A DNA stretch of 64,000 nucleotides, taken from Gammaproteobacteria bacterium. GTDB lineage: Bacteria; Pseudomonadota; Gammaproteobacteria; Eutrophobiales; Eutrophobiaceae. Below the pieces are notes generated by a model that was not told the DNA's origin, ran no database searches, and worked only from the letters and a program-made list of their open reading frames with translations. A program made the translations under genes and the position numbers. Positions 1 to 64,000 of the stretch are shown here, one piece after another. Numbering within the stretch: position 1 is the stretch's first letter; each line of letters starts with the position of its first letter. The stretch is from assembly GCA_965204045.1 (NCBI GenBank), contig CBDBDW010000002.1:1887284-1951283 (forward strand), in the 5' to 3' direction.

Positions 1-353
1 ACATCAGGGACGCGGAAGCGCGGGGTTGCGCGGTATTCATCGCCGCCGCGGGCCTGGCCGCGCACCTCGCCGGCGCGGTGGCCGCAACCACCACGAAGCC
101 GGTCATCGGCGTACCCCTGGACGCCGGGCCGTTAAGCGGTATCGATGCATTGCTGGCGACGGTGCAGATGCCGGGAGGCATCCCGGTGGGCACCGTTGCG
201 ATCGGCAAGGCCGGCGCGAAGAATGCCGCCTACCTGGCCGCGCAAATTCTCGCCCTGCAGGATGCTGAACTCGCCGCCGCCATCAGCGCGGAACGCGAGC
301 AGATGACCCGCTCGGTCCAGGCAAAGGATGCGGCGCTGCAGGAGCAACTGTGA
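1..353 (+). CDS. purE: N5-carboxyaminoimidazole ribonucleotide mutase PurE, 3' part (5' end outside window)
   Basis: ORF is open from the window edge in the frame of the 78..353 track ORF. Contains ...[27 protein letters not shown]...[21 protein letters not shown]..., the typical PurE core. Confidence 0.85.
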
Positions 354-359
354 TATCCA

Positions 360-426
360 GGGGTCAGAGTAAAATCTCCCCTGATCCTGCCATCGGCCAC
401 GTTCCTCAAGATTTTACTCTGACCCC
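360..426. repeat. Family-A palindromic repeat pair (GGGGTCAGAGTAAAAT ... ATTTTACTCTGACCCC)
   Basis: A 16-nt arm and its exact reverse complement are separated by about 35 nt, just downstream of the purE stop. Confidence 0.9.
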
Positions 427-462
427 ATTTATCGACCCCGGGTATCTTCCGGTTAATCCATA

Positions 463-1014
463 TTGAAAAGCTGGGAAATCCATAATGCGCTGGGCGTCCT
501 GCAAGACGGCGGCGTCATCGCCTATCCTACCGAGGCGGTCATGGGCCTGGGCTGCGACCCCTGGGATGAGGATGCGGTGGCTGAACTGCTGCGGCTGAAG
601 CGGCGACCCGCCGACAAGGGCCTGATCGTTGCCGCCTCAAGCATCGAACAGTTATCCGACCTGGTGGATTTTTCCCGGGCGCCCAGGCTGGAAGAGATTA
701 CCGGTTCATGGCCCGGCCCGGTCACCTGGCTGGTGCCGGCGCATTCTTTTACGCCGCGCTGGCTGACGGGCCGGCACGATACCCTGGCGGTGCGGGTGTC
801 GGCGCATCCCGTCGTTCAACAATTGTGTGACACAGCCGGCGCGCTCATCTCTACCAGCGCCAACCCGTCCGGTTGCCGGCCGGCCCGAACCCGGCGGCGC
901 GTCAGGGCTTATTTCGGCCCGGACGTGGACTGTTACGTTCCAGGCAATGTCGGCGGAGATGACAGGCCCAGCACAATCAGGGACGCGCTTACCGGTCGCG
1001 TGGTGCGGGCGTGA
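463..1014 (+). CDS. tsaC: L-threonylcarbamoyladenylate synthase (TsaC/YrdC family)
   Basis: 183 aa with a TTG start. Carries the YrdC-like motifs 'GGVIAYPTEAVMGLGCDP', 'KRRPADKGLIV' and 'STSANPSG'. Confidence 0.8.
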   Translation: MKSWEIHNALGVLQDGGVIAYPTEAVMGLGCDPWDEDAVAELLRLKRRPADKGLIVAASSIEQLSDLVDFSRAPRLEEITGSWPGPVTWLVPAHSFTPRWLTGRHDTLAVRVSAHPVVQQLCDTAGALISTSANPSGCRPARTRRRVRAYFGPDVDCYVPGNVGGDDRPSTIRDALTGRVVRA

Positions 1015-1022
1015 ATAATTCA

Positions 1023-1038
1023 GGGGTCAGAGTAAAAT
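1023..1038 (+). repeat. Family-A repeat, single arm
   Basis: Exact GGGGTCAGAGTAAAAT downstream of the tsaC stop. Confidence 0.8.
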
Positions 1039-1145
1039 CACTCCGTTCACGCGGCGTCCTTTAAACCACATTCACAACGGGCAAATATTGGTGTAAAATT
1101 ACGGCGATAATATCAAGACAATATTTCCCTGCCAGGAGAACAATA

Positions 1146-3404
1146 ATGGGCGATACGATAAGCAAAAGAATAACTTCAAAGTTTGGTCTTTTCACCCTGC
1201 TGTGTGCCCTCGTTGTGCCTGCTCATTCCCAGACCGTGCTGGAGGAGATAGTGGTGACCGCGCAGAAACGCGAGCAGAACATACAGGACGTGCCTATCTC
1301 AATCACCAGGATGTCCGGTCAGTGGCTTGAATCCAAGTTCGCAGGGGGAGGGGATGTCCTGGAACTGGCCAGCACGGTGCCGGGGCTGCACGTGGAGAGT
1401 TCCAACGGCCGGTTATCCCCGCGTTTCTACATGCGCGGCCTGGGCAATGCCGACTTTACCGCAGCCGCATCGCAACCCGTGTCCATCGTTTTTGACGAAG
1501 TGCCGATGGAAAAAGCGTCTCTCAAATCATTTCCCATCTTCGACCTGGACGATATAGAGGTGATTCGCGGCCCCCAGGGCACCCTGTTCGGGCGCAACAC
1601 TACGGCGGGCATCCTCAAGTTCGATTCGCGCCGCCCCACCGAGGAAACGGAAGGCTATATCAAGGCTTCCGGGGGCAACAAGGGAACGGTAAACGTGGAG
1701 GGAGCCGTCGGCGGCACCCTGGTTGAGAACACCTTGATGGGCCGGGTCTCGTTCATTACTCAACATCGCTCGGACTGGGTCAGTAACGCCTATACCGGTG
1801 AAAACGACGCCCTGGGCGGGTTCGATATCTTTGCCGGACGCGCGCAGTTATTGTGGACGCCCACCGATGATTTCAGCGCGCTGCTGTTGTACCAGCACCA
1901 GGACCAGGGCGGCAATTCTGCGTCGCTGTTTCGCGCCAATGTTTTCGACAAGGGCAGTAACAAGCTGAATGAAAATTACGACCGTAATACGATCTATTTC
2001 GATGGCGGCAACAATAACCCGGCGAAAATAAAGAGCTTTGGGGTTACCTTGAGACTGGACTATGACCTTACCAACCACACCATCACCTCAATCACGTCAT
2101 ACCAGGACATCTACGACCGGTTTGCCCGCGGCGACATTGATGGGGGGTACGGCTGTCTATTTACCTGTGGAGGCTTTGCACCGGGGCCGCATGGTCCGTT
2201 CGGTCCGCCCAGCACGCCTTTCAACCCGTTCGCCTCACCTTTCGTGGTTAACGTCGATACCGGTGGCGACCAGAACGTCGAGCAGCTTACCCAGGAATTC
2301 CGCCTCGCCAGCAACCTGGATGGGGCGTTGAATTACCAGTTCGGCATTTTCTACTTTGAGGATGTTCTGGAGAGCGTCTCCTCGGACCAAAATGCTGGCG
2401 CTACGGAATTCACTCCAGTGTCAGTTTCCAATGTCGAGAACACGGCCTGGGCTATGTTTGGGCAGGGCACCTACAATGTGACAGACCGATTAACTCTAAC
2501 CGCAGGGGTGCGTTACACTGACGATGAGAAGGATGCTGAACATTCCAGGTTCAGGCCCGTTGCCGAGGTGCTTCCCCTGATCAGCTTGGGGGACAGTCAC
2601 GTCGGGTGGGATGCGTCTCTGGCTTACGCTATCAACGACGACGTCCAGGTCTATTTCCGTGCGGCCACCGGTTTCCGGGCGCCCACTATCCAGGACCGCT
2701 TGCAAGATGATCCTGAAGTCACCACCGCTGACTCGGAGACCATCAGATCTTACGAGGCTGGCTTCAAGGCGTTGTTCGAGAAGGTAAGGCTTAACGTGGC
2801 GGGTTTCTATTACGAGGTCGATGATATGCAACTGGTCGCGGTAGGCGGCGACGCCAATACGACGACCCTGCTGAACGCGGACGAGGGTGTCGGTTACGGT
2901 GTTGAGTTCGACGTTGATATCGCCCTGACCGACAACATGATCCTGTCCGGCGGTTTCGGATATAACAAAACGGAACTCAATGATAAGCAACTGACCTTGC
3001 CGGTAGGCCCCATGGCTACCAGCCGGGACCCGCTGGATGAAAACGGCAGGGCAATCATTAACGGCAACCCGTTCCAGCACGCGCCGAAGTGGACTGCGAA
3101 CCTGCAACTGGATTACACCCATCCCCTGGCAAACGGCAATGAACTGTACCTGTTCACCGACTGGAAGCTGAAAGGCAAGACCAGTGATTTTCTTTACGAA
3201 AGCGTTGAATTCACCTTCGGGACCCAGTTTGAGGGGGGGTTGAGGCTGGGTTACCGGGACACGGTCAGAAACTTCGAGATCGGCATGTTTGCCCGCAATA
3301 TCACCAATGAGCATAACCCCATCGGCGGCATCGACTTCGCCAACAACCTCGGCTACGTCAACCAGCCGAGAATCTGGGGCGCGGAGGCCAGGTACAGCTT
3401 CTGA
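1146..3404 (+). CDS. TonB-dependent receptor
   Basis: 752 aa with a signal peptide. Plug motif 'VVTAQKREQNIQDVPISIT', 'VIRGPQGTLFGRNTTAG' and a C-terminal aromatic end '...ARYSF'. Confidence 0.9.
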   Translation: MGDTISKRITSKFGLFTLLCALVVPAHSQTVLEEIVVTAQKREQNIQDVPISITRMSGQWLESKFAGGGDVLELASTVPGLHVESSNGRLSPRFYMRGLGNADFTAAASQPVSIVFDEVPMEKASLKSFPIFDLDDIEVIRGPQGTLFGRNTTAGILKFDSRRPTEETEGYIKASGGNKGTVNVEGAVGGTLVENTLMGRVSFITQHRSDWVSNAYTGENDALGGFDIFAGRAQLLWTPTDDFSALLLYQHQDQGGNSASLFRANVFDKGSNKLNENYDRNTIYFDGGNNNPAKIKSFGVTLRLDYDLTNHTITSITSYQDIYDRFARGDIDGGYGCLFTCGGFAPGPHGPFGPPSTPFNPFASPFVVNVDTGGDQNVEQLTQEFRLASNLDGALNYQFGIFYFEDVLESVSSDQNAGATEFTPVSVSNVENTAWAMFGQGTYNVTDRLTLTAGVRYTDDEKDAEHSRFRPVAEVLPLISLGDSHVGWDASLAYAINDDVQVYFRAATGFRAPTIQDRLQDDPEVTTADSETIRSYEAGFKALFEKVRLNVAGFYYEVDDMQLVAVGGDANTTTLLNADEGVGYGVEFDVDIALTDNMILSGGFGYNKTELNDKQLTLPVGPMATSRDPLDENGRAIINGNPFQHAPKWTANLQLDYTHPLANGNELYLFTDWKLKGKTSDFLYESVEFTFGTQFEGGLRLGYRDTVRNFEIGMFARNITNEHNPIGGIDFANNLGYVNQPRIWGAEARYSF

Positions 3405-3423
3405 ATCTTGCGGGATTTGCATT

Positions 3424-3520
3424 CGCCATTCCCGCGCAAGCGGGAATCCAGTGAAACAAGGTGCCGCCCATGGCGACACTTTATTCGACCGGATTCCGGG
3501 TCAAGCCCGGAAAGACAACC
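3424..3520. repeat. Family-D REP-like element (ATTCCCGCG-N-CGGGAATCCAGTG type hairpins)
   Basis: 'cattcccgcgcaagcgggaatccagtg' plus a degenerate inverted partner 'ggattccgggtcaagcccggaaag'. The same architecture forms the core of the MITEs at 21130 and 27478. Confidence 0.7.
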
Positions 3521-3527
3521 AGAGTGA

Positions 3528-3587
3528 GGGGGACAGACCCCCGCTTACAACATGCGGGGGCATGCTTTGAATCTGTCCCCTTTTTTT
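3528..3587 (+). repeat. Family-B long palindromic element followed by a T7 tract (terminator-like)
   Basis: GGGGGACAGACCCCCGCTTACAACATGCGGGGGCATGCTTTGAATCTGTCCCC forms nested stems and is followed by TTTTTTT. It lies downstream of the receptor gene on the same strand. Confidence 0.75.
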
Positions 3588-3594
3588 CGTTCAC

Positions 3595-4650
3595 ATGACT
3601 GCAACCAGACGCTCATTTCTTAAAACATCGCTTGCGCTTCTGGCCGTCGGGACGCTTATTCCACAGATAGCCGGTTCTGCCGGAAACCGGTCCTTGCCCG
3701 GCGCGCAAGGGCGCAGGATACCCGTTATACTCGATTCCGACATCGGTGACGACATAGACGATACCTGGGCATTGCTGATGCTGCTTCGGTCCCCGCAGTT
3801 TGACGTGAAGCTCGTGGTAAGCGATTTCGGCAATGCCATATACCGCTGCCGCCTGTTTGCAAAGTTGCTGGAACTCACCGGTTGTACCCATATCCCAGTC
3901 GGAGTGGGGCTTGATCCGGTTGACGAACCAGGCAGGCAAAGCGGATGGATAGGAGATTACCGGCTGGAAGACTATCCAGGTACGGTGTACCGCGATGGTG
4001 TTCAAGCGCTGATCGATACGGTTATGCAATCTCCGGATCCGGTCACGTTGCTATGCGTCGGGCCCGTTCCGAATATCGCCGAGGCCCTCAGGCGGGAGCC
4101 TGCCATTGCGGGTAATGCACGTTTTGTGGGTATGCACGGTTCCATCTACAAGGGTTACGACGGCGCGGCGACACCGGCGGCAGAATGGAACGTCAAGTCC
4201 GACGCGACAGCGCTGCAACAGGTATTCGCTGCCCCCTGGGATTGCACCATCACGCCGCTGGACACCTGCGGACTGGTAACATTGACCGGCGCGAATTACC
4301 AGAGAATCTATCGCAGCGAAGATCCCTGGCTCAAGGCTTTGATCGAGAATTACCGGATCTGGCTACCCCTGGCGCCGTTCATCAAACCGGGGACTGATCC
4401 GGGCCTGATGAGCACGACCCTGTTCGATACCGTTGCCGTTCATGCAGCGTATTCGCAGGAATTCCTGGTGATGGAAGATCTGCCCCTGCGCGTCACGGAT
4501 GATGGCTACACCGTGGTGGACAGCCGGAACGGCCGTATCGTTCACTGCGCCACGAAGTGGCAGGACATCCAGGCGTTCAAAGACAGGTTAACCGATACAT
4601 TGCTCGGCCCAGAAGAAAAAAGGGGGACAGATTTAAAATCTGTCCCCTGA
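3595..4650 (+). CDS. Inosine/uridine-preferring nucleoside hydrolase family protein, Tat signal
   Basis: 351 aa. Twin-arginine leader 'TRRSFLKTSLALLAVG' and IU_nuc_hydro motif 'DSDIGDDIDDTWAL'. The last 9 codons (RGTDLKSVP) are encoded by a family-B palindrome. Confidence 0.8.
   Translation: MTATRRSFLKTSLALLAVGTLIPQIAGSAGNRSLPGAQGRRIPVILDSDIGDDIDDTWALLMLLRSPQFDVKLVVSDFGNAIYRCRLFAKLLELTGCTHIPVGVGLDPVDEPGRQSGWIGDYRLEDYPGTVYRDGVQALIDTVMQSPDPVTLLCVGPVPNIAEALRREPAIAGNARFVGMHGSIYKGYDGAATPAAEWNVKSDATALQQVFAAPWDCTITPLDTCGLVTLTGANYQRIYRSEDPWLKALIENYRIWLPLAPFIKPGTDPGLMSTTLFDTVAVHAAYSQEFLVMEDLPLRVTDDGYTVVDSRNGRIVHCATKWQDIQAFKDRLTDTLLGPEEKRGTDLKSVP
4622..4647. repeat. Family-B short palindrome GGGGGACAGATTTAAAATCTGTCCCC
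   Basis: 26-nt palindrome with GGGGACAGAT arms around a short central spacer, identical to the copy at 61325-61350. Confidence 0.9.
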
Positions 4651-4665
4651 CACTTGCAGCCACTC

Positions 4666-4717
4666 GAGACAGAACCCCGCTGACAACATGCGTGGGCATA
4701 CTTTAAATCTGTCCCCC
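4666..4717 (+). repeat. Family-B long element (degenerate copy)
   Basis: 'gagacagaaccccgctgacaacatgcgtgggcatactttaaatctgtccccc' aligns with the 3528, 22425 and 23097 copies. Confidence 0.75.
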
Positions 4718-4723
4718 TTTTCT

Positions 4724-5200
4724 TTAATTGTGTTGCCAGTCGTACGCTTCCGCCGCGATGACGGCATCGGGCAGCCACGTCTCATGTACGTGGAACCACT
4801 TTACGCCGTTGGGCGCATCCTTATCATCAACAAATACGGCCGAGGACAGCCGTCCGTTGTTCTCAGGTTTGGATTGCAAGGCGTTCCTCTGCCATTCCTG
4901 GTAGTTCACAAGATATACCGAAGCACCGGGTAGAGAGTGCTGTTGGATGGCGCGGATACTGATATGAAAATCCGGGTTGCTGCCGTACAGTTTCCTGAAC
5001 TCAGGCCAGAAATGGGCGCCGTAAATCATCATGCCCCCGGGCAGGATAATGTTGAAATCCCCGTGCATCCGGTCCAGCAGGCGCTCCGCAAAAACCTGCT
5101 CGCTGTTCTCGCAGTACCCGCCGAACCAGTCTTCAAAAAAAACGTGCAGGTCAATGACTTCCTGCGCAAATCGGTCGGTGTATTGTTTGTCGGTATGCAT
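4724..5200 (-). CDS. DUF4440/SnoaL-like (NTF2 fold) hypothetical protein
   Basis: The track ORF is 4724..5296. I chose the internal ATG at 5200 (MHTDKQ...), which removes the overlap with the upstream oxidase. The NTF2-like assignment rests only on the overall residue pattern ('WF.G...', 'WFHVHETWLP'). Confidence 0.5.
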   Translation of the reverse strand: MHTDKQYTDRFAQEVIDLHVFFEDWFGGYCENSEQVFAERLLDRMHGDFNIILPGGMMIYGAHFWPEFRKLYGSNPDFHISIRAIQQHSLPGASVYLVNYQEWQRNALQSKPENNGRLSSAVFVDDKDAPNGVKWFHVHETWLPDAVIAAEAYDWQHN

Positions 5201-5220
5201 GTGTCTATCGCTCCCAAATG

Positions 5221-6702
5221 TTATGAATATCCAATATATGTATGAAAGACCTTGCCGGGGTCGTATTTTTTTCGCAGTTCGGCCAGGCGCTTCCAACTAT
5301 CCTCCGAGAAAGAAGACTTAACCCTCTCCGGGAACAGGGTTGCTTCAGTTTCATTGATGTAAGTCCCCTTGCTGAATGGTTCCAAGAGGTCGTTCGTCTG
5401 TTTTAACCAGGCATGGTTGGCCCCGTCATTCTCCGCGTCGTTCCAGAGCAGGTAGCTGGCCACGTAATGGTTGGCGATGCGCGAGAAACAGGCATCCTCA
5501 CGCAATTCCGGCTTGACCCCGTAGGAGCATAATACGTGAGTGCGGGCTGACGGCGTTTTTTTGAAATGTTCCACAAGGGACAATAAGGCCTGTCCCGGGT
5601 CGTCGGTCCAGACGTTATCGACTGCGTAACGGCCAATGCTTGTATCGACGTTTTCCGGGTTGTAGAGTTTTGCGAATGAAGAGGGTTGGTCTTCCAACCT
5701 GAACACGCTGGCTGAAGCAAGTTCGCTGTCTGCGAACGGGGCCAGCATTGCCTTTGCGTCTTTTTCCGTGTCGGCGAATGCATTGACACCCACCATGCAT
5801 ATTTTGGCCTCAGTCGGCGGTGTATTTTCAGGAGCCTGCGGGTCATGCATCAACAGGAGGAGTATTTCCACGCGCTCATCCTTTATTTGATTGAGTTTAT
5901 CCAGGGCTGCAACGACTGTCTGCAGGTTGTCGATGGGTGAAATATACATACTGGTGTATATCGCCTGCGGCAGAGGATATAACTGTAATTCCAGTTCTGT
6001 GACGATACCGAAAAAACCGGGGCCGACACCGCGCACGGCCCAGTACAGGTCAGGATAGGAATCGGCGCTGGCGGTAACTTTTCTGCCGTCGGCCAAGATA
6101 ACGTCCGCGCTCTTTATCGAGTAACAGGCGACACTTCCCCAGTGGGCATGGTTCCAGCCTGCACCGCCGCCGAGCAGGTAGCCGCCGAGCGCTACGGTAG
6201 GGCAGTGGGCGGCAGGGAAGGCGAGGCCGTGTTTGCCTGCCTCCCGGACAAGTTGCTCGGACCAAAGCGCCGGTTGTATTCGCGCAGTTTTTCGGTCGGC
6301 GTCTATTTCTACATCCCTCAGCAATGCCAGGTCGATCAATATACCGCCATCGCGTAACGCGGCGCCGGTGGAATTATGGCCACTGCTTCTTGCCGACACC
6401 TTGAGCCCGTTGTCTGTGGCGTGCTTCACCGCGCTGATCACATCCTGTTCGGAATGAGCCCGGATGATCGTGTCCGGGTAGCGCTCAGGCTTTCTCAGGT
6501 GCCACACCATGCTGTTGCGCCAGGCCTCGTACTGGCCGTCTCCCCGGTTTACGACTTCACCGGCTACCAACCGTTCCAGCCCTCCGGTAGCACCACCCGG
6601 TCCGGCAAACAGGGAACCGGAATACAGTTGGCCGATAGCACCTGATATCCCCAGTGCGCCGAGCTGGCGTAACACATCTCTTCTACTTGGATCAGTTAAC
6701 AT
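5221..6702 (-). CDS. FAD-linked oxidase (FAD_binding_4 + BBE-like C-terminus), Tat signal
   Basis: 493 aa. Leader 'SRRDVLRQLGALGISGA' and BBE-like tail 'LAELRKKYDPGKVFH'. Confidence 0.8.
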   Translation of the reverse strand: MLTDPSRRDVLRQLGALGISGAIGQLYSGSLFAGPGGATGGLERLVAGEVVNRGDGQYEAWRNSMVWHLRKPERYPDTIIRAHSEQDVISAVKHATDNGLKVSARSSGHNSTGAALRDGGILIDLALLRDVEIDADRKTARIQPALWSEQLVREAGKHGLAFPAAHCPTVALGGYLLGGGAGWNHAHWGSVACYSIKSADVILADGRKVTASADSYPDLYWAVRGVGPGFFGIVTELELQLYPLPQAIYTSMYISPIDNLQTVVAALDKLNQIKDERVEILLLLMHDPQAPENTPPTEAKICMVGVNAFADTEKDAKAMLAPFADSELASASVFRLEDQPSSFAKLYNPENVDTSIGRYAVDNVWTDDPGQALLSLVEHFKKTPSARTHVLCSYGVKPELREDACFSRIANHYVASYLLWNDAENDGANHAWLKQTNDLLEPFSKGTYINETEATLFPERVKSSFSEDSWKRLAELRKKYDPGKVFHTYIGYS

Positions 6703-6833
6703 GGTCGGACTTTAGCGATCAGGTTTGTCAATAAGCGCCATTATGTAATAAAGTCCGGTTTCAGTGTGAAAAAATATTCGTTGGACGGGATGCCTCCGGT
6801 GACTGTGCAAGACAGAATTGTCGAGATTTAACT

Positions 6834-7880
6834 ATGCCTGAAAACAAAGCTGAAACGGTAGTTCCTGTTAATCCTGGAAGCGATGCTTCAGACTTGCTCT
6901 CTGATATACCACCCAAGTATGCACCGCTCGATCAGCAGCCTTACGATCGTCATTTTGGATTGAGGCTGGCGACGCCCGTACCGGAGACTCACGGTATAAA
7001 AGACATCTGCATGGTCAGGAAAGGACTGGCTGTGCTGATAGGCGACGTTGAGCACGATTATGCCCATAGTGACATGAGCGAAAGCGATGACGTGGTCAAG
7101 TTCCATTTCCGCTACAGCGGCAGCAGCGAGATAGGCGCCGAAGGGAGAGAACTGGAACCGGTGGACCCCATGACCTTTGGCGTCCTGATCCAGCCTTCGG
7201 GTATGAAAAAGATCGAGTGTTTTCCCGCACACCAGCACGAACAGTCGGTCACTCTGCTGTGTGAGCCACCATTCCTGGAAGAAATCATTTCCGGCACGTC
7301 GCTGTTGAAATCAACGCCCCTGGGGCAGTTCCTGTACGGTGAGCAGAAGGACATGTACTACTGTGCAGTGCGTATGCGTCCGGAGATGATTTCAGCAGTC
7401 AAATCCCTGTTTGAGATGAATTATACGGGCCGCCTGCAACAATTGCAGATCGAGGCCAAGACCCTGGAATTGCTTTGTTACACACTGGACCAGTTATCGA
7501 AAATGTGGACGGGTGCGGGGACGGATAAAACCCCGCTCCGGCAGAGGGACATCAAGCGCGTCGCGGAGATATGCGAGATTCTGGATAATGACTTGTCGAA
7601 AGCGCCCACTATCAGCGAACTGGCCAAATCCCTGTCCTGGAATGAGACCCAGTTGATGCGGGTGTTCAGGCAGGCCGTAGGCACAACCGTACATAATTAC
7701 CAGCACCGGGCGCGCATGGAAAAGGCCTGTGATTTGCTGGCAAATACGGAAATGACGATTACTCAAATCGCCATGAACCTGGGTTATGAGTATTCGAGCA
7801 ACTTTACCACGGCATTCAGAAAGCATTTTGGAGTAACCCCCAGGCAGGTAAGAACCGGACATCCCCCGATAGCAGTGTAA
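6834..7880 (+). CDS. AraC family transcriptional regulator
   Basis: 348 aa. C-terminal double HTH '...ISELAKSLSWNETQLMRVFRQ...ITQIAMNLGYEYSSNFTTAFRKHFGVTPRQ'. Confidence 0.85.
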   Translation: MPENKAETVVPVNPGSDASDLLSDIPPKYAPLDQQPYDRHFGLRLATPVPETHGIKDICMVRKGLAVLIGDVEHDYAHSDMSESDDVVKFHFRYSGSSEIGAEGRELEPVDPMTFGVLIQPSGMKKIECFPAHQHEQSVTLLCEPPFLEEIISGTSLLKSTPLGQFLYGEQKDMYYCAVRMRPEMISAVKSLFEMNYTGRLQQLQIEAKTLELLCYTLDQLSKMWTGAGTDKTPLRQRDIKRVAEICEILDNDLSKAPTISELAKSLSWNETQLMRVFRQAVGTTVHNYQHRARMEKACDLLANTEMTITQIAMNLGYEYSSNFTTAFRKHFGVTPRQVRTGHPPIAV

Positions 7881-7897
7881 ATCGATATAAACAACGA

Positions 7898-8911
7898 ATG
7901 AGTAAGCATAATCCACCTGCCCTGCATGAATTCCGTCTGACTGCTGAAAGGCTGAAACCCTATACCCGGATAACACCGGTCTTTCATTGGGAGGGTGATA
8001 CGGTCGCCTCCCGGCTCGGGACGGATACGGAACTGTTTCTGAAACTGGAGTTGTTCCAGCGGACCGGTACGTTCAAGGTCCGGGGTGCGGTCAATAACGT
8101 GCTGGCCCTGTCGCCCGACCAGCTTGCCCGGGGCATTACCGCAATGAGCGCCGGCAACCATGCCATTGCCGTCGCCTATGCGGCGCGCGGTGTCAATACC
8201 AGCGCAAAAGTGGTGATGCAGGCCAGCGCCAACCCGGCCCGTGTTGGGATCGCCCGCGCTCTGGGCGCAGAGATTCTGATTGCGGAAAACGGGCCTGTGG
8301 GCTTCGCCATGGTCGAGGACATAGTGGAAAAAGAAGGGCGGACCTTTATCCACCCGTTCGAAGGCAAGCGGATTACGGAAGGCACCGGCACCTGCGGCCT
8401 GGAGTTGCACGCTGCGGTAACAGATCTGGATGCGGTGGTAGTGCCCATCGGCGGCGGCGGGTTGTGTTCCGGCGTCGGGGTGGTAACCGGGTTCCTGAAT
8501 CCGGAATGCAAGGTTTACGGTGTTGAACCCGAAGGGGCCGCCGTGATGAAGAAGAGCCTGGAAGCAGGTTCGCCGCAGAGCCTGACCGAACTGTCAACGA
8601 TAGCCGACAGCCTGGCTCCGCCGTTCACCGCCGACTATTGCTATGCGATGTGCGAGCGTTCTCTGGAAGACCTGGTCACGGTATCGGACGATGAGCTCGC
8701 AGCGGCAGCCGCGATCCTGTTTGAGCACATGAAACTGGCGGTCGAACCTGCAGGCGCCGCCACCACGGCCGCTGCTTTCGGGCCTCTTGCAGACCGGCTC
8801 AGGGGCAAACGGGTCGCGCTCGTAGTCTGTGGTTCAAACATCGATATTGACGGCTTTGCCGATTTGATCAGGCGCGGCCGGAACGGGCTGGACCGGGGTT
8901 TGCTTGCGTGA
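7898..8911 (+). CDS. PLP-dependent threonine/serine dehydratase family enzyme (fold type II)
   Basis: 337 aa. PLP-lysine motif 'FQRTGTFKVRGAVN' and glycine loop 'VPIGGGGL'. Confidence 0.75.
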   Translation: MSKHNPPALHEFRLTAERLKPYTRITPVFHWEGDTVASRLGTDTELFLKLELFQRTGTFKVRGAVNNVLALSPDQLARGITAMSAGNHAIAVAYAARGVNTSAKVVMQASANPARVGIARALGAEILIAENGPVGFAMVEDIVEKEGRTFIHPFEGKRITEGTGTCGLELHAAVTDLDAVVVPIGGGGLCSGVGVVTGFLNPECKVYGVEPEGAAVMKKSLEAGSPQSLTELSTIADSLAPPFTADYCYAMCERSLEDLVTVSDDELAAAAAILFEHMKLAVEPAGAATTAAAFGPLADRLRGKRVALVVCGSNIDIDGFADLIRRGRNGLDRGLLA

Positions 8912-10437
8912 GATTATCACCTGGCGCCCTGATCTTTGGCGAGCGAAGTTGCTCTGACTCGGACATTGAAGCTGCAGCACGACGCGTCGCTGCCGGCTTG
9001 CAGTCCCAGGGCATCCGGGAGAATGATGCCGTTGCGGTCATATTACGTAACGATATTCCCTACTTCATAATCCATGAGGCATCTCACTACCTCGGTTTCG
9101 ATGTAGTGCCGGTCAACTGGCACTTGAAGCCGGCAGAGGTCGATTTCATCCTGGCCGATTGCCGGGCCGGGGCCGTAATTGTCCATGCCGATTTGCTCAC
9201 TGAAGAGTTGGTGGAGGTTATAAAAGACAGCCCGGTGATCGTGGTAAACCCGCCGGCTGAAATCCTGCAGGGTTACGGAGCCAAACCTGGAGAGCATATA
9301 CGCGATCCCCTTTTCCTGGACTGGGATGACTGGATGGAGGAGAGCAGGCCGCATGCCGCCCCGGATAAAAACTTCAGGCCGCCCCTGTTCTATACCTCCG
9401 GCAGCAGCGGCAGGCCGAAGGCCGTATTGCGCAACAACGTAACCCCTGACATAGCAGCCAGGATCAGCGCCAGGACAAGCTATGCCTGGGGCTTCGACCA
9501 AACCCCCATCCGTTCGGTAATGACCGGACCCCTGTACCATTCCGCGCCCAACGGCTATGCCAACATGGTCCTGCAATCCGGCGGTACGCTGGTCCTGGCG
9601 GCGCGTTTCAATGCGGAAGACCTGCTGGCCATGATAGAGCAGTATGGAATAACCCACCTGCACCTGGCGCCTACCATGTTTGTGCGGTTACTGGATTTGC
9701 CGGACAGTGCCAGGAACAGGTATCGGCTTGATTCCCTGGTCCATGTCACCCACGGGGCGGCGCCTTGTCCGGCGGACGTAAAAAGAAGCATGATCGATTG
9801 GTGGGGAAACGTGATTTATGAATATTACGCCATGACGGAAACAGGTATTATCACCTGTAGCACCCCTGTCGAATGGCTGGAACACGAGGGCACGGTGGGG
9901 CGTCCTGCACCCGGTGTCGAGATAGAAATTCGCGACGAGGACGGAAACAGGCGCAGGGTTCTCGATGAAGGCGTGATCTGCGTGAAACACGAGGGCACCC
10001 ATTGCATTTCCTATCTCAACGCCGACAGCAGCAGCGCCGATTTACAACAAAACGGGTTCCTGGTGACGGGAGACATCGGTTACCTGGATGAGGAGGGTTT
10101 CCTGTATGTTTCATCGCGCCAGTCGGACATGGTGATATCCGGGGGTGTGAATATCTATCCGGCGGAAATCGAGGCGGAACTGGTTGCCATGGAGGATGTC
10201 ACCGATTGCGTCGTGTTCGGGATACCCGATGCGGAATTCGGCGAAAAGCTCGTGGCGGTGATCGAGAAAAGGGGAGTCGCAGATGGGGGTGACATCGCAG
10301 CCCATCTCATGGCCAGGCTTGCAGGCTTCAAGGTGCCCAGGGTTTATGAATTCGTTGACCGCCTGCCGCGTGAAGACTCCGGCAAGGTAAAAAAACAACT
10401 CATCAGGCAGGACTATCTAGCAAAACACGGACACTGA
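8908..10437 (+). CDS. AMP-dependent acyl-CoA synthetase/ligase
   Basis: 509 aa. The GTG start overlaps the upstream stop (GTGA). Motifs 'LFYTSGSSGRPKAV' and 'GDIGYLDEEGFLYVSSRQSDMVISGGVNIYPAEIE'. Confidence 0.85.
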   Translation: MRLSPGALIFGERSCSDSDIEAAARRVAAGLQSQGIRENDAVAVILRNDIPYFIIHEASHYLGFDVVPVNWHLKPAEVDFILADCRAGAVIVHADLLTEELVEVIKDSPVIVVNPPAEILQGYGAKPGEHIRDPLFLDWDDWMEESRPHAAPDKNFRPPLFYTSGSSGRPKAVLRNNVTPDIAARISARTSYAWGFDQTPIRSVMTGPLYHSAPNGYANMVLQSGGTLVLAARFNAEDLLAMIEQYGITHLHLAPTMFVRLLDLPDSARNRYRLDSLVHVTHGAAPCPADVKRSMIDWWGNVIYEYYAMTETGIITCSTPVEWLEHEGTVGRPAPGVEIEIRDEDGNRRRVLDEGVICVKHEGTHCISYLNADSSSADLQQNGFLVTGDIGYLDEEGFLYVSSRQSDMVISGGVNIYPAEIEAELVAMEDVTDCVVFGIPDAEFGEKLVAVIEKRGVADGGDIAAHLMARLAGFKVPRVYEFVDRLPREDSGKVKKQLIRQDYLAKHGH

Positions 10438-10446
10438 CTTAGGAAT

Positions 10447-10929
10447 ATGCCCATGAATAATTATCTCTATATGCTCCTGGTTGCGTTGGCATTGCTCGCA
10501 AACGGGTGTTCCAGGCAGGACCGGCAGGTTGCATCCCTGCCGGATTTCGAACAACTGGTTCTTGAGGAATACATCGAGCCTTATAAAACAGGCGATACCG
10601 AGGGCTGGCTGGAGGTCTTCGCCGATGACGCGGTCGGCATGCACAACACGTTGCCGGCGCTGGAAGGCAAGCAGGCGTTGCGCGGGTTCGCGGAGACCAT
10701 CCACGGCGCTTTTGATATCGAGCAACTGGACGTAACAGTCGATTCCGTCATTACTGAGGGTGATTGGGCGCTGACCCGGGGCAACTATGTCGCCAGCTTT
10801 GTTCTCAAAGGTGAAGGTGTTGATGACCAGGCGGCCCCGCGGCAAGGCAAATACATCCTGTTATGGGAGCGCCAGGACGATGGGGCATGGAAGGTAATTC
10901 TGGATATGGGGAATAATAATTCGCCGTAA
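10447..10929 (+). CDS. SnoaL/DUF4440-like lipoprotein
   Basis: 160 aa. Signal peptide with lipobox 'LLANGCS', then an NTF2-like body. Confidence 0.55.
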   Translation: MPMNNYLYMLLVALALLANGCSRQDRQVASLPDFEQLVLEEYIEPYKTGDTEGWLEVFADDAVGMHNTLPALEGKQALRGFAETIHGAFDIEQLDVTVDSVITEGDWALTRGNYVASFVLKGEGVDDQAAPRQGKYILLWERQDDGAWKVILDMGNNNSP

Positions 10930-10962
10930 TGAGGTGTTGCTATTAGTGAGTATGACGTAATC

Positions 10963-12549
10963 GTGGTTGGAGGAGGTACGGCCGGTTGCGTCGTGGCAGG
11001 GCGTTTGTCGGAAGACCCTTCCTTATCCGTTCTTCTGGTAGAAGCGGGCGGCAGCGACAGGCACCCTTTCAGCCGTGTTCCTGCGGCCAGCGGCGCCGCG
11101 GTCTTCAGTCCCCGGTTTAACTGGATGTACGAAGTTGAACCGGACCCGACCCGCTCCGGCAAGGCGGATAGCTGGTGGAGCGGACGTTGCCTGGGCGGAG
11201 GCAGCGCCATTAACGGCATGATGTTTGTACGCGGTCACAGGGATGACTACGATTACTGGTCGGACCTGGGTTGCGCAGGCTGGGACTATGCGTCGGTGCT
11301 GCCGTATTTCAGGCGCATGGAATGTAACCAGCGCGGCGAAGATGAATGGCGCAGCCGGCAAGGGCCCCATTCGGTGGAGGATCTGAACGTCCACAGCCCC
11401 CTGACTCGCGCCTGGGTCAAGGCTGCACTGCAAGCAGGCATTCCGGGGAGCAGCGACCTGAACGGAGCGAACCACGAGGGAGTAGACTTTATCCAGGTGG
11501 CCCAGCGCAGGGGATGGCGCGAGTCTGCGGCAACGGCATACCTCCATCCGTTTCGTAAAAAACGGTCTAACCTGCGTGTACAACTCAACACCCGGGTTAC
11601 CCGGGTCCTGTTTGACGGTAACAGGGCCAATGGCATTGAATTCATACGGGATGGGATCCGCCAACCCGGGAAGGTTATGGCGCGGGCCGCGATCATAATG
11701 AGCGCGGGCGCCATCGCCTCGCCAAACCTGCTGCAACTGTCCGGCATTGGAGATGCCGCGGCACTCAGCCGGTCAGGTATAACCTGCATTGCCCATTCGC
11801 CGGGAGTGGGTAAAAACCTGCAGGAACACACCGGTATCCGTTATTCGTTCGGCGTTAACGGGGAAACCCTGGGAAGCCGTACGGGACCATTGCGTAACCT
11901 GGCGCAGTTGTTTCAATTCCTGGTTAGTGGTAAGGGGTTGCTGACAACGCCAATCGCCCACGCCCACGCTTTCGTCTGCACCCGGGAGAAATTCAGGACA
12001 CCCAATGTTCAGGTTACCATGGCGCCGTTTCATATCGATATCGGTGACAACAGCGCCACCCTCAGCAAAGAAAAGATCGCAGGCGGTGCGGTCGGCCTGA
12101 TGCAGACTCGGAGCAGGGGAGAGATTACCTTGCGTTCTCCCGACCCGCTGGCGCCTCCCAGGATTCATTACCCGTTGCTGGACTCTGAGGAGGATATTGA
12201 ACAACTCATAGATGCTTGCCGGCTGGCCAGGAGGATCACCGAGCAGCCTGCCTTTGCCGGCTACCTGTCGCGCTGGCGTCATCCGGATGATGAGATGTTT
12301 GCCGGCGATCAACTCAGGGACTTCGTGAAGGATGCGGCTTTCCCCATGTACCACCCGGTCGGGACATGCAGGATGGGGCATGACGCACAGGCCGTTGTCG
12401 GCCCGGACCTTAAGGTAAGAGGTGTTGACGGGTTATGGGTCATAGACGCTTCCGTCATGCCGACCCTGGTCACCGGCAACACCAATGCCACGGTGCTCAT
12501 GATCGGTGAGAAGGGTGCGGACCTGGTGAAGTCCGCATTAGCCGGATAA
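10963..12549 (+). CDS. GMC family oxidoreductase (choline dehydrogenase-like)
   Basis: 'VVGGGTAGCVVAGRLSEDP' and 'GGGSAINGMMFVRG'. The conserved 'EYDVIVVGGG' strand continues upstream of the first GTG, so the true start may be the ATT at 10942. Confidence 0.85.
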   Translation: MVGGGTAGCVVAGRLSEDPSLSVLLVEAGGSDRHPFSRVPAASGAAVFSPRFNWMYEVEPDPTRSGKADSWWSGRCLGGGSAINGMMFVRGHRDDYDYWSDLGCAGWDYASVLPYFRRMECNQRGEDEWRSRQGPHSVEDLNVHSPLTRAWVKAALQAGIPGSSDLNGANHEGVDFIQVAQRRGWRESAATAYLHPFRKKRSNLRVQLNTRVTRVLFDGNRANGIEFIRDGIRQPGKVMARAAIIMSAGAIASPNLLQLSGIGDAAALSRSGITCIAHSPGVGKNLQEHTGIRYSFGVNGETLGSRTGPLRNLAQLFQFLVSGKGLLTTPIAHAHAFVCTREKFRTPNVQVTMAPFHIDIGDNSATLSKEKIAGGAVGLMQTRSRGEITLRSPDPLAPPRIHYPLLDSEEDIEQLIDACRLARRITEQPAFAGYLSRWRHPDDEMFAGDQLRDFVKDAAFPMYHPVGTCRMGHDAQAVVGPDLKVRGVDGLWVIDASVMPTLVTGNTNATVLMIGEKGADLVKSALAG

Positions 12550-12581
12550 GTCCGCGGTAATAAAAATGAAGGAGGCATGAC

Positions 12582-13922
12582 ATGAGATCTGCAACAGACA
12601 GAACTTCACTACTGGCCTATATGTTGCCGGCTATCCCCCTGGCTATGCTGGGGATGCCGCTGATCATCTACGTTCCGCCGTTTTACGCCGCGGAACTGGG
12701 ACTGGAACTGGCCGCGGTCGGCGGCATATTCTTTATTGCCCGCGCCTGGGACGCGATAACGGACCCCGTGATCGGTAACCTGTCGGACCGGACCCGCGGA
12801 CCCTGGGGACGCCGCAAGCCCTGGATCGTAGCCGGCGTACCGTTGCTGATGATCAGTCTCTACCTGTTCCTGAGTCCGCCTGTTTCCGTCAGCAAAACCT
12901 ACCTGTTCGTCGTGGCCCTGGTCTTTTACGTGGCCTGGACGACCGTGCAGATACCCTACCTGTCCTGGGGTGCTGAACTGTCCCGGGATTACGCCGCGCG
13001 CACCCGTATCAACGGCTACCGGGAGACGGGCACCATGATAGGGATCATTCTTGCAACCCTGTTGCCCGTCGTGTTTTTGCGGGAAGAAAATCCTGCATTG
13101 CGGGAAATATTATGGGTGTACGTCGTGTTCCTGCTGATCCTGCTCCCGGTTGCGGCTTCCGGAGCGGCGCTGGTCACGCCCAGGACCACGTTCGTGGAAT
13201 CGGGTAAACACGGCCTGTTTTCCGCTTTGAGGCTACTGTTTGTAAACAAACCTTTCGTGCGCTTGGTCATCGGCGTTTTTTTTCTCTGGCTTGGCGGCAG
13301 TGTGATGAATGCATCGCTGATATTCACGTTCGAACACATATTGCAGATGCCGCGTTCGGGATTTCTGAAGTTTGTCCTGATTCAATACGTGATCGGCATT
13401 GCCTGTCTCCCGTTGTGGGTCAGGTTCGGCAACCGTTATGGCCGGCACCGGGCCCTGTTCTGGGGAGGCTTTGGGTATCTTGCGGTCCAGCCCCTGTACC
13501 TGCTGGTCGCCCCCGGCGATTTTTCGCAATTGTTGCTGGTTGCCCTGGTGCATGGACCCATCATCTCGGTTATCTGGGTGATGCCGCCGGCGCTGGTGGC
13601 GGATACGATCGAATACGGCATGATGAAAGGAGGCAACGATGATGCAGCCATCTACATGGCCGTCTACAATTTTATCGTCAAGGTCGCGTTTGCCGGCGGT
13701 GTGGGGATCGCGCTGCCTCTGCTGGGTATCCTGGGGTTTCAGCCCGCGGGAGTGAATGATGCTGAGGCGCTGCAGGGCCTTGTCTTTGTCGGGCTGTTCA
13801 TGCCCGGGATCATAGGTCTTGCCGGCGCCGTCATACTCTATAACTATCCCATCAACCAGCACCGGCACGGTGTCATCCGGCGCTGGTTGGCCAGGAAAAA
13901 CCCGAGTCCGGAAACAGGTTAA
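12582..13922 (+). CDS. MFS transporter, glycoside-pentoside-hexuronide (MelB-like) family
   Basis: 446 aa and very hydrophobic. GPH-type loop 'WDAITDPVIGNLSDRTRGPWGRRKPW'. Confidence 0.75.
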   Translation: MRSATDRTSLLAYMLPAIPLAMLGMPLIIYVPPFYAAELGLELAAVGGIFFIARAWDAITDPVIGNLSDRTRGPWGRRKPWIVAGVPLLMISLYLFLSPPVSVSKTYLFVVALVFYVAWTTVQIPYLSWGAELSRDYAARTRINGYRETGTMIGIILATLLPVVFLREENPALREILWVYVVFLLILLPVAASGAALVTPRTTFVESGKHGLFSALRLLFVNKPFVRLVIGVFFLWLGGSVMNASLIFTFEHILQMPRSGFLKFVLIQYVIGIACLPLWVRFGNRYGRHRALFWGGFGYLAVQPLYLLVAPGDFSQLLLVALVHGPIISVIWVMPPALVADTIEYGMMKGGNDDAAIYMAVYNFIVKVAFAGGVGIALPLLGILGFQPAGVNDAEALQGLVFVGLFMPGIIGLAGAVILYNYPINQHRHGVIRRWLARKNPSPETG

Positions 13923-13973
13923 TCACTCCCTGTCAGATCCGGATAAATCAGCAGATCCTGGAGCAGATTGCCT

Positions 13974-16340
13974 TCAGAAACGGAACGTACCGGTTACCCC
14001 GACAAACCTGGGTGAACCATAGTGTGACCAAAGCGTTCCGAGTGGGGTGCCTGGCGGAGAGAGTATTGCTCCGTCAAACGGAATGGCAAAATCACTGTAT
14101 TTATACCTTTCATCCGTGCAGTTACGGCACCACACCGCGAGTTCCCATTGTCCATCGGGCGAACTCACGCCGCCTCGAAGACTCAGCAGTTCATGTGCTT
14201 TCTGGGTGCGGGCGGGATCCGGTTCCGTGAAGGAAAAATATTCGCTCCGGAAAAACAGGTTGCCGTTGAGGAAAAAGTTCCAGCCGCTGTCACCGATTGG
14301 CAGGTTGAGATTGGCGCCCAGGTTACCGGTAATGTCGGATGCGAAAGGCAGGTCCTCGCCGCCCATTGGCGGCAGTCCTGGTGTTAATGCCGGAGCGTTA
14401 TCGTCAAAATCCGCATCCAGGAATTGAACTGCGAAAAAGACGTCCAGGTAATCGGTAGCGGCAATATTTACATCTGCCTCAATGCCTTGCGAAGTTGCTC
14501 CTGATACATTGATGACCTGAAAAGAGCCGTCCGGTCTTAACGTCTGGAGCTGCAGTCCTTCAAACTCCGTTTTCCAGAGAGAAGCGTTTAACCGCATCCG
14601 GTTGTTGAACAGCGTGCTTTTGAAGCCGATTTCGTAATGATCGGCAAATTCCGGGTCAAATGTAGGATCGCCCGGCGGGAAAGCACAGAATGGCGATGCA
14701 GGTACCGGGGTGCCTCCCGGCGGGCACCCGAATACCGGGTGACCAAATCCCAGCGCATTACCTGCCGCATCCCGGTTCAGGCTGATGCCGCCTGATTTAT
14801 AGCCGCGGCTGTAGGTGAAAAACCCCATGACATTGTCCGTCACTTGGTACTGGATACTGGCCGTGCCCGTGGCTTCGCTGTCTTCCCGTTTGGCGTCGAA
14901 ATCATGCACTACCGCCAGCGGCAGGTTATTGAAAGGCGCCATGGCATTACCTGTCTGACCCCTGTGACTGGCGTTTTTGTCGTCATTGGTATATCGGACG
15001 CCACCTGTCAGGGACAGCTTGTCATTGATGTCGATGGTGATATGCCCAAAACCGGCTATCGTATCCACTTCCTGGCTGAACTCATCATAGAAAGCCCGGC
15101 CTGGAATATTGCCGAACAAGCCGGGGGCAAAAAATGGAAAAGAAGTGATTTGCGGTCCCCAGGTAAATTCCCGGGTACGCTGGACCTTCTCGTTGGCATA
15201 ATAGAATCCAACTACCCAGTCCAGTGACTGACCGATACCGATGTCCTCACTCACTCCGGCAATACGGAATTCTTCCGAGACAATACTCACCTCCGGCAGG
15301 GTGTCCGTATTAGTCAGCACATCCACACCGGTAAAGTCGTTGTCCTTGGTGTTCAGGTCCTGGTAGTCCCTGTATGCAGTGATGGAAGTTACCGTAATAT
15401 CACCCAGTTGCCAGTTGATTTCACCGGATATGCCGAAGTCTTCGGCATCAAAGATCAGGTCGCCGTTTGCGGCTACGCGGAGGTTATCCACATCGGGAGG
15501 GTCAATAACATTGGAACCGATTGCGGCTGCCAAAGGCGCATTCACTAACGGGTTAAGCGGATTGTTGGTATTCCTTACCGGCCAGCAGCAGTTCTCATCC
15601 ACTTCACTGTAGTCGGCAATAACCCGTATGTTCAAATCGGCGCTCGGCTCCCACATCAACTGGCCGCGAATCGTGAAACGGTCCCGATCATTGAGATCCT
15701 CGCCGTTGGCGTTGTCAAGATAGCCGTCTCCGTTATGCCAGGAAGCGGCGATACGGGCCGCGAAGTTGTCCTGGACAGGCACATTAATCACGCCTCTCAC
15801 CCTGACCTGGTCATATTCCTGGTAGGTTACTTCAGCAGATCCTTCGACTTCATCAAACGAGGGTTTATTCGTTATGAAATGGACAACGCCACCGGTGGTG
15901 TTCTTGCCGAATAATGTACCCTGAGGCCCTTTCAAAACTTCTACCCTGTCCAGGTCAAGCAGGTCACTGCTCGCCACCAGGCCGGAGCGGCTGATATATA
16001 CACCGTCGATAAACGTACCGACGGTCGGTTCGAAGCCCATGTTAAAAACTGAAGAACCCAGGCCCCTGATGGCGAACGCCGCGCCCTGGCTGGGTGGGTC
16101 CACACCCCTGACCTCAAGCGCAGGCACGGTCGCACGAAGATCGTATACATCCTGAACGATATTAGCCTGCAGGTTTTCCCCGCTGATGGCCGTTATTGAG
16201 ATAGGCACGTCCTGGATGGACTGTTCGCGTTTCTGGGCGGTCACCACAACCTCTTCAAGCACCGCCTGGGCGCCGGACAGGGTGGAAACCAGCATGAGAA
16301 GGAAACCGGGTATAACAGGTAATAGATACTTTTTATCCAC
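13974..16340 (-). CDS. TonB-dependent receptor
   Basis: 788 aa. 'VVVTAQKREQSIQDVPISITA', 'VLKGPQGTLFGKNTTGG' and the end '...TGTFRF'. Confidence 0.9.
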   Translation of the reverse strand: MDKKYLLPVIPGFLLMLVSTLSGAQAVLEEVVVTAQKREQSIQDVPISITAISGENLQANIVQDVYDLRATVPALEVRGVDPPSQGAAFAIRGLGSSVFNMGFEPTVGTFIDGVYISRSGLVASSDLLDLDRVEVLKGPQGTLFGKNTTGGVVHFITNKPSFDEVEGSAEVTYQEYDQVRVRGVINVPVQDNFAARIAASWHNGDGYLDNANGEDLNDRDRFTIRGQLMWEPSADLNIRVIADYSEVDENCCWPVRNTNNPLNPLVNAPLAAAIGSNVIDPPDVDNLRVAANGDLIFDAEDFGISGEINWQLGDITVTSITAYRDYQDLNTKDNDFTGVDVLTNTDTLPEVSIVSEEFRIAGVSEDIGIGQSLDWVVGFYYANEKVQRTREFTWGPQITSFPFFAPGLFGNIPGRAFYDEFSQEVDTIAGFGHITIDINDKLSLTGGVRYTNDDKNASHRGQTGNAMAPFNNLPLAVVHDFDAKREDSEATGTASIQYQVTDNVMGFFTYSRGYKSGGISLNRDAAGNALGFGHPVFGCPPGGTPVPASPFCAFPPGDPTFDPEFADHYEIGFKSTLFNNRMRLNASLWKTEFEGLQLQTLRPDGSFQVINVSGATSQGIEADVNIAATDYLDVFFAVQFLDADFDDNAPALTPGLPPMGGEDLPFASDITGNLGANLNLPIGDSGWNFFLNGNLFFRSEYFSFTEPDPARTQKAHELLSLRGGVSSPDGQWELAVWCRNCTDERYKYSDFAIPFDGAILSPPGTPLGTLWSHYGSPRFVGVTGTFRF

Positions 16341-16449
16341 AACGACCCCCGTAAAGACAAGACCACTCGGTATTTATTCTAGTACCTTATCCTAACAGAA
16401 ATTTATGCAATGCCGCATTTTCCCTATGCAGGATAACCCGTTGATATCA

Positions 16450-16522
16450 GGGGTCAGAGTAAAATTTCCGGCGAGTTCCGGGGTCAGAGTAAGAATTTCG
16501 CCAGAAATTTTACTCTGACCCC
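16450..16522. repeat. Family-A repeat cluster (two direct arms + one inverted arm)
   Basis: GGGGTCAGAGTAAAAT, then GGGGTCAGAGTAAGAAT, then AAATTTTACTCTGACCCC. Confidence 0.9.
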
Positions 16523-16531
16523 ACATATCTG

Positions 16532-16945
16532 TTATGCCGGTGTTGCCGCGAATAACAGCCCGTCTTCGTATGACAATACTACCAGCCTGATTGCAGCATC
16601 GTTTTCGATCCGTGCCGGGTCATCGATTAAACCCGTAACCAGCCTGACGTCTTCTTCCAGATCGACAATGCCGACGCTGAACGGCACTTCGTCCCGGAAT
16701 TGTGTGGCCGCGGCGTGGATGGTCGTTCTTGCGTACAGGACGCCTTTTCCCGACAGTTCGACCCAGTTCATCTCGTCCGACCAGCAGTTCGGGCAATATT
16801 GTTTCGGAGGAAACGTCAATTTACCGCATGCGGCGCACTTGGTCGTCATGAATTTTCCTGCCTCCAGACCTTGCCGGAACGTCTCCGTGAAACTGGAGTA
16901 TTCCGGTAATAGTGGAAGGCGTCCGGGGACCTTGATGATATCCAT
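16532..16945 (-). CDS. DUF35 Zn-ribbon/OB-fold protein (thiolase partner)
   Basis: 137 aa. Zn ribbon 'CAACGKLTFPPKQYCPNCW'. Sits immediately downstream of the thiolase-like gene. Confidence 0.75.
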   Translation of the reverse strand: MDIIKVPGRLPLLPEYSSFTETFRQGLEAGKFMTTKCAACGKLTFPPKQYCPNCWSDEMNWVELSGKGVLYARTTIHAAATQFRDEVPFSVGIVDLEEDVRLVTGLIDDPARIENDAAIRLVVLSYEDGLLFAATPA

Positions 16946-16947
16946 GA

Positions 16948-18156
16948 TCAGCTCCCGGCATCCATCACGTGGGCAAGGGCGGCGTTATAATTGCCGAGTT
17001 CGCACATGTGCAGCCCCAGGCCGGCGCCGGCAACCTGCCGTTCGCCTGCCCCGTGCGTGAGTTGGTCGAATAATTCGGCGATGCCGTACAGGGCGGTCAG
17101 TCCGGGCGGATGACCGCGGGACAGGCAACCGCCGGAGGTGCATACCGGGACCCGCCCGCCGATTGCAGTCTCACCGTCTGCCGCTGCGGTCGCGCCTCTG
17201 CCTTTGTCCGCCAGCCCGATTGATTCGGTAGCCAGCGCCTCCGTTATCGTGCAGGGGGCATATAATTCCGCAACATCGATGTGTTCCAGCCTTGTGCCTG
17301 CATCATCAATCGCCTGCCTGGTTGCTTCCCTGGCGGCGGGAAAGTCGGTCATGTCATGGGGCTTGCAGCCGACCTGGTGGTGTCCGTCGTGGGCAAACCC
17401 CCGTCCCAGAACCCGTAAAAAAGGTTTTCCAAGCTCGCGTGCAACCTGCCCGGATGTAATCACAAGGCAAATGGCGCCGTCACTGCGCGGCGGCACGTCG
17501 AAACGCCCAAGCGGTTCGACGATGGGGGGTTGCTGCAATACGTCCTCAACGGTCAAAGGCGAGTTGAACTGGGCCAGGGGGTTGAGCATGGCGTGTCGGC
17601 GGTTCTTGACCGCGATTGCGGCAAGATCGCGGCGGGTGGTCCCGGTCTCGAACAGGTAACGGTCGGCGTCCAGCGCGTACCAGGCGATAGGCGTCACTCC
17701 GAAAGGAGCCTGGAAATTTACATCGCCTGCCGCACGTATCCCGGATTCCATCATGGTCGCGGCATCGACTCCCGAGTTGTGCTCTATTCCCAGTGCGAGC
17801 GCTGCTTTGACCCGTCCGCTCCTTATGTCTGCACAGGCCTGGTCGAAGGCCAGGCCGCCGGTAATGCCCAGGTTCGTGACTTCGACGACCTGTCCGTGAC
17901 AGCGCAACCCCAACCGGCTCGATATAAACGTGGCGAAAGCCCGTTGGCGCGTGGCGGGTGTCGGTGCGGTGAATACGGCGGAGCCGATATCGGCCTTGTC
18001 AAGGCCGGCAGAGCGCACGGCATCGATTACCAGGGCAGCCAGGATTTCATGCTCGAAGCGCGCCTGTTCCAGCCGTCCCACTTTGCTGGCTGCGTAACTG
18101 ATGACTACCGGTTTTTTGTCGTTATTCACCCTGGTTCCGGATATATCCTGGTTCAT
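16948..18156 (-). CDS. Thiolase-like protein (SCP-x/non-specific lipid-transfer type)
   Basis: 402 aa with a thiolase-like C-terminal '[15 protein letters not shown]'. The canonical pairing with DUF35 supports the call. Confidence 0.7.
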
Positions 18157-18220
18157 GCTACATGTTAAACTGTTTTCCTCTCATCCGCTCAATCGGAACA
18201 GTAATACACAGGTACAGAAC

Positions 18221-18841
18221 GTGACAAAACAAAAAGCGACCAATGTTCACTGGCATGAAGGAGACATCACCCGCGCGGACCGGAACCGGTTTCTGGGTCA
18301 GAAAGGGGCGACCCTCTGGTTTACCGGCCTCTCGGGCAGCGGCAAGAGCACCATTGCAGTCGCGCTTGAAGCGGTTCTTTACGAACATGGAAAGCTGAGC
18401 TACCGGCTGGACGGTGACAACATCCGCATGGGCCTAAACAGGAATTTAGGTTTCTCCGCGGAAGACCGGACGGAGAACATCCGCCGCATTGGCGAGATCT
18501 CAAAACTGTTTGTGGATGCTGGCCTGCTGGTCCTGTCCGCCTTTATCAGTCCTTACCGGGCGGACCGCGACCGGGTACGGGAATTACACCGGGAGGCGGG
18601 GTTCGAATTTATCGAGATACACGTGGATTGCTCCCTGGAGACAGCGGAGCAGCGCGATCCCAAGGGGCTGTACAAGAAAGCCCGGGCGGGGGAGATCAGG
18701 AACTTTACCGGGATTGACGATCCTTACGAGGAACCGGAAAGCCCGGAAATCCACCTACGTACCGACCGGATGACGCTGGAAGAGGAAGTCGATATCATCG
18801 TCAAGTATATGAAGGACAAGGGGATTATCCGGATCGATTGA
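18221..18841 (+). CDS. cysC: Adenylylsulfate (APS) kinase
   Basis: P-loop '[15 protein letters not shown]' and '[17 protein letters not shown]'. I trimmed the start to the GTG at 18221, because the track ORF from 18101 overlaps the divergent thiolase gene. Confidence 0.85.
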
Positions 18842-18849
18842 GAATTAAG

Positions 18850-18920
18850 GGGTCAGAATATGTTGGGGTCAGAGTAAAATCACCACTGGCAATGCTTTCC
18901 AGGATTTTACTCTGACCCCT
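18850..18920. repeat. Family-A repeat cluster
   Basis: 'ggggtcagaat', 'ggggtcagagtaaaat' and the inverted 'gattttactctgacccc', between convergent cysC and the dehydrogenase gene. Confidence 0.9.
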
Positions 18921-18935
18921 GGATTTATCTGAGCG

Positions 18936-19916
18936 TCAGACGCCGGGTTTCGGGATCTGCCCCAGGCTGCCCAGCAGGGTCACGAAGCGGGTCAGTTTTT
19001 CCTTTTGCCAGGCCTCCACGTCCATGTTGCGAAAATCATAATAACCCTGCCCCTCGCGCATGCCCTTGCGCCCGTCCTCCATCATCCTGGTCACTTCTTC
19101 CGGCGGGGCGTGGCGCGGGGAATCCAGCGCCTTTGACAGGTAATGGCCGGCGTAGTAGAGAATATCGACCCCGCCCCAGTCGATGAACTCCATCACCCCC
19201 AGGGTCGAATAACGCGGGCCAAAGCCGTGGGTGATGGCCTTGTCGATCTCTTCCGGCGTGGCCACACCTTCTTCCACCATGCGGCAGGCTTCCGCCATCA
19301 GCAGGGATTGCAGGCGCGGGATGATCATACCCGGTGATGCGGAACACCGGACCGGCACTTTGCCGATAGCCTCGAACAGGGCAATGACGTCTTTTACCAC
19401 ACTCTCCGCGGTATCGGGGGAGGGGCTGACCTCCACCAACGGGATAAGGTAGGCAGGGTTGAGAAAATGCGTGTTCAGGAAACGGTCCGGTCGCTTCACC
19501 CACTGCTGCAGTTCGGTCACCAGCATGGATGAGGTAGTCGAGGTCACGATGGTATCAGCGCGGACATGCTCCCCTACCAGTTCAAGTGCGTTCTGTTTCG
19601 CCTCCCGGGTCTCCGGAACTCCTTCAATGACGATATCGGCTGCGGCAAGCTCGCTGGCGGCGCTCGCAAGCGGCCTGACCTGAATGAGTTCGAGGACCTG
19701 TTTTACCTGGGTGCTGCTGATATGGCCGAGCCCGGACAGGAACATCAGGTTTGCTTCGACTTCGGCCTGGGCGGCATTGACCAGTTGGCTGAACCCTTTC
19801 CCGTCGCGTTCCTTCATGTCAAGCAGCGTTACCCGGTAGCCCGCATAGGCAAACATGTGGGCGATGCCTCTGCCCATGCGCCCGGCGCCGGCAGCAAGGA
19901 TACGACTGTTCTTCAT
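18936..19916 (-). CDS. 3-hydroxyacyl-CoA / 3-hydroxybutyryl-CoA dehydrogenase family
   Basis: Rossmann motif 'ILAAGAGRMGRGIA'. Start set at the ATG at 19916 (MKNSRIL...). Confidence 0.75.
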   Translation of the reverse strand: MKNSRILAAGAGRMGRGIAHMFAYAGYRVTLLDMKERDGKGFSQLVNAAQAEVEANLMFLSGLGHISSTQVKQVLELIQVRPLASAASELAAADIVIEGVPETREAKQNALELVGEHVRADTIVTSTTSSMLVTELQQWVKRPDRFLNTHFLNPAYLIPLVEVSPSPDTAESVVKDVIALFEAIGKVPVRCSASPGMIIPRLQSLLMAEACRMVEEGVATPEEIDKAITHGFGPRYSTLGVMEFIDWGGVDILYYAGHYLSKALDSPRHAPPEEVTRMMEDGRKGMREGQGYYDFRNMDVEAWQKEKLTRFVTLLGSLGQIPKPGV

Positions 19917-20013
19917 GGATTCCCCTGTCACTTGCAGATTCGCTCTATGCGTCACTCACCAACAAAAAAATCTGCGCTAATCTGCGTCATCTGCGGATAA
20001 ATCGTCCGTATCA

Positions 20014-21099
20014 TCAGCGGATACCCTCATACAGCAACTCAGCCAGGGCGTCACGGTCCAAATCGGCAAGGCCGAGGTTCCCCAGGGTTCGGCCCGTCTC
20101 CCGGAAATCCCGTCCCGTTATCGCCGAACCGAGAGCCAGCAGGCCGCGGGACACAGGCGTGTCCAGCCCATGATAATCGGCGCAGGAAACCAGCAGCGCC
20201 AGTCCCAGTTCCATGTCCTCGGTCATGTACCGGTGGCTTGTCAGGTCGATGTATTCGCGCCAGTCCGCGCTGTCGGTCAGTTTTTCATGGGCGGCATTGC
20301 CGTACATCCACTCATCGCCGCCCAGGCTGTAGTGGTCGGCCAGGGGGAAATGGGGCGGGGCGTAGCCGAATGCCTCGCGGATGGCGATCCTCTCCGCGTC
20401 CAGTACGTCCGTGACCCGGCGGATGGAAGGCTGTGTGCCTTCGTTGTGGATGTCCCACTCGTCGAAATGCTCCATGGGACCGGCGTTCATCATGATCAGC
20501 GGCGGATGGATAATAGGACCGGCATTCATCAAGGCGCCGCTCAAGGCATCCTCGATGCGTTCGATGACCGGGTATGCCTGTTCAAGCATGGGGAAGGCAT
20601 AATCAGAATTTTTCGCCGGGAAGACACCGGTGGGCAGGCGAGTGGCGTAGGCGCTGACGGCGACCAGATCGGCTGCGCGTTTCCTGGCCAGGTAAGGCAA
20701 GGTGCCGGTTTCGGCAAAGCTGACGTCTGCCTGGTTTCCTGCATCACGCATGGCTCCGGCAAAGATGTAGCTGCCGAAAGTGCCTGGCGGGAGATAAACG
20801 ACCTGGCCGTCGCTTAAATGGGGCGCCATCTCTTTTGCCAGGGATTCATGAGTCAGCGCCGGCAAGGGGTTCACTATCAAGTCCACCCCGCCGACAGCAT
20901 CAGCGAGATCGGTAGTCACGCGGTGTATCTTCACCTCCCGTCCCCCGTTGCTGTCCAGGATGTTGACGGACCCGGAGCGCAAAACCGGTTCGAAGGCCTC
21001 CCTGTTACGGCGCCAGAAACGCACCTGATGGCCTTGTTCGGTGAGAGTTGCAGCAGCGGCATAGGAGCCGTGTCCGCCGCCGAGAACGGCTAATTCCAT
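20014..21099 (-). CDS. NAD(P)-dependent octopine/nopaline dehydrogenase family protein
   Basis: 'MELAVLGGGHGSYAAAA' Rossmann N-terminus. The ATG at 21099 is preceded by GGAGAA. Confidence 0.65.
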   Translation of the reverse strand: MELAVLGGGHGSYAAAATLTEQGHQVRFWRRNREAFEPVLRSGSVNILDSNGGREVKIHRVTTDLADAVGGVDLIVNPLPALTHESLAKEMAPHLSDGQVVYLPPGTFGSYIFAGAMRDAGNQADVSFAETGTLPYLARKRAADLVAVSAYATRLPTGVFPAKNSDYAFPMLEQAYPVIERIEDALSGALMNAGPIIHPPLIMMNAGPMEHFDEWDIHNEGTQPSIRRVTDVLDAERIAIREAFGYAPPHFPLADHYSLGGDEWMYGNAAHEKLTDSADWREYIDLTSHRYMTEDMELGLALLVSCADYHGLDTPVSRGLLALGSAITGRDFRETGRTLGNLGLADLDRDALAELLYEGIR

Positions 21100-21129
21100 C
21101 AATATTCTCCTGTCAATTATTACGGAAAT

Positions 21130-21345
21130 GTAACTACTCACCCCCACTCGTCCTTCCTGCACTTCTCCTCGTTCGTCATTCCCGCGCGCCCCCCGTCATT
21201 CCCGCGCAGGCGGGAATCCAGTGAAAAAAACGTCCCGAAGGGACACGTTATAAGGTGTCGCAAGCGACCCGTTTAACAGACTGGATTCCGGCCTTCGCCG
21301 GAATGACGAAGGGAGCGCGGGACGAACAGGGGGGTGAGTAGTTAC
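21130..21345. mobile_element. 216-bp MITE with IS66-type terminal inverted repeats (GTAACTACTCACCCCC)
   Basis: Perfect 16-nt TIRs flanked by the 8-bp direct repeat ACGGAAAT (21122-21129 and 21346-21353). The interior is built of family-D hairpins. It is the exact reverse complement of 27478-27693. Confidence 0.9.
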
Positions 21346-21352
21346 ACGGAAA

Positions 21353-21805
21353 TTAATATTCAATACGGGCTGCCTTTTCCATCAGTCTGTCAATCATATC
21401 GTTAAAGGTTTCAAGTTCTCCGGCGCTTAAATCGGATAACAGTTTCGCTTCGTAATCCCTGGCAATGGGCATCACTTCATCATAGACGGACAGGCCGGTC
21501 TCGGAAAGCCTCAATATTGAACGGCGCCGGTCTTTTTCATCAATGTCCCGGTTGACGAGATGGCGTTTCAGCAGTCGAGCCACGGCGCGGGAAACCACGG
21601 ATTTTTCGATTTTTGTGCGGCGGCAGACCTCGTCCGCAGATATGTCAGGGTATTCCGCCAGGATCATCATGATACGCCACTCCGGCATGGAAATGGCGAA
21701 CTTGTCACCGTACACGGCGGCAATGGCGCCACTGATTGCATTTGACAGCAGGGACAAGCGGTAAGGGAGAAACGCTCCCAGTTTCAGGGCTTTACGGTGT
21801 TGCAT
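21353..21805 (-). CDS. MarR family transcriptional regulator
   Basis: 150 aa with a MarR winged-helix pattern ('MPEWRIMMILAEYPDISADEVCRRTKIEKSVVSRAV..L'). Divergent from hppD. Confidence 0.85.
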   Translation of the reverse strand: MQHRKALKLGAFLPYRLSLLSNAISGAIAAVYGDKFAISMPEWRIMMILAEYPDISADEVCRRTKIEKSVVSRAVARLLKRHLVNRDIDEKDRRRSILRLSETGLSVYDEVMPIARDYEAKLLSDLSAGELETFNDMIDRLMEKAARIEY

Positions 21806-21831
21806 GATAAAGAACTATAGGGTCAATGTCT

Positions 21832-21898
21832 GGGGTCAGAGTAAAATCGTCTCTGACCCTGCCATTGGCAATATTCTACAGGATTTTACTCTGACCCC
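21832..21898. repeat. Family-A palindromic repeat pair
   Basis: GGGGTCAGAGTAAAAT ... GATTTTACTCTGACCCC in the marR/hppD divergent intergenic region. Confidence 0.9.
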
Positions 21899-21987
21899 AG
21901 GGATCGCACAATCCTGGTTGACAAAAGTTGTTTGTGCAACTAATATTAGTTGTAAATGCAACTATTTATCAGGATGAGGTTGACCGC

Positions 21988-23094
21988 ATGACAGACATCC
22001 ACAACCCGATGGGCACCGACGGTTTCGAGTTCATCGAATACACTGCACCCGACCCGGAATTGCTGCGTGACCTGTTTGAAAAGATGGGTTTCCCGGCAAC
22101 GGCGAAACATCGCAGCAAGAACGTGAGCTTGCATTCCCGGGACGATATCAATTTCATCATCAACGCCGAGCCGGACAGTTTCGCCCAGCAGTTTGCGGAA
22201 CAGCACGGGCCGTCCATCTGCGCGGTCGCCTTCCGTGTGAAGGACGCGGCCAGGACCTACGCCCGGGCGCTTGATCTCGGCGCGCATGGGGTGGAGGCCA
22301 GACCCGGACCCATGGAATTGAATATACCCGCCATAGAAGGAATTGGCGGCAGCCGCGTGTACCTGGTTGACCGCTACCAGGACAGGACCATCTACGACGT
22401 GGATTTCATTCCTCTTGAACTCCAGGGGACGGACCCCCGCTTACGACGTGCGGGGGCATGCTTTAAATCCGTCCCCGGACACACCGGTTTAACCTGCGTG
22501 GATCACCTTACCCACAACGTCCGGCGCGGCAATATGGACAGGTGGGCCGGGTTCTACGAGACACTGTTCAACTTTCGCGAGTTGAAGTACTTCGATATCG
22601 AAGGGAAGCTGACCGGCCTGAAAAGTCGCGCCATGACCAGTCCCTGCGGCAAAATTCGTATTCCAATCAACGAGTCCGCGGACGATAAATCACAGATAGA
22701 GGAATACCTGAGCGAGTATCGCGGCGAGGGCATACAGCATGTCGCCCTGGCCACGGATGACATCCATGCCAGTGTGGATGCGCTACGCCGTCACGGCGTC
22801 GTATTCCAGGATACGCCTGACAGCTACTATGCAGGGGTAGACCGGCGCTTGCCCGGTCATGGGGAAGACCTGGCAGCGCTTCAACAGCGCCGCATATTGA
22901 TTGACGGCGCCCCCACGGAAGGCCATGGCATACTGCTGCAGATCTTCACCGGGAACGTGATCGGCCCGATCTTCTTCGAGATTATCCAGCGCAAAGGCAA
23001 CGACGGCTTTGGCGAGGGCAATTTTCAGGCCTTGTTTGAATCCATTGAACTGGACCAGGTCCGGCGCGGCGTCCTGACGCAGGAATTACCGTAG
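21988..23094 (+). CDS. hppD: 4-hydroxyphenylpyruvate dioxygenase
   Basis: 'NPMGTDGFEFIEYTAPDP', 'VDHLTHNV' and 'FFEIIQRKGNDGFGEGNFQALFESIELDQVRRGVL'. ATG at 21988 with a GGATGAGG RBS. Contains a 17-codon insert derived from a family-B repeat. Confidence 0.9.
   Translation: MTDIHNPMGTDGFEFIEYTAPDPELLRDLFEKMGFPATAKHRSKNVSLHSRDDINFIINAEPDSFAQQFAEQHGPSICAVAFRVKDAARTYARALDLGAHGVEARPGPMELNIPAIEGIGGSRVYLVDRYQDRTIYDVDFIPLELQGTDPRLRRAGACFKSVPGHTGLTCVDHLTHNVRRGNMDRWAGFYETLFNFRELKYFDIEGKLTGLKSRAMTSPCGKIRIPINESADDKSQIEEYLSEYRGEGIQHVALATDDIHASVDALRRHGVVFQDTPDSYYAGVDRRLPGHGEDLAALQQRRILIDGAPTEGHGILLQIFTGNVIGPIFFEIIQRKGNDGFGEGNFQALFESIELDQVRRGVLTQELP
22425..22476 (+). repeat. Family-B long element inside the hppD coding sequence (in-frame)
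   Basis: GGGGACGGACCCCCGCTTACGACGTGCGGGGGCATGCTTTAAATCCGTCCCC. Positions 22426-22476 are 17 sense codons (GTDPRLRRAGACFKSVP). Confidence 0.85.
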
Positions 23095-23096
23095 CA

Positions 23097-23147
23097 GGGG
23101 ACGGACCCCGGCTTACAGCATGCCGGGGCAGGCTTAAATCCGTCCCC
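23097..23147 (+). repeat. Family-B long element
   Basis: GGGGACGGACCCCGGCTTACAGCATGCCGGGGCAGGCTTAAATCCGTCCCC immediately after the hppD stop. It shows compensatory changes in the inner stem relative to the other copies. Confidence 0.85.
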
Positions 23148-23153
23148 GGAGAA

Positions 23154-24143
23154 TTAACGTCTGCCGATGCCGCCTTTCGTTACGGAGGGCAATTCCCCGA
23201 AAAGCTGGTGGTAGTCCCGGGCAAAGCGGCCCAGGTGCCAGATGCCCCATTTTGCCGCGATGTCGCCCAGGGTGCCGGGTTCCCTCGACATGATTTCCCT
23301 CCGGATATTATTGAGACGCAGGGCCCTGATGTACCTGGCGGGGCTCATCTTGATGTTCTCATTGAATACGTATTCCAGCGTGCGCCGTGACGTCGTCAAC
23401 TCCTCACACAGTTTCCCGACGGTCAATTCCTCACAGATGTTGTCCTTGATGATGTCGAGAGCATCATGAAACAGGCGGTGGTGCCTGGTTATCGTGGTGA
23501 TGCCGGATTTAGTCCTGCTCTGATCCTTCCTTGTGATAAACACCGAACATATCGTTTCTACCAGGGCATTTTTCAGCGCCGCCAACTGGTTCGCGCTTTC
23601 CAGTGAAAGATGTGCCTTATCCGCCCCGGAATGGAAATCTTCCAGTATTGAAACCAGTGGCCGGGTTTCTTTTTCGTTCTGGATGAGCATATATGGAAGA
23701 TAATCCGGGCTGAACAGGTCCAACTCCCGGTACTGGTGTTGAAGTGCCCGCTTCAGCAAATCGCAGGAAACATGGACGATACAGATTTTCATGTCCGGGG
23801 ACGAGATGCCCTCCATCTCCGAACCGGGAGGTAAAATAAACGCCGCGCCTTTCGGGAAAGGTTCACAGTTCAACACCAGCGTCCTGTCGGTATTCATCAG
23901 CAGGCCGATTGCGTAGTAATCACGCGGGACCATGGCATTTTGATACAGCACCTGGTTGGTCTTCTCAAAGAACAGGCTTAGTTCCGGATCCACATCACAG
24001 GTGGTAAAAGTGCCGCGAAAAGAGCCCCTGCTGATCTGCTGGTAGGATTGATCGTAACCGGTCAGCCGCGCCGCCTGTTCATCGATGTCCCGGTGATGAA
24101 GTTTCCTGATCAGGGGGTTTTTTGCGCAAATCGGATAATCCAT
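23154..24143 (-). CDS. AraC family transcriptional regulator
   Basis: 329 aa. C-terminal AraC HTH '...LTVGKLCEELTTSRRTLEYVF...IAAKWGIWHLGRFARDYHQLFGELPS'. Confidence 0.85.
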   Translation of the reverse strand: MDYPICAKNPLIRKLHHRDIDEQAARLTGYDQSYQQISRGSFRGTFTTCDVDPELSLFFEKTNQVLYQNAMVPRDYYAIGLLMNTDRTLVLNCEPFPKGAAFILPPGSEMEGISSPDMKICIVHVSCDLLKRALQHQYRELDLFSPDYLPYMLIQNEKETRPLVSILEDFHSGADKAHLSLESANQLAALKNALVETICSVFITRKDQSRTKSGITTITRHHRLFHDALDIIKDNICEELTVGKLCEELTTSRRTLEYVFNENIKMSPARYIRALRLNNIRREIMSREPGTLGDIAAKWGIWHLGRFARDYHQLFGELPSVTKGGIGRR

Positions 24144-24271
24144 CGCACGTATTCACCAAATCTGTTTGAAAAATACGACTTTCTTGCGCATTGGGGATAA
24201 CACTCCCTTAATTCAAGCAGTAATACTGTTACTTGTCAAATCATCCGACTGCATCTGTTACGGAGGTAGTA

Positions 24272-26581
24272 ATGATTAAAAAGAATATTATCACCCACGT
24301 TCGGCATGGGTGTTTGTTTCTGCTGTTCGCGGTAGCGGCGACGGCAGGCCGGGCCCAGGTCATCGAGGAGATCATCGTCACCGCGACCAAGCGCGAGACC
24401 AGCCTGCAGGATACGCCCATGTCCATCACGGCCCTGGGCGAGTTCGAACTGCAGCGTATCGGCGCCGAGGGCATATTCGACTACGGTGTCAAGATACCCA
24501 ACCTGGGTTTCAGCAACGAGGCCGACGGCCGCTTCAATTCGGGCTCTCCCGCAATCCGTGGCGTGGCCGGTGGTGGCGTGGTCGGCGCGACGGGCTTTTA
24601 CATCGACGATATCCCGGTGCCGGAATACATGAACCCGCGGGTCTCGGATATTTCCCGGGTAGAGGTGTTACGCGGCCCGCAAGGCACCCTCTACGGGGCG
24701 CGCTCCATGGGCGGGACGGTGCGCGTCATTACGAAGCAGGCGGACGCCGACGAGTTCGACGGCTATTTCGGGGCATCAATATCGGACGTCAAGGAGGGAG
24801 ACATCAACTGGCGGGTGGATGGCAGCGTGAACGCGCCGATCGTGGAAGGCGTGCTGGGCGCCCGTGCGTTGTTTTACTACGCGCAGAATTCCGGCGTGTT
24901 TGACCGGGTGCATATTGCCGGTTCCAACCGGCCCGCGTTCAATACGGTGAATAACATTGATGACGATGAGTATTACGGCGGCGCCATCTCTTTCGTCTGG
25001 AATGCTGCGGACAACATCAGTATCAGGCCCCGGTTCATGTACCAGCGCACGGATTCGGATAACCTGCCTCTTGCCGACCTCTCCCCGGGCAATTTTGACG
25101 TGCCCCGGCATAACAACATCGAGGAACCCGGCGAGGAGGAATGGTGGCTGGCCAGCGTGACCGTGAATATCGATACCGGATTTGGCGAGATCGTCTCCAC
25201 CACGGCGGGGTTCGACCGGAAGATCGAGGAGTACGAGGACCAGACCGGCACGCTGGACGGCCTGATATTCGCGGCCAGCGGGTTGCCCGAGCCCCACATA
25301 CCGAGTTTTGTCTATGAAGAAGAGGAAGACACCTCGTTCGTGCATGAAACCCGCCTGATTGCCGATTTCGGCGACCTGCCGTTTGACGGCGTGGCCATGA
25401 CGCTGGGCGTGTTCTACGAGGACAGGGAACATATCCTCAATTATCCGCCGTCGTTTGCGCCCGGCATCAATGCGCAATTCACCGGCATACTGAATTCGAT
25501 ATTGACCGGCATTGTTCCCGGGTTCCCGGTGCCGGTGCCGCCCGGCCTGCTCGGGTCCGACATGGTGTTTCATACTTACGACGACAAGGATACCGAGGAA
25601 ATTGCGGTATTCGGCGAGTTGACGCTGAGGTTGAGCGACAGCCTGAGGTTGACCGCGGGTGCGCGCTGGTCGGAGACCACCATCGACTTCAGCGCCGATC
25701 GCGGGGGCTTTGTTAACGGCGGTCCGGCGATTGTCATGCCTCCCAGGCGCAGCAGTTCCAGGGTTGTGCCCAAGGTCCTGATGGAACTGGATGTGACCGA
25801 GGATTTGCTGATATACGGGTCCGCTTCCAAGGGTTTTCGCGAAGGTGGCGTAAATATGCCCGTACCCGTGGCCTTTTGCGCCGCTGAACTTGCAGACCTG
25901 GGTATTACCAACGAAGACGTAGCGACCTTCGAGTCCGACTCGCTGTGGAATTATGAGCTCGGCATGAAGTCATCGTTGTTTGATGACCGGGTTAACCTGA
26001 ACGTTGCCGCCTTCAATATCAACTGGGACGATACCCTGCAAACGAACCGCCTGGCTTGCGGCTTCCAGTACGTGGCCAATTCAGGTTCTGCGAAGAACAA
26101 GGGAGTAGAAGTCGAACTGCAGGCTGCGCCGGTGGAAGGTTTGAATGTTTCCCTGGGCTTTGGTTATACCGATGCCAAGATAACGAAAGGTGACGACCTG
26201 ATAGGCACAGTTAAGGGAGATCGTATTCTGCAGGTGCCTGAAGTAACCTTTAACGCGGCCGCCGAATACAGTTTCCCCCTGGTTGCCGGCTGGGAGGGTT
26301 ATGTCCGTGGTGATTATTCTTACTACGACGACAGCCTCAGCGCCAACAACGTCAGCGGTGCCATACCGCCACGGGTGAGGGATTCATTCGAGTTGCTGAA
26401 TTTTCGTATCGGCGCCTACCAGGCAGGTAGCTGGGACGTCGCCCTGTTCATGAAAAACGCGACCAACGACCACGCCAACCTGTCCGATAATCGCTCCATT
26501 GCTGCGGAGAAGCCCGGACGGCCGCGCATCGTCACGAACCGTCCGCGCAGTTTCGGCCTCGAAGTCCGCAAGGACTTCTGA
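24272..26581 (+). CDS. TonB-dependent receptor
   Basis: 'IIVTATKRETSLQDTPMSITAL', 'VLRGPQGTLYGARSMGG' and the end '...EVRKDF'. ATG at 24272 after GGAGG. Confidence 0.9.
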   Translation: MIKKNIITHVRHGCLFLLFAVAATAGRAQVIEEIIVTATKRETSLQDTPMSITALGEFELQRIGAEGIFDYGVKIPNLGFSNEADGRFNSGSPAIRGVAGGGVVGATGFYIDDIPVPEYMNPRVSDISRVEVLRGPQGTLYGARSMGGTVRVITKQADADEFDGYFGASISDVKEGDINWRVDGSVNAPIVEGVLGARALFYYAQNSGVFDRVHIAGSNRPAFNTVNNIDDDEYYGGAISFVWNAADNISIRPRFMYQRTDSDNLPLADLSPGNFDVPRHNNIEEPGEEEWWLASVTVNIDTGFGEIVSTTAGFDRKIEEYEDQTGTLDGLIFAASGLPEPHIPSFVYEEEEDTSFVHETRLIADFGDLPFDGVAMTLGVFYEDREHILNYPPSFAPGINAQFTGILNSILTGIVPGFPVPVPPGLLGSDMVFHTYDDKDTEEIAVFGELTLRLSDSLRLTAGARWSETTIDFSADRGGFVNGGPAIVMPPRRSSSRVVPKVLMELDVTEDLLIYGSASKGFREGGVNMPVPVAFCAAELADLGITNEDVATFESDSLWNYELGMKSSLFDDRVNLNVAAFNINWDDTLQTNRLACGFQYVANSGSAKNKGVEVELQAAPVEGLNVSLGFGYTDAKITKGDDLIGTVKGDRILQVPEVTFNAAAEYSFPLVAGWEGYVRGDYSYYDDSLSANNVSGAIPPRVRDSFELLNFRIGAYQAGSWDVALFMKNATNDHANLSDNRSIAAEKPGRPRIVTNRPRSFGLEVRKDF

Positions 26582-27384
26582 TGAAAAAGCGCCTCGTTCT
26601 ATCCGATGAATTAACGCTCGCTTACGTAGAATATGGCGCCGGCAAACCGGTCATTTTCATACCGGGCTGGACTTACACCACAAAAGTTTTCGAGAGAAAC
26701 CTGCCGGTCTTCGCCGAGCGTTACCGGGTCCTGGCCTATGACCCCCGCAGTCACGGTGAATCAAGTGTGACGCCTCACGGCAATAATTATGATCAGCATG
26801 GCAAAGACCTGCATGAATTCATCGCTCGTCTCGGGCTGGAGAATTGCATCATTGCCGGTTGGTCCATGGGCGTATCGGCCGCCTATTCCTGTTTTGAGAA
26901 GCACGGTACCGGTAACGTACGAGGTTTTATCAGCATTGACGAACCGCCGAAGATCAGGAAAGAAAACGGGTCTGACTGGGGGGAAGGAGATGAGCAGGAA
27001 CTGCAGGCCGGCCTGGGGATGCTCACGGAATACGGCCATCTGAAATTCTTTGAACACTACCTGCACCATTGTTACGTCAATACCCCCGACAGCAAGTTCG
27101 TACAGGAGATGGTGAGTGAAGCGGCCAAAACCCCGGAGGCTGTCGCCTGCGAGCTTATCAGGACCGGTTTTGACCTGGATTACCGGGAGATAGCTCGCAG
27201 AATAGATAAAGAGATACCGGTATTACAGGTTGTCCGCGAGGATTGGAAACAGGCCGCGGGGAAATGGATCGATGAGAATCAGCCGAATGCACGGACCAGG
27301 GTGATCCCCGCGCATCTTTCTTTCCATGAGTTTGCCGATGATTTCAACAGGCTGGCGCTTGATTTTTGCGACAGTTGCTGTTAA
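26581..27384 (+). CDS. Alpha/beta-fold hydrolase
   Basis: 267 aa with nucleophile elbow 'AGWSMGV'. The start overlaps the receptor stop (ATGA). Confidence 0.75.
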   Translation: MKKRLVLSDELTLAYVEYGAGKPVIFIPGWTYTTKVFERNLPVFAERYRVLAYDPRSHGESSVTPHGNNYDQHGKDLHEFIARLGLENCIIAGWSMGVSAAYSCFEKHGTGNVRGFISIDEPPKIRKENGSDWGEGDEQELQAGLGMLTEYGHLKFFEHYLHHCYVNTPDSKFVQEMVSEAAKTPEAVACELIRTGFDLDYREIARRIDKEIPVLQVVREDWKQAAGKWIDENQPNARTRVIPAHLSFHEFADDFNRLALDFCDSCC

Positions 27385-27477
27385 TCGGCGCGGGACGGAT
27401 GCATTCAGATTTAGTATAATCTTCGGCGGTATTCATTCATCCCGGTAACATACCGGACTTTTCCATTAAGGAGTAAT

Positions 27478-27693
27478 GTAACTACTCACCCCCCTGTTCG
27501 TCCCGCGCTCCCTTCGTCATTCCGGCGAAGGCCGGAATCCAGTCTGTTAAACGGGTCGCTTGCGACACCTTATAACGTGTCCCTTCGGGACGTTTTTTTC
27601 ACTGGATTCCCGCCTGCGCGGGAATGACGGGGGGCGCGCGGGAATGACGAACGAGGAGAAGTGCAGGAAGGACGAGTGGGGGTGAGTAGTTAC
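27478..27693. mobile_element. 216-bp MITE, second copy (inverted relative to 21130-21345)
   Basis: A base-by-base comparison shows the exact reverse complement of 21130-21345. The left flank is GGAGTAAT and the right flank is gccgtatc, so it has no target duplication of its own. Confidence 0.9.
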
Positions 27694-27704
27694 GCCGTAT
27701 CATA

Positions 27705-27802
27705 GTTCGTCATTCCTGCGAAGGCAGGAATCCAGTGAACAAACATTCCTTATAAGGAGTTTAATTGTCTACTGGATTCCTGCCTTCGCAGGAATGACGA
27801 AC
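27705..27802. repeat. Family-D REP-like inverted pair
   Basis: GTTCGTCATTCCTGCGAAGGCAGGAATCCAGTG ... ACTGGATTCCTGCCTTCGCAGGAATGACGAAC. Confidence 0.85.
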
Positions 27803-27841
27803 CTGGCGCGATTTACGACGTTACGTATAGAATGTTGGTAA

Positions 27842-29335
27842 CTACTCGCCCCCCTTATCCTGATTGGCCGGGTTATTCTGTGGTGGTTTCTCTACCATAG
27901 TGGCGGCGTTGCCGTTGAGTGCGATGTCGATGGCGGCGAGGGGATTGTAGCCCTGGCAGGCCATGGACTGCAAGTAGCTGGAGATACGGCAGTAGGCGGC
28001 GGCGTAGTCGGGGGTGCGGAAGCAGCCTGAGACTTTCTGTTTGACCTTGGCCATGCGGATATCGCGCTCGGCGCGGTTGTTGGTGAACGGCACCTCGGGG
28101 TCGCGGGCGAAGCGGAGCACTTCGGTTTCGTACTTGATAAGGGCCTCGTGCAGGTTCTCGGCATCGGATTTGGCGATGCGCCCGCGTCGTTTGGTCTGGC
28201 GGGGCGGGGGTTTGGGGAGTTCTCTTTTGGCCTGTGTGAGGAGGGTGCGGTAGCGTGTGCGCACGGCCTTGTAGTCGGGCTCGCTGAGCGCCTTGTCGGG
28301 GTGTTCACGCACCTGTCGGCAGGTCTTGAGCAGGAGTGTTCCCATGCGCCTGGCCCAGGCATGGCCGTGGGCCTCTTCGATGAAGCGGAGGTCGCGTAGC
28401 AGGTGGCTGCCGCACAGGGCATGCTCGCAGTTGTCATAGGCAAAGTAGCTGGCCCAGCGGTCGTGGACGAGGACGCCGCGGTAGCGGGGGATGATGTTTA
28501 ACTCATCGATGGCGTCGCGCCCGCGCTGTCGATGGACACACTTCAGCGTCAGGTGGCCGGCGCTGACGCTGTGCAGCCAGTGGGTCTTACGACCGATGCG
28601 CAGGCCGGTTTCGTCCGCGTGCAGCACGGGCTCGGCGAGCAGGCGTGTCACCGCGGCGGTCTCCCACCCGGCCAGGGCCTCGTGCAGGCGTGTGAGCCAG
28701 GCCAGCAGGGTGGCCTCGGCGAGTGTGCGTCCGGTCAGCGCCGCGAGGGTCTGTGCGGTGCGCCGGAGCGAGAGCATCTGGGCAGTCAGCAGGTGGGTGG
28801 CGAACGCCACGATACCGTGGCCGTACTGCAAGGGCCCCGGCATGTCCTCGGGGAACCGGCCGCGGGTCTCGGTACGACAACGCGGACAGGTCTTGACCTC
28901 GGCCTCGACCGTCAACTCACGCGTCTCGAAGACGATATCGACCTGCACGCGCCGCTCGTGCTCGTGCGGACTGACGTTGGTGAGTGCGTGTCCGCAGGCC
29001 CGGCACTCGGTGACCGGCGCGGTGCGCGTCTCAACCACCAGACGGTTGGCGCTGCCGTGGGCGGCGCCCGCCCGCGGGCCCTTGCCTTTGGCGCCAGGGC
29101 GCCCGCGCGCAGTCTCGTCCGTGCCAGTCCGGGAACTCGGCAGGCCGGAGTTCTGTGACCCCTTCGGCGTGGTCCTCTCCATGAACACCGCCAGCAGCAA
29201 CTCGAACAACAGCAGCATCGCCTCAAACAGGGCGCGGCCCTCGGGGGTCATCCTGCCGTCCGCGCACAGCGTCGCAAAGCGCGCCTTCAAGGCCTCGAAC
29301 TCCGTGCGCAACGAGGCTTTGTTTACCGTTGCCAT
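27842..29335 (-). CDS. IS66 family transposase (TnpC-type DDE)
   Basis: 497 aa. Zn-finger 'CRACGH...CPRC', 'HADETGLRI', 'CGSHLLRDL' and 'TNNRAERDIR'. The stop codon lies inside the left TIR. Confidence 0.85.
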   Translation of the reverse strand: MATVNKASLRTEFEALKARFATLCADGRMTPEGRALFEAMLLLFELLLAVFMERTTPKGSQNSGLPSSRTGTDETARGRPGAKGKGPRAGAAHGSANRLVVETRTAPVTECRACGHALTNVSPHEHERRVQVDIVFETRELTVEAEVKTCPRCRTETRGRFPEDMPGPLQYGHGIVAFATHLLTAQMLSLRRTAQTLAALTGRTLAEATLLAWLTRLHEALAGWETAAVTRLLAEPVLHADETGLRIGRKTHWLHSVSAGHLTLKCVHRQRGRDAIDELNIIPRYRGVLVHDRWASYFAYDNCEHALCGSHLLRDLRFIEEAHGHAWARRMGTLLLKTCRQVREHPDKALSEPDYKAVRTRYRTLLTQAKRELPKPPPRQTKRRGRIAKSDAENLHEALIKYETEVLRFARDPEVPFTNNRAERDIRMAKVKQKVSGCFRTPDYAAAYCRISSYLQSMACQGYNPLAAIDIALNGNAATMVEKPPQNNPANQDKGGE

Positions 29336-29339
29336 GGCC

Positions 29340-30017
29340 TCACTCCACTTCCACCGCCATCATCGCCGCCAACACCGCCAGGCGCTCCGCCGCCGGCAGC
29401 GCCCGGTAACGCCGGCCCCAGTTCGCCGCCTTGCGCTTGACCTGCTGGCGATGGGTGAAGTTGCGCCCCGCATACCCGGCCCAGAACACCCGGTCCGGCT
29501 CGAAGTTGAACCACACCCGCTCGGTCACCACCCCCGCCTGGTTCATCACCTGTAACGACACACGGCGCCAGCCCGACAGCCGCTCGTCATACAACGCCGA
29601 CGGATAGCCCGACACCATCACCGCACAGGGCAACCGCTTGAGCAGCGCCAGCAATGCCTCGTGGTCACCCTCGTCATAATCATGACGGTAACGCCGACCC
29701 GACTTGCGCGTGCTGTGCAAATATGGCGGGTCGCTGTATACCAACTCCGTGCCGTCAAACGGAAAATCCGCCAGAAACCGGTGGCAACAACCGTGTACCA
29801 GTTCCACCGGATAATCGCACTCAAACGCCGACAGCGCCCGCCCATCGATGTCAATCCCGATGTTGCGCAGCGCCGCCGGCTTGCGCCGCATGATGGCCCC
29901 GCCGCCCAGGTGCGTCTCAATGTACACACTGTGCGGCGGCATCAGCGCAATCAACGGCTGGCACAGCCCCGTCGTTGCTTTCGAACCGAGATACGCATTC
30001 CCCATGGCGCCTACCAT
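29340..30017 (-). CDS. D12-class N6-adenine DNA methyltransferase (Dam-like)
   Basis: 225 aa. 'YLGSK', AdoMet motif 'YIETHLGGGAIM' and catalytic 'VYSDPPY'. It ends 4 nt before the transposase ATG. Confidence 0.75.
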   Translation of the reverse strand: MVGAMGNAYLGSKATTGLCQPLIALMPPHSVYIETHLGGGAIMRRKPAALRNIGIDIDGRALSAFECDYPVELVHGCCHRFLADFPFDGTELVYSDPPYLHSTRKSGRRYRHDYDEGDHEALLALLKRLPCAVMVSGYPSALYDERLSGWRRVSLQVMNQAGVVTERVWFNFEPDRVFWAGYAGRNFTHRQQVKRKAANWGRRYRALPAAERLAVLAAMMAVEVE

Positions 30018-30105
30018 AGCGCCACAAAACTATTGTGTCAAGCGCTCCTTGCCTGCAAATTCAGGTAGAATTATCGGGTAGGGGGTGAGTAGTTACGGAG
30101 TAATT

Positions 30106-30474
30106 ATGATTGGTTATGTAACAATTGGTACTAACGACCTGGAGCGCGCAGCCGCCTACTACGATGCATTACTTGGAGAAATTGGTGCAGCAAGAGCGCT
30201 TGAACTTGAACGTCTGGTTACCTGGAGTTCCGGCGAGGGCTCGCCTTTATTTGGTGTAATCGAGCCGTTTGACGGGAATCCTGCAACACCGGGTAATGGC
30301 GCGATGGTCGCCCTGGCAGTGGACAGCAAAGAAGCGGTGGATAGATTGTACGAGAAGGCCCTGGAACTGGGAGGCACAGATGAAGGTGCGCCTGGAGAGC
30401 GCATGCCGGGTTTTTATGCCGCTTATTTTCGAGACCTCGACGGAAACAAGCTCGATTTTTTCCATATGGGTTGA
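30106..30474 (+). CDS. VOC/glyoxalase family protein
   Basis: 'MIGYVTIGTNDLERAAAYY...YFRDLDGNKLDFF'. I prefer the ATG at 30106 with GGAG (30097-30100) over the track's GTG at 30085, which lies inside the IS TIR. Confidence 0.75.
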   Translation: MIGYVTIGTNDLERAAAYYDALLGEIGAARALELERLVTWSSGEGSPLFGVIEPFDGNPATPGNGAMVALAVDSKEAVDRLYEKALELGGTDEGAPGERMPGFYAAYFRDLDGNKLDFFHMG

Positions 30475-30648
30475 ATTATCCGGGTTTTTGATACCGGCGC
30501 ATCTACCAATTCCGTCACACCCCATTAAACCCGGAGAGACGGAGTGTTCTGCAAGGTCTGAGTCACTGTCCGGCGCCTTTTCAGTTTCTGGCCCTGCCGT
30601 TTGGTGCGCTCGGAAGAGTGCAGTTACCCTGACGGGTCAGGATAAAAA

Positions 30649-32268
30649 ATGAATCTTGCCGAGCAGTTACTCAAGGCCTTGCAAGGATACGGGGTAAAAG
30701 AGATTTTCGGCATCCCCGGTGATTTTGCCTTACCACTGTTCAAGGTAATCGAAGAAAGCGGCATCCTGCCGCTGTATACTCTGAGCCATGAGCCTGCAGT
30801 GGGGTTTGCCGCCGATGCCGCGGCGCGCTTTCATTCCAAACCCTCGGTAGCGGCGGTTACCTACGGGGCCGGGGCGCTCAACATGGTCAATCCCATTGCC
30901 GCGGCGTACGCGGAAAAATCGCCGGTCATCGTCATATCCGGTGGTCCGGGGATGGCGGACAAGTCCACCGGCCTGTTGGTGCACCACCAGGCCAAGCAAC
31001 TCCATTCACAGGTGCAGGTGTACAGAGAGGTGACCTGCGACCAGGTGATCCTGGAAGATACGGTGCAGGCGCCGGAGCAGATCGCCAGGGCGCTCAGGAA
31101 CTGTATTATCGAATCCCGCCCCGTTTACATCGAAGTGCCCAGGGACCAGGTGTTCGAACCCTGTGACCCAGTGTCCGTACTGCCGCTGACCAGTGACTGT
31201 GATTCCGATGCCCTGGACGCCTGCACTGGTGAGATCATTGAAGCCCTGGGACGGGCGCGTTCCCCGGTGCTCATGGTTGGGGTGGAAAGCCGCCGTTACG
31301 GGCTGGAACAGGAGGTTGCCCGGTTGAGCCGCAAACTGGGCATACCGGTCGTCACCACGTTCATGGGCAAGGGTCTGCTGGCGGGACAGCCCGTGGACCT
31401 CAGGGGCACGTATATGGGAATTGCCGGGGAACAGTCCCTGACCGACCTGGTCGAGTCCTCCGACGGCCTGTTCCTGTTGGGCGTATTGTTGTCCGATACC
31501 AATTTCGGCATTTCTGAGAAAAAGATCGACCTGAGGAAGACCGTGCTGGCCTGCGACGGCTCGGTGTCCCTGGGCTTCCACGTGTATCCGAACATCCCGT
31601 TGCAGGAACTGGTGCTGGCCCTGAACGGCAAACTGCCGGACCGGCCGCAGCGCGAGGGAGCCCGGTTTGAACATCCGAAGGGCCTGGCATTGACGGATGA
31701 TCCCATCACCCCGACCGATATCGCCACCGCGGTAAATGACATGTTCCACAGCTACGGCGCAATGCCCATCGCATCAGACATGGGTGACTGCCTGTTTACC
31801 GCCATGGACATGGAATACACCGAACTGGTGGCGCCGGGTTATTACGCCACCATGGGCTACGGCGTGCCGTCCGGCCTGGGGGTGCAGGCCGCCACGGGCC
31901 GCCGGCCTCTCATCCTGGTGGGGGACGGGGCATTCCAGATGACAGGGATGGAACTGCTCAACTGCCGGCGCTACGGCTGGAACCCCATCGTGCTGGTATT
32001 CAACAACAGCAGTTGGGAGATGCTGCGAGCGTTTCAACCGGAATCCGCGTTCAACGACCTGGACAAGCTGGACTACGCCGCCCTGGCCGACAACCTGGGA
32101 GGCCGCGGCCACTCGGCCGGCACGAAAAAAGAGTTGCACACCGCCCTGGAACAGGCTTTCGAGGATGACTCCTGCTTCCAACTGATCGACATCAGCCTGG
32201 CGCGCGGCCTCATGTCCAACACCCTGAGCCGGTTCGTGGCGGGCTTCAAGCAGATGCGGGATGGATGA
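30649..32268 (+). CDS. Thiamine-diphosphate-dependent alpha-keto acid decarboxylase (indolepyruvate/phenylpyruvate decarboxylase-like)
   Basis: 539 aa. N-terminal 'GIPGDFALPLF' and ThDP motif 'GDGAFQMTGMELLNCRRYGWNPIVLVFNN'. Confidence 0.8.
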   Translation: MNLAEQLLKALQGYGVKEIFGIPGDFALPLFKVIEESGILPLYTLSHEPAVGFAADAAARFHSKPSVAAVTYGAGALNMVNPIAAAYAEKSPVIVISGGPGMADKSTGLLVHHQAKQLHSQVQVYREVTCDQVILEDTVQAPEQIARALRNCIIESRPVYIEVPRDQVFEPCDPVSVLPLTSDCDSDALDACTGEIIEALGRARSPVLMVGVESRRYGLEQEVARLSRKLGIPVVTTFMGKGLLAGQPVDLRGTYMGIAGEQSLTDLVESSDGLFLLGVLLSDTNFGISEKKIDLRKTVLACDGSVSLGFHVYPNIPLQELVLALNGKLPDRPQREGARFEHPKGLALTDDPITPTDIATAVNDMFHSYGAMPIASDMGDCLFTAMDMEYTELVAPGYYATMGYGVPSGLGVQAATGRRPLILVGDGAFQMTGMELLNCRRYGWNPIVLVFNNSSWEMLRAFQPESAFNDLDKLDYAALADNLGGRGHSAGTKKELHTALEQAFEDDSCFQLIDISLARGLMSNTLSRFVAGFKQMRDG

Positions 32269-32309
32269 GGCATAATATCTACAGGTTCTCAACCTGATAA
32301 GAGGTCACC

Positions 32310-32735
32310 ATGAAAGCCCGCGGCAGTTGCCTGTGCGGAAAAATCCGCTACGAAGTGAACACCACGTCCGATGATATCGATCATTGCCACTGTACCTTCT
32401 GCCAGAAATACCACGGCGCCGCGTTCGGCACTTATATCGAACCTGTGGCCCCGAAGCATTTCAACTGGCTGGAAGGCGAGGAATTGGTCGCCCGCTACCA
32501 GTCCAGCTCCCATTCCGCCAGGCTGTTCTGCAGCGTGTGCGGCTCCGCGCTGGTCGCGGAGATCAACGGCGGCGAGGTGCTGGCCGCCACTGCCGCCACC
32601 CTGGACGGGGAGGTTGAAATCGGGCATGCCGCACACATGTTCTGGCCGTCAAAGGCAAGCTGGTGCGAGGTCAACGACGACCTGCCGAAATATGATACCT
32701 ATCCGCCAAGTATGAGTGAATTTACCCCGGAATGA
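32310..32735 (+). CDS. GFA (glutathione-dependent formaldehyde-activating / CENP-V-like) family protein
   Basis: 141 aa. Cys clusters 'CLCGKIRY' and 'HCHCTFCQKYHGAAF'. Confidence 0.75.
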   Translation: MKARGSCLCGKIRYEVNTTSDDIDHCHCTFCQKYHGAAFGTYIEPVAPKHFNWLEGEELVARYQSSSHSARLFCSVCGSALVAEINGGEVLAATAATLDGEVEIGHAAHMFWPSKASWCEVNDDLPKYDTYPPSMSEFTPE

Positions 32736-33652
32736 CGGAGGCTCGGATTAACCGGGATATGCCGCTGGCAGCCCGCGTTTCAGGAACTGTCCATCGCACC
32801 GGCCTGGTGTCGGCGCTCGTTGCCGGCTTCGTACTGACGTTCGGCGCAGGCGCGCAAGACGATCAGCCGGCCAAGTTTGCCTTCAGTGCAATCGATGCGC
32901 CGACGACCGCTTCGCCCGTTCCGCACGGCGGTTATGCCGCAGGGTGTCTGGCAGGAGCGGCACGGCTTCCCGAAACAGGTCCCGGCTGGCAGGCGATGCG
33001 CCTGTCCCGCAACCGTAACTGGGGCCATCCGGAAATGATCGCATTCATCGAACGGCTGTCACGCGCGGCCCAGGCCGCAGGCTGGCCCGGCCTCTACGTG
33101 GGGGACATCAGCCATCCGCGCGGCGGGCCCATGGTCTCCAGCCACCGTTCACACCAGATCGGACTGGACGCCGACATCTGGCTGCGCCCGCCGGACAACC
33201 TTGAATTGAGCGCGGCGGATCGGGAGAAGCTCAGTTCCCCATCCATGGTAGCGGCAGACCGGCTGACGGTGAACAACGCCTGGACCGGCACCCATTCCGA
33301 GGTCATCAAGGCCGCGGCGCGTGACGAGGCCGTTGCCCGCATCTTCGTGAACGCGGCGATCAAGCGACGCCTGTGCTGGGACCGGACGGAGGAAGATGCC
33401 GACTGGCTGCGCAAGGTGCGCCCGTGGTGGGGTCACGACTCCCATTTTCACGTACGCCTGCATTGCCCGGAAACAGGCGCGTGCCTCGACCAGGAACCGC
33501 CTCCCGAAGGCGATGGCTGCAACGAGGAACTGGAATGGTGGTTCACCGATGAAGCGCTGTATCCGCCGCCGCGGGATCCGGAAGATCAACCTCCTGAAAT
33601 TATGATGGCTGATTTGCCGGCCGCGTGTCGGGGAGTGCTGGAAGATAAGTAA
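32732..33652 (+). CDS. mepA: Penicillin-insensitive murein endopeptidase (peptidase M74)
   Basis: 306 aa. 'HRSHQIGLDADIWL' and 'WWGHDSHFHVRLHCP'. Confidence 0.8.
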   Translation: MTEARINRDMPLAARVSGTVHRTGLVSALVAGFVLTFGAGAQDDQPAKFAFSAIDAPTTASPVPHGGYAAGCLAGAARLPETGPGWQAMRLSRNRNWGHPEMIAFIERLSRAAQAAGWPGLYVGDISHPRGGPMVSSHRSHQIGLDADIWLRPPDNLELSAADREKLSSPSMVAADRLTVNNAWTGTHSEVIKAAARDEAVARIFVNAAIKRRLCWDRTEEDADWLRKVRPWWGHDSHFHVRLHCPETGACLDQEPPPEGDGCNEELEWWFTDEALYPPPRDPEDQPPEIMMADLPAACRGVLEDK

Positions 33653-33668
33653 AAGAATCTGTTAAGAC

Positions 33669-33716
33669 TTGACATCGACAAAAAAATGTCTTATGTTGCA
33701 TTTAACAAATATTTGT
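33669..33716 (+). promoter_or_regulatory. Candidate sigma70 promoter plus 12-bp palindrome at the entrance of island 1
   Basis: TTGACA (33669-33674), a 17-nt spacer and TATGTT (33692-33697). A perfect palindrome ACAAATATTTGT (33705-33716) sits upstream of the ATPase gene at 33761. Confidence 0.45.
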
Positions 33717-33760
33717 AACACGTTATTTTCGTAAATAGGTATTATTTTTGTCGTAAAGCC

Positions 33761-34975
33761 ATGCTAAGGAAGATATCAATCGAAAATTTCTTTTCGATTA
33801 AGGACAAACAGGTTCTTGACCTTGCTGTGCCCAGCAATGCGCCGGATTCTCCCTGCTTCGCCATTAATAAGGAAATATCCGCTACCAGGATTCCCAAGGT
33901 AGTTTCAATTTTTGGCGCAAATGCTTCAGGTAAGACGACCGTATTGCGAGCGTTGGGATTTTTAAAGTGGTTTTTGACCGAATCGTTTAATCTGACACCT
34001 ACAAATACTTTACACCTGATGCCGTTCCTCGATTTAGAGGCCAAGCATAGTATTTCACGATTTGAAGTTGAATTCGACAGCGATTTGATAGAGGCAGGAA
34101 AGTCTTGTATTTATCGATACAGCCTGGAGATACGACACGATCCCGGCAATAAAACTCTACTCCAATCAGAAGCCAGGCCTGTTGTTGAGTCAGAAGGCTT
34201 GTATTTTGCGCCGGAAGGTAAATTCCGCAGGTTGTTCTATCGTGAAAGGGAACAAATAAAGGATTCCCCCGAATTTAAAGTCAAAGTAAAAGATTATCCG
34301 CTTCAAACCTTTCGGGATAATGCCAGTGTCATACCCACACTGGTTCCATACAACCATGCAGTCTCGAATGCTTTCACTTCGGTATTAAATTCAATTTTCA
34401 CAAATATATCTACACTGCAAAAAAATGATTTTGATGAGAATCTGATCACTAAATTTTATGCATCAAACGAGGATGTGCTCAAAAAACTGAACAGTAAATT
34501 ACGAATGCTGGATTTGGGCATCGATAATGTTTTCATCAGTACAATTTATAACCATGTACCAGAGCCTGTTTTCAAACATTCCGGGTTAAATTGTGAAGTG
34601 CCATACATTTTGGAATCGCAGGGCACACAAAAGTTTTTTACGCTGTTTCCCTATATTGACCATGTGCTTGAATCAGGAGGATTACTGGTTCTTGATGAAA
34701 TAGACAATGACGTTCACCCGGCCCTGATGCCGGAAATCATCGGCTGGTTCCACGATGAACGAACCAATCCCCATAACGCCCAATTAATTATGGCATGCCA
34801 CAACGCATCTTTACTGGAGCATCTGGAAAAAGAGGAAATCTATTTCACTGAGAAAACTCTTGACGGCAGAACCCAGGTTTACGGGTTAAAAAATATCTCC
34901 GGAGTCAGAAGAGTAGACAACTACTATAAAAAGTACCTGGGCGGTGTATTCGGCGCCGTGCCGAATATCGGTTGA
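33761..34975 (+). CDS. ABC/SMC-like AAA ATPase (AAA_15/21 type), AbiLi-like
   Basis: 404 aa. 'ISIENFFSIKD', Walker A 'GANASGKTT', signature-like 'ESQGTQKFF', Walker B 'LLVLDEIDNDVHP' and 'MACHNASLL'. Confidence 0.8.
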   Translation: MLRKISIENFFSIKDKQVLDLAVPSNAPDSPCFAINKEISATRIPKVVSIFGANASGKTTVLRALGFLKWFLTESFNLTPTNTLHLMPFLDLEAKHSISRFEVEFDSDLIEAGKSCIYRYSLEIRHDPGNKTLLQSEARPVVESEGLYFAPEGKFRRLFYREREQIKDSPEFKVKVKDYPLQTFRDNASVIPTLVPYNHAVSNAFTSVLNSIFTNISTLQKNDFDENLITKFYASNEDVLKKLNSKLRMLDLGIDNVFISTIYNHVPEPVFKHSGLNCEVPYILESQGTQKFFTLFPYIDHVLESGGLLVLDEIDNDVHPALMPEIIGWFHDERTNPHNAQLIMACHNASLLEHLEKEEIYFTEKTLDGRTQVYGLKNISGVRRVDNYYKKYLGGVFGAVPNIG

Positions 34976-34987
34976 GGTTTGTTACCA

Positions 34988-35557
34988 ATGCAGGGAAGAA
35001 AGACGCGAAAAAGGATTTTCCTGGGATCCGAAGGTATCAGCGAAAGAAATTACGGGCAGTACCTACGGCTCATTGCAGAAAAGTATAATTTACCGATTCA
35101 CATTGATTGCAACTATGTGACCGGTGGTGGCGACCCGTTAAAGGTGGTCGAGGAATCGAACAAGCTGATGGAAAGGAACTCAAGAAACCACGGAGACTAC
35201 CTGGTAAAGGCCATAATGCTGGATGCGGATAAATTGGGCCGTTCTAATGACAGGGATAACAGGATAAGACCGTTGGTTTCAAGCGGAAAAATTAAGCTGC
35301 TCTATAGCTCCCCGAATTTCGAGGCATTCCTGTTGAGGCATTTCCCCGGATATGAGAATAAAAAACCTCCAGCCAATGCGTCATTATCCGAACTGGAAAA
35401 GGTCTGGCCTGGCTATTCAAAAGGAATTGATGCCAAGTCTATTTTTAAAGAAGTGGGGGAAGACGGCCTTTTGAGGGCTTGTACGGTAGAAGACAGCTTG
35501 AGAGATTTTTTAATCAGTATAGGTTTTGGCCGTATCTTTCCTGACCTGAGGAAATGA
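34988..35557 (+). CDS. RloB-like (TOPRIM-related) protein, AbiLii-like
   Basis: 'IFLGSEGISERNY' and 'LYSSPNFEAFLLRHF' match the RloB pattern (xEGxxTExxY ... SNPCFElW). The ATG at 34988 has GAGG 10 nt upstream. The track's TTG at 34979 lacks RBS spacing. Confidence 0.7.
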   Translation: MQGRKTRKRIFLGSEGISERNYGQYLRLIAEKYNLPIHIDCNYVTGGGDPLKVVEESNKLMERNSRNHGDYLVKAIMLDADKLGRSNDRDNRIRPLVSSGKIKLLYSSPNFEAFLLRHFPGYENKKPPANASLSELEKVWPGYSKGIDAKSIFKEVGEDGLLRACTVEDSLRDFLISIGFGRIFPDLRK

Positions 35558-35601
35558 GCTATGGCTCGATGGAACTTTTCCGTGCACTTTCCCACACTCT
35601 A

Positions 35602-35841
35602 TCAGTCAAGTCCCCTTTCACATTCTTCAAGGCCGGTCTCCATCCCCTCGATGATGGACTCCCGCATACCGGGGCTCGAAATCAGGTAGAGAGTCTCATT
35701 GATGGCATTCCAGTCCTCCTCCGCGAGAAGTACTGCATTGTTCCTTTTCCCGGTAATAACAATCGGTTTATGGGTTTGAGATGCTTCTTCAATCAGTTTA
35801 TCTAACCTGGAACGAGCTTCTGTTGCATCAACTATGACCAT
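35602..35841 (-). CDS. Phd/YefM family antitoxin (no cognate toxin gene adjacent)
   Basis: 79 aa. 'VDATEARSRLDKLIEEASQTHKPIVITGKRNNAVLLAEEDWNAINETLYL'. Confidence 0.8.
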   Translation of the reverse strand: MVIVDATEARSRLDKLIEEASQTHKPIVITGKRNNAVLLAEEDWNAINETLYLISSPGMRESIIEGMETGLEECERGLD

Positions 35842-35859
35842 GGCACACCTCCGTTATTA

Positions 35860-35879
35860 TAACGTACTTTTAACGTACT
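35860..35879. promoter_or_regulatory. Direct repeat TAACGTACT x2 upstream of yefM-like gene (possible operator)
   Basis: TAACGTACT at 35860-35868 and 35871-35879, 19 nt upstream of the antitoxin start. Confidence 0.35.
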
Positions 35880-35947
35880 GGATGTCAAGGGAAGAGGTTT
35901 GTTCTTGAATCAAGCCTATTGATTGTAATAGCATTAATTCATAACTT

Positions 35948-36175
35948 ATGAATTCGAAAACCAACGTGAACGAAGACTCAACAGATCGGGATTTTGACCC
36001 GGACACTGCTCCCGACCTATCAAAGGACGGCTGGCCGGAGAAGTTTGCCTCCCTTCAGGTGGCGATTACAAAAGGCGTTGAGAGCGGGCAAACCGGGGAG
36101 CTTGATATGGAATCTGTCAAACAGAAAGCCAGACAGTTGGCGGGCACCAAAATTCCTGATACCCCGGATACTTAA
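35948..36175 (+). CDS. Small hypothetical protein with ParD-like C-terminal tail (possible TA remnant)
   Basis: 75 aa. 'LQVAITKGVESGQTGELDMESVKQKARQ' resembles ParD C-termini, and the N-terminal 'DFDPDTAPDLSKDGW' is BrnA-like. There is no RHH domain and no toxin downstream. Confidence 0.3.
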   Translation: MNSKTNVNEDSTDRDFDPDTAPDLSKDGWPEKFASLQVAITKGVESGQTGELDMESVKQKARQLAGTKIPDTPDT

Positions 36176-36181
36176 TGCTGC

Positions 36182-37501
36182 TCAAGGTGAATCCCCAAGA
36201 ACAATCTCCGGAAACCTGTGCAACAGGTACAACGGGATATTGATTATCCTGCCATCCTGCCGCAGGTTCATCAGTGTGGTCCTGACCAGCCTGGAGGGAT
36301 GATACCTGTCATCATAGGCGAGCAGGCTCTTTTTCTTCCTTGAAATTCCTGCCTTCACCTCCAGTGGATAGAGTTCATGTTCATAGGGAACAACGAAATC
36401 GACTTCAGCCATGTTTTCGCTGGCCCAGTAATAGAGCTGTTTCTCATGAGCGCCGACCAGGGTGACTGCGGCCAGGTTTTCAATGAAAGCTCCCTTGTAT
36501 TCGGTAAACAACCGGTCACCTTCGACCAGTATGCGGGCAGGTATGTCTGCCATCGCCGCCAGCAGGCCGGGGTCCAGCAGGTAGAGCTTGAATATATTGG
36601 ATTGGGCATACGCCTCAACCGGCAACCTGGGGGTGGAAATTTTCACCGATTTGTAGATCAGCCCCGCATCCAGCAACCACTGTATGGCGTTCTCATAGTC
36701 ACGCCCCCGGGAGCTTTTCCTTACCGCCGAAAAAATAAATTTTTTGTTTTCCTTTGCCAGTTGGCTTTGAACCTGGTTCCAGACCGTGGAGATTTTCATG
36801 ACCTCGCGCGGGTCGGCATGCTTGGAAAAGTCCAGCAGGTATGCATCCAGGACTTCCCTCTGTATTGTTCTGACGCTATGCAGGTCCTGGTTTTCCCGGT
36901 AGTGCATGACAGTTTCCGGCATCCCCCCGGTAAAGGTGTAGACCTTCAACAAATGAATTAACTGTTCGTGAATGGGGGCGGGGAGTGGGCTTAACCTGTC
37001 GATGGAATCAATATGTTCACGCAGCCGGCTTTTATCCAGGGCATCCAGGAACTCACAGAAGCTGAGCGGATACAAATCCAGGAAGTTCACTTTCCCCACC
37101 GGAAAGCTCGCCGGTTTGCCCAGTTTAACTCCCAGCAACGAACCTGCTGCCGCGACATGGTATTCACCGGCCTTCTCGGCAAAATATTTCAGGCTGGTAA
37201 GCGCACTGGGACAAGCCTGGATTTCATCAAAAACGATCAACGTCTCAGCCGGAACGATGGGCAGATCCAGCATAAGGCTTATTTCGGAGATGATCCGATA
37301 CGGGTCCAGGTCCGCCTGGAAAAGCCGTGAGGCGGACGCCGTCTCTTCAAAGTTCAGGTAGGCAAGGCGTTTGTAGTACTGTTGGCCGAACTCGCTCAGA
37401 GAATAGGTTTTCCCGGTCTGGCGTGCACCGCGTAAGACCAGGGGCTTGCGCCTGTCCGAGCCTTTCCATTGGAGGAGTTGTTGTTCGATATCGCGTCGCA
37501 T
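36182..37501 (-). CDS. AAA ATPase with DUF4143 C-terminal domain (COG1373 type)
   Basis: 439 aa. Walker A 'RGARQTGKT', Walker B 'LIVFDEIQ' and a long C-terminal DUF4143-like region. Confidence 0.75.
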   Translation of the reverse strand: MRRDIEQQLLQWKGSDRRKPLVLRGARQTGKTYSLSEFGQQYYKRLAYLNFEETASASRLFQADLDPYRIISEISLMLDLPIVPAETLIVFDEIQACPSALTSLKYFAEKAGEYHVAAAGSLLGVKLGKPASFPVGKVNFLDLYPLSFCEFLDALDKSRLREHIDSIDRLSPLPAPIHEQLIHLLKVYTFTGGMPETVMHYRENQDLHSVRTIQREVLDAYLLDFSKHADPREVMKISTVWNQVQSQLAKENKKFIFSAVRKSSRGRDYENAIQWLLDAGLIYKSVKISTPRLPVEAYAQSNIFKLYLLDPGLLAAMADIPARILVEGDRLFTEYKGAFIENLAAVTLVGAHEKQLYYWASENMAEVDFVVPYEHELYPLEVKAGISRKKKSLLAYDDRYHPSRLVRTTLMNLRQDGRIINIPLYLLHRFPEIVLGDSP

Positions 37502-37555
37502 AAGACACCTGTATGGTGGTTATGAGGCGGAATCATATCAGAAATGTGGTAAATA

Positions 37556-37597
37556 ATCACGTTTTACATGGGAAAAACGTGATGAACTGCACGTTTT
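37556..37597. promoter_or_regulatory. 10-bp perfect inverted repeat ATCACGTTTT/AAAACGTGAT plus third half-site upstream of the DUF4143 ATPase gene
   Basis: ATCACGTTTT at 37556-37565, AAAACGTGAT at 37574-37583 and CACGTTTT at 37590-37597. Confidence 0.4.
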
Positions 37598-37740
37598 GTG
37601 GACGTAATATGGTGTCTGGCTGAAATTTAACAGCCGTTATATGGAAATGACCCATTTCCGCCCAAATGATAGTAGTGGTGAACCGGGGGTGTGACCAACC
37701 GAGATAGAGTCAGGTGGTCTGACCCTTTCTTACAATAACT

Positions 37741-38178
37741 TCATCTTGTTTCCGGCACGAGACTTTTCACTGGTTCGGTGGCAATGGAATCACGCTTGAA
37801 AGTAATTGCTATCCATTCCAGAGTTTTGCTGCCGGTATTGCCGGAATTATGCCGGTCACTCAGATGCACAGGTCCGGGACGCCAGAACACCGAGTTGGGG
37901 CTTTCAAGAAGCTCAGCTTCTGTGGATTTAAATATGGTGTCTTTGTCCCCGATCCGATACGTCACTTCATCGCTACGCTTCAGTACAATGACCAACTGGT
38001 ATTCCGGATGGGAATGGATGCCTTCCCACTGGCCGGGTTCCAGAACGAATCTTTGCACAATGACACGATCGTCTTCCATCAACACTTCGCCTGGAATATT
38101 GGGATAGTATTGTTCTCCAACCGCGAAAGGACTTAATGCCGTCAGTAATACCAGACTGAAAATGGGTGAGTGCTTCAT
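37741..38178 (-). CDS. Secreted cupin-domain protein
   Basis: 145 aa. Signal peptide 'MKHSPIFSLVLLTALSPFAVG' and cupin-like 'GQWEGIHSHPEYQLVIVL'. Confidence 0.55.
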   Translation of the reverse strand: MKHSPIFSLVLLTALSPFAVGEQYYPNIPGEVLMEDDRVIVQRFVLEPGQWEGIHSHPEYQLVIVLKRSDEVTYRIGDKDTIFKSTEAELLESPNSVFWRPGPVHLSDRHNSGNTGSKTLEWIAITFKRDSIATEPVKSLVPETR

Positions 38179-38226
38179 AATTCCGACCCTTTCTTATATT
38201 GAGCGTTGCGACTTTTCGGTTAATTA

Positions 38227-38850
38227 TTAAAGTTCTCTGAGAGATTCGAGGCGACTCAGCCAGGCGTTAAATCCGGGACATTCGTTTCTTAATTTATCCA
38301 ATCCGATTTCGAGTGCCAGAGACGGACCGTGCAGTGTCTTGCGGTAGCCGGGGATCAGATTTGAGATACGCTTGCTTGGCGCTGTCTCCGAACTGTCATT
38401 GATCTCCTCGGGCGTGCCGAATGTTGCCCTGATCTTCCGAAGGTCAACCAAAGGAGCATTATCCCATACGCTTTTGAATGCGTTTACATCAGAGAACAAC
38501 AACCCTTCAAACTCATGAACCTGGACGTACGGGAATATATTTCTCTCATCAATTTGTTCAATGCTATTCTCAATGGCCTGTACGAGCATGTGGGGAGACA
38601 TTTCATTCTTGTCCTTAAATCCGTAGAAATCCACCAGGGAGGTCACGGCATCGAAACTATACCGAAGATGCTGCAATTCACGCGAAAGCCTGTTGATTGT
38701 GACATTGCCGCCACCTTGAACGTTATGCCGCGCCCGGCCAAGCAGCACAGGAGTTACAAAAACGTCCCTGCTATGCAGGTGGCGCGCAAGGACCTGCCGA
38801 ACAAATTCTTCCTCCGTTTGTCCTTCTACGGAGATAGCCAAACGTATCAA
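38227..38850 (-). CDS. DUF4276-like (TOPRIM-related) protein
   Basis: 207 aa. 'IRLAISVEGQTEEEFV' and 'VQVHEFEGLLFSD'. Its start overlaps the upstream ATPase stop by 4 nt. Confidence 0.65.
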   Translation of the reverse strand: MIRLAISVEGQTEEEFVRQVLARHLHSRDVFVTPVLLGRARHNVQGGGNVTINRLSRELQHLRYSFDAVTSLVDFYGFKDKNEMSPHMLVQAIENSIEQIDERNIFPYVQVHEFEGLLFSDVNAFKSVWDNAPLVDLRKIRATFGTPEEINDSSETAPSKRISNLIPGYRKTLHGPSLALEIGLDKLRNECPGFNAWLSRLESLREL

Positions 38851-39986
38851 GGCCTACCACCAAGCAGGTTTTTCTGCCAGAGTTCTCCGACACTGAAGTC
38901 ATCCAGCCAGCCCTGGAGTTCCTGTACGTTTTGAGCGTGCAACTCGGTTCGACCTTCTATCATTTCCAGTACAAATAGTTGCTCGAGTCCGAATGTGTCA
39001 ACCATCAATGGCGACTGGGTTGCTACGATTATCTGACGCTCCTGAGCCAGTGACTGTATCATCTCGCCGACCAGTACGACCGCTTTAGGATGCAGGCCCA
39101 GTTCCGGTTCATCCAGCAGCAACACATCAGGTAACATTTCCACCGGCAGGTTCAGCAATGTGACAAGTGCGAAAAAACGTAATGAACCGTCCGATGACAG
39201 ATGTGCTCCGTAGGTCTTGTCCGAGTATTTGGAACGCCAACGCAACGCCACCTTCCCGTGCTGTTCCCCGATCTGAAAGCTGTCGAAGCCCGGCAATACG
39301 CGCTGTACGTGGTGGCAGATTCGTTCATATCTCTGCAGGTCTTCCTGTTCCAGCCAGTACAGGATGGCTGGCAGGTTGCCACCATCGCTTCGCATACGGT
39401 CATGATCTTCTGCATCCCACTTTTTCATAAAGTTTGATGTGGCAGCAGTGTTATGAAATTGATAAACGTCGCAATTCCGTAACAAATGTGTAACTGTTCG
39501 AGCGGTTCGCTGATTTATTTGTGAGGATTGCGCTGAATAGGAGGATTGAGCGACCTCAACAATACTTGCCTCATGGTGCCCGGTTTCGAGGTGTTGCCAG
39601 GGAGCTTCGTTATCCAATATTTTTCGATTGAAGCGGAATGCTTCTTCTGTGAACAACAGCCGGTCAGGGTGGGCATGAGTAAGAGCAAACCGGTAGTCAT
39701 TCCTCCCTTCTTTGGTGTGTAGGGCGATTTCGGCACTGAGCCTTGGCGTCTTATCACTGCCGCCGTGCAGTTGATCATCTGCACCACCCTGTAGTGCGAC
39801 AAACTCCGCAAGCCGCCGCGATTTTAACATCCAACTCAGCATCTCGAAGAAACGGATAAAGTTTGATTTCCCAGAGCCGTTTGCGCCAATCAAAACGTTC
39901 GCTCCGGGTTGCAGGTGGAACTCTATGTCAGCAAATGAGCGGAAACCTTTTATATGGAAATATTCAATATGGGATCGGTCGATCAT
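38847..39986 (-). CDS. ABC/SMC-like AAA ATPase (AAA_21 type)
   Basis: 379 aa. 'FHIKGFRSF', Walker A 'GANGSGKSN', signature-like 'SSDGSLRFF', Walker B/D-loop 'LLLDEPELGLHP' and 'IVATQSP'. Confidence 0.8.
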   Translation of the reverse strand: MIDRSHIEYFHIKGFRSFADIEFHLQPGANVLIGANGSGKSNFIRFFEMLSWMLKSRRLAEFVALQGGADDQLHGGSDKTPRLSAEIALHTKEGRNDYRFALTHAHPDRLLFTEEAFRFNRKILDNEAPWQHLETGHHEASIVEVAQSSYSAQSSQINQRTARTVTHLLRNCDVYQFHNTAATSNFMKKWDAEDHDRMRSDGGNLPAILYWLEQEDLQRYERICHHVQRVLPGFDSFQIGEQHGKVALRWRSKYSDKTYGAHLSSDGSLRFFALVTLLNLPVEMLPDVLLLDEPELGLHPKAVVLVGEMIQSLAQERQIIVATQSPLMVDTFGLEQLFVLEMIEGRTELHAQNVQELQGWLDDFSVGELWQKNLLGGRP

Positions 39987-40015
39987 AATGAAGATTTTAC
40001 CATTAAATGACTAAA

Positions 40016-41303
40016 AGGAACCTCTATTAATTCAGTGTAATGATATAATACGGAGTACTGATTTCAACCCATACTTTCCTGTTTGAGGGTGCTGCCATGA
40101 AGAAGACTCAAGACCTGTTCGGTTCCTTTTTTGACTTGCAGGACGCCCGTTTGACGAAGCTGAAAGACCCGCTGGTGCAGTTGGAGGAGGTGGTGGACTG
40201 GGCGGCATTCCGTCCGTTGCTGTCCCGTCTCCGACCCACGGAGCGCAAGAGCAATGCGGGCGCCCCGCGCCGGGACGAGGTACTGATGTTCAAGGGGTTG
40301 GTGATACAGCACTTGTACGGCTTGAGTGATGAGCAGTTGGAGTACCAGGTAGAGGACCGGCGCAGTTTCCAGCGGTTCCTGGGGTTGGACAATGTCCATC
40401 GGGCGCCGGATGCGAAGACGTTCCGGGCGTTTCGGGAGCAGTTGGTGAAGTTGGGCCTGATGGAGGCGTTGTTCGAGCAGTTTGCCGGGCAGTTGGCGGG
40501 GTTGGGCTACCGGGCGCGCAAGGGGCAGTTGGTGGATGCGTCCCTGGTGCCGGCGCCGGTGCAGCGCAACACGCGCGAAGAGAATGCCAAGGTCAAGGCC
40601 GGGGAAGTGCCTGCGGACTGGGAGCAGGCGGACGCCAAGCCGAAGCGGCGTCAGAAGGACGTGGAGGCGCGTTGGACGAAGAAACGCGGCACGAGTCATT
40701 ACGGGTACAAGAACCACGTGAACGTGGACAATGCGCACAAGCTGGTACGCAAGTATGATGTCACCGCGGCCAACGTGCATGATTCGCAGTTATTGGATGA
40801 CCTGCTTGATGAGGACAACAGCAGCAAGGCCCTCTGGGCGGACAGCGCCTACCGGTCTGAAGAGCAGGAGCAGCGTTTGCGGGAGAAGAAGTATCGCAGT
40901 CACATCCGGCGCAAGGGCAGCCGTAACAAGCCGTTGACGATACGGGAGCAGCAGGGCAACCGCACCAGGGCAAAAGTACGGGTGCGGGTGGAGCACGTGT
41001 TCGGGGCGCAGTGTGCGACCCGCGCCAAGCTGGTCCGGTGCATCGGGCTTAAGCGCAGTGCGTTGGCCATCGGGATGATGAACCTGGTGTACAACATGCG
41101 CAGACTGTGTTACCTGCAAGGGGTCGGTGCGCCTGCTTGACGGGAAACAGGGATAAAACGGTGTCAAAACGACACCTGAGGGCGATAAAACGGCCCGATG
41201 ACGGGCGTATTGAGGTGATGCGGGTCTCTGCGCACCTTACTATAGACAAATATATGAAAAAGGAACCTGCTCAGACCTGAAATTATCAATTAATAGAGGT
41301 TCC
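40016..41303 (+). mobile_element. IS5-family insertion sequence
   Basis: 16-bp perfect TIRs, GGAACCTCTATTAATT (40017-40032) and AATTAATAGAGGTTCC (41288-41303), flanked by CTAA(A) on both sides (40011-40015 and 41304-41308). Confidence 0.85.
40097..41140 (+). CDS. IS5 family transposase (InsH-like N-terminus + DDE_Tnp_1)
   Basis: 347 aa. 'LVQLEEVVDWAAFRPLL', 'LSDEQLEYQVEDRRSFQRFLGL' and 'VDASLVPAP...WADSAYRS'. Confidence 0.85.
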   Translation: MKKTQDLFGSFFDLQDARLTKLKDPLVQLEEVVDWAAFRPLLSRLRPTERKSNAGAPRRDEVLMFKGLVIQHLYGLSDEQLEYQVEDRRSFQRFLGLDNVHRAPDAKTFRAFREQLVKLGLMEALFEQFAGQLAGLGYRARKGQLVDASLVPAPVQRNTREENAKVKAGEVPADWEQADAKPKRRQKDVEARWTKKRGTSHYGYKNHVNVDNAHKLVRKYDVTAANVHDSQLLDDLLDEDNSSKALWADSAYRSEEQEQRLREKKYRSHIRRKGSRNKPLTIREQQGNRTRAKVRVRVEHVFGAQCATRAKLVRCIGLKRSALAIGMMNLVYNMRRLCYLQGVGAPA

Positions 41304-41487
41304 CTAAAGCCCTAACCCGCATTTCTCGTGTATGGTTTGCCCCGCCCTGCTCATGAAAGTTCAGTTGAATTAACAGTGATAACAAGAATACGGATTACGC
41401 CAGTGAAATAGCAGCAGCAGAAATAGAATTTCCTCTATGAGCATGATATAATTTATCCCCTGAATCAAAGCTGTTTAAAACTTAACA

Positions 41488-41712
41488 ATGCCCCGTAAAG
41501 TTCAACATGTTGTACCCCGAAACGGTAAATGGGCTGTACGAAGATCCGGCGCCAATCGTGCAAGGCGTACTTTCGACACAAAGGGTGAAGCTATTGAAGC
41601 TGCCCGTGAAATCGCTCGGGTTCAGGGGGCCGACCTGTACATTCACGGACAAGATGGACGAATTCAAGAAAGAACCTCTTTTGGAAGCGATCCATTTCTG
41701 CCAAAAGGATAG
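41488..41712 (+). CDS. DUF2188 domain protein
   Basis: 74 aa. 'HVVPRNGKWAVRRSGANRARRTFDTKGEAIEAAREIARVQGADLYIHGQDGRIQERTSFGSDP'. Confidence 0.7.
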   Translation: MPRKVQHVVPRNGKWAVRRSGANRARRTFDTKGEAIEAAREIARVQGADLYIHGQDGRIQERTSFGSDPFLPKG

Positions 41713-41720
41713 ACACAAAG

Positions 41721-42353
41721 GTGGTCAACTCCGGCTTTGATCACAATGTTTTCTTGAATTGTCCGTTTGATGAAGAGTATGAACCTATACTGCAAGCCAT
41801 ACTTTTCTGCCTGGTACGCTTCGGGCTAAATCCGCGTATAGCAACTGAACGAAGTAATGCGGCTGAAGCACGGCTCGATAGGATATATCAGCTTATCGAA
41901 TCATCCCGATACTCGATTCACGATCTTAGTAGATGTCAAGCTATTGAAGCAGGAGAACACTACCGACTCAATATGCCGTTTGAGCTTGGTATTGACTTTG
42001 GGTGCCGCCGTTATGGCAATAAGCCACTTTCCAGAAAGGTCATATTGATACTCGAAGAACAACATTATCGCTATCAGGCTGCGATTTCCGACTTGGCTGG
42101 TAGTGATATTGAGGCGCATGGCGGCAAGTATGAAACCGCCGTAAGAAAGGTAAGTAACTGGCTTGCAGGCACAGGTGGTTTTAAGAGTATTGCTGCCACC
42201 CGTACCTTGTCCGAATACGAAGACTTTCAGATATGGCACTACGAGCAACAGTTTGACGCCGGGTTTTCGGACGAAGATATAAAGGACTATCCTACTGCGG
42301 AACTCCTGCGGGCAATGTGCGACTGGACAGAACAGGGTAGACCAAGACAATAG
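41721..42353 (+). CDS. TIR-like / nucleoside-2-deoxyribosyltransferase-like fold protein (uncharacterised)
   Basis: 210 aa with a GTG start 8 nt after the DUF2188 stop. 'VFLNCPFDEEY', 'YSIHDLS', 'RLNMPFELGIDFG' and 'KVILILEEQ...ISDLAGSDI' parallel the bacterial TIR-like pattern (...RqNVifElGyfiG...). Confidence 0.5.
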   Translation: MVNSGFDHNVFLNCPFDEEYEPILQAILFCLVRFGLNPRIATERSNAAEARLDRIYQLIESSRYSIHDLSRCQAIEAGEHYRLNMPFELGIDFGCRRYGNKPLSRKVILILEEQHYRYQAAISDLAGSDIEAHGGKYETAVRKVSNWLAGTGGFKSIAATRTLSEYEDFQIWHYEQQFDAGFSDEDIKDYPTAELLRAMCDWTEQGRPRQ

Positions 42354-42480
42354 TATGTTCTCTTGAAATACTTTCCCTTCTACGTAGCAGACTACTTGGG
42401 ATAGTGCGATTGGTCGGAATATATTAGAAAATATACAGGCAGGGCTTTTTTGATTCCCGCACATTCTAAGGCGGGATTAA

Positions 42481-42510
42481 GTGCATTGTGCGACCTGACC
42501 CCGTTTTTTT
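42481..42510 (+). repeat. Family-C repeat GTGCATTGTGCGACCTGACCCCGTTTTTTT
   Basis: Copy 1. Copies 2 (inverted) and 3 (direct) lie at 42806 and 42874. Confidence 0.8.
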
Positions 42511-42517
42511 CGTTTTT

Positions 42518-42730
42518 TTAGCGTGCCGTTTCGGTTGCATCAGTGAATGCGATATCTAACTTGGTTTCAACCCTGGACATACGTTGTTGCAAGTCGTTGA
42601 TCTGTGATTGCATGATGCGCATGTCCGCACGCAACTCCGAATCGCCAGCCTGCACAACACCGATGACAGAAGCGGTTGCAACAGTCAAGCTGATAAATAA
42701 TCCAATTATACCGATTAATTCTTTGCTCAT
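42518..42730 (-). CDS. Small membrane-anchored coiled-coil protein
   Basis: 70 aa from the ATG at 42730 (RBS GGGAGAC). TM helix 'LIGIIGLFISLTVATASVIGVV', then heptad-like 'LRADMRIMQSQINDLQQRMSRVETKL'. The upstream extension in the track ORF is unlikely to be real. Confidence 0.45.
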   Translation of the reverse strand: MSKELIGIIGLFISLTVATASVIGVVQAGDSELRADMRIMQSQINDLQQRMSRVETKLDIAFTDATETAR

Positions 42731-42805
42731 TGTCAGTCTCCCTTGAATGTAGCGCCTTGTAAGCATATCACTTTTTTCAGCTTGGCAATAAAAATATGTG
42801 CATAC

Positions 42806-42827
42806 GGGGTCAGGTCGCACAATGTAC
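42806..42827 (-). repeat. Family-C repeat, inverted copy
   Basis: GGGGTCAGGTCGCACAATGTAC is the reverse complement of GTACATTGTGCGACCTGACCCC. Confidence 0.8.
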
Positions 42828-42873
42828 ATACAAATCCTCCAGTGTAATATTGTAATCAAGCACTTACGTCTGC

Positions 42874-42902
42874 GTGCATTGTGCGCCCTGACCCCGTTTT
42901 TT
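42874..42902 (+). repeat. Family-C repeat, third copy
   Basis: GTGCATTGTGCGCCCTGACCCCGTTTTTT. Confidence 0.8.
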
Positions 42903-43223
42903 CGGATATGATACTATTTCGTAGCTGAGTGCAACGGAGGCTAGCGCGGGCTGGGGTCAGACCATTTCGGCCTGATAGAAGTTGCTGATAATAAAGGGAA
43001 ACTGTCAAAGAAGATCTGCATTCAGCAGCCTTAAACCACGCTTTTCATATGTCAAAACATGGCTTTAAGGAGCATCATACTTTGTATAAGCAGGCCCGGC
43101 ATACCCGGAAAGCAATACCATCAAACAGGCTTTGTTCTTACAGCCTCCGTTTTGATGGCAAAAAGGAGTTCCAAGAGGGAATTTCAGATGAAGATGACAG
43201 ATTAATTGAATAGAAGCAAATAG

Positions 43224-43394
43224 TTAGATAGAGTTAGCTCTGTTCACTTAAATACAGCCGTACGCCAGATCGGTGTCATTGTTGCGGCCACGGGCTTGGT
43301 CACCGGCGTCTTCGACGTCACCCAGGCGGGCGCAAGCTTCGGGATTATTATCGCCGGCAGCTTACTGATCCGGGTCGGAAGCCTGGAGACATGA
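43224..43394 (+). pseudogene. 5'-truncated small membrane-protein gene at the right border of island 1
   Basis: Open frame '...IGVIVAATGLVTGVFDVTQAGASFGIIIAGSLLIRVGSLET*' with no plausible start. GC content rises abruptly at about 43255. Confidence 0.3.
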
Positions 43395-43395
43395 C

Positions 43396-43497
43396 ATGAA
43401 CACCACCCTGCTTGTAGCCGTATCGACCATCTTCCTATGCGGCCTTGTGCTTAGCTATCTGGCCCATCGCGCCCGGCGCAAACGCTCCGGGAGCTAA
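43396..43497 (+). CDS. 33-aa single-TM peptide (hypothetical)
   Basis: MNTTLLVAVSTIFLCGLVLSYLAHRARRKRSGS. The ATG lies 1 nt after the preceding frame's TGA. Too short for the ORF track. Confidence 0.3.
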   Translation: MNTTLLVAVSTIFLCGLVLSYLAHRARRKRSGS

Positions 43498-43604
43498 CCC
43501 GCTCCAGCTTTCACGAAACCAAGTTCACCACCGATCCTGATTCCGTGCACGTGCGCGCGCTGACGGAGGACTATTGAATTCTTTATATCCTTTAGTCATC
43601 CTAC

Positions 43605-44261
43605 TCAAAACCCCATCTCCCCCACCACCTCCGGCACCACCATCTCCCCCGCAGTCTTGCTCACTATCTCATCCACGCTCACCCCCGGCGCCCGTTCCTT
43701 CAACCAGAACTTCCCGTCATTGATCTCCACGTAGGCCAGGTCGGTCACGATCTTGTGAATACACCCGGCGCCGGTCAGCGGCAGCGTACATTTCGGCAGT
43801 AGTTTCGATGCGCCGCTCTTGCTGGCATGAGTCATCGTGACAATGATATTGTCCGCCCCCGCCACCAGGTCCATGGCGCCGCCCATGCCTTTCACCAGCT
43901 TGCCCGGGATCATCCAGGAGGCGATGTTGCCTTCCACGTCCACTTCGAACGCGCCCAGCACCGTCAGGTCCACGTGGCCGCCGCGGATCATGGCAAAGGA
44001 TTCCGCAGAATTGAATATGGAAGCGCCGGTGATAGCCGTTACGGTCTGTTTGCCGGCGTTGATCATGTCCGCGTCCAGTTGCGCTTCGGTGGGGAACGGG
44101 CCCATGCCGAGCAAGCCGTTTTCCGATTGCAGCATGACCTCCATGCCGTCCGGGATGTAGTTGGCGACCAGGGTGGGGATGCCGATACCGAGATTGACGT
44201 AGTAGCCGTCGCGTAGTTCGCGTGCTACGCGCATTGCCAGTTGTTCGCGTGTGAGTGCCAT
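43605..44261 (-). CDS. scoB: 3-oxoacid CoA-transferase subunit B
   Basis: 218 aa. Catalytic-Glu motif 'LQSENGLLGMGP'. Confidence 0.85.
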   Translation of the reverse strand: MALTREQLAMRVARELRDGYYVNLGIGIPTLVANYIPDGMEVMLQSENGLLGMGPFPTEAQLDADMINAGKQTVTAITGASIFNSAESFAMIRGGHVDLTVLGAFEVDVEGNIASWMIPGKLVKGMGGAMDLVAGADNIIVTMTHASKSGASKLLPKCTLPLTGAGCIHKIVTDLAYVEINDGKFWLKERAPGVSVDEIVSKTAGEMVVPEVVGEMGF

Positions 44262-44265
44262 GGGT

Positions 44266-44964
44266 TTACTCCGTAATGGTGCGCTGTTCGATGCGTTTCT
44301 CGAACGCGCCCTGTATGAGCCGGTTCACGTAGATGCCCGGGGTGTGGATTGTGCCGGGTTCCAGCTCGCCGGGTTCCACTATCTCCTCCACTTCCACCAC
44401 CGTGATGCGGCCGGCGGTGGCGGCCATGGGGTTGAAGTTCTGCGCCGTGTGCCGGTAGATGACGTTGCCGTAGCGGTCCGCCTTCCAGCCCTTGACGATG
44501 GCGAAGTCGCCGGTGACGGCTTCCTCCAGGATGTAGTTGCGGCCGTTGAACTCGCGCACCTCCTTGCCTTCGCCCACCGGTGTGCCGTAACCGGTGGCGG
44601 TATAGAACGCCGGGATGCCGGCGCCGCCGGCGCGCATCTTCTCCGCCAGCGTGCCCTGGGGCGTGAGTTCCACTTCCAGTTCGCCATCGAGAAACTGCTG
44701 TTCGAAGATGGCGTTCTCGCCCACGTAGGACGAGACCATCTTTTTGATCTGCCGGCCTTCCAGCAACAGGCCCAGACCGAAATCGTCCACGCCGCAGTTA
44801 TTGGAAACGATGGTCAGGTCGCGCACCCCCATTTCCCTGATCCGGGCGATGCACCCTTCGGGGATGCCGCACAGGCCGAAGCCGCCGGCGATGATGGTCA
44901 TGCCGTCCTGCAGGCCGTCCAGCGCCTCGGCGTAAGTGGTTACAACTTTGTCAAATCCGGACAT
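44266..44964 (-). CDS. scoA: 3-oxoacid CoA-transferase subunit A
   Basis: 232 aa. '[17 protein letters not shown]', adjacent to subunit B. Confidence 0.85.
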
Positions 44965-44974
44965 GGTTTACCTC

Positions 44975-45622
44975 TCATGTGTTTGCGTCGATCTGGTTCT
45001 CCGGCGCCGCCTGCCGGAACGCCTCCAGTTCCATACAGGCCTGATCAATCCTGACAAGGGTGGGAAAGTCATCCATGGACACTTTGAAGCGGCGGGCATT
45101 GTAGATTTGCGGGACCAGGCAGGCATCGGCGATGCCGACCTGTCCGTCCAGGCAGTAGGGACCCTGCCATTCCCTGCCGTCCAGCAGTTTTTCCAGCGCC
45201 GTGAAACCCCTCCTCACCCAATGGTGATACCAGTCATCCCTTGCTTCATCGCCCTGTTCCAGGGCGTGTTTCAGGTATTTCAGCACGCGCAGGTTATTCA
45301 ACGGGTGGATATCGCAGGCGACCACCAGCGCGAACTGCTGGGCAAATGCCCTTTCTTCTATCGACTGCGGGTACAGGGCCGGTTCCGGGTACCTGGTTTC
45401 CAGGTAATCCATAATGGCGAGAGACTGGCCGATGCGGACGTCGCCATCCACCAGGGCAGGGACGACGCCCTGGGGGTTTATCGCCTGGTATTCGGCCTGG
45501 AGCTGCTCGCCGCCGTCCTTCAGCAGGTGCACCGGCGCCACCTCGTAATCCAACCCTTTCAGGTTGAGAGCGATGCGCACCCGGTATGCGGCCGATGAGC
45601 GCCAGTAGCTGTACAGTTTCAT
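44975..45622 (-). CDS. maiA: Maleylacetoacetate isomerase (GST zeta)
   Basis: 215 aa. 'LYSYWRSSAAYRVRIALNLKG'. Confidence 0.85.
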   Translation of the reverse strand: MKLYSYWRSSAAYRVRIALNLKGLDYEVAPVHLLKDGGEQLQAEYQAINPQGVVPALVDGDVRIGQSLAIMDYLETRYPEPALYPQSIEERAFAQQFALVVACDIHPLNNLRVLKYLKHALEQGDEARDDWYHHWVRRGFTALEKLLDGREWQGPYCLDGQVGIADACLVPQIYNARRFKVSMDDFPTLVRIDQACMELEAFRQAAPENQIDANT

Positions 45623-45625
45623 GAA

Positions 45626-46618
45626 TTACCTGGGTGGGTGGTACTGGGTGACGACTTGGTCGATTCTGCCGAAGATGGTCTCGCCGTTCTCGCCGAACAT
45701 TTCAATCTCAATACGATCACCGAACTTCATGAATTCGGTGGTGGGCTTGCCGTCGGCGATAACCTCCAGGCACCTGATTTCGGAGATGCAGGATGAGCCG
45801 TCCTTGCTGCCGACATTGGACACCGTGCCGGACCCGACCACCGTACCCGCCATGAGCGGGCGGGACTTGGCGGCATGGGAAATCAGCCGGGGCAGGTCGA
45901 AGGTGTTATCGACGCCGGCGTTGGGCGACCCCAGTTTAATGCCGTTCATGGTGGAATGCAGGGGCAGGTGGATCTTGCCGCCGTCCCAGGCATCGCCCAG
46001 TTCGTCCGGCGTAACGGCAACGGGCGCAAACGAGGTATGTGGCTTGGACTGGTAGAAGCCGAACTGCTTGGCCAGTTCCGCGGGTATCAGGTTCCTCAGC
46101 GATACGTCGTTGATGATGGTGATCAGTTTGATATGCTCTTTTGCCTGTTCGGGGGTGATGCCCGCGGGCACGTCGTCGGTGAAGATCGCCACCTCGGATT
46201 CAAAGTCTATGCCCCAGTCTTCGCTTTCCAGCGGGATATCATCGCAGGGGCCGAGAAACACATCGGAGGCGCCCATGTACATGAGCGGGTCCGTATAGAA
46301 CGACTCGGGCAGTACCGCGCCGCGCGCCTTGCGCACCAGTTCGACGTGGGTGACGTAGGCGCTGCCGTCCGCCCAGTGGTAGGAGCGGGGCAGGGGCGCG
46401 GCGACCTGTTTCGGGTCGAAGTCGAAGGCGTTTTCAACGTTTCCTTCCTGGAGGAGGTTAAAGACTTTTATAAGGGCCGGCTCCGTTTCCGCCCAATTCT
46501 CCAGCGCGGCCTGCAGGGTCGGTGCGATGTCCGGCATTTTGACCGCCCTGCTCATGTCGCGGTTCACTACAACCAGGGTGCCGTCGCGCCCTCCCTCTTT
46601 AAGACTGGCGAGTTTCAC
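45626..46618 (-). CDS. Fumarylacetoacetate hydrolase family protein
   Basis: 330 aa with a FAH-fold C-terminal half ('PLMAGTVVGSGTVSN'). It sits directly upstream of maiA in the same operon. Confidence 0.75.
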   Translation of the reverse strand: MKLASLKEGGRDGTLVVVNRDMSRAVKMPDIAPTLQAALENWAETEPALIKVFNLLQEGNVENAFDFDPKQVAAPLPRSYHWADGSAYVTHVELVRKARGAVLPESFYTDPLMYMGASDVFLGPCDDIPLESEDWGIDFESEVAIFTDDVPAGITPEQAKEHIKLITIINDVSLRNLIPAELAKQFGFYQSKPHTSFAPVAVTPDELGDAWDGGKIHLPLHSTMNGIKLGSPNAGVDNTFDLPRLISHAAKSRPLMAGTVVGSGTVSNVGSKDGSSCISEIRCLEVIADGKPTTEFMKFGDRIEIEMFGENGETIFGRIDQVVTQYHPPR

Positions 46619-46677
46619 AGACTGTCTCCTCGAAAATTAGTTACATTTGAAACTATACCGGGTTACCGCAATTTTAG

Positions 46678-46977
46678 TCAAGGTAGTTCTCTCTTTCTAC
46701 TTCTGTGGCGGACATGCAGCACTTCTACCGTATCACCCCGGATACGAAACAGCACTCGATATGGCCTCACAATAAGGTGTCGGATTTCATAACTTCGATA
46801 ACGGCTTTCAATGGCTATCGGACAACGCCTGGGATTTTCTTGCAGGGAAAGTATTTTCTCTTGGATGTTCCGGTACCAGCGTACCGCGTTGGTTATGGAA
46901 TCCTTGGCAATATAATCGAAATTATCTTCGAGTTCAGTGATGACTGAGGGCGGGATCCTGACCTTATAGGTCGGCAT
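46678..46977 (-). CDS. RelE/ParE family toxin
   Basis: 'MPTYKVRIPPSVITELEDNFDYIAKDS...YRVLFRIRGDTVEVLHVRH'. The ATG at 46977 overlaps the antitoxin 3' end. Confidence 0.8.
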   Translation of the reverse strand: MPTYKVRIPPSVITELEDNFDYIAKDSITNAVRWYRNIQEKILSLQENPRRCPIAIESRYRSYEIRHLIVRPYRVLFRIRGDTVEVLHVRHRSRKRELP

Positions 46978-47269
46978 CGGGAAATTTGCCGCCAATGCGT
47001 TTGCTTAAGGCGCAAAAGGCATCGTCGGCTGCAATCCCTTTCCCTTCCTCATGTTCCCTTGCTCCAAGATATGTCTTTTCGAGTGAGTCCAACAGATTCA
47101 TCATATCCTCATAAGCCCGGACATCCTGGATGATGACCTCGGCCTTACCGTTAACGGTAAGGATTTCGGGTTTTCCCGTAGCTTTCAGCCGTTTGATGTA
47201 TTCGTCAGGCTTGCGGCTGAAATCTGAGATCGGATGAATGGCGTCCATTGAAAACACAGCTTTTTTCAT
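46964..47269 (-). CDS. Phd/YefM-type antitoxin
   Basis: 101 aa. 'ISDFSRKPDEYIKRLKATGKPEILTVNGKAEVIIQDVRAYEDM'. Confidence 0.75.
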   Translation of the reverse strand: MKKAVFSMDAIHPISDFSRKPDEYIKRLKATGKPEILTVNGKAEVIIQDVRAYEDMMNLLDSLEKTYLGAREHEEGKGIAADDAFCALSKRIGGKFPDADL

Positions 47270-47380
47270 TACAGTGTTGCAGGTACCAATAAACTACCAG
47301 CCTGGTGTTACTGTGTCAAATTACAGTGTTCAACCGGGTGTGATTCAAAGTGTGGTCAAATCGGCGCATGTATCCAACGT

Positions 47381-47412
47381 TGTCATTCCGGGCTTGACCC
47401 GGAATCCAGTCG
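47381..47412. repeat. Family-D REP-like hairpin
   Basis: 'tgtcattccgggcttgacccggaatccagtcg'. It supplies the last codons and the stop of the VapB-like ORF. Confidence 0.75.
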
Positions 47413-47661
47413 ATAAACCTTCCTTATATACCGGTCCCGATCTTCCCGTAAAAGTTCAACGCTATCAGTTTGAATCCTGTCGGTCATACCGGAAATCTGT
47501 CGCGTCCGTTCCCGAAAGTCAGCAATATTGATGCGACGGTCGGCCCGTTGCGTCAGCATATAACGCACTTCTGCTTCGAGCGAACGCTGGTTTGTCCTGG
47601 CTTGCGCTTTTAACGTCTCGATCACGTTATCATCAAGGTTGCGGATGGTTAAGGTTCCCAT
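47383..47661 (-). CDS. FitA/VapB-like RHH antitoxin, orphan, with repeat-derived C-terminal extension
   Basis: 'MGTLTIRNLDDNVIETLKAQARTNQRSLEAEVRYML'. No PIN gene lies downstream. The tail '...RLDSGSSPE*' is read from the family-D repeat. Confidence 0.6.
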   Translation of the reverse strand: MGTLTIRNLDDNVIETLKAQARTNQRSLEAEVRYMLTQRADRRINIADFRERTRQISGMTDRIQTDSVELLREDRDRYIRKVYRLDSGSSPE

Positions 47662-47733
47662 GCTCTGATCTCCGGTTAAGGTGCAAGCAATATGCTGGCA
47701 TATTGATATCAACAAGGCAAATAATTCTGAAAA

Positions 47734-47820
47734 TCAGGGTGTTATGGAATCCCAAGCAATAAAATCGAAATTTTCTTCAAGTTCGGCGATGACTGAGGGA
47801 GAGATACTGACCTTGACCAT
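47734..47820 (-). pseudogene. Truncated parE/relE paralogue (first ~27 codons only)
   Basis: MVKVSISPSVIAELEENFDFIAWDSITP* aligns with the N-terminus of the ParE at 46977 (KVRIPPSVITELEDNFDYIAKDSIT). Confidence 0.6.
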
Positions 47821-47883
47821 TTTGTTGAAGCCAACAACATGGTTTTCGAAAGGTTTTTGGATAGCTGGAAAGTAAACATTCCG

Positions 47884-48624
47884 CTATGCTTGACGAAACA
47901 AAGCCATTTCCAGCTTATGTTTTCGGTTCATCCAGTCAGGAAGTGAGCGTTCAAGCAGGTGTTGGAATTCCGAGCCGTGGTTGTGATGGAGCAGATGGCA
48001 CAATTCATGGATGACCACATATTCAATACACTCCCGCGGCGCCTTTATGAGTTCCGGGTTCAGTGTCAGTGTCGCTTTTCTGCTCAGGCTTCCCCAGCGG
48101 TTCTTCATGTGAGCAATCCTGAGAGTCGGCTTGGAAGCGCCGTGTTTTTGAAAACCAATCCAGCAGTTGTCAAACACTTTTGCAAAATATTGGGCAGCCT
48201 TGTCCAGGTACCACGCCTGCAATAATTCGGCAATATGTTTTGCACAGGCATCGGTTGTACTGATCAGAAAAAACTTACCTTTCAGCAGTACCTGGTCGTT
48301 ATCAGAAGATGTTATTTTCAGGCGGTAACTGCGCCCGAGATATAAGTGACTTTCGCCACCGACAAATTTTCTGGGCGGCGTACGGGGCTCGAACTGGGCG
48401 AAATAACGTAACTGTTTTCGTATCCAGCGCGCTCGTTTCTTAATCTTCGCCTCGACGTCTGCCAACGCAGCTATCATAGGCGCTTTGACCACAACGGCTC
48501 CATCCGGGTATACGGAAATTTCCAGCGACTTTCTGTCCGTAAATTGCAGAACGTAACTGATGATAGAGTCTCCGTAGTTCAGTTGACGACGCTCTCGAAG
48601 GTCAGTCCCCGAGGCGGATGTCAT
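47884..48624 (-). CDS. DUF45/YgjP-like (M48/WLM-type) zinc metallopeptidase associated with type I R-M
   Basis: 246 aa. 'VVIHELCHLLHHNH' (HExxH). Overlaps the hsdR stop by 4 nt. Confidence 0.75.
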   Translation of the reverse strand: MTSASGTDLRERRQLNYGDSIISYVLQFTDRKSLEISVYPDGAVVVKAPMIAALADVEAKIKKRARWIRKQLRYFAQFEPRTPPRKFVGGESHLYLGRSYRLKITSSDNDQVLLKGKFFLISTTDACAKHIAELLQAWYLDKAAQYFAKVFDNCWIGFQKHGASKPTLRIAHMKNRWGSLSRKATLTLNPELIKAPRECIEYVVIHELCHLLHHNHGSEFQHLLERSLPDWMNRKHKLEMALFRQA

Positions 48625-51600
48625 TCAAGATTGCTCCGGCGTCTGGCGACCCTCATGAGTTTTTCGATGATTTCATCCATCTGTTCAACACTCAGTGGTA
48701 CACCATGCTTGTATTTGATCTCATCATGCAGGTAATCATCAATGGCATTCTCAACGTTGTTCCCGGCGTCCGGATCATTCCAGAAATCAACTTTTCTGCA
48801 ATCCATCAAGATAATCTGAGCAGCGAGAGCGGTGTCCGCCGCCATATCGTCAAGTTCTTGTCCGGAAATAGTGTTATGTGCCAGGTAAACAGGTTTTACC
48901 ACTCCGTAATAGGCGCAAGCCTCGTCGTTGTCGCGTAATTTCGCAGGAGCGTCATCGTGCCTCCCGGATACAATCCGGTCGCGTAACCGGGTCACCTGGT
49001 TGAGGTATTCGAGATCACTGATGCGTTTTGCCCTGGAAGCATCAATCACTTCCTGGATCAATTCTGAGAATTTGCTGAAAAACGCCGGGTCTTCATCCAT
49101 CTTTTCGGTAATGGTTCGTTTGACCGCGTGGGCTATGGTATCTGCCCTGGCCGCCGTTGTTTGCCCGCCATAAACACCTTGCTCATCCTTGACCTGATTG
49201 AATGACGAATTATCAAAGATGTTTACCGGCTCATTGAGCCGGGTGACTGTGTCTGCCTGAATATGAGTATCAAGCAGTTTTCTGATACGCGGCTCAATAC
49301 TGCTGAAATCCACACTTTCAGCATAACGCAGCCGGACCGCGCCGCTGAGTCTCTGAAAGCGTTTCAGGTCATCCTTGTAGCGCTTCATCTCGCTTTCATC
49401 GGTTTTTGTTACGAACCGTTCCGATGATAAGGCAATAGCGAGTGTTTTCGCGTATTCCGACAAGCGGGCATAGAACTCCTCTCGCAGTTCCGTGTCGGCC
49501 AACAGCCGTTCATACTGTTCCTCATCGCTTCGGTTTTCAATCTTCCTGAAGATATCCCACAAATCCGAGTGGCGTTGCGGCAGTCTGTCAGCTTCTTCAT
49601 TGATCGATGCGAGCGATTCGGCAAGGTCGTCTTCGTCGAAGTCCTGTAGCACGTCGTACATCGTCAGCGCCATGTCCAGTTCCTTCAGCACGTTGTTGTA
49701 ATCGATGATATAGCCGAATTCCTTGTCCCGGTACACACGGTTGACCCGTGCGATGGCTTGTAACAACGTGTGTTCCCGCAAGGTGCAACACAGGTACAGC
49801 ACCGTATTGCGCGGGGCGTCAAATCCCGTCAGTAATTTGTTTACGACGACCAGGATTTCCGGTTCGTCGCCGTCATTGAAGCGTTTGATGATCTGCTCAT
49901 CACGCTCTTCCTCCGAGCCATATTTGCTCAATTCCTTGTGCCAGAATTTGTTTACGGCGTTTGTTGGCCCTTCATCAATTTGTTCATGTCCCTCCCGCAG
50001 GTCCGGCGCCGAGATGATCACTTCTGAGGATACTGAGCCGAGTTCATCCAGGAACTGGTGATACCTGATTGCGACAGATTTAAGCGGCGCAACCAGTTGC
50101 GCTTTGAAACCGGTGTTCTGCCAATGGGTGCGGAAATGTTCGCTGATGTCGAAGGCGCGCATGTAAACGACCTGGTCTACAGTGTTCAACAATTCGGCGC
50201 GAGCGTACTTTTTCTTCAAATCTGCCTTCTGGTTTTCGTTCAATCCGGTGGGATGCCGCTCAAACCACAGGTCCACGGCCGCTTTATCCTGTTTCATCTC
50301 CGCGTGGCGGCCCTCATACAGCAGCGGAACCACCGCCTTGTCGCTGACCGCCTGCCGAATAGTGTAAGAAGGCTGAATAAGCTCTCCGAATTTGGCGAAG
50401 TTGTTCTTCTGTTCTTTTGTCAGCGGCGTCCCCGTGAATCCGAGATAACAGGCGTTGGGCAGCATTTGCCGCATGCGCGCCGCAAGTTCGCCGAAGTTGG
50501 TGCGGTGGCTTTCATCCACCAGCACGAGGATGTCAGTCGATGTGTCGGTATACTTTTCCGCTGCCAGGGCTGTCTCGAACTTGTGAATCAAGGTGGTGAT
50601 GATGTCCACGCTGTTCTTGAGGTGTTTTACCAGGTTGCGTCCGGAGGTAGCCTGTTCCCGGCTCAGGCCGCAGGCAACGAAAGTGTTGCCCAACTGCCTG
50701 TCCAGGTCCTTGCGGTCGGTGACCAGTACGATTCGCAGGGAACCGATACTTGCATCCAGCGCAAGGGCGCGTACCAGCATCACCATGCTCAGGGATTTCC
50801 CTGATCCCTGGGTATGCCAGATCATTCCACCTTTGCGGCGGCCCTGGACATCGCGTTGTTTAAGGCGACGGATGGTTGAGTGCACGACAAAATATTGTTG
50901 ATAGCGTGCGATTTTCCTGATGCCGTTGTCGAACACGACAAAGTGATAGGTCAGGTCCAACAGTCGTTGGGGGCGACACAGACTGTAAATCGATTTGTCC
51001 TGCTCAGTTGCCAGGCGTCCCTTTTCGCTCTCCAGCGCCTCGAAAAAGCTGCGTGCAAGGGCAAATTCGCCGGAAAACAGCCGGTCTTTCTGCTCAGGAA
51101 CCAGCGGATTGTTGATGCTGGTTTCAACAGCATCTTCACGATCCTCGCGTTCCTGCCAGGCGCTCCAATACTCCTTGTCCGAGCCGGCAGTGGCGTATAA
51201 GGCTGTGGTCTTGTTAACTCCCATCACCAGTTGCGCGTAGATGAACAGTTGCGGGATATAGTCACCGCCCTGGTTACGGATGTTCTGGGATACTGCCTGC
51301 TCAACTTCCTCGTCGGGCGCTTTGCACTCGATTACGACTAACGGGATGCCGTTTACAAATAAAACGATGTCCGGACGTGCGGTTTCCACGCTGTGTCTGC
51401 GCAGTACCGGAAACTCAGCCGTAACCTGGAACAGGTTATTGTCCGGTTGCTTCCAGTCGATGTAGTTCATGGAGAAACTCTTGGAATCGCCTTCGATTGT
51501 TTGTTCCAGGGCAACGCCCAACGTCAGCAGGTCATACACTGCCTCATTGGTCTTTTGCAGGCCCTGGTAGGGGATATTCCTGATTTTCCTGATTGTGGAC

Positions 51601-51824
51601 TGGATGTTCTCCTCACTGAACAGGTACTCGCGACCTTTGTAACGAATACGGTTGATGCGCTTTAACTGTTCCCGCAAGGTGTCCTCAAGCAGGACATTGA
51701 CAAGCTGGCCGCCGCGTTGGGCCAGCGCCTGCTCCGGAGTTATGTATTCAAAACCCAGGTTGATCAGTTGTTGCAGGGCAGGGATCTGGGAGAGGTATTT
51801 TTCGTTGAACCTGAAGTCGGGCAT
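48621..51824 (-). CDS. hsdR: Type I restriction enzyme R subunit
   Basis: 1067 aa. Nuclease N-terminus, helicase motif I 'HTQGSGKSLSM' and motif II 'LVLVDESHR'. Confidence 0.9.
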   Translation of the reverse strand: MPDFRFNEKYLSQIPALQQLINLGFEYITPEQALAQRGGQLVNVLLEDTLREQLKRINRIRYKGREYLFSEENIQSTIRKIRNIPYQGLQKTNEAVYDLLTLGVALEQTIEGDSKSFSMNYIDWKQPDNNLFQVTAEFPVLRRHSVETARPDIVLFVNGIPLVVIECKAPDEEVEQAVSQNIRNQGGDYIPQLFIYAQLVMGVNKTTALYATAGSDKEYWSAWQEREDREDAVETSINNPLVPEQKDRLFSGEFALARSFFEALESEKGRLATEQDKSIYSLCRPQRLLDLTYHFVVFDNGIRKIARYQQYFVVHSTIRRLKQRDVQGRRKGGMIWHTQGSGKSLSMVMLVRALALDASIGSLRIVLVTDRKDLDRQLGNTFVACGLSREQATSGRNLVKHLKNSVDIITTLIHKFETALAAEKYTDTSTDILVLVDESHRTNFGELAARMRQMLPNACYLGFTGTPLTKEQKNNFAKFGELIQPSYTIRQAVSDKAVVPLLYEGRHAEMKQDKAAVDLWFERHPTGLNENQKADLKKKYARAELLNTVDQVVYMRAFDISEHFRTHWQNTGFKAQLVAPLKSVAIRYHQFLDELGSVSSEVIISAPDLREGHEQIDEGPTNAVNKFWHKELSKYGSEEERDEQIIKRFNDGDEPEILVVVNKLLTGFDAPRNTVLYLCCTLREHTLLQAIARVNRVYRDKEFGYIIDYNNVLKELDMALTMYDVLQDFDEDDLAESLASINEEADRLPQRHSDLWDIFRKIENRSDEEQYERLLADTELREEFYARLSEYAKTLAIALSSERFVTKTDESEMKRYKDDLKRFQRLSGAVRLRYAESVDFSSIEPRIRKLLDTHIQADTVTRLNEPVNIFDNSSFNQVKDEQGVYGGQTTAARADTIAHAVKRTITEKMDEDPAFFSKFSELIQEVIDASRAKRISDLEYLNQVTRLRDRIVSGRHDDAPAKLRDNDEACAYYGVVKPVYLAHNTISGQELDDMAADTALAAQIILMDCRKVDFWNDPDAGNNVENAIDDYLHDEIKYKHGVPLSVEQMDEIIEKLMRVARRRSNLE

Positions 51825-51916
51825 CAGTTCGCTCTACTTGATGTTCAAAGCATGCCAATAGGGCTGGAAACTAAGCTTAGAGGGGTCCATTTTGACTCAC
51901 TAACTCTTCAACAAAA

Positions 51917-52156
51917 TTAATCGCTTCTCGAAGTGTTGATCGCTTCCAGGTGCTCCCGCATGGTTTTACCACCAACCGTGATACCTTCCAACGCCACTTT
52001 GGTTTCTTTGAGTGTAAGCGTGTTGTCTTCAATTGCATTGGAGTGGTAAGTCCAACGCAACACAAGGTCCTCACGCAGGTTTTTGATTACAGCAGGAGGA
52101 AGAGGACGATGAGCATCAAATTTTTGCTTGAGTTGGTCCAGGTGGCGGTAGATCAC
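51917..52156 (-). pseudogene. Fic-family gene fragment (N-terminal part only)
   Basis: 79 aa. 'WTYHSNAIEDNTLTLKETKVALEGITVGGKTMREHLEAIN'. It stops before any HxFx(D/E)GNGR motif. Confidence 0.65.
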
Positions 52157-52217
52157 AGATCAGTTCTCACAATATATTCCGGGCTTGCCCCCTGACTCTC
52201 ATAATGTTCAGGTATTG

Positions 52218-53372
52218 TCATAATCGAGTCTTCCATTGTCCTGTCAGTAGTTTATGCATCAATCCGCGTTTTTGGATGCGGTATTTTTCCGAGATCTCCT
52301 TCGTTTTGTTGATCTCGGTTTCACCCGTCTTTAACAAAGAAGTAATGGCTTCCTGCTCGTAGAGGGGTGGGACAGGAACTTCGACGTTCTCCAGGAAGCG
52401 TCCGTAGATGTGTACAATCGAGTTACCCTGGCCTAATTTGTTTAATTGTCGTCTTCCTCCGGTATTCAAATAGTACGAAGCAAAGTCTGCGCGAAGTTTC
52501 CTTGGGTCAATAGAACAGATAATTACATCCCCTCCTGCGCGTGCTTCTATATTGTGATTGAAAGATGCACATTTTCCAATTTCCTCTCTTGTTTCGCCTG
52601 AACCGGCAAAAAGCAGGTCGTTATTTTCGATAAGCTTATACTTGTCTGCATTTTTGTGACTGACAAATGAACAAAAATTTCGGATTCTGAAATTATGCCT
52701 TGTATAGAGTTCTCCGTAGCGAACACATGGAGTTCCCTCGGCTGTGAGCTCTTCTTTCGTAATACCATGTCCCTTAGAAAACCTACCGACTTCCACTAAT
52801 TTAGATTTATCCCAATTAGCAGAGGATTGTCTCTGGTCTATTAGTGATCTGAGCAACGATTCAAATCGCTTTTGTTTAGCTGTGATGAGCGCCTCGGTTT
52901 TCTCAATGGCTGTGTCCCAGGTCTCAATTAAGGAAACAATGGCTTTTTGTTCGGCTAACGGCGGAACAAGGATAAACTGTTTATGCACATCGTTTCGGTT
53001 TAGGGTTGGGACACCACTACCTGCATCGTATTTTTCAAGTCGTAATCGTTCGAGGGCATAGAAAACAAACTTAGGAAAATTACCCTTAAAGTTTGTAACC
53101 CATAAAGATGTGTTGTGCGGCCAGTAGTTCGTTTCAACGTAAGTAACTTTTCCAATAGTTCCAGACCGTCCTGTCACGACTCCAGGAGCAACAACTTTGA
53201 ATTTCGAGTGGTAGTTGTTAATTCCATTAGAATACACAACAGGATATGTTCCTTTTTCGATTTTTGAGCTTGGTAAATCATAGCCTCTTTGTAACGGAGA
53301 AAAATCTATAATCCTCATTTTTTTCCATCCCTGAGGTAATGATTCGTCCCGGATTTCCCTATTCATGCTCAC
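52218..53372 (-). CDS. hsdS: Type I R-M specificity subunit (two target-recognition domains)
   Basis: 384 aa. Two TRD-like halves are separated by conserved helices 'PPLAEQKAIVSLIE...' and 'PPLYEQEAITSLLK...'. Confidence 0.85.
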   Translation of the reverse strand: MSMNREIRDESLPQGWKKMRIIDFSPLQRGYDLPSSKIEKGTYPVVYSNGINNYHSKFKVVAPGVVTGRSGTIGKVTYVETNYWPHNTSLWVTNFKGNFPKFVFYALERLRLEKYDAGSGVPTLNRNDVHKQFILVPPLAEQKAIVSLIETWDTAIEKTEALITAKQKRFESLLRSLIDQRQSSANWDKSKLVEVGRFSKGHGITKEELTAEGTPCVRYGELYTRHNFRIRNFCSFVSHKNADKYKLIENNDLLFAGSGETREEIGKCASFNHNIEARAGGDVIICSIDPRKLRADFASYYLNTGGRRQLNKLGQGNSIVHIYGRFLENVEVPVPPLYEQEAITSLLKTGETEINKTKEISEKYRIQKRGLMHKLLTGQWKTRL

Positions 53373-53790
53373 CCACTGTTTGTATTCTCGTTATCATTTC
53401 TTTTGCATTCGGATTTATTTTTGAAAAAGCAAACCATTTTTTACCTGTATCTTTAAGTGAGGTTCCGATGTGGTAACCGGTCACAAATTGTGACGGGTTC
53501 ATTCGGCAATACTTCAGCCCTATCTGTTTTTCCGGTCATCACTATATACCCTGTTTCACTGTTTGGAACTGTTTGACCCAGAAGGTAATTCAGGTTTCAC
53601 GGGCCAATGGCAGTTGTTGCAAAAGTTGCAACAACTGACTCGGATGGCGCTGCATGCGGAGAATAAAAATTCATCGGTTTGTCTGAAATTGCAATGTGCA
53701 TTTTTTGCACATTGCTTTGAGACTGGTAAATGGCAATCTCTTTGATGTTTTTGTGCCCTTTCATCCGCTATCTCCTGATTTTACCTTTAC

Positions 53791-54846
53791 TTATTGACCG
53801 TTCCCTTGCTTCACAAAGTTTTCCAGGTCCCTTATATCTTCTTTGTCTGCTTCAATGGCAGCGGTCTTAAGGCGGTTTGTGTGAAACTCGTCATAACGAT
53901 TTTCGGCTAATCGCTTTGCTACTTCTGCTTTTACTGTTCCCGTATGCGTTAATAAATCCCGCTCGTTAAATTGCATAAAGACATCCAGTTTCTCGGCCCA
54001 TTGCTGCATGGTTATCGTCTTGCGGCTTGTTGCTTGCTCCTCGGCGTAATCCAGATACATTGTCACGATGCGGTTCAACTCTTCGATCTCTTTTTCTTTC
54101 AGGTAATTTTTCGCAATGGCCACATCTCTTTTACGCACCTTGGCCCCTTGCCATGACGTGAGTCCCATATTTGACCTTTCCGGGTCGCTGCGTTCTACGA
54201 TTAACTCAGCGGCAGTTTTGCCCGTTACAGACCATAGCATCTTGTTCTGTACCACTTTGAAAAACTCCTGGGATTGCTCGGACTCTTTGTCGTAATCTAT
54301 GGCTGTGGCGTATAGATCACGAACTTTTTGATAAAACCTTTTTTCCGATGACCGGATATCGCGGATACGTTCCAACCATTCATCAAAATAATCGGGAACA
54401 GGCGAAGCTTTTGCAGGCGGATTTTTGAGCCTTTCATCATCCATGGTAAAGCCCTTGATGATGTATTCTTTAAGCCGTGCGGTTGCCCAGATGCGAAACC
54501 GTGTTGCGATGATGCTTTTTACCCGATAGCCAATGGAAATAATCATGTCCAGGTTATAGTGAGCAATTGCTCTTGTAACGGTTCTTTGCCCCTCCTGCTG
54601 AACTATTAAGAAATCCTTAACAGTTGCTTCCGGTATCAATTCCCTCTCGTCATAGATGTTTTTTATATGCATGCTGATGTTTGGAACTGTTGTTTGCAAT
54701 AATTCAGCGATTGCCTGCTGTGTCAGCCACAGAGTTTCTTGTTCCAAACGCACATCCAGCTTGATTTGTCCATCCTCCGCCTGATAAACCAAAAACTCTC
54801 CCTCTCGTGGCGCCATCAGCTTTTCGGATTTTTTCCTGTTGCTCAT
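53791..54846 (-). CDS. RhuM family protein
   Basis: Start set at the ATG at 54846 (MSNRKK...). 'IAHYNLDMIISIGYRVKSIIATRFRIWATARLKEYIIKGFTMDDERLKNP'. Confidence 0.75.
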   Translation of the reverse strand: MSNRKKSEKLMAPREGEFLVYQAEDGQIKLDVRLEQETLWLTQQAIAELLQTTVPNISMHIKNIYDERELIPEATVKDFLIVQQEGQRTVTRAIAHYNLDMIISIGYRVKSIIATRFRIWATARLKEYIIKGFTMDDERLKNPPAKASPVPDYFDEWLERIRDIRSSEKRFYQKVRDLYATAIDYDKESEQSQEFFKVVQNKMLWSVTGKTAAELIVERSDPERSNMGLTSWQGAKVRKRDVAIAKNYLKEKEIEELNRIVTMYLDYAEEQATSRKTITMQQWAEKLDVFMQFNERDLLTHTGTVKAEVAKRLAENRYDEFHTNRLKTAAIEADKEDIRDLENFVKQGNGQ

Positions 54847-54859
54847 ATCATTGTCCCTC

Positions 54860-55723
54860 TCATTTTTCTTCCAGTTTTTTCTTGCTTTTGTTCTCAAGTA
54901 CCCGGGCGCTGGTCTCGGGCGTTGGCAGGTCTTCGGGCATCTCGCCTCTAAGTTCGCTTATGGTCTTTCGTACCTTTGCACCGACTTCGTGATGGGTGGT
55001 GTTGGCCCTTGTCTTGCCTTTGATGTTGTCACGGCGTAGTTTTTCTTCGGTCTGCGTCGCCCGGAAAAGGTTTGCGGCCAGTTCGGTGCTGCCCATGTGG
55101 TCGAGAATATGCTGGCTTTTCTTCAATCCTTTCCTTTTGTGGATGTCTTTTGCGGCAAGTCCGTCGTATAAGCCCTGGTAGCCGTGATTCTGGAAAACCG
55201 CGAAATCAAGACTGCTCTTTACACCTGCGTGGCTGGCGGTTTCCACCAGTTGCTTGTTGTGTTCTTTGAGTTCATTGCGCAGGAACAGCCGTTTTTTGTC
55301 TTCGTCCAGTTGCTGGAACGTCTCGTCATCCGCCAGTTCCTGTCTACGGGTTTGAAGTGCAAAATAGGTCTGTCCATTAGCAATAACCGACTTTGACGGA
55401 TCACCATTCTGCACTATGAGATAACATGCGTAACGCGAAAGATGATAGTCGTAATCTGCGATATGCCTTTGCGCGCCTGAACCTATGGTTACCATTTTCC
55501 CCACTTGGTGAAAATGGTCTGAAGAGTCTATCCCGGAAGCCTTACAGGCCTTTACAGCCTTTTTTATGACCGGCTTGAATTTATCCCAGCGACTGTATTC
55601 CAAAACAGGCTGTAAATCTTTTGCAGACCAGAATTCCTGACCATCGTCGGTGTATTGGCGAATTTGTTCAAAAGTCTGATGGTGTGGATTTGTCATTTGC
55701 TTCTTGGGCATTTTACTGTTCAC
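54860..55723 (-). CDS. dinD: DNA-damage-inducible protein D-like (BRO-N/DinD family)
   Basis: 287 aa. 'FWSAKDLQPVLEYSRWDKF', 'SRYACYLIVQNGDP' and 'YFALQTRRQE'. Confidence 0.7.
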   Translation of the reverse strand: MNSKMPKKQMTNPHHQTFEQIRQYTDDGQEFWSAKDLQPVLEYSRWDKFKPVIKKAVKACKASGIDSSDHFHQVGKMVTIGSGAQRHIADYDYHLSRYACYLIVQNGDPSKSVIANGQTYFALQTRRQELADDETFQQLDEDKKRLFLRNELKEHNKQLVETASHAGVKSSLDFAVFQNHGYQGLYDGLAAKDIHKRKGLKKSQHILDHMGSTELAANLFRATQTEEKLRRDNIKGKTRANTTHHEVGAKVRKTISELRGEMPEDLPTPETSARVLENKSKKKLEEK

Positions 55724-57228
55724 CTTTGTATCCCCTTCATTTTCTCCGCCATTTCAGTCCGTACCCTGAAAAGTTCTTCCTCTAGCCGGTCGATGTCCCG
55801 CTGTACCGCGTCTATGTCGATTTCTTCCTCTTCCTCAAAGGTATCCACATAGCGCGGGATGTTCAGGTTGAAGTCATTTTCTGCAATCTCATCAAACCCG
55901 GCCAGGTGTGCGTACTTTTCAACATCCTTGCGTTCCTTGCAGGTCTCCAGGATCTTTTCAATGTGTTTGTCCAGCAGGGCATTCTGGTTTTTGCCAGGCT
56001 GGTAATCCTTGCTGGCGTCGACAAAGAGCACGTCCTTGCGGCCTGCATTACTACCGCCTTGTTCGCGGGAACGGTCAAATACCAGGACTGCAACCGGGAT
56101 AGTTGTTGTCGGAAACAGGTTTCCGGGCAGGCCGATAACCGTGTCAAGCAGGTTGTCTTCTATCAGTTTACGGCGTATGCGGCCTTCGGCAGCGCCGCGA
56201 AACAGGACGCCGTGGGGGACGACCACCGCAACGCGGCCTTTGTTTTCAATAGCGATTTCGATCATGTGGCTGATGAAGGCAAAATCACCTTTGGAGACCG
56301 GGGGCAACCCGCGCCAGAAGCGGTTATATGGGTCTTCACTGACGGCCTCTGCTCCCCACTTCTTCAATGAAAATGGTGGGTTCGCGACTACGTTGTCGAA
56401 TTTCATCAAGCGATCATTCTCCACCAGGGCAGGGGCGGTCAGGGTATCGCACCACTCTATACGTGCAGCGTCCGCGCCGTGCAGAAACATATTCATCCTT
56501 GCCAGCGCCCAGGTACTGCCGTTGACCTCCATGCCGTAGAGGGCATAGTCATCATTGCCGACTACTTGGGCGGCTTCTATCATCAGGCCGCCGGACCCGC
56601 AGGCAGGGTCACAGATACGCGCGCCAGGCCTGGGGGCGCACAATTTTGCCACCAGTTCGGAGACCTTGTGTGGGGTGTAGAACTCTCCCGCTTTCTTGCC
56701 GGCATCAGAGGCAAAACGCTCAATCAGGTAAATGTAGGTGTTGCCTATAACGTCTCCGGGAACCCGGCTGGGGCGCATATCCAGTTCCGGTTTATTGAAA
56801 TCCTCAAGCAGGGTTTTAAGGCGGCGGTTGCGGTCCTTGGTTTTTCCGAGGTTGGCCTCAGAGTTAAAATCGATGTTACGGAATACTCCTTCCAGTTTCA
56901 GTCTGTTCTCTGTTTCGATTGCTTCCAGTGCGATATTGATTAACTCACCGATATTGGCCTCATTTCGGTTTTCGTAAAGGTCATAGAAACTGTTGTCTTC
57001 GGGTAGTACGAAACGTTCTCGTTGCAGGCGGCGGCGGATGCGTACTTCATCAGCGCCGTATTCTTTTTCATAAGTTTCATAGTGGTCGTTCCATATATCG
57101 GAGATGTATTTCACGAAAAGCATAACCAGGATGTAATCCTTGTACTGTGCCGGGTCCAGTACTCCACGGAATGTATCGCAGGCATCCCAGGCAGCTTTGT
57201 TAATGTCTTTTTGTCGGACTATGCTCAT
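55720..57228 (-). CDS. hsdM: Type I R-M N6-adenine DNA methyltransferase subunit
   Basis: 502 aa. AdoMet motif 'ICDPACGSGGL' and catalytic 'VVANPPFS'. Confidence 0.9.
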   Translation of the reverse strand: MSIVRQKDINKAAWDACDTFRGVLDPAQYKDYILVMLFVKYISDIWNDHYETYEKEYGADEVRIRRRLQRERFVLPEDNSFYDLYENRNEANIGELINIALEAIETENRLKLEGVFRNIDFNSEANLGKTKDRNRRLKTLLEDFNKPELDMRPSRVPGDVIGNTYIYLIERFASDAGKKAGEFYTPHKVSELVAKLCAPRPGARICDPACGSGGLMIEAAQVVGNDDYALYGMEVNGSTWALARMNMFLHGADAARIEWCDTLTAPALVENDRLMKFDNVVANPPFSLKKWGAEAVSEDPYNRFWRGLPPVSKGDFAFISHMIEIAIENKGRVAVVVPHGVLFRGAAEGRIRRKLIEDNLLDTVIGLPGNLFPTTTIPVAVLVFDRSREQGGSNAGRKDVLFVDASKDYQPGKNQNALLDKHIEKILETCKERKDVEKYAHLAGFDEIAENDFNLNIPRYVDTFEEEEEIDIDAVQRDIDRLEEELFRVRTEMAEKMKGIQR

Positions 57229-57253
57229 TATTTATTCTCCTGTTCGGGCTTGC

Positions 57254-57838
57254 TCACGGAAGTTGCGACGTTGTAATGGCCTGCAATAATTTGTTTTCCA
57301 CTAATCGCTTACGTTTTACTGCCAGACTCTCGAGTATGGTTTGCTCTCTGTCGGCGAGGCGGCTTAATTCAATAATTCGCTGTTGTGTAGAAATGCCTGG
57401 TATCTGCACCTCAAGGGATTCCAGGGCTTTCTTGCCTATCATTCGCATGGCCGTACCGGTAGCATGGCTTTGTAAGAAGGACTGTGATACCGGCAGGTTG
57501 ATGAACCAGCAAAGAAAACCCGGTAAAACAGACGGATTGTGTACGCGCAAGTGTAGTAACGGGGCGGCCACGATAGCGTGTCCAGGCTCCCGGTCAACCA
57601 GCGCCGCTGTATTGTTCATGCCCCGAGAGCGGAAAATCAGGTCGTTCTGTCGTACCCTTTGGCGCTCTTTCAAATTATGCATCAGGACAAAAACCAGCTT
57701 CCTGTCATCCAATCGGTTGTCTTTACCGAGATCTTTCATTTGGACCACCGCTACGTTTCCATGGGGTGTCTGCTCCAGGCGCGCACGGAAAGTATGTCCC
57801 ATCTGGACTGAAGCGATGTTTTTTAGCTTTGTAATCAT
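57254..57838 (-). CDS. Half-size type I specificity subunit (single TRD)
   Basis: About 194 aa from the ATG at 57838. One TRD plus the conserved helix 'STQQRIIELSRLADREQTILESL'. Confidence 0.65.
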   Translation of the reverse strand: MITKLKNIASVQMGHTFRARLEQTPHGNVAVVQMKDLGKDNRLDDRKLVFVLMHNLKERQRVRQNDLIFRSRGMNNTAALVDREPGHAIVAAPLLHLRVHNPSVLPGFLCWFINLPVSQSFLQSHATGTAMRMIGKKALESLEVQIPGISTQQRIIELSRLADREQTILESLAVKRKRLVENKLLQAITTSQLP

Positions 57839-58011
57839 TACGCCATACATTATATACAATAATGGCGTTTCTGTCAAATTTTTTTATAAGTAACGCTGGA
57901 ATTGCTTAAGAGAGTTGGTTTATCTGCTGGATTTTGACATTCGCCAGAATGACGAGTTACTAAATTGTCAATGCTAGACGGATTGACTAACGGTGAGAGA
58001 TAGGCTGAATC

Positions 58012-59331
58012 TTATGCCGACCCGGTACCACAAAATTCCGCCACAATCTCGCTGAACCGATATACATCCTCGAAACTGTTGTACATCGGTATGGGCGCGA
58101 CGCGGATGATGTCCGGTTCCCTGAAATCGGTAACCGCTCCCTTCTCTGACAGGACTTGCAGCATGCCCCGGGGGTCTTTCCTGAAGCGCAGGGACAGGGT
58201 GCATCCTCGGGCCTGTTTATCCGGGGAGTAGGGCGGCGTCATTATCTCTACGTACTCGCCGGCGTTTTCTTTCAATAACCATTCCAGGTATGAGGTTAGT
58301 TTGACGCTCTTCTCCCGCAGCCTGGGCATGGTCGCCGCGTCGAACAGTTCCAGGCTGGCGCGCAGCGCGGTCATCTGGAAAATGGGCGGGTTGGACATGG
58401 CCCAGGCTTCCGCGGTCGGGATGCGGTCTATCCTGCGGCGCATCTTGAAACGGTCCTGCTCCCTTGTGCCCCACCAGCCTTCAAAGCGCGGGATGCCATC
58501 GTTGCCATGGTGCCGTTCATGGACGAAGGCCGCAGCCATGCCGCCGGGTCCGGCGTTGAGGAACTTGTAGCAGCACCAGACCGCGAAATCGGCGTTATCA
58601 TCGTGCAGGTCCAGCAGGATGTTGCCGGCGCCGTGGGCCAGGTTGAAACCGACCATGGCGCCCATCCTGTGACCCAGGTCGGTGATGGCGCGCATGTCGA
58701 AGCACTGGCCGGAGAGGTAGTTGCAGTTGCCCAGCATCACCAGGGCCAGTTCGTCGCCTGCGGCCTCAATTTGCTCAAGCACGTCCTCATCGGTCATGGC
58801 CAGTTGCCCCGGTTTGGGTTGCAGTTCGACGATGGCGTCATCAGGGTCGAAGCCGTGGAAGCGGGCCTGGGAGTCGACCGCGTACTGGTCCGAGGGAAAG
58901 GCGTTTTTTTCGATGATGATCTTGTAGCGTTTCTGCGTCGGACGGTAAAAACTGACCAGCATCAGGTGCAGGTTGACCGTGAGGGTATTCATTGCCACGA
59001 CTTCGTCCGGCCTGGCGCCGGCAATGCGAGCCAGGCTGCCGGCGACAAAGGAGTGGGAACGTACCCAGGGGCGCCCGGCTTCAAAGTGTCCCTTCACGGC
59101 GTATTTTGCCCAGTTATCACACTCGGCGTTCAGCGCCTCCCGGGCGCGGTTTGGCATCAGGCCCAGCGAGTGGCCGGCAAAATACAGCAGCGGTTCGCCC
59201 TCGGAGTTCGTGGGGAAGGTGAAATCGGCGCGGAATCCGGCCAGTTCATCGTCCCGGTCCAACTGCCGGGCAGCGGCCAGGCAGTTGTGTTCGCTGGTGA
59301 AGTTGATTTGTTTCACGAACAGGCATCCCAA
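58012..59331 (-). CDS. kynU: Kynureninase
   Basis: About 435-439 aa (TTG at 59331 or GTG at 59316). 'LYFAGHSLGLMP' and PLP-lysine region 'CCYKFLNAGPGG'. Confidence 0.85.
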   Translation of the reverse strand: MGCLFVKQINFTSEHNCLAAARQLDRDDELAGFRADFTFPTNSEGEPLLYFAGHSLGLMPNRAREALNAECDNWAKYAVKGHFEAGRPWVRSHSFVAGSLARIAGARPDEVVAMNTLTVNLHLMLVSFYRPTQKRYKIIIEKNAFPSDQYAVDSQARFHGFDPDDAIVELQPKPGQLAMTDEDVLEQIEAAGDELALVMLGNCNYLSGQCFDMRAITDLGHRMGAMVGFNLAHGAGNILLDLHDDNADFAVWCCYKFLNAGPGGMAAAFVHERHHGNDGIPRFEGWWGTREQDRFKMRRRIDRIPTAEAWAMSNPPIFQMTALRASLELFDAATMPRLREKSVKLTSYLEWLLKENAGEYVEIMTPPYSPDKQARGCTLSLRFRKDPRGMLQVLSEKGAVTDFREPDIIRVAPIPMYNSFEDVYRFSEIVAEFCGTGSA

Positions 59332-59455
59332 TCAAAGAAGTGTTTTATTTTACCGGATTCCGGTGTTCGTCGGAATGACAACCGGAGCGCCCGAATAATG
59401 GGTGTCCTCAATTCATTGCAATTAGTTTCATTTGTAACTATACTGTTGGAATTAT

Positions 59456-59497
59456 GGGGTCAGAGTAAAAATTCTGCGGATTTCTTACTCTGACCCC
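59456..59497. repeat. Family-A palindromic repeat pair (short loop)
   Basis: GGGGTCAGAGTAAAAA ... TTTCTTACTCTGACCCC in the kynU/hmgA divergent intergenic region. Confidence 0.85.
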
Positions 59498-59521
59498 GTC
59501 AATCCAAACTGGAGATTCATC

Positions 59522-60856
59522 ATGGCAACAGTTATCAGCTCAAGGGTAGCAGAAGTTCCTGCTGCCGCAGAGTCATACGAATACCTGAGCGGGTTCGGCA
59601 ACGAACATGAATCCGAGGCCCTGGCGGGGGCCTTGCCCCGGGGCCGGTTTTCGCCGCAGAAGGTTGCATACGGGCTGTACGCGGAGAAGTTCAGCAGCAC
59701 TGCGTTCACTGCGCCCCGCGAGTCGAACCGGCGCACCTGGTTTTACCGTATCCGGCCCTCGGTGACGCACGGGGATTTTCGTCCCCTGGAGCAGTCGCGC
59801 ATCTGCAACGGACCCATTACCGACGTGCCGACGCCGCCCAACCAGATGCGCTGGGACCCCATTCCCATACCGGACACCCCCGCCGATTTCGTTGATGGCC
59901 TGGTGACGTTTGCCGCCAACGGCAACGCGGCTACGCAAGTGGGTTGCGGCATTCATTACTACCTGGCGAACCGCTCCATGGCGGACCGCTACTTCTACGA
60001 CGCGGACGGCGAACTGCTGATCGTGCCGCAACAGGGTAGCCTGGATATCCATACGGAATGCGGACGGCTGGACGTGTCCCCCGGTGAGGTCGTTTTGATC
60101 CCGCGCGGGATGAAATTCTCCGTGGCGTTGCCCGATGGGCCCAGCCGCGGCTACATCTGTGAAAACTACGGCGCCCACTTCCGCCTGCCGGAACGCGGCC
60201 CCGTCGGTTCCGACGGCTATGCCAATGATCGTGATTTCAAGGCGCCGGTTGCAGCCTGCCAGGACCAACAGGGCGAGTTTGAACTGGTGTGCAAGTTCGA
60301 CGGCAGGCTCTACGCCTGCGACATCGGCCATTCACCCCTGGACGTGGTGGCCTGGGTGGGCAACTCCGTGCCTTATAAATACCCGCTGGAGCGCTTCAAC
60401 GCGATCGGCACGGTCAGCTATGATCACCCCGACCCGTCCATCTTTACGGTCATGACCGCGCCTTCCGATACGCCGGGAACGGCCAACGTGGATTTTGTGA
60501 TCTTTCCGCCGCGCTGGATGGTGGGGGAGGATACATTTCGCCCGCCCTGGTATCACCGCAACGTCATGAGCGAGTTCATGGGGCTGATCTACGGCGTTTA
60601 CGACGCCAAACCGGAGGGCTTCGTGCCGGGCGGCGCCAGCCTGCACAACTGCATGTCCGCCCATGGCCCCGACGATGCGGCCTTTGAAGGCGCTTCCAAT
60701 GCCCGGCTGGCGCCCGTCAAGCAGGAGAATACCATGGCCTTCATGATCGAGTCCCGTTACGTGATCCAGCCGACGGAGTTCGCCATATCGTCGGCGCAAC
60801 GGCAGAGAAATTATGTCGATTGCTGGCAGGGGCTTAAAAAACACTTCAAGCCTTGA
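59522..60856 (+). CDS. hmgA: Homogentisate 1,2-dioxygenase
   Basis: 444 aa. '[19 protein letters not shown]', '[16 protein letters not shown]' and '[12 protein letters not shown]'. Confidence 0.9.
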
Positions 60857-60889
60857 GCGGCGCGTTACCGGTCGGCGCGGACAGGCACA

Positions 60890-61339
60890 ATGAGCAAGCA
60901 GAACCCGTCTTTGAATTTGAAGGAGTTCCTGCCGTACCAACTGTCCATTGTCACCAACCGGATCAGCGCGTCCTTCGCCCGGCTTTACTCGGACAAGTTC
61001 AACCTGACTATTCCCGAGTGGCGGGTGATGGCCGTACTGGGACAACAACCGAACCTGTCTGCCGATGAGGTCTGCAGCGAGACCGAAATGGACAAGGTGC
61101 CGGTCAGCCGGGCGGTGTCGAAACTGCTGGACAAGGGCCTGCTCGACCGTGATTTTTCCGGAGACGACCGGCGCCGGTCGATCCTGCACCTGTCAGAAGC
61201 AGGTTACGGCATGTACGCGCAGATCGTCCCATTGGCGCTGAGTTATGAAGAGGAGTTGAAAGCGGTTTTGACTGCGGATGAGCAGTCGCAGTTGGAGAAA
61301 CTACTCGATAAATTAAGTCTGGAAGGGGGACAGATTTAA
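60890..61339 (+). CDS. MarR family transcriptional regulator
   Basis: 149 aa. 'IPEWRVMAVLGQQPNLSADEVCSETEMDKVPVSRAV'. The last codons (GGQI*) lie in a family-B palindrome. Confidence 0.85.
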   Translation: MSKQNPSLNLKEFLPYQLSIVTNRISASFARLYSDKFNLTIPEWRVMAVLGQQPNLSADEVCSETEMDKVPVSRAVSKLLDKGLLDRDFSGDDRRRSILHLSEAGYGMYAQIVPLALSYEEELKAVLTADEQSQLEKLLDKLSLEGGQI

Positions 61340-61350
61340 AATCTGTCCCC
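61325..61350. repeat. Family-B short palindrome GGGGGACAGATTTAAAATCTGTCCCC
   Basis: Identical to 4622-4647. Sits between convergent marR and the P450 gene. Confidence 0.9.
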
Positions 61351-61362
61351 GGTTCAGCCGGA

Positions 61363-62586
61363 TCAGTGGGTGGCCGCAGGCAGTGACAGCAGACCGCGGA
61401 AGCGGGCGCGCTTGTCCCGTACCGGTTTCCCCGTCAAGGTCAGGGCGGGAAAACGGTTGAACAGCGCCGGGACGGCAATGCGCGCTTCCAGGCGCGCCAC
61501 GTTGAGGCCGGCGCAGGTGTGTATGCCGCCGGCGAAGGCCAGGTGGTTGCGGGGATAACGGGTAATGTCCAGCCGGTCAGGTTCAGGGTAGACCGCGGGA
61601 TCCCGGTTGGCGGCGCCGATTGAGAAGGTCAACGTGGTCCCGGCCGGTATTCTGGCGTCATCGAATTGCACTGTCTCGGTGGTTGCCCTGTTGCCGAGTT
61701 GTACCGGCGCCTCATATCTCAGTATCTCTTCGATCGCGGAATTGATTAATCCAGGTTTCTCTTTCAGCAGTTGCAACTGGTCGGGATGGGTGAGTAAACA
61801 ATAGGTACTGTGGCCTATGAGATTCGTGGTCGTTTCATGGCCGGCATTCAGTATGAAAATACACTGGTGATAGAGCTGTTTATCGGACAATACGAAACCG
61901 TCGGATTCCCATTTTATCAGCCGGCTCAATATGTCGTCGTGGTCGTCGGACAGGTTTTTCCGGCGGTCTTCGACAAGATCGGCGAGATAATCCAGGAACT
62001 CCTTCACACAACGGTTCCCGTAATCCAGTTTTTCCCCGGACAGGTCGAATTCCAGCGCGCCGAGGATGGCGTTGGCCCAGCGCTGTAACATCCCGCGGTC
62101 CTCGCGGGGCAGACGCAGCAGGTTGCCGACCACCTCTACGGGAATGAGGGAGGCATAATCGGACATCGCGTCGAACGCTCCCTTGTCTTCCAGCCTGTCC
62201 AGTAATCCCGCAGTGAACTCGCGCAGGCCCGGTTCCATGGCAATGAGGGTCTTCTGCGACAGGGCATCGCCGATAGCCTTGCGTACATGGGTGTGCAGCG
62301 GCGGGTCGTTGAATACCAGGCTGGTCGTATGATGCTCATATAATAAGGTGTCGCCGAACAGCGGCCTGAACATCTTTTTCTTGTCGGAGCTGAACAGTTT
62401 CGGGTCGCGGTAGATGCGGAACAGGTCGGCATGGCGGGTGAAGAAGTAACTGCCGTCGGCAAACCGGTGTACAGGGTCCTGTTCACGCAACGCGTGGTAA
62501 TAGGGGTACGGGTCTTCGTAATAATCGTCAGGCAGGTCGGTGAGACTGAAGTCAGCGACGGATATGTGTCGTTTATTCCCGGACAT
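61363..62586 (-). CDS. Cytochrome P450
   Basis: 407 aa. 'AGHETT' I-helix, 'EEILRYE' (ExxR) and heme loop 'FAGGIHTCAGLNVAR'. Confidence 0.9.
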   Translation of the reverse strand: MSGNKRHISVADFSLTDLPDDYYEDPYPYYHALREQDPVHRFADGSYFFTRHADLFRIYRDPKLFSSDKKKMFRPLFGDTLLYEHHTTSLVFNDPPLHTHVRKAIGDALSQKTLIAMEPGLREFTAGLLDRLEDKGAFDAMSDYASLIPVEVVGNLLRLPREDRGMLQRWANAILGALEFDLSGEKLDYGNRCVKEFLDYLADLVEDRRKNLSDDHDDILSRLIKWESDGFVLSDKQLYHQCIFILNAGHETTTNLIGHSTYCLLTHPDQLQLLKEKPGLINSAIEEILRYEAPVQLGNRATTETVQFDDARIPAGTTLTFSIGAANRDPAVYPEPDRLDITRYPRNHLAFAGGIHTCAGLNVARLEARIAVPALFNRFPALTLTGKPVRDKRARFRGLLSLPAATH

Positions 62587-62609
62587 GTTGCCATGTTACC
62601 CCGATATAT

Positions 62610-62625
62610 GGGGTCAGAGTAAAAT
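62610..62625 (+). repeat. Family-A repeat, single arm
   Basis: GGGGTCAGAGTAAAAT between the P450 start and the AOR gene. Confidence 0.8.
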
Positions 62626-62713
62626 TCCTTAATTCCATCCGCATACAAAGTATTGGACTATAAGACTGCCAGTAGTGATAATAAGCTATTACGCAACAAC
62701 CGAGGAGACTGCT

Positions 62714-64000
62714 ATGAACGGGGTATGGGATAACGACAGGTTAATCCGGGTCAACATGACGAATCTTACCGTCACCATTGAAGACTATCCGGCGGAGTGG
62801 AAATACCTGGGGGGACGTTCCCTGTCTGCCCGTATCCTGCTGGATGAGTGTGACCCCGGCTGTGATCCACTGGGTCCCGACAACGTCCTGGCGCTTGCCC
62901 CCGGCATACTTTCGGGGACGTCGGCGCCCACGTCGGGGCGCTTGTCCGTCGGCTGCAAAAGCCCTCTTACGGGCGGCATCAAGGAAGCCAACACCGGCGG
63001 CGAGCCCGGACAGGATTTAATGAAGCTGGGCTACCGCGGTATCGTCGTCACCGGTCAACCCGCCGACCGGGAACGGCGCTGGGGACTGGCGGTGACTGAA
63101 CAGGGGGCCGAACTGGTCGAAGCGGACGATTACAAGGGACTGTGGAACTATGCCTGTTGCGAAAAACTCCTCGCCGGGCGCGCGAAGAATGCCTGCGCCA
63201 TCAGTATAGGTCCCGCCGGGGAAATGATGCTCAAGACCGCCTCAGTCGCCACCACTGACAAGAGCAAGGGGCGGCATCCCGCGCGCCATGCCGCGCGCGG
63301 CGGGGTCGGCGCGGTGATGGGTTCCAAGTGCCTGAAATGGGTATTGATAGAACCGGGCAAGGCGCGCTTCAGGCAGGCGGCGGACAACAAGGCATTTAAC
63401 GCCAATAACAAAACCTTCAGCAAGACGTATTTAAGCGATGGCCGGCATAACCTTTTCAAGGGCGGCACAAGTACCGGCGTGCCTATCGCCAACATGTTGC
63501 ACACCTTCCCCTACAAGAACCGCACCGAAGGCCGCAACCCGGAGGTGGACAGGCTGGACGGCGCCCGCATACACGAGGCGTTCCCCGAACGCGGCGGCGG
63601 CATGCACAACTGCATGAGCGGCTGTATAGTGCGCTGTTCCAACATCATCCATGACGCCTCCGGCAACTACGTCACGTCCGCGCTGGAATTCGAGACCCTG
63701 ACCCTGCTGGGTTCCTGTTGCGCGATCAACAACTGGGAGGACGTGGCTGACCTGGACCGGCTCTGTGACGAACTGGGGATGGACACCATCGAAACCGGCG
63801 CGGCCATTGCCGTGTACATGGATTCAGGCGGGATGGAATGGGGCGACGCGGAAGGGGCGAAGGCCCTGTTGCGCAATGACGTCGGCAACGGTACGGAGAT
63901 CGGTACGCTGGTCGGTAACGGCGCGTTGTCCATAGGCACGCACCGTAACCACGACCGCATCCCGGTAGCCAAGGGCCAGGCGCTGCCTGCCTGGGACCCG
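62714..64000 (+). CDS. Aldehyde:ferredoxin oxidoreductase (AOR/AFOR) family, 5' part; runs off window
   Basis: ATG at 62714 after GAGGAG, open for 429 codons to the window end. It is absent from the ORF track because it has no stop. 'LGGRSLSARIL', 'SPLTGGIKEANTGG' and 'HNCMSGCIVRC'. Confidence 0.8.
   Translation, partial: MNGVWDNDRLIRVNMTNLTVTIEDYPAEWKYLGGRSLSARILLDECDPGCDPLGPDNVLALAPGILSGTSAPTSGRLSVGCKSPLTGGIKEANTGGEPGQDLMKLGYRGIVVTGQPADRERRWGLAVTEQGAELVEADDYKGLWNYACCEKLLAGRAKNACAISIGPAGEMMLKTASVATTDKSKGRHPARHAARGGVGAVMGSKCLKWVLIEPGKARFRQAADNKAFNANNKTFSKTYLSDGRHNLFKGGTSTGVPIANMLHTFPYKNRTEGRNPEVDRLDGARIHEAFPERGGGMHNCMSGCIVRCSNIIHDASGNYVTSALEFETLTLLGSCCAINNWEDVADLDRLCDELGMDTIETGAAIAVYMDSGGMEWGDAEGAKALLRNDVGNGTEIGTLVGNGALSIGTHRNHDRIPVAKGQALPAWDP

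Follow-up and report, generated by a model that had tools for sequence, protein, structure and literature searches.

Palindromic repeats that lie within genes have been described in several lineages. Ogata and colleagues reportedly found, in work of 2000 and 2002, Rickettsia palindromic elements (RPEs) in frame within protein-coding genes; RPE-1, at about 100-150 nt, occurs in obligate intracellular alphaproteobacteria. Cyanobacteria have small dispersed repeats, about 21-27 nt in length, that are said to be palindromic, mobile, genic and nested, as Elhai and colleagues (cited in PMC3116915 and PMC2884548) reportedly set out in Genome Res in 2008. Hairpin-loop 'flip-flop' inversions at short inverted repeats are well documented in plastid DNA. 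According to Di Nocera et al. (2013; PMC3733652), the GTAG/CGTC REPs are hairpins of 20-40 nt, found mostly beside ORF 3' ends. A minority of them, including some in Thioalkalivibrio and Xanthomonas, are intragenic or sit at ORF termini and add ~10-30 residues; the CGTC class has no dedicated transposase, and the small RPE-4 and RPE-6 have been classed as CGTC REPs (PMC3733652). In Coxiella burnetii, QMITE1 and QMITE2 are palindromic, non-autonomous elements that overlap ORF ends, where they supply C-terminal residues or stop codons; at times they lie mid-ORF in frame, and inversions at orthologous loci distinguish strains (Wachter et al., 2018; PMC5896051).

The window, by which we mean the whole 64-kb stretch of DNA analyzed here, holds a copy of a palindromic repeat, family B, inside hppD. 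The gene, its neighbors and the parts of the element are as follows:

21353-21805, minus strand: MarR-family regulator, divergent from hppD, synteny kept in all relatives (context only)
21988-23094, plus strand: hppD coding sequence, 4-hydroxyphenylpyruvate dioxygenase, 368 aa, matching TIGR01263 and 1CJX
22425-22476, plus strand: long family-B palindromic element, 52 nt, a two-tier palindrome in frame within hppD
22425-22433, plus strand: outer stem, left arm GGGGACGGA, pairing with the right arm at 22468-22476
22434-22456, plus strand: inner hairpin CCCCCGC-TTACGACGT-GCGGGGG, from RNA folding and covariation
22457-22467, plus strand: 11-nt asymmetric bulge CATGCTTTAAA, directly after the inner hairpin
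22468-22476, plus strand: outer stem, right arm TCCGTCCCC, pairing with the left arm at 22425-22433
23154-24143, minus strand: AraC-family regulator, convergent with hppD (context only)

A sequence-only reading of this DNA had placed a family-B element in hppD, and the exact 52-nt palindrome is indeed found at 22425-22476 on the plus strand, where none is expected by chance. As that reading also held, positions 22426-22476 comprise 17 stop-free codons, GTDPRLRRAGACFKSVP, inside an ORF that scores against TIGR01263. These codons encode residues 147-163 of HppD, in the inter-domain linker, and follow frame 2 of the element, the only frame without stops in both orientations; the predicted peptide from the insert-bearing allele is GTDPRLRRAGACFK. 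Folded as RNA, the genic element reaches -36.3 kcal/mol (z -4.97). Across nine distinct family-B copies 95% of cells are paired, with two compensatory pairs: pair 7-46 of the outer stem changes from G-C to A-T between copies, and pair 14-28 of the inner hairpin from C-G to G-C in the copy at 23097. The genic copy has no T-run on its 3' side and no terminator-like score, and a terminator role for it was dropped for these reasons.

Public sequence runs delimit the repeat. One contig, from run X1, has the same sequence as the window throughout 22080-22679. In four DNA runs, 46-108 contigs apiece fell on a 1351-nt stretch, the majority matching the element alone; in run X1, which gave 108 of them, the element has ~75-fold the word depth of its flanks. 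The homology of the contigs from the four runs ends at 22424/22425 and at 22476-22479, the borders of the element, and the repeat unit is therefore exactly the palindrome.

Family B is present in six copies within the 64-kb window. Those outside hppD are:

3529-3580, plus strand: long copy, the family reference, intergenic, with a T7 run after it and a terminator-like context
4623-4647, plus strand: short form, 25 nt, outer stem and loop, supplying the last 8 codons of a nucleoside hydrolase
4665-4716, plus strand: degenerate long copy, 89% identical to the reference, left arm eroded
23097-23147, plus strand: long copy, 51 nt, CCCCGGC-stem subfamily, 2 nt past the hppD stop codon
61326-61350, plus strand: short form, with a frame-3 TAA that terminates the MarR-family gene 60890-61339

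The three long copies in this list had been proposed before and were all recovered. Against the reference copy, the hppD copy is 81% identical and the copy at 23097-23147 67% identical without gaps; the degenerate copy folds no better than shuffled sequence (z -1.06). The short form is a perfect palindrome of 24-25 nt, GGGGAC[A/G]GA-loop-TC[C/T]GTCCCC, and the long form measures 51-52 nt, its loop holding a second GC-rich hairpin and the bulge. In about 275 kb no copy of the inner hairpin was found without the outer palindrome, and since it always lies within the latter, the idea that it is an independent mobile module was abandoned. Copies lie mainly at the 3' ends of genes, over stop codons, where they can serve as terminator or RNA-end hairpins; the short form at 4623-4647 has, on the minus strand, a terminator score for the convergent gene.

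Translation of family B is not limited to hppD. The IU-nucleoside hydrolase ORF at 3595-4650 (PF01156) ends in ...EEKRGTDLKSVP and a stop codon by way of element frame 2, its last 8 codons reading GTDLKSVP. The earlier claim that the frame used in hppD also forms this C-terminus stands, but its source is the 25-nt short form and not the full 52 nt. Element frame 3 also gives an abhydrolase its stop codon, and frame 2 forms the tail of QueA in a related genome (confirmed on DNA). The QueA tail is the one further in-frame case from a profile search with the three open element frames against a set of 5.8 billion proteins, a search that returned four candidates and missed the HppD proteins themselves. 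An exact metagenome scan for GGGGACRGACCCCSGCTTAC yielded three contigs. No Rfam family matches anywhere in the window, and in the literature searched we found no description of family B (two-tier, without a GTAG/CGTC tag).

By every sequence test, the gene that carries the insert is functional and under strong purifying selection. Its start, ATG 21988, was set by orthologue alignment (MTDIHNPMG...). HppD scores 378.8 bits against the equivalog TIGR01263 (cut-off 277), over profile positions 2-353 of 353, and is 54% identical to 1CJX (E 7e-125). The Fe ligands H173, H251 and E331 align with the 1CJX triad and are invariant in 120 orthologues; the Fe(II) 2-His-1-carboxylate triad of this P. fluorescens HPPD we take to be His161/His240/Glu322. 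For hppD, dN/dS is 0.05-0.15, and between filled alleles, which carry the element, 0.05-0.11 at dS 0.35-0.76. An FAA hydrolase is encoded in the same window.

An AF2 model built on a 120-sequence alignment (pLDDT 83.1, pTM 0.84; a 40-sequence alignment gave pLDDT 46.5 and was unusable) contains the two-domain vicinal-oxygen-chelate fold and matches 1cjx_A in Foldseek with E 1.7e-46 and TM 0.86/0.90, so that in the model the fold of HppD appears intact. Residues 151-161 are the sole internal segment with pLDDT <50. The insert is thus predicted to be a disordered loop, with the two barrel domains and the Fe site unaffected, and the linker is probably a permissive, surface-exposed loop. Related hppD alleles, but not the insert-bearing one, are represented among metatranscriptome contigs. 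A single contig runs across the linker, and there it falls 42 nt short of the window, which matches an empty allele in length.

The host clade consists of uncultured gammaproteobacteria, with reads from sponge, coral and marine metagenomes. Some form of the element is present in 15 of 120 orthologue clusters, all of them among the closest 16 and all at least 84% identical, which agrees with the lineage-specific insert that had been proposed; no repeat-free orthologue among the 120 clusters has a homologous 17-residue segment. The other orthologues have an unrelated linker, its DF-to-GL part mostly about 12 residues long, and the linker is hypervariable in both length and sequence. In close relatives (84-92% identity; three came from GTDB representative genomes with HppD, and other loci were taken protein by protein) the linker codon position is multi-allelic. 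Its alleles are empty, short (GTDFKSVP), long forward, long reversed, and nested, the last carrying a second repeat family, A (+42 aa). Relative to the empty state, the short allele adds a net 5 residues, the long allele 14 in either orientation, and the nested allele 39. Empty and short alleles were found together in the same or similar samples, and some alleles are decaying: P0011 reads GADFKSVP, P0014 KSFP, and P0013, a decayed long allele, RTDHRLHNAGACLESVL. The hppD insert is not private to the source genome but represents one allele at a multi-allelic site that a clade shares, and it has been moved by recombination.

The sequence-only reading had counted 17 extra linker codons, whose deletion would restore the length of the Pseudomonas linker. 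The insert is in frame, but the net gain is 14 residues rather than 17, because the DF-to-TGL linker without the 17 codons has 8 residues and that of the nearest empty alleles 11; the DF-to-GL linker of P. fluorescens has 13, so deletion does not restore it. Filled alleles lack 9 nt of native linker relative to empty ones. All filled alleles have common non-native flanks, ..CTC CAG on the left and GGA/GAA CAC.. on the right, where empty alleles read ..GAG GTC GAT and CAC AAC GTA ATG CGC... The site shows no target-site duplication, and no empty and filled allele form a clean pair whose flanks are unchanged. The missing 9 nt oblige us to suppose either that a deletion accompanied the insertion or that the ancestral linker is one not yet sampled.

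The gene itself is a mosaic. Between the window and L085, the central 400 nt with the element are 95-98% identical and most of the remaining gene 79-86%, whereas L082 and L084 are 96-100% identical save at the linker; filled and empty alleles are intermixed in the hppD gene tree. The alleles have therefore spread by recombination. A parallel series exists at the 3' site of hppD, where the window and L002 have the long form and L086 the short form between identical flanks, and where the long form is reversed in L085 and L001. The 3' copy of L085 adjoins 7 nt left over from an older left arm. In L085, two family-B copies, identical at 52/52 positions and inverted, flank the C-terminal half of hppD, an identity that reflects recent copying.

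The explanation that we consider very probable is that family B is a non-autonomous, REP/MITE-like hairpin repeat that is tolerated in the hypervariable HppD linker, the insert being a genuine and fairly ordinary instance of a selfish repeat tolerated within a gene. One copy would have entered the linker, probably once, in an ancestor shared by some members of the clade. It would have survived because the linker loop is permissive, the hit fell in frame 2, and the resulting disordered loop spares the domains and the Fe site; its neutrality, or at least tolerance, seems likely on these grounds. The element would later have been altered in place, between short and long, forward and reversed, with family A nested inside it, and the alleles would have been exchanged among related lineages through homologous recombination. 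For the short/long and orientation conversions we favor template switching at the hairpin or inversion of its loop, together with copying from one family member to another. We infer this mechanism and the direction of the short/long and forward/reverse conversions, and likewise the mechanism by which family B moves; neither a transposase nor a RAYT whose ends match turned up in the 64 kb or in about 200 kb of relatives.

Could the segment instead be no insertion at all, a native linker that resembles the repeat by chance, an assembly error, or part of a pseudogene? A linker so variable in length and sequence gives such a reading some room. Yet the segment matches the intergenic copies over its full 52 nt, the same allele recurs in independent assemblies (P0002/L085 and P0003) and in the run X1 contig, and an open frame with dN/dS about 0.1 and intact catalytic residues does not suit a pseudogene, so that we regard this reading as extremely improbable. 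Independent insertions into a hot target, at the linker and the 3' site alike, are a less remote but still unlikely source of the filled alleles. Their scatter through the gene tree would suit separate hits, as would the occurrence of short, long-forward and long-reversed forms at each of the two orthologous sites, and the left-arm remnant in L085 suggests re-insertion into an existing palindrome. However, mosaic recombination accounts for the intermixing, and separate hits would not reproduce the flanks and the 9-nt loss that all filled alleles share.

The genic copy might also have been co-opted, with a selected role for the mRNA hairpin at the domain boundary or for the loop peptide: a translational pause for folding of the N-terminal domain, a site of RNase processing or stability, or a regulatory loop. 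The hairpin is very stable and lies exactly between the two domains, family-B copies are plentiful among contigs of a sponge metatranscriptome, and the palindrome is perfect in all six filled alleles compared as DNA, though gene dS is about 0.6, which could reflect selection on the hairpin rather than neutrality. Recombination or gene conversion explains that perfection equally well, however, while the decaying alleles and the many close relatives that thrive with an empty allele, some in the same samples, also tell against co-option. Moreover, the forward, reversed, short and nested alleles at this one site differ in both peptide and hairpin, which means that neither one peptide nor one structure is kept throughout, and we judge co-option quite unlikely. 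Less likely again, family B could be a self-targeting 'flip-flop' element, its short palindrome a landing pad that gains, loses or inverts the inner hairpin and accepts other repeats. If so, it would be a natural generator of diversity in the linkers and C-terminal tails of symbiont proteins, and inverted identical pairs such as that in L085 hppD could turn genes on or off by inversion.

A selfish repeat tolerated in the linker makes hppD a clear, well-controlled case, outside Rickettsia, of a selfish palindromic repeat translated within a conserved enzyme. HPPD is a herbicide and drug target. The naturally occurring alleles at this single codon position show what a linker between domains can accommodate, and they could serve directly in experiments on linker tolerance and co-translational folding of HPPD. 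Annotation of these symbiont MAGs calls for caution, since some stop codons and C-terminal tails come from repeats and genes vary in length.

Compared with the described systems, family B behaves much as RPEs do: it is a dispersed palindrome, in frame in conserved genes, translated, compatible with function and polymorphic in presence among relatives. It differs from them in having no sequence similarity, in being a 24-52 nt perfect palindrome with G4/C4 ends, and in lying mostly at gene 3' ends; with a host in a gammaproteobacterial clade, its own 52-nt consensus and no Rfam match, it is RPE-like in behavior only. The cyanobacterial small dispersed repeats, described as likewise very small, palindromic, genic and nested, belong to another phylum and have other sequences. 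The presence of the long form in both orientations, at the linker and 3' sites of close relatives, recalls flip-flop inversion, a mutational process rather than an element family, which may have acted here, to judge from the alleles.

With GTAG/CGTC REPs, family B shares a short dispersed hairpin (24-25 and 51-52 nt; six copies in 64 kb) that lies mostly by ORF 3' ends and is sometimes genic. In place of the asymmetric terminal GTAG/CGTC tag and unpaired tail of REPs (PMC3733652), it has symmetric GGGG...CCCC ends, homology that stops at the palindrome, no CCA tail, and CGTC within the stem; stem length is 9-12 bp against 8-9 bp in REPs, and, unlike REPs, family B has a long form whose loop encloses a second hairpin. 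No RAYT (Y1 transposase) gene was found in the 20 of 54 long window ORFs scanned against Pfam, within 64 kb of a 4.9-Mb genome. Like MITEs, family B has terminal inverted repeats (9 nt, perfect) and no coding capacity of its own in its 52 nt, but no flanking direct repeat was seen at the about 12 copies inspected. The IS66-family and IS5-like elements of the window, with terminal inverted repeats GTAACTACTCNCCCCC and GGAACCTCTATTAATT, were rejected as a source of partner transposase because their ends are unrelated to those of family B. QMITEs resemble family B in their gammaproteobacterial host, overlap with ORF ends, in-frame cases and inversions, and differ in being much longer, in having direct repeats besides terminal inverted ones, in being IS1111 insertion targets, and in sequence. 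To call such an insert unusual for a gammaproteobacterial-type genome, as had been done, was an overstatement, as intragenic REPs or MITEs are known in Thioalkalivibrio, Xanthomonas, Pseudomonas and Coxiella (PMC3733652, PMC5896051). Rickettsia, Coxiella and many REP families, some of them gammaproteobacterial, already provide examples of in-frame palindromic repeats, and family B thus adds to a known kind.

The hppD reading frame, running from an ATG at 21988 to 23094, encodes a 368-residue product that scores 378.8 bits against the 4HPPD equivalog TIGR01263 (cut-off 277) and is 54% identical to the P. fluorescens HPPD of known structure (1CJX). Embedded in it is a copy of the palindromic repeat family B, GGGGACGGACCCCCGCTTACGACGTGCGGGGGCATGCTTTAAATCCGTCCCC, for which shuffled sequence gave 0 matches. 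A repeat search returned the following family-B copies in the window:

22425-22476, + strand: long copy in the hppD linker
3529-3580, 4665-4716 and 23097-23147: long copies grouped with the hppD element
4623-4647 and 61326-61350: short form GGGGACAGATTTAAAATCTGTCCCC, 25 nt

The search bears out the sequence-only reading, which had placed the same element intergenically at 3528, 4666 and 23097. That reading had also described the hppD copy as a lineage-specific, in-frame palindromic repeat supplying 17 stop-free codons. Both points stand: the element is translated as GTDPRLRRAGACFKSVP, HppD residues 147-163, within the TIGR01263-scoring ORF, and when 120 orthologue clusters (71-100% identity) are aligned, element-derived residues occur in only 15, all among the closest 16 (84-92% identity). 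The segment from YDVDF to GL is hypervariable in sequence across the 120 clusters, but about 12 residues long in most of the 105 element-free ones; the 15 deviating clusters are those that carry the element. The proposed match in length between the excised linker and that of Pseudomonas HppD was wrong, since removing the element on paper leaves 8 residues from DF to TGL, as against 11 in relatives with an empty linker and 13 between DF and GL in P. fluorescens HPPD. The net gain from the 17 codons is 14 relative to the nearest empty alleles (368 vs 354 aa).

Public sequencing runs, whose contigs were matched to the stretch 21900-23250, support the element independently. One contig from run X1 is identical to the window across 22080-22679, and in this run the element has about 75 times the summed word depth of its flanks. 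Four DNA runs each gave 46-108 matching contigs, most covering the element alone, with homology breaking off at 22424/22425 and 22476-22479, which makes the palindrome itself the exact repeat unit. Folded as a single strand (-36.3 kcal/mol, z -4.97 vs shuffles), it forms two stacked stems, an outer one of 9 bp, GGGGACGGA/TCCGTCCCC, and an inner one of 7 bp, CCCCCGC/GCGGGGG, with a 9-nt loop TTACGACGT and an 11-nt one-sided bulge CATGCTTTAAA. When nine distinct long copies, taken from the window and from relatives, are compared, 95% of the stem cells are paired and two pairs show compensatory change, one in the outer stem from G-C to A-T and one in the inner stem from C-G to G-C; only 1 of 500 shuffles reaches this covariation score. 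This small sample indicates that the hairpin is maintained. The short form corresponds to the outer stem plus a small closing loop, and no inner hairpin lies outside an outer palindrome in about 275 kb of window and clade loci. Of the six frames of the long form, frame 2 alone is stop-free in both orientations, reading GTD...SVP in the forward and GTDLKHAPARRKRGSVP in the reversed orientation; a TAA is usually present in frames 1 and 3.

Among the window and loci of its relatives (L numbers), a single hppD codon position exists in five DNA-level states:

Empty, ...GTT GAG GTC GAT CAC AAC GTA ATG CGC ACA GGT...: L001, L002, L084, L086
Short, 25 nt, GTDFKSVP: L081, and L090 with 9+9 extra nt
Long forward, 52 nt: window, L085
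Long reversed, 52 nt, GTDFKHAPAWCRRGSVP: L082
Nested, a 67-nt repeat of the second palindromic family, A, between two short B copies, 42 extra codons, in frame: L083

Every filled allele shares the flanks CTC CAG and GGA/GAA CAC, which are unlike those of empty alleles, and lacks 9 nt of native linker. Runs X2 and X3 include minor contigs of the empty allele alongside filled ones, and X4, a sponge metagenome, has an allele 27 nt shorter (short). The orthologous site 0-17 nt past the hppD stop codon is likewise multi-allelic for family B:

Long forward: window (within 23050-23150), L002
Short, 24 nt, with identical flanks (CA|...|GGAGAATTAACGTCTG): L086
Short: L081
Long reversed: L001, L085
Short variant with a AATTAATT loop: L082, L090

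In several relatives HppD runs into the 3' copy and acquires a C-terminal tail, for example ...GEGDGINSVP. In L085, the linker copy (10438-10489) and the 3' copy (11124-11175) are inverted and identical at 52/52 positions, and the latter adjoins 7 nt left over from an older left arm. This suggests that one family member was recently copied from another, or that an element re-inserted into a palindrome already in place. Since they flank the C-terminal half of hppD, the two copies form a substrate for inverting the 3' half of the gene.

How did these alleles arise? When the HppD tree is made from the protein minus its linker, filled and empty alleles are interspersed, a pattern that we attribute to recombination. 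For example, the window and L085, both long forward, are 95-98% identical over the central 400 nt including the element and 79-86% over most of the remaining gene, and L082 (long reversed) and L084 (empty), from the same metagenome, are 96-100% identical except in the linker patch and its immediate flanks. The hypothesis that the linker was hit repeatedly and independently is opposed by the non-native flanks common to the filled alleles. These shared flanks instead argue for a single ancestral insertion, after which the element probably changed internally and its alleles spread laterally. An economical account of the short/long and forward/reverse switches would combine inversion of the loop, or hairpin-mediated template switching, with gene conversion among family-B copies. 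Compared with L085, L083 and L002, hppD (21988-23094) is a recombination mosaic: over blocks several hundred nt long, its identity to a given relative alternates between about 80% and 95-100%.

Several observations bear on the integrity of hppD. Outside the linker, every pairwise dN/dS falls within 0.05-0.15, and filled alleles compared with one another give 0.05-0.11 at dS 0.35-0.76. H173, H251 and E331, which align with the Fe ligands of P. fluorescens HPPD, do not vary among the 120 sequences; the order marR, hppD, araC is kept in all relatives, and a fumarylacetoacetate-hydrolase gene is present in the window. An AlphaFold2 model from the 120-sequence alignment (mean pLDDT 83.1, pTM 0.84; a 40-sequence alignment gave an unusable model) superposes on 1CJX with TM 0.86/0.90. 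Its sole internal segment with pLDDT <50, residues 151-161, is the core of the insert and is flanked by strands 140-142 and 168-177. In sponge metatranscriptomes, related hppD alleles are represented by contigs of low depth; the one that crosses the linker has a gap of the length of an empty allele, and no insert-bearing allele was found as RNA among these contigs. In the metatranscriptome runs X24-X26, family-B copies occur in >30 contigs matched to 21900-23250, at about 100 times the depth of the hppD flanks, consistent with transcription of the repeats at mRNA ends, though DNA carry-over may account for this depth.

Three of the six window copies overlap coding sequence:

hppD copy: gene-internal, frame 2
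Short copy at 4623: last eight codons, GTDLKSVP, of the IU-nucleoside hydrolase, frame 2
Short copy at 61326: TAA stop of a MarR-family gene, frame 3

The hydrolase C-terminus had been assigned to the same element frame, which is correct, but the copy there is the 25-nt short form; on the other strand it provides a terminator-like hairpin and T-run for the convergent gene. A short copy also ends an abhydrolase gene in relatives, a T7 run follows the window copy at 3529, and in L091, a related metagenomic contig, a long copy at the queA-tgt junction (400-460) forms the QueA C-terminal tail in frame 2, the QueA stop codon overlapping the tgt start codon. Thus, family B occurs chiefly as a hairpin repeat at gene ends, the pattern reported for REPs (PMC3733652), and the hppD copy is the rarer mid-gene survivor. 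A terminator role for this genic copy was rejected, as no T-run follows it and it does not resemble a terminator.

The window carries other repeats and mobile elements:

360-426, 1023-1037, 16450-16522, 18865-18919, 21832-21898, 59456-59497, 62610-62624, and L083 10467-10533: family A
3410-3452, 21180-21322, 27501-27643, 27705-27802, 59352-59394: CGTCATTCCCGCGCAGGCGGGAATCCA-type repeats, mostly head-to-head dimers
27838-30096: IS66-family element, 16-nt inverted repeats GTAACTACTCNCCCCC, transposase gene 27842-29335 on the minus strand
21130-21345, 27478-27693: two ~216-nt elements
40017-41303: IS5-like element, perfect 16-nt inverted repeats GGAACCTCTATTAATT, DDE_Tnp_1 + DUF772 transposase 40097-41140

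Family A is a palindromic MITE-like repeat, GGGGTCAGAGTAAAATC...GATTTTACTCTGACCCC, of 42-73 nt, whose termini GGGGTCAGA resemble those of family B, GGGGACAGA. One copy lies between marR and hppD, immediately upstream of a promoter-like site of hppD, one is nested in frame in the L083 linker, and one in the octopine-DH/marR spacer is present or absent among relatives. With a CGTC tag, a stem that begins with AT and a CCA tail, the CGTCATTCCCGCGCAGGCGGGAATCCA-type repeats agree with CGTC-1 REPs as published, a class that includes Neisseria dRS3 (PMC3733652). With IS66-element ends and CGTC REP dimers inside, the ~216-nt elements look like MITE derivatives. In this IS66 region, the ~3.2-kb insertion between the abhydrolase and TPP-enzyme genes is not in L081 or L082. 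A 74-nt direct repeat (46892-46965 and 47741-47814, 849 nt apart, 85% identity) adjoins a FitA-like antitoxin gene (47383-47715) and may reflect duplicated toxin-antitoxin modules.

The finding of the sequence-only reading is therefore real and, in outline, was correctly interpreted. We infer that the hppD element is a selfish-repeat insertion tolerated in a permissive linker, involving no new mechanism. The case rises above the routine because a single codon position carries a series of alleles, among them both orientations and a second repeat nested in the first, and because two orthologous sites give evidence of in-place turnover. The host clade is made up of MAGs of uncultured Gammaproteobacteria, and the runs with this hppD are mostly metagenomes from sponge, coral and marine sources. 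No partner transposase for family B is visible among the 20 of the window's 54 long ORFs compared with Pfam, the ends of the window's IS66-family and IS5-like elements are unrelated to it, and it matches no Rfam family. Unlike a DDE-type MITE, it shows no target-site duplication, and unlike the two REP superfamilies, which are defined by an asymmetric GTAG/CGTC tag and tail, it has neither. Its behaviour is that of Rickettsia palindromic elements, but also of the intragenic GTAG/CGTC REPs of many bacteria, gammaproteobacteria included (PMC3733652), and of Coxiella QMITEs (PMC5896051), so that to call it unusual for a gammaproteobacterial-type genome was an overstatement. Family B is best regarded as a new small palindromic repeat family, REP- and RPE-like in behaviour.

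Follow-up and report, generated by a model that had tools for sequence, protein, structure and literature searches.

The stretch of DNA analysed here (the window, 64,000 nucleotides of a gammaproteobacterial genome) contains a composite block of 2,619 bp (27478-30096) made of three parts: a 216-bp MITE (27478-27693), a spacer of 144 bp (27694-27837), and a complete IS66-family insertion sequence (IS) of 2,259 bp on the minus strand (27838-30096). The block is bracketed by two copies of the octamer GGAGTAAT, one on the left at 27470-27477 and one on the right at 30097-30104. The right copy also serves, through its GGAG, as the ribosome-binding site of the gene downstream. This gene, on the plus strand (30106-30474), belongs to the Glyoxalase/VOC family (PF00903 at 3e-8); it lies outside the element, and its 5′ region is the target of the insertion. 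As a separate observation, the insertion of the composite cuts the glyoxalase-family gene off from its upstream transcript.

The IS holds two open reading frames only, both on the minus strand. The second gene in the direction of transcription (27842-29335) encodes a DDE transposase of 497 aa with a CxxC...CxxC zinc-finger region. It matches the IS66 profiles NF033517 (2.2e-74, 250.8 bits, cut-off 180) and PF03050 (4.6e-41, 141.5 bits, cut-off 23.1). The terminal inverted repeats (TIRs), inner at 27838-27853 and outer at 30081-30096, have the sequences GTAACTACTCGCCCCC and GTAACTACTCACCCCC, which agree at 15 of 16 positions and share the pattern GTAACTACTC[G/A]CCCCC, and the string GTAACTA[C/T]TC is kept at the ends of 30 related elements. 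An earlier, preliminary description had given the IS GTAA-initiated TIRs of 16 bp; the GTAA start and the coordinates stand, whereas the IS pair itself is imperfect and the perfect 16/16 pair is the one formed by the outer ends of the composite. An IS of 2,265 bp in ERZ25072367, 86 % identical to this one, has the same boundaries in its ten copies, nine of which are flanked by perfect 8-bp duplications. Duplications of this size also flank four of seven copies in a second lineage and one element in L025, and altogether 14 of the 19 related elements or derivatives checked have perfect ones. Both the family and the ends first assigned to the element are thus borne out, and the element at 27838-30096 is an intact member of the IS66 family. 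Exact-sequence look-ups with the transposase, with the methylase described below (225- and 221-aa forms), and with P0010 and P0002 returned no record.

Canonical IS66 elements, such as IS66 and IS679, have the gene order tnpA-tnpB-tnpC. The present IS shares with them the transposase family, the type of ends, and the size of the duplication, and in both cases an accessory gene lies upstream in tight coupling with the transposase gene. However, the accessory gene is unrelated: neither TnpA nor PF05717 (TnpB_IS66) was found in the IS, and the upstream frame has a methyltransferase fold instead. Since there are only two frames and the upstream one is of this kind, the element is of the tnpA/tnpB-less type and not a canonical IS66. 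This subgroup, which we take to be the ISBst12 group of ISfinder, has the IS66 DDE transposase, GTAA TIRs, and 8-bp duplications and likewise lacks tnpA and tnpB; the difference here is the additional conserved Dam-related methylase gene, upstream of the transposase and in the same orientation. Among plasmid-borne proteins, the best relatives of the transposase (37-40 % identity) are those of single-gene IS66 elements of Planococcus, Acaryochloris, Leptolyngbya, and Deinococcus. The plasmid collection gave 211 records with a transposase match, including Bacillus (53) and Geobacillus (5), and none above about 40 % identity.

The methylase-like gene occupies 29340-30005 on the minus strand, within an open reading frame that extends to 30017. 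Its stop codon lies 4 nt ahead of the transposase ATG, which has a GGAG 7 nt upstream. Two starts are available, an ATG at 30017 giving 225 aa and an ATG at 30005 giving 221 aa. The shorter form is the likely one, as M5 is invariant in the homologues, most of these have 219-223 aa, and the −10 element of the promoter overlaps the upstream ATG. Of the original reading of a 225-aa protein, the 4-nt spacing holds and the length probably does not. Just upstream of the methylase start, and still inside the IS, lies a promoter-like site, TTGACA-17 nt-TATGGT (30013-30041, minus strand), kept across the clade as CTTGACAnCATAG-N10-CTATGCTG and enclosing an inverted repeat ATAG..CTAT. This conserved sigma-70-like promoter, within the end nearest the methylase, seems to serve both IS genes.

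The predicted protein has the motifs YLGSK (X), HLGGGA (I), and DPPY (IV) of N6-adenine DNA methyltransferases and ends in a basic two-helix hairpin (187-224). Among 33 sequences of 39-76 % identity, DPPY (96-99), G38, H29, and H119 are invariant and G11, K13, E34, and G40 nearly so; DPPY and the AdoMet motifs are likewise conserved across 77 sequences. It had been described as a D12, Dam-like enzyme. This is supported at the level of the family by profiles and by the modelled fold: PF02086 matches 72 of 77 relatives at E<=0.01 (best 2.1e-11), the family profile matches DpnM at 4.7e-5, and a phrog_56 “DNA methyltransferase” match reaches 7.5e-26. The window protein taken alone falls below the curated cut-offs (PF02086, 16.6 against 22 bits; TIGR00571, 22.5 against 114.85). 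A single-sequence search of the PDB gave no match, and a profile of close homologues only one with an E of 0.37. A first structure model from 36 close homologues was unusable (pLDDT 49.9) and was superseded by an AlphaFold model (pLDDT 84.6) from the 77-sequence alignment, to which the phage and plasmid clade also contributes; in a Foldseek search of the PDB, this model is closest to E. coli Dam (E 6.6e-7, TMq 0.55), with Mcbe1 and DpnM also among the top matches.

In comparison with Dam, DpnM, and T4 Dam (D12-class, alpha-group), the common features are the LGGGA of motif I, the DPPY of motif IV followed by an SGY strand, and the Rossmann fold. Motif X is Y-x-G-S-K here and W-A-G-G-K there, and the protein is smaller (221 aa against 259-284) with an extra basic helical hairpin at the C-terminus. 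Moreover, motif I and DPPY lie only about 55 residues apart, whereas Dam and DpnM have about 140 in between (in DpnM, motif I is near residue 45 and DPPY at 194), which indicates that the Dam-type target-recognition domain is missing; in this point the D12 assignment does not hold for the window protein. The tetranucleotide GATC is absent from the window IS (6.8 expected) and occurs once in a related IS (4.9 expected). GATC avoidance was considered as a clue to specificity and was rejected on the count over 23 related ISs, 354 observed against 345 expected. We consider it probable that this protein is a working N6-adenine DNA methyltransferase.

The association of the two genes is not peculiar to this copy. 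In metagenome loci, which were retrieved by pattern with alignment A3 (alignment A2 being too diverse), an IS66-type transposase follows directly downstream of the methylase homologue in 54 of 65 cases, and in two assemblies each of the 20 copies examined has the layout of methylase, 4 nt, and transposase. The methylases keep 63-76 % identity where the transposases have merely 22-56 %. At a few loci (L058, L079, L093, L100) the methylase stands without the transposase, and some copies lie in or beside restriction-modification loci. Throughout a large and mainly environmental IS66 clade, this layout is the norm. The arrangement had been proposed as undescribed for IS66, and a literature comparison, ISfinder lying outside it, found no account of an IS66 with a methylase gene; the group is apparently undescribed, and what must be corrected is any impression that the present copy is unique.

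Outside IS elements, the protein is closest to small methylases encoded by P2-like phages and prophages and by conjugative plasmids, the latter providing 127 of 157 plasmid matches. They include the small “DNA methylase” of the Salmonella phages SEN4/SEN5, SW3, and a Hafnia prophage and the IncP-1 protein upf31.0, at 43-54 % identity. These proteins have the same family, size, and motifs and align over nearly the full length; the phage and plasmid genes stand alone in accessory regions, whereas here the gene sits in the operon of an IS and is present in several copies per genome. From these similarities we infer an origin of the IS methylase from this group of small P2-like phage and conjugative-plasmid enzymes.

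For the role of the methylase, the reading that we prefer, tentatively and by analogy, is that of a co-factor: the IS would keep the enzyme to methylate a short motif in its own promoter or ends, the candidate being the conserved palindrome ATAG-N10-CTAT. Transposase expression or the use of the ends would then follow the methylation state, a self-contained analogue of Dam control. Transposition of IS10, IS50, and IS903 is controlled by host Dam. The likeness is one of function: adenine methylation in the promoter or ends could gate transposition in both cases, here at a conserved palindrome in the sole promoter; the difference is that the methylase there belongs to the host, whereas the present element would carry its own. 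A stronger form, which we regard as unlikely, makes the methylase an obligatory transposition co-factor that replaces TnpA and TnpB across a branch of IS66 and provides a private epigenetic switch. Here the adenines of the promoter palindrome ATAG-N10-CTAT or of the GTAAC ends would be methylated, and the transposase would be expressed, or the ends used, only while the DNA is hemimethylated directly after replication, with no dependence on host Dam.

The main alternative, and a serious one, is that the enzyme is an orphan taken from phages or plasmids which acts in anti-restriction, or as an epigenetic passenger, to the benefit of the host or of the replicon that carries it, and plays no role in transposition. 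The nearest relatives outside the IS group, on P2-like phages and conjugative plasmids, speak for it, as self-protection is the usual explanation for such genes there; so do the copies in or near restriction-modification loci and the existence of solo methylase genes. However, retention throughout a clade is not expected of a dispensable passenger. The methylase gene opens the sole operon, with 4 nt between it and the transposase gene, and surpasses the transposase in conservation; moreover, an IS has no means of its own to pass between cells, and protection on entry would help it only indirectly.

A further possibility, held to be quite improbable, is that the protein no longer methylates but assists the transposase by binding DNA or as a structural component, standing in for TnpA/TnpB. 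It would account for the want of a recognisable target-recognition domain and for the scores under the curated thresholds of the Dam models, and in the structure model the basic C-terminal hairpin could bind DNA. Against this, thousands of diverged members keep DPPY and the AdoMet motifs X and I with little or no change, a pattern that only selection for catalysis would lead one to expect.

The MITE at 27478 has perfect 16-bp TIRs (outer 27478-27493, inner 27678-27693), and its interior consists of REP-like hairpins without a notable ORF. A second copy, 100 % identical and in inverted orientation, lies at 21130-21345 and is flanked by its own perfect 8-bp duplication ACGGAAAT (21122-21129 and 21346-21353). 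The MITE ends equal the IS ends (16/16 TIRs), and these 16 bp are the only sequence common to both elements. In the 64 kb, the TIR pattern has six exact matches against 0.03 expected, accounted for by the two MITEs and the one IS. In the public run X1, the terminal k-mers of the MITE reach about 200x genome depth. Being small, non-coding, and repeated, with the TIRs of an autonomous IS and a duplication of its own at 21130, the element is a MITE amplified by the same type of transposase as that of the IS. The spacer that separates the two elements has unique ends, gccgtatcatag... and ...cctggcgcgatttacgacgttacgtatagaatgttg, and contains a REP-like inverted repeat with 38-nt arms (27705-27742 and 27765-27802), related to repeats within the MITE and elsewhere in the window.

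Neither element has a duplication of its own at this place. The flanks of the IS alone are gaatgttg and ggagtaat, unequal as already noted in the preliminary description, and those of the MITE at 27478 are ggagtaat and gccgtatc. The octamer GGAGTAAT, in agreement with that description, occurs just twice in the window on both strands, each copy touching the outer end of the MITE or of the IS. The predicted empty site ttccattaaGGAGTAATtatgattgg, with a single GGAGTAAT and no spacer, is present in the related genomes L011, L018, and L013, none of which has two GGAGTAAT sites. It is also found in contigs of seven public runs: as a skip of 2,627 bp with 8 ambiguous bases in four DNA runs (X2, X3, X7, X52) and with 7 ambiguous bases in three metatranscriptomes (X46, X10, X48). 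The transcripts of the relatives span the empty site upstream of the glyoxalase-family gene; in these metatranscriptomes, transcripts were seen only over the empty site, and clear IS transcripts were not found. The empty site with one GGAGTAAT in relatives and run contigs means that the entire 2,619 bp entered as one insertion, as had been proposed, and two independent insertions fail to explain the structure because the spacer is missing from the empty site. Since relatives and most sampled populations are empty and both MITE copies are identical, the insertion is evidently recent and strain-specific.

Of the junctions, the one between left flank and MITE was found again in the independent data of run X1, at 10.6x of 17.2x; the sample is a strain mixture, and this run holds both the filled and the empty form. 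The MITE-spacer, spacer-IS, and IS-right flank junctions were not recovered in the contigs of any public run, which is uninformative because Logan contigs break at each repeat; independent confirmation of the structure thus covers the left junction only. The unique right part of the spacer runs, at single-copy depth, into TTATATCTACGC... and not into the IS in both X1 and X2, and in X1 the spacer-to-TTATATC junction has a roughly full depth (16.2x against 17.2x for the genome). A continuation into other chromosomal DNA in two runs fits a donor locus. A locus retaining the IS, in the order MITE-spacer-IS, was not found, the continuations in X1 and X2 being without it, and a metagenome scan with a unique 26-mer from the spacer gave 0 matches. 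Run X25 was considered as a carrier of the composite and dismissed, as only another IS copy with a flank ending in ..TGTTG is present there; in X51, X52, and X53 the IS or the empty site is present, and the composite was not found.

These observations bear on whether the path through MITE, REP sequences, and IS might be an assembly chimera that joins different loci or strains, so that no single molecule has the structure. The strain-mixed sample, the fact that only the left flank-MITE junction was seen again, with the spacer-IS and IS-right flank junctions missing, and the other DNA beyond the spacer in X1 and X2 would all agree with it. Such a chimera, however, needs two switches, the second of which requires an IS or MITE end truly abutting GGAGTAAT and the right flank; the sequence common to MITE and IS is just 16 nt, too short a stretch to deceive modern assemblers, and the megabase-scale or complete chromosomes among related assemblies of the group suggest long reads. 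Moreover, the spacer contig of X1 begins exactly 30 nt before 27838, as expected with a k-mer branch into the IS. A chimera has accordingly very little chance of being the explanation. The idea that MITE and IS inserted independently side by side, with GGAGTAAT matching by coincidence or as a pre-existing repeat, could invoke the frequent clustering of same-family MITEs and ISs and the common ribosome-binding motif within the octamer, but it is practically negligible, as relatives with one GGAGTAAT and no 144-bp spacer show that the spacer came along with the elements, neither element is self-duplicated here in contrast to 14 of 19 other copies checked, and all eight letters would agree by chance at two given positions with a probability of about 1.5e-5, the octamer being found nowhere else in the 64 kb.

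The sequence of events was most probably the following. In an ancestor, the MITE and the IS stood 144 bp apart elsewhere on the chromosome, and the transposase paired the outer end of the MITE with the outer end of the IS. The MITE-spacer-IS block then went into GGAGTAAT, between the hairpin/5′ leader and the start codon of the glyoxalase-family gene, with duplication of the 8 bp. In composite transposons such as Tn5 and Tn10, and in MITE-bounded units, two inverted compatible ends move the intervening DNA. The present block resembles them in that one duplication brackets the unit, the inner ends have no matching duplication, and the site is empty in relatives. It differs in its arms, a non-autonomous MITE and an autonomous IS, and in its geneless cargo of 144 bp of REP-containing intergenic DNA. 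For the explanation as a whole, which combines the IS66 element, the MITE, the composite event, and the proposals on the methylase, we estimate a probability of about 0.78.

Insertion sequences are normally reduced to what movement needs. The retention of a methylase in thousands of IS66-type elements suggests that DNA methylation is part of the lifestyle of this branch, in which it could serve self-regulation or protection. Methylases carried by a multi-copy IS would add a mobile and copy-number-variable layer to the methylomes of the hosts concerned, namely, marine and sediment bacteria and symbionts of sponges and corals. The composite itself is a clean natural case, with a known empty site, of a MITE and an IS jointly moving the DNA between them, and such cooperation would be a first step toward the capture and spread of genes by pairs of this kind.

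A pattern search of the 64-kb window finds six matches to GTAACTACTCRCCCCC, against 0.03 expected, and single pairs of them bound three elements: two MITEs of 216 bp (21130-21345 and 27478-27693) and an IS of 2,259 bp (27838-30096). The two MITEs are 100% identical and lie in inverted orientation, with perfect terminal inverted repeats (16/16), and lack coding capacity; ACGGAAAT flanks the copy at 21130 on either side. They are MITEs generating 8-bp duplications. The IS has inverted ends matching at 15/16 positions and two co-oriented minus-strand ORFs, a methylase of 225 aa (29340-30017) and a transposase of 497 aa (27842-29335) that starts 4 nt past the methylase stop. The flanks of the IS are unequal (gaatgttg and ggagtaat), as are those of the adjoining MITE (ggagtaat and gccgtatc). 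The 8-bp sequence GGAGTAAT occurs only twice in the whole window on both strands, at 27470-27477 and 30097-30104, abutting the left end of the MITE and the right end of the IS. The preliminary description of the region matches the sequence exactly.

The window also contains other repeats. REPs of the type ATTCCC-N8-GGGAAT are present inside the MITE, in the spacer between MITE and IS (27694-27837) and at 3424-3459, with a related variant at 47379-47413. An intergenic repeat family, GGGGTCAGAGTAAAAT..., often forms inverted pairs (348-377, 1011-1040, 16438-16529, 18858-18922, 21820-21906, 59444, and 62598), and a second consists of a 52-nt palindromic GGGGACAGA...TCTGTCCCC unit (3529-3580, 4665-4716, 22425-22476, and 23097-23148).

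For both NF033517 (2.2e-74) and PF03050 (4.6e-41), the transposase scores above the curated threshold. By transposase, ends, and duplication the IS belongs to the IS66 family, but it differs from canonical IS66 in that neither tnpA nor tnpB is present within 27838-30096. The closest plasmid-borne transposases (37-40%) come from IS66 elements with a single gene in Planococcus, Acaryochloris, Leptolyngbya, and Deinococcus, the ISBst12-type subgroup; the 211 plasmid records with a transposase match include 53 from Bacillus and 5 from Geobacillus. A 91% identical methylase (P0004) leads to an ENA assembly (ERZ25072367) with at least 10 copies of a 2,265-bp IS of 86% DNA identity. The GTAACTACTC... 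ends and the methylase-4 nt-transposase layout are common to 10/10 copies, and the 8-bp duplications are perfect in 9/10. In a second lineage, whose methylase (P0097) is 78% identical, this layout recurs at at least 10 places, with perfect 8-bp duplications in four of the seven scorable copies. Because these related copies end alike and carry 8-bp duplications, the IS boundaries and the 8-bp rule proposed from the window are borne out. Full-length copies with unmatched 8-bp flanks were also observed (1/10, L008; 3/7, L108, L111, and L112), as expected from recombination between copies or adjacent rearrangements.

Taken alone, the window methylase matches PF02086 weakly (E 0.007, below the cut-off) and TIGR00571 likewise weakly, and a PDB sequence search with it gave no match. 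The family is large, with 6,428 clusters at 50% identity for E<=1e-3 and 2,784 for E<=1e-10, and 72 of 77 relatives match PF02086 (best 2.1e-11); phrog_56, "DNA methyltransferase", matches at 7.5e-26. DPPY is invariant among members of 39-76% identity, as are H29, H119, and G38 of motif I, and motif X (G11, K13), E34, and G40 are nearly so. A 77-sequence profile retrieves DpnM at 4.7e-5, followed by E. coli Dam and T4 Dam. The AlphaFold model from the same alignment (pLDDT 84.6, pTM 0.78) has as its top PDB fold matches E. coli Dam (E 6.6e-7, TMq 0.55), Mcbe1, and DpnM. Motif I and DPPY are separated by about 55 residues here versus about 140 in Dam and DpnM, so the target-recognition domain of Dam is missing, which accounts for the modest TM-score; the C-terminus is instead a basic two-helix hairpin (187-224). 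The methylase is thus akin to the Dam family in motifs, profile, and fold, but its score is below the curated threshold and it has no alpha-group recognition domain. We regard it as a minimal Dam relative that, given the conservation of its motifs, is likely to be active.

The pairing of methylase and transposase is conserved well beyond the window. It is kept in 20/20 copies from the two assemblies. Metagenome loci that extend 700 nt or more downstream from a methylase homologue of 63-76% identity number 65; in 54 of them an IS66-type transposase immediately follows on the same strand, and several others have a truncated one. The partner transposases at those loci are only 22-56% identical to that of the window (e.g., L076, L091, L047, and L051); this greater divergence indicates that the methylase is the more conserved half or moves between IS66 lineages. 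Other arrangements are also seen. At L094 (1039-2382) an IS4-type (DDE_Tnp_1) transposase ORF comes after the methylase, and at L058, L079, L093, and L100 no transposase is nearby, an Ogg-like glycosylase being next in L058. The identical protein P0097 lies on contigs of one metagenome (ERZ25070917, L104-L113) ranging from 8x to 352x, a very unequal coverage which implies that its IS is apparently present in several genomes there. Two of these copies lie within restriction-modification loci, one beside hsdS/hsdM (L106) and one splitting an N6_N4_Mtase gene (L107). A 236-aa protein of the representative library (P0127) joins the N-terminal half of the methylase to the C-terminal end of an IS66 transposase and probably derives from an internally deleted IS copy.

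Expression of the pair appears to depend on one conserved site. A promoter-like TTGACA-17-TATGGT (30041-30013, minus strand), the sole such site in the IS by consensus scan, directly precedes the invariant M5 start (30005). Thirty elements, compared at the methylase-side ends in L001 and L025-L096, have in common the end GTAACTA[C/T]TC and the promoter CTTGACAnCATAG-N10-CTATGCTG. The start codon falls about 7 nt past the -10 box, so the mRNA would be nearly leaderless. Between the -35 and -10 boxes lies an inverted repeat, ATAG..CTAT, which may serve as an operator or as a switch sensitive to methylation. GATC is absent from the window IS (0 versus 6.8 expected) and scarce in the 86% identical IS (L001 4922-7186; 1 versus 4.9), whereas 23 more distant elements hold 354 versus 345 expected. 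This scarcity is lineage-specific or due to chance and, not being general in the clade, carries no information on methylase specificity.

We favour, with a probability of about 0.4, a role of the methylase as a co-factor or in self-regulation, because its gene comes first in the sole operon, shows coupling to that of the transposase, is retained throughout the clade, and occupies the place of TnpA/TnpB in canonical IS66. The main alternative, judged only slightly less probable, is a protective orphan methylase of phage or plasmid descent. Non-IS relatives of 43-54% identity do form two such groups: the small "DNA methylase" encoded by P2-like phages and prophages (Salmonella SEN4/5 and SW3; a Hafnia prophage, with the gene next to gpA) and conjugative-plasmid genes including IncP-1 upf31.0 (127/157 plasmid hits are conjugative). 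The IS-borne clade itself, at 60% identity or more, is absent from all plasmid and phage records searched.

With the upstream hydrolase as query and one genome for each species, we retrieved orthologous loci. In three relatives, two at 97-98% aa identity (L011 and L018) and one at 86% (L013), ...CTTTTCCATTAAGGAGTAATTATGATTGG... comes after the hydrolase, with a single GGAGTAAT and neither TIR nor spacer, so that the empty site predicted beforehand does exist; a fourth relative has GGAGTGAT at this locus. The same joint, a skip of 2,627 bp with 8 ambiguous bases, is present in contigs of four public runs (X2, 213x; X3; X7; X52, 444x) and likewise in three metatranscriptomes, where 7 bases are ambiguous. 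The filled form was seen in X1 only, where a 57-nt contig (10.6x) spans the left flank to the MITE, beside the empty form. The unique right part of the spacer (27804-27837) has single-copy depth (X1, 16.2x; X2, 266x) and in both runs adjoins TTATATCTACGCAAACC..., not the IS; the spacer is thus a piece of a different chromosomal locus. In most cells this home locus is without the IS at GAATGTTG and looks as expected of a donor site before IS insertion. In X1 the spacer contig begins exactly 30 nt ahead of 27838, a hallmark of k-mer branching where spacer and IS meet. Public-run contigs, which end at repeats and lose minor branches, yielded none crossing the MITE-spacer, spacer-IS, or IS-right flank junctions and none with an IS-bearing donor locus. 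That the composite is an assembly artefact, to which these three unrecovered junctions would lend some weight, is very unlikely; it would still need an IS or MITE end genuinely abutting the right flank. In X1 and X2, from sponge- and coral-associated communities, k-mers of the MITE termini are about 200 times as deep as the flanks, against about 8-12 times for the IS, so the MITE family greatly outnumbers its autonomous partner.

Two separate insertions of MITE and IS are ruled out, since the empty site is free of the 144-bp spacer. We strongly infer that the composite arose by one transposition, from a donor with MITE and IS 144 bp apart. By a simple route, the outer end of the MITE would have been paired with the outer end of the IS, from a donor predicted to contain GCCGTATC-MITE-GCCGTATCATAG... 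and ...GAATGTTG-IS-GAATGTTGTTATATCTACGC. The outer ends form a perfect inverted match (16/16, versus 15/16 between the IS's own ends). Movement of the DNA between two compatible ends is textbook composite behaviour, and this pair with its documented empty site is a neat example and no new principle.

GGAGTAAT includes the ribosome-binding site of the glyoxalase-family gene that follows (ATG at 30106), and the right copy keeps this site intact. Metatranscriptome contigs (X46, X10, and X48) cross the empty site, joining 27426-27469 to 30097-30200; in relatives, transcripts of this gene thus come from upstream of the insertion site and pass a hairpin with a T-run (27442-27465). The composite splits the gene from that co-transcribed region, now 2.6 kb off.

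The literature searched gave no description of IS66 elements in which a methylase is a constant part, and such a clade may already be curated in ISfinder. The chief interest lies in the conserved methylase-transposase module, more than in the composite.

Follow-up and report, generated by a model that had tools for sequence, protein, structure and literature searches.

A stand-alone copy of the candidate anti-phage pair HEC-01 downstream of an IS5-family insertion sequence

The two overlapping minus-strand genes at 38847..39986 and 38227..38850 of the window (the whole stretch of 64,000 nucleotides that was analysed) are a stand-alone copy of the candidate anti-phage pair HEC-01, which already has a name, and the copy is thus an ordinary and not a new one. 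HEC-01 is the Hma-embedded candidate 01 of PADLOC-DB v2, which was discovered inside Hma systems and was defined in 2024 as an ABC ATPase together with a TOPRIM-like protein that has a conserved metal site (Payne et al., bioRxiv 10.1101/2024.01.29.577857). In the same study, one stand-alone representative did not defend E. coli from the BASEL phages, whereas in 2026 one other HEC-01 gene cluster gave E. coli B protection from one or more of the phages T7, T5 and T4 (PMC12881386), and the two published phage tests disagree. The original prediction had described the two genes with their 4-nt overlap and the motifs of both proteins correctly, including the Gln in the H-loop, but it knew of no characterised system with a DUF4276 partner and had itself named an already tested subtype as a refutation. 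As HEC-01 has been named and was tested in 2024 and 2026, the claim of novelty fails, and DUF4276 is also Mad4 of the methylation-associated defence system MADS of Pseudomonas aeruginosa, in which mad3 and mad4 knock-outs lose defence. The locus as such adds little, being a further stand-alone copy in a family of thousands, whose DUF4276 partner by itself makes up 3,223 clusters at 50% identity. No identical sequence has been recorded, the nearest recorded protein is 94% identical, and the source is an uncultured lineage.

The upstream gene, HEC-01A (38847..39986, minus strand), has an ATG start and encodes a 379-aa ABC ATPase of the OLD/SMC type, as found with PADLOC, Pfam and hhalign. The protein matches the PADLOC HEC-01A model PDLC04175 with 1.5e-116, its residues 5-379 lying on profile positions 4-362 of 363, and Pfam recognises AAA_21 (3.9e-27) besides AAA_15 and SMC_N. 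In hhalign, the OLD ATPase profile is matched with a probability of 98.8% (E 5.4e-17, 310 columns), and by this alignment the HEC-01A ATPase is homologous to the ATPase domain of the OLD family. The protein has a Walker A motif GANGSGKSN (G34-S41, with K40), a Q-loop-like YQFH at about residue 176, a signature-like motif SSDGSLRFF (S264-D-G), and a Walker B/D-loop region LLLDEPELGLHP with the Walker B acids D292-E293. The motifs of Walker A, Walker B and the signature are invariant in 75 homologues. In the entropy profile, residues ~110-165 stand out as a variable insert. The canonical His of the H-loop is absent, its position being taken by Gln324 in IVATQSP and by Gln in all 75 homologues, which suggests a switch that hydrolyses ATP slowly.

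The downstream gene, HEC-01B (38227..38850, minus strand), starts with TTG and encodes a 207-aa protein that is a putative TOPRIM-derived, metal-dependent nuclease effector. Its assignment to DUF4276, made earlier from a recognised pattern, is borne out by Pfam (PF14103, 1.3e-50), in which the score of 172.7 bits exceeds the gathering threshold of 30.2 and all 192 profile positions are covered; together with the AAA_21 match of the ATPase this rules out chance for both open reading frames. In PADLOC, residues 1-205 match the HEC-01B model PDLC04188 with 9.8e-68. The protein begins with MIRLAISVEGQTEEEF and contains also VHEFEGLLFSD, and in an alignment of 52 sequences the residues E9, G10, T12, E13, D74, Y76, E113, E115, E148, P158, R161 and K171 are invariant. 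In the AF2 model (pLDDT 94.3), the elements beta1-alpha1-beta2-alpha2-beta3-alpha3-beta4 come first and the C-terminal half is helical. The invariant acidic residues are found in this predicted structure where beta1 and beta3 end on their C-terminal side, and E113/E115 just past beta4, where the next helix begins. The Glu at the end of the first strand of TOPRIM corresponds to E9, which directly follows beta1 (residues 2-8), and VEGQTE of HEC-01B aligns with VEGKTE of P2 Old. At the position of the TOPRIM DxD after beta3, the family has D74-F-Y76, with D74 ending the strand and an invariant Tyr.

DUF4276 has been placed in the TOPRIM class by the literature (PMC12065111; bioRxiv 10.1101/2024.01.29.577857), and to this extent the predicted TOPRIM-related fold stands, but our own tools did not show it convincingly. 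In hhalign, the link to the OLD TOPRIM profile is weak, with P 0.0033 for the whole protein, 0.0015 for the N-terminal half alone and a probability of 10-16%, as compared to negative controls at P 0.013, 0.054 and 0.55. A Foldseek search of the PDB and BFVD with the confident model gave nothing at E <= 0.001, so that no structural likeness to a solved TOPRIM was found and the assignment is without structural confirmation. Nor was there a relevant match to PDB sequences with phmmer or a profile hmmsearch of HEC-01B, and phmmer with the P2 Old TOPRIM and the RloB-like protein of the window detected no relatives among all open reading frames of 83 related loci. For the homologues of P2 Old the full-length query was used, the TOPRIM fragment having given 5 fragments. 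PF20469 is the sole secondary Pfam match that recurs in the HEC-01B alignment, with 4 of the 52 members and a best E of 0.01.

The two genes share the four nucleotides TTGA at 38847..38850 (minus strand, context cc-TTGA-ta), in which the TTG start of HEC-01B is fused with the TGA stop of HEC-01A, and the last codons of HEC-01A before this overlap contain GGTGGTAGG; as read from the sequence, this is a translational-coupling junction. The ATPase gene is found directly upstream of the DUF4276 gene in 82 of 83 related loci from many phyla, the -4 overlap is kept in 64 of the 82 paired loci and replaced by -7 in 10 more, and the identities of HEC-01A and HEC-01B across loci correlate with r = 0.75. 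Pairing, overlap and OLD ATPase homology agree with the two-gene module of split-OLD, PARIS or AbiL type that had been proposed. As a cassette of 1776 bp that comprises the two genes only, the pair recurs elsewhere on the chromosome in related loci (L002-L004), with ~89-90% identity of the nucleotide sequence, and the neighbours there are AbiE or a cluster of TerB/BrxC-BrxD-like ATPase and DEAD-helicase genes. Some homologous pairs are embedded on the same strand between the genes of other systems, namely HmaB and HmaC (L009) or the type III genes Mod and Res (L065). A survey of neighbourhoods, which had been suggested for association with the ATPase and with defence genes, confirmed the former, but at most of the 59 surveyed loci the immediate neighbours are housekeeping genes, and guilt by association is therefore not general.

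In the window, the pair stands alone within a defence island. The GC content is 0.42-0.52 over 34-43 kb as opposed to ~0.55-0.66 in the flanks, and the neighbours include a copy of AbiL, consisting of a second ATPase and RloB (33761-35557, Pfam/PADLOC), an orphan Phd/YefM antitoxin (35602-35841), PDC-S01, toxin-antitoxin genes, a type I RM system (47.9-59.3 kb), DUF2188 and p210. The AT-richer island with a second ATPase/TOPRIM-like pair, a toxin-antitoxin remnant and an insertion sequence had been recognised correctly before. A 145-aa open reading frame with a signal-peptide-like N-terminus indeed begins 48 nt downstream of the pair, but its Cupin_2 score of 18.9 bits lies under the Pfam cut-off of 27.2, and the only related locus that keeps it beside the pair is the syntenic relative L001, the cassettes of L002-L004 having no cupin gene. 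The cupin-like protein is therefore a neighbour and was rejected as the third member that it had been suggested to be.

On the other side lies an IS5-family insertion sequence of 1287 bp (40017..41303, plus strand). Its terminal inverted repeats GGAACCTCTATTAATT are perfect over 16 bp, TTAG stands on either side of it, and it carries the gene of an IS5-type DDE transposase (40097-41140; Pfam DDE_Tnp_1 and DUF772). The element is missing from L001, whose alignment runs across the insertion point, and it separates the pair from its ancestral upstream region. The leader between its end and the ATG of HEC-01A is 30 nt long (39987..40016, minus strand) and has a TAAAAT 9 nt ahead of the start codon; the conserved cassette takes in 29 of its nucleotides, the homology with L002-L004 starting at 40015. 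Inside the end of the element, a sigma-70-like site TTGAAA-16 nt-TATCAT (40040..40067, minus strand) points outward to the ATPase gene. The site is a consensus match only, the best one in 37600-40200 with 10 of 12 positions, and is predicted as a possible present-day promoter of the pair, whose transcription now probably starts from a promoter in this end of the element. The insertion 30 nt upstream may also have silenced the operon, and it is a natural example for studying if toxic modules of this kind are activated or shut down by IS elements.

By analogy to its better-known relatives, it is rather likely that the stand-alone HEC-01 module is a translationally coupled anti-phage system of the abortive-infection type and belongs to the superfamily of ABC ATPases with TOPRIM-like nucleases, which includes OLD, Gabija, PARIS, AbiL and Mad3-Mad4. 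In PARIS, the ATPase cages the nuclease until a phage trigger frees it, and tRNA is cleaved (PMC11464382); the tRNA cleavage has been found for AriB as well as for P2 Old (PMC11464382; PMC12445682). For the complex of the two HEC-01 proteins, its trigger and its substrate we infer a similar course of events by analogy with PARIS and P2 Old. HEC-01A and HEC-01B would be made from one mRNA in a fixed proportion and would form a complex in which HEC-01A holds HEC-01B inactive. HEC-01A would sense the infection via its variable insert (residues ~110-165), and ATP binding would then free or activate HEC-01B. With the acidic cluster E9/E13, D74 and E113/E115 and Mg2+ or Mn2+, HEC-01B would cut nucleic acid, possibly host tRNA, the target of AriB and P2 Old, or else DNA, the target of GajA; phage growth would thereby be halted and the cell sacrificed.

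A more far-reaching idea is that HEC-01 is not a copy of PARIS but a mechanistically distinct ATPase-nuclease branch, with an ATP-binding switch of low hydrolysis and a nuclease of new active-site geometry and new substrate. This is based on the invariant Gln of the H-loop, the acidic set E-x3-E, D-x-Y and E-x-E, and a fold that Foldseek did not recognise as TOPRIM; we regard it as doubtful. If it were true, the 1776-bp cassette with its 29-nt leader would be among the smallest self-contained units of the superfamily.

The tight translational coupling is typical also of toxin-antitoxin pairs, and HEC-01 could thus be a selfish addiction cassette in which HEC-01B is the toxic nuclease and HEC-01A the protein antitoxin; the cassette would be maintained and would spread since its loss is lethal, with no net anti-phage benefit. 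A minimal two-gene cassette of 1776 bp at differing chromosomal sites and a majority of solitary copies amid housekeeping genes would fit this, PARIS has been described as type II toxin-antitoxin-like in its behaviour, and Pfam AAA_21 is named after the type IV toxin-antitoxin system AbiEii. Plasmids and phages, however, are the usual homes of addiction modules, and the pair is rare on the former (13 matches among 72,556) and absent from the latter, with no match in sequenced phages and no PHROG family for HEC-01B; moreover, one HEC-01 representative lowered phage plating (PMC12881386). Addiction without defence is therefore judged unlikely, and the addiction and anti-phage readings are not exclusive, since many abortive-infection systems are toxin-antitoxin-like.

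HEC-01 could also serve as an accessory or back-up to a DNA-modification system (Hma, MADS or type III RM) and work only in its company, and the copy described here would then be an orphan without own function, possibly silenced by the insertion sequence 30 nt before its start codon. HEC-01 was first found embedded in Hma, as is L009, while L065 lies in a type III RM system; Mad3 and Mad4 work within the 8-gene MADS, in which a deletion of mad5 is possible only together with one of mad2 or mad3; and the stand-alone HEC-01 was inactive in the 2024 test. Yet HEC-01 was among the protecting candidates in 2026, with one representative cluster in E. coli B (PMC12881386), the majority of the closest homologues stand outside such systems, and the cassette travels as two genes only. 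As at this locus both open reading frames are intact with every family-invariant residue, and the end of the insertion sequence carries the outward promoter-like site, we consider such a dependence slightly less probable still than pure addiction. RecF is an SMC-like ABC ATPase that works with the TOPRIM protein RecR, and as TOPRIM partners are thus known in repair pathways such as RecFOR and the models of RecF, SMC and Rad50 match HEC-01A weakly, a housekeeping role in DNA repair or recombination has to be considered as well. All RecF and SMC scores are under their curated cut-offs, however, and the defence-family models are better by ~80 or more orders of magnitude in E-value, which, together with the patchy distribution, the mobility of the cassette between variable hot spots and a GC content under that of the flanks, makes a repair function very improbable. 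For further work on the HEC-01 family, experimental handles are the Gln of the H-loop, the acids of D-x-Y and E-x-E, the insert of the ATPase, the start/stop overlap and the 1776-bp cassette.

Compared to HEC-01 as published, the locus agrees in its two proteins and their order; the genes are adjacent on one strand, the proteins are matched by the HEC-01A and HEC-01B models at full length, and some homologues are embedded in Hma as in the HEC-01 paper (L009). It differs from the published systems in that it is not embedded but stands alone in a defence island, with the IS5-family element 30 nt upstream. With MADS it shares an AAA_21-type ABC ATPase that is followed by a DUF4276 protein, as in Mad3-Mad4, and MADS3-4 was already included among the ABC ATPase and TOPRIM systems in the PARIS paper. 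HEC-01A, however, reaches only 112 bits on the NCBIfam MAD3 model with its cut-off of 420, and HEC-01B of the window matches only HEC-01B models in PADLOC. Membership in MADS was rejected on the MAD3 score and because the mandatory mad6-8 do not lie within 10 genes; no mad genes were seen near the pair with PADLOC, which covered AbiL, PDC-S01, the cupin-like open reading frame and p210 in 33.7-42.4 kb, or with Pfam, which alone covered Phd, IS5, DUF2188 and type I RM.

PARIS, too, consists of two genes for an ABC ATPase of the AAA_15/21 group and a separate TOPRIM-class effector. The H-loop position is His in AriA and Gln in HEC-01A, and AriB is of the DUF4435/OLD-TOPRIM type, whereas HEC-01B is a DUF4276 protein. 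Membership in PARIS was rejected because HEC-01B has no AriB match and the AriA matches of the ATPase come from a generic AAA_21-type model (1.4e-25). HEC-01B matches neither AbiLii nor RloB in Pfam and PADLOC, by which also AbiL was rejected, and the earlier view that the effector is neither DUF4435 nor RloB agrees with this. AbiL (AbiLi with AbiLii/RloB) resembles HEC-01 in the order of an ABC ATPase and a small TOPRIM-class partner, in a weak alignment of the helical C-terminal part of DUF4276 with the RloB-like protein of the window (hhalign E 0.0011), and in an EGx[ST]E after the first strand that is common to HEC-01B and this protein. It belongs to other Pfam and PADLOC families, its RloB-like protein has the canonical DxD (LDADK) in place of D-F-Y and E-F-E, and AbiLi of the window retains the H-loop His (CHNAS) where HEC-01A has Gln. 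In class 1 OLD proteins such as P2 Old and in GajA of Gabija, a single polypeptide combines ATPase and TOPRIM, whereas here they are on two genes and the TOPRIM relation is only weakly detectable, and the H-loop STHS of P2 Old differs from that of HEC-01A with its Gln. The ATPase domains of these proteins are nevertheless homologous to HEC-01A, as judged by the OLD profile match, and the VEGxTE motif of the Old TOPRIM is present also in HEC-01B.

The pair, on the minus strand, consists of an ABC ATPase of 379 aa (38847..39986; here A) and a DUF4276 protein of 207 aa with a TTG start (38227..38850; here B), both from the ORF list, and the TGA stop of A and the TTG start of B share the nucleotides TTGA, with GGTGGTAGG just before the overlap. 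Both overlapping ORFs and every motif quoted for them in the original prediction were found in the sequence. By Pfam, A matches AAA_21 (3.9e-27), AAA_15 and SMC_N, and B matches, as had been predicted, DUF4276 (1.3e-50) over the whole profile. PADLOC-DB holds own models for the two proteins, HEC-01A PDLC04175, which A matches over its full length (1.5e-116), and HEC-01B PDLC04188 (9.8e-68 for B). The pair agrees with HEC-01 in all sequence criteria, and judged by these it is a further member of this named candidate family. HEC-01, the 'Hma-embedded candidate 01', has been described by Payne et al. as an ABC ATPase with an associated TOPRIM-like protein that has its metal-binding site in common with the Burkholderia OLD TOPRIM; HEC-01 ATPases are the commonest gene family embedded in Hma systems, and E. 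coli carrying a single representative was not protected from the BASEL phages (bioRxiv 10.1101/2024.01.29.577857). In 2026 a different representative was cloned into E. coli B, and HEC-01 was one of four candidates that protected from one or more of T7, T5 and T4 (PMC12881386). Also Mad4 of the MADS system is a DUF4276 protein (PMC12065111). MADS defence is abolished by deletion of mad3 or mad4, and mad5 is deletable only along with mad2 or mad3. Given the HEC-01 models, the HEC-01 phage tests and the Mad4 deletion data, the partner is thus not uncharacterised, as had been assumed, and the subtype is named and tested.

In an alignment of 75 homologues of A, the Walker A motif (GxNGSGKS), the signature (SDGSLR) and the Walker B/D-loop region (DEPELGLHP) are invariant. 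The H-loop position (residue 324) is Gln in 75/75 HEC-01A homologues, the ~30%-identity clade included, whereas His is found there in P2 Old (STHS) and in the window's AbiLi-like protein (CHNAS). In ABC proteins, degenerate sites that hydrolyse slowly, as in TAP1, typically have Gln in place of the switch His, which is why A may act as a switch rather than as a motor. Aligned by hhalign with an OLD ATPase domain profile (115 sequences), A reached a probability of 98.8% (E 5.4e-17). Its most variable stretch, with indels, lies at residues ~110-165, and ABC inserts at the matching position have been proposed as trigger sensors by Payne et al. (bioRxiv 10.1101/2024.01.29.577857) and in the PARIS work.

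Invariant in 52 aligned sequences of the B family are E9, G10, T12, E13, F16, D74, Y76, E113, E115, E148, P158, R161, K171 and F194. The AF2 model of B is confident (pLDDT 94.3, pTM 0.90), with beta1 (2-8), alpha1 (11-26), beta2 (30-36), alpha2 (52-62), beta3 (68-74), alpha3 (86-96) and beta4 (~105-110), followed by a helical half. In this model the positions of the invariant acids, namely the ends of beta1 and beta3 and the start of the helix directly following beta4, fit a TOPRIM-like metal site. The predicted TOPRIM relation of DUF4276 drew weak profile signals: hhalign of the B family profile with P2 Old aligned VEGQTE with 395-LLVEGKTE, and B against the OLD TOPRIM profile (115 sequences) gave P 0.0033, and 0.0015 for the N-terminal half, compared with 0.013, 0.054 and 0.55 in negative controls. 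OLD-like_TOPRIM (PF20469) was the sole second family matched by more than three of the 52 members (4 matches at a loose threshold, best E 0.01), and the C-terminal helical part of B aligns with the RloB-like protein of the window (hhalign, E 0.0011). Against the relation, Foldseek with the B model found no significant match in PDB or BFVD, sequence and profile searches of PDB gave no match, and the canonical DxD position is D-F-Y in the B family. The published TOPRIM assignment, weakly supported by these positive signals, is thus accepted as likely. The invariant H-loop Gln of A and the D-x-Y / E-x-E acidic set of B are the only features that were not found discussed in the literature cited.

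B has 4,799 relatives in 90% clusters, and at 50% identity the number of clusters is 3,223. The loci fetched, 80 from genomes of many phyla and 3 from metagenomes, come from groups including Gammaproteobacteria, Alphaproteobacteria, Dehalococcoidia, Gemmatimonadota, Binatia, Latescibacterota, Bacteroidota and Cyanobacteria. In 82/83 of them B is immediately preceded, on the same strand, by an A homologue, the contig ending there in the lone exception. The 4-nt overlap is kept in 64/82 loci, and the identities of A and B to the window proteins correlate (r = 0.75, n = 79). Three related loci (L002-L004) carry the pair at ~89-90% nucleotide identity at another site, between der and bamC/dapA, adjoining AbiE or a TerB/BrxC-BrxD-like ATPase/DEAD-helicase cluster. 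As their homology is limited to window positions 40015-38240, that is 1776 bp with the two genes and a 29 nt leader, the unit is a minimal two-gene cassette and the cupin-like ORF a neighbour. This ORF (145 aa, 37741-38178, minus strand; signal-peptide-like N-terminus, sub-threshold Cupin_2 match) starts 48 nt downstream of the pair and had been considered a possible secreted third member, which is not supported: among the related loci only the syntenic relative L001 keeps it beside the pair (97% identical), and in L002-L004 the cassette ends without it. B and the ORF may still be co-transcribed, as no terminator-like site was seen between them.

Upstream, 30 nt from the ATG of A, lies an IS5-family element of 1287 bp (40017-41303) with perfect 16-bp inverted repeats GGAACCTCTATTAATT, TTAG on both flanks and a plus-strand IS5-type transposase gene (40097-41140; Pfam/PADLOC scan). 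It is missing from L001, and the cassette homology of L002-L004 starts at 40015, the same position as the insertion; by this comparison the element has come between the pair and its ancestral upstream sequence. Within the IS end, facing the pair, lies the area's best sigma-70-like match (TTGAAA-16 nt-TATCAT, 40067-40040), and by this consensus match it may now drive transcription. Upstream of the pair, the intergenic region of L001 is longer by ~190 nt (~8640-8830); the extra stretch, missing from the window, has a hairpin-like CCGGGGACAGAATTAATTCTGTCCCC and may be a small mobile element.

The pair region is AT-richer than its flanks, and base composition and Pfam/PADLOC neighbours bear out the predicted island with a second ATPase/TOPRIM-like pair, toxin-antitoxin debris and an IS. 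The second pair (33761-35557, plus strand) comprises an AbiLi-like ABC ATPase (404 aa, PADLOC AbiLi 1e-71) and, 4 nt later, an RloB/AbiLii-like protein (192 aa, Pfam RloB 2.7e-9) with EGISE and a canonical DxD (LDADK), by these matches an AbiL-type system. An orphan Phd/YefM antitoxin (35602-35841, minus; 6e-17), with no toxin gene adjoining, is probably what is left of a toxin-antitoxin pair. An AAA_14+DUF4143 protein (439 aa, 36182-37501, minus) matches PADLOC PDC-S01 (1.8e-163), a representative of which was not among the protective candidates in E. coli B (PMC12881386). On the plus strand at 41488-42353 lie a gene for a DUF2188 protein (74 aa) and, 8 nt beyond it, one for a 210-aa protein that matched nothing in Pfam, PADLOC, NCBIfam or PHROG. 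The counterpart of the antitoxin locus in L001 has Phd plus ParE; L001 also retains the PDC-S01-matching and DUF2188 genes, and the 210-aa protein is detectable there for its first ~51 residues only. Further small ORF pairs of toxin-antitoxin type are at 46678-47269 and 47383-47715. On the minus strand (47884-57877), a type I restriction-modification locus encodes a short second Methylase_S ORF (57254-57877), HsdM (55720-57228), HsdS (52218-53372), HsdR (48621-51824) and a YgjP-like metallopeptidase (47884-48624), and embedded between hsdM and hsdS are two genes, one for a Bro-N protein (54860-55723) and one for a protein of the RhuM family (53791-54897), RhuM being the domain of PADLOC PDC-S05, which has been reported protective (PMC12881386). 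Also on the minus strand, an IS66-family transposase (27842-29335) adjoins a 225-aa ORF (29340-30017) without family match, whose DPPY motif is typical of N6-adenine/N4-cytosine DNA methyltransferases.

The pair is probably a stand-alone HEC-01 abortive-infection module, in which A would sense infection and, in complex with B, release or activate it upon ATP binding, and B would be a metal-dependent nuclease cutting tRNA or DNA. The data show membership of the family, a conserved coupling of the two genes, conserved residues of catalytic type and an association with defence genes; complex, trigger, nuclease activity and abortive outcome are inferred. Co-occurrence with the ATPase holds in the 82/83 loci. 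In 59 other loci, the ORFs closest to the pair are for the most part housekeeping genes, and a smaller share match mad2, mad8, type III methyltransferases or further ATPases. The pair is found on 13/72,556 plasmids and in none of 50,697 phage records, and B belongs to no PHROG family; that the pair is a selfish toxin-antitoxin-like cassette is unlikely. Elsewhere the pair is embedded between HmaB and HmaC (L009) or between type III Mod and Res (L065), or adjoins a type IIG enzyme (L010), and an accessory module of modification systems, orphaned or silenced in the window genome, is a still less likely reading. A RecF/RecR-like repair role is very improbable.

The pair is excluded from PARIS, having no AriB, from AbiL, as B is without RloB match, from MADS, with a MAD3 score of 112 against a cut-off of 420 and mad6-8 not found nearby, and from fused OLD/Gabija. 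tRNA is cleaved by both AriB and P2 Old (PMC11464382; PMC12445682) and is therefore an attractive substrate for B, and DNA would be possible, as for GajA.
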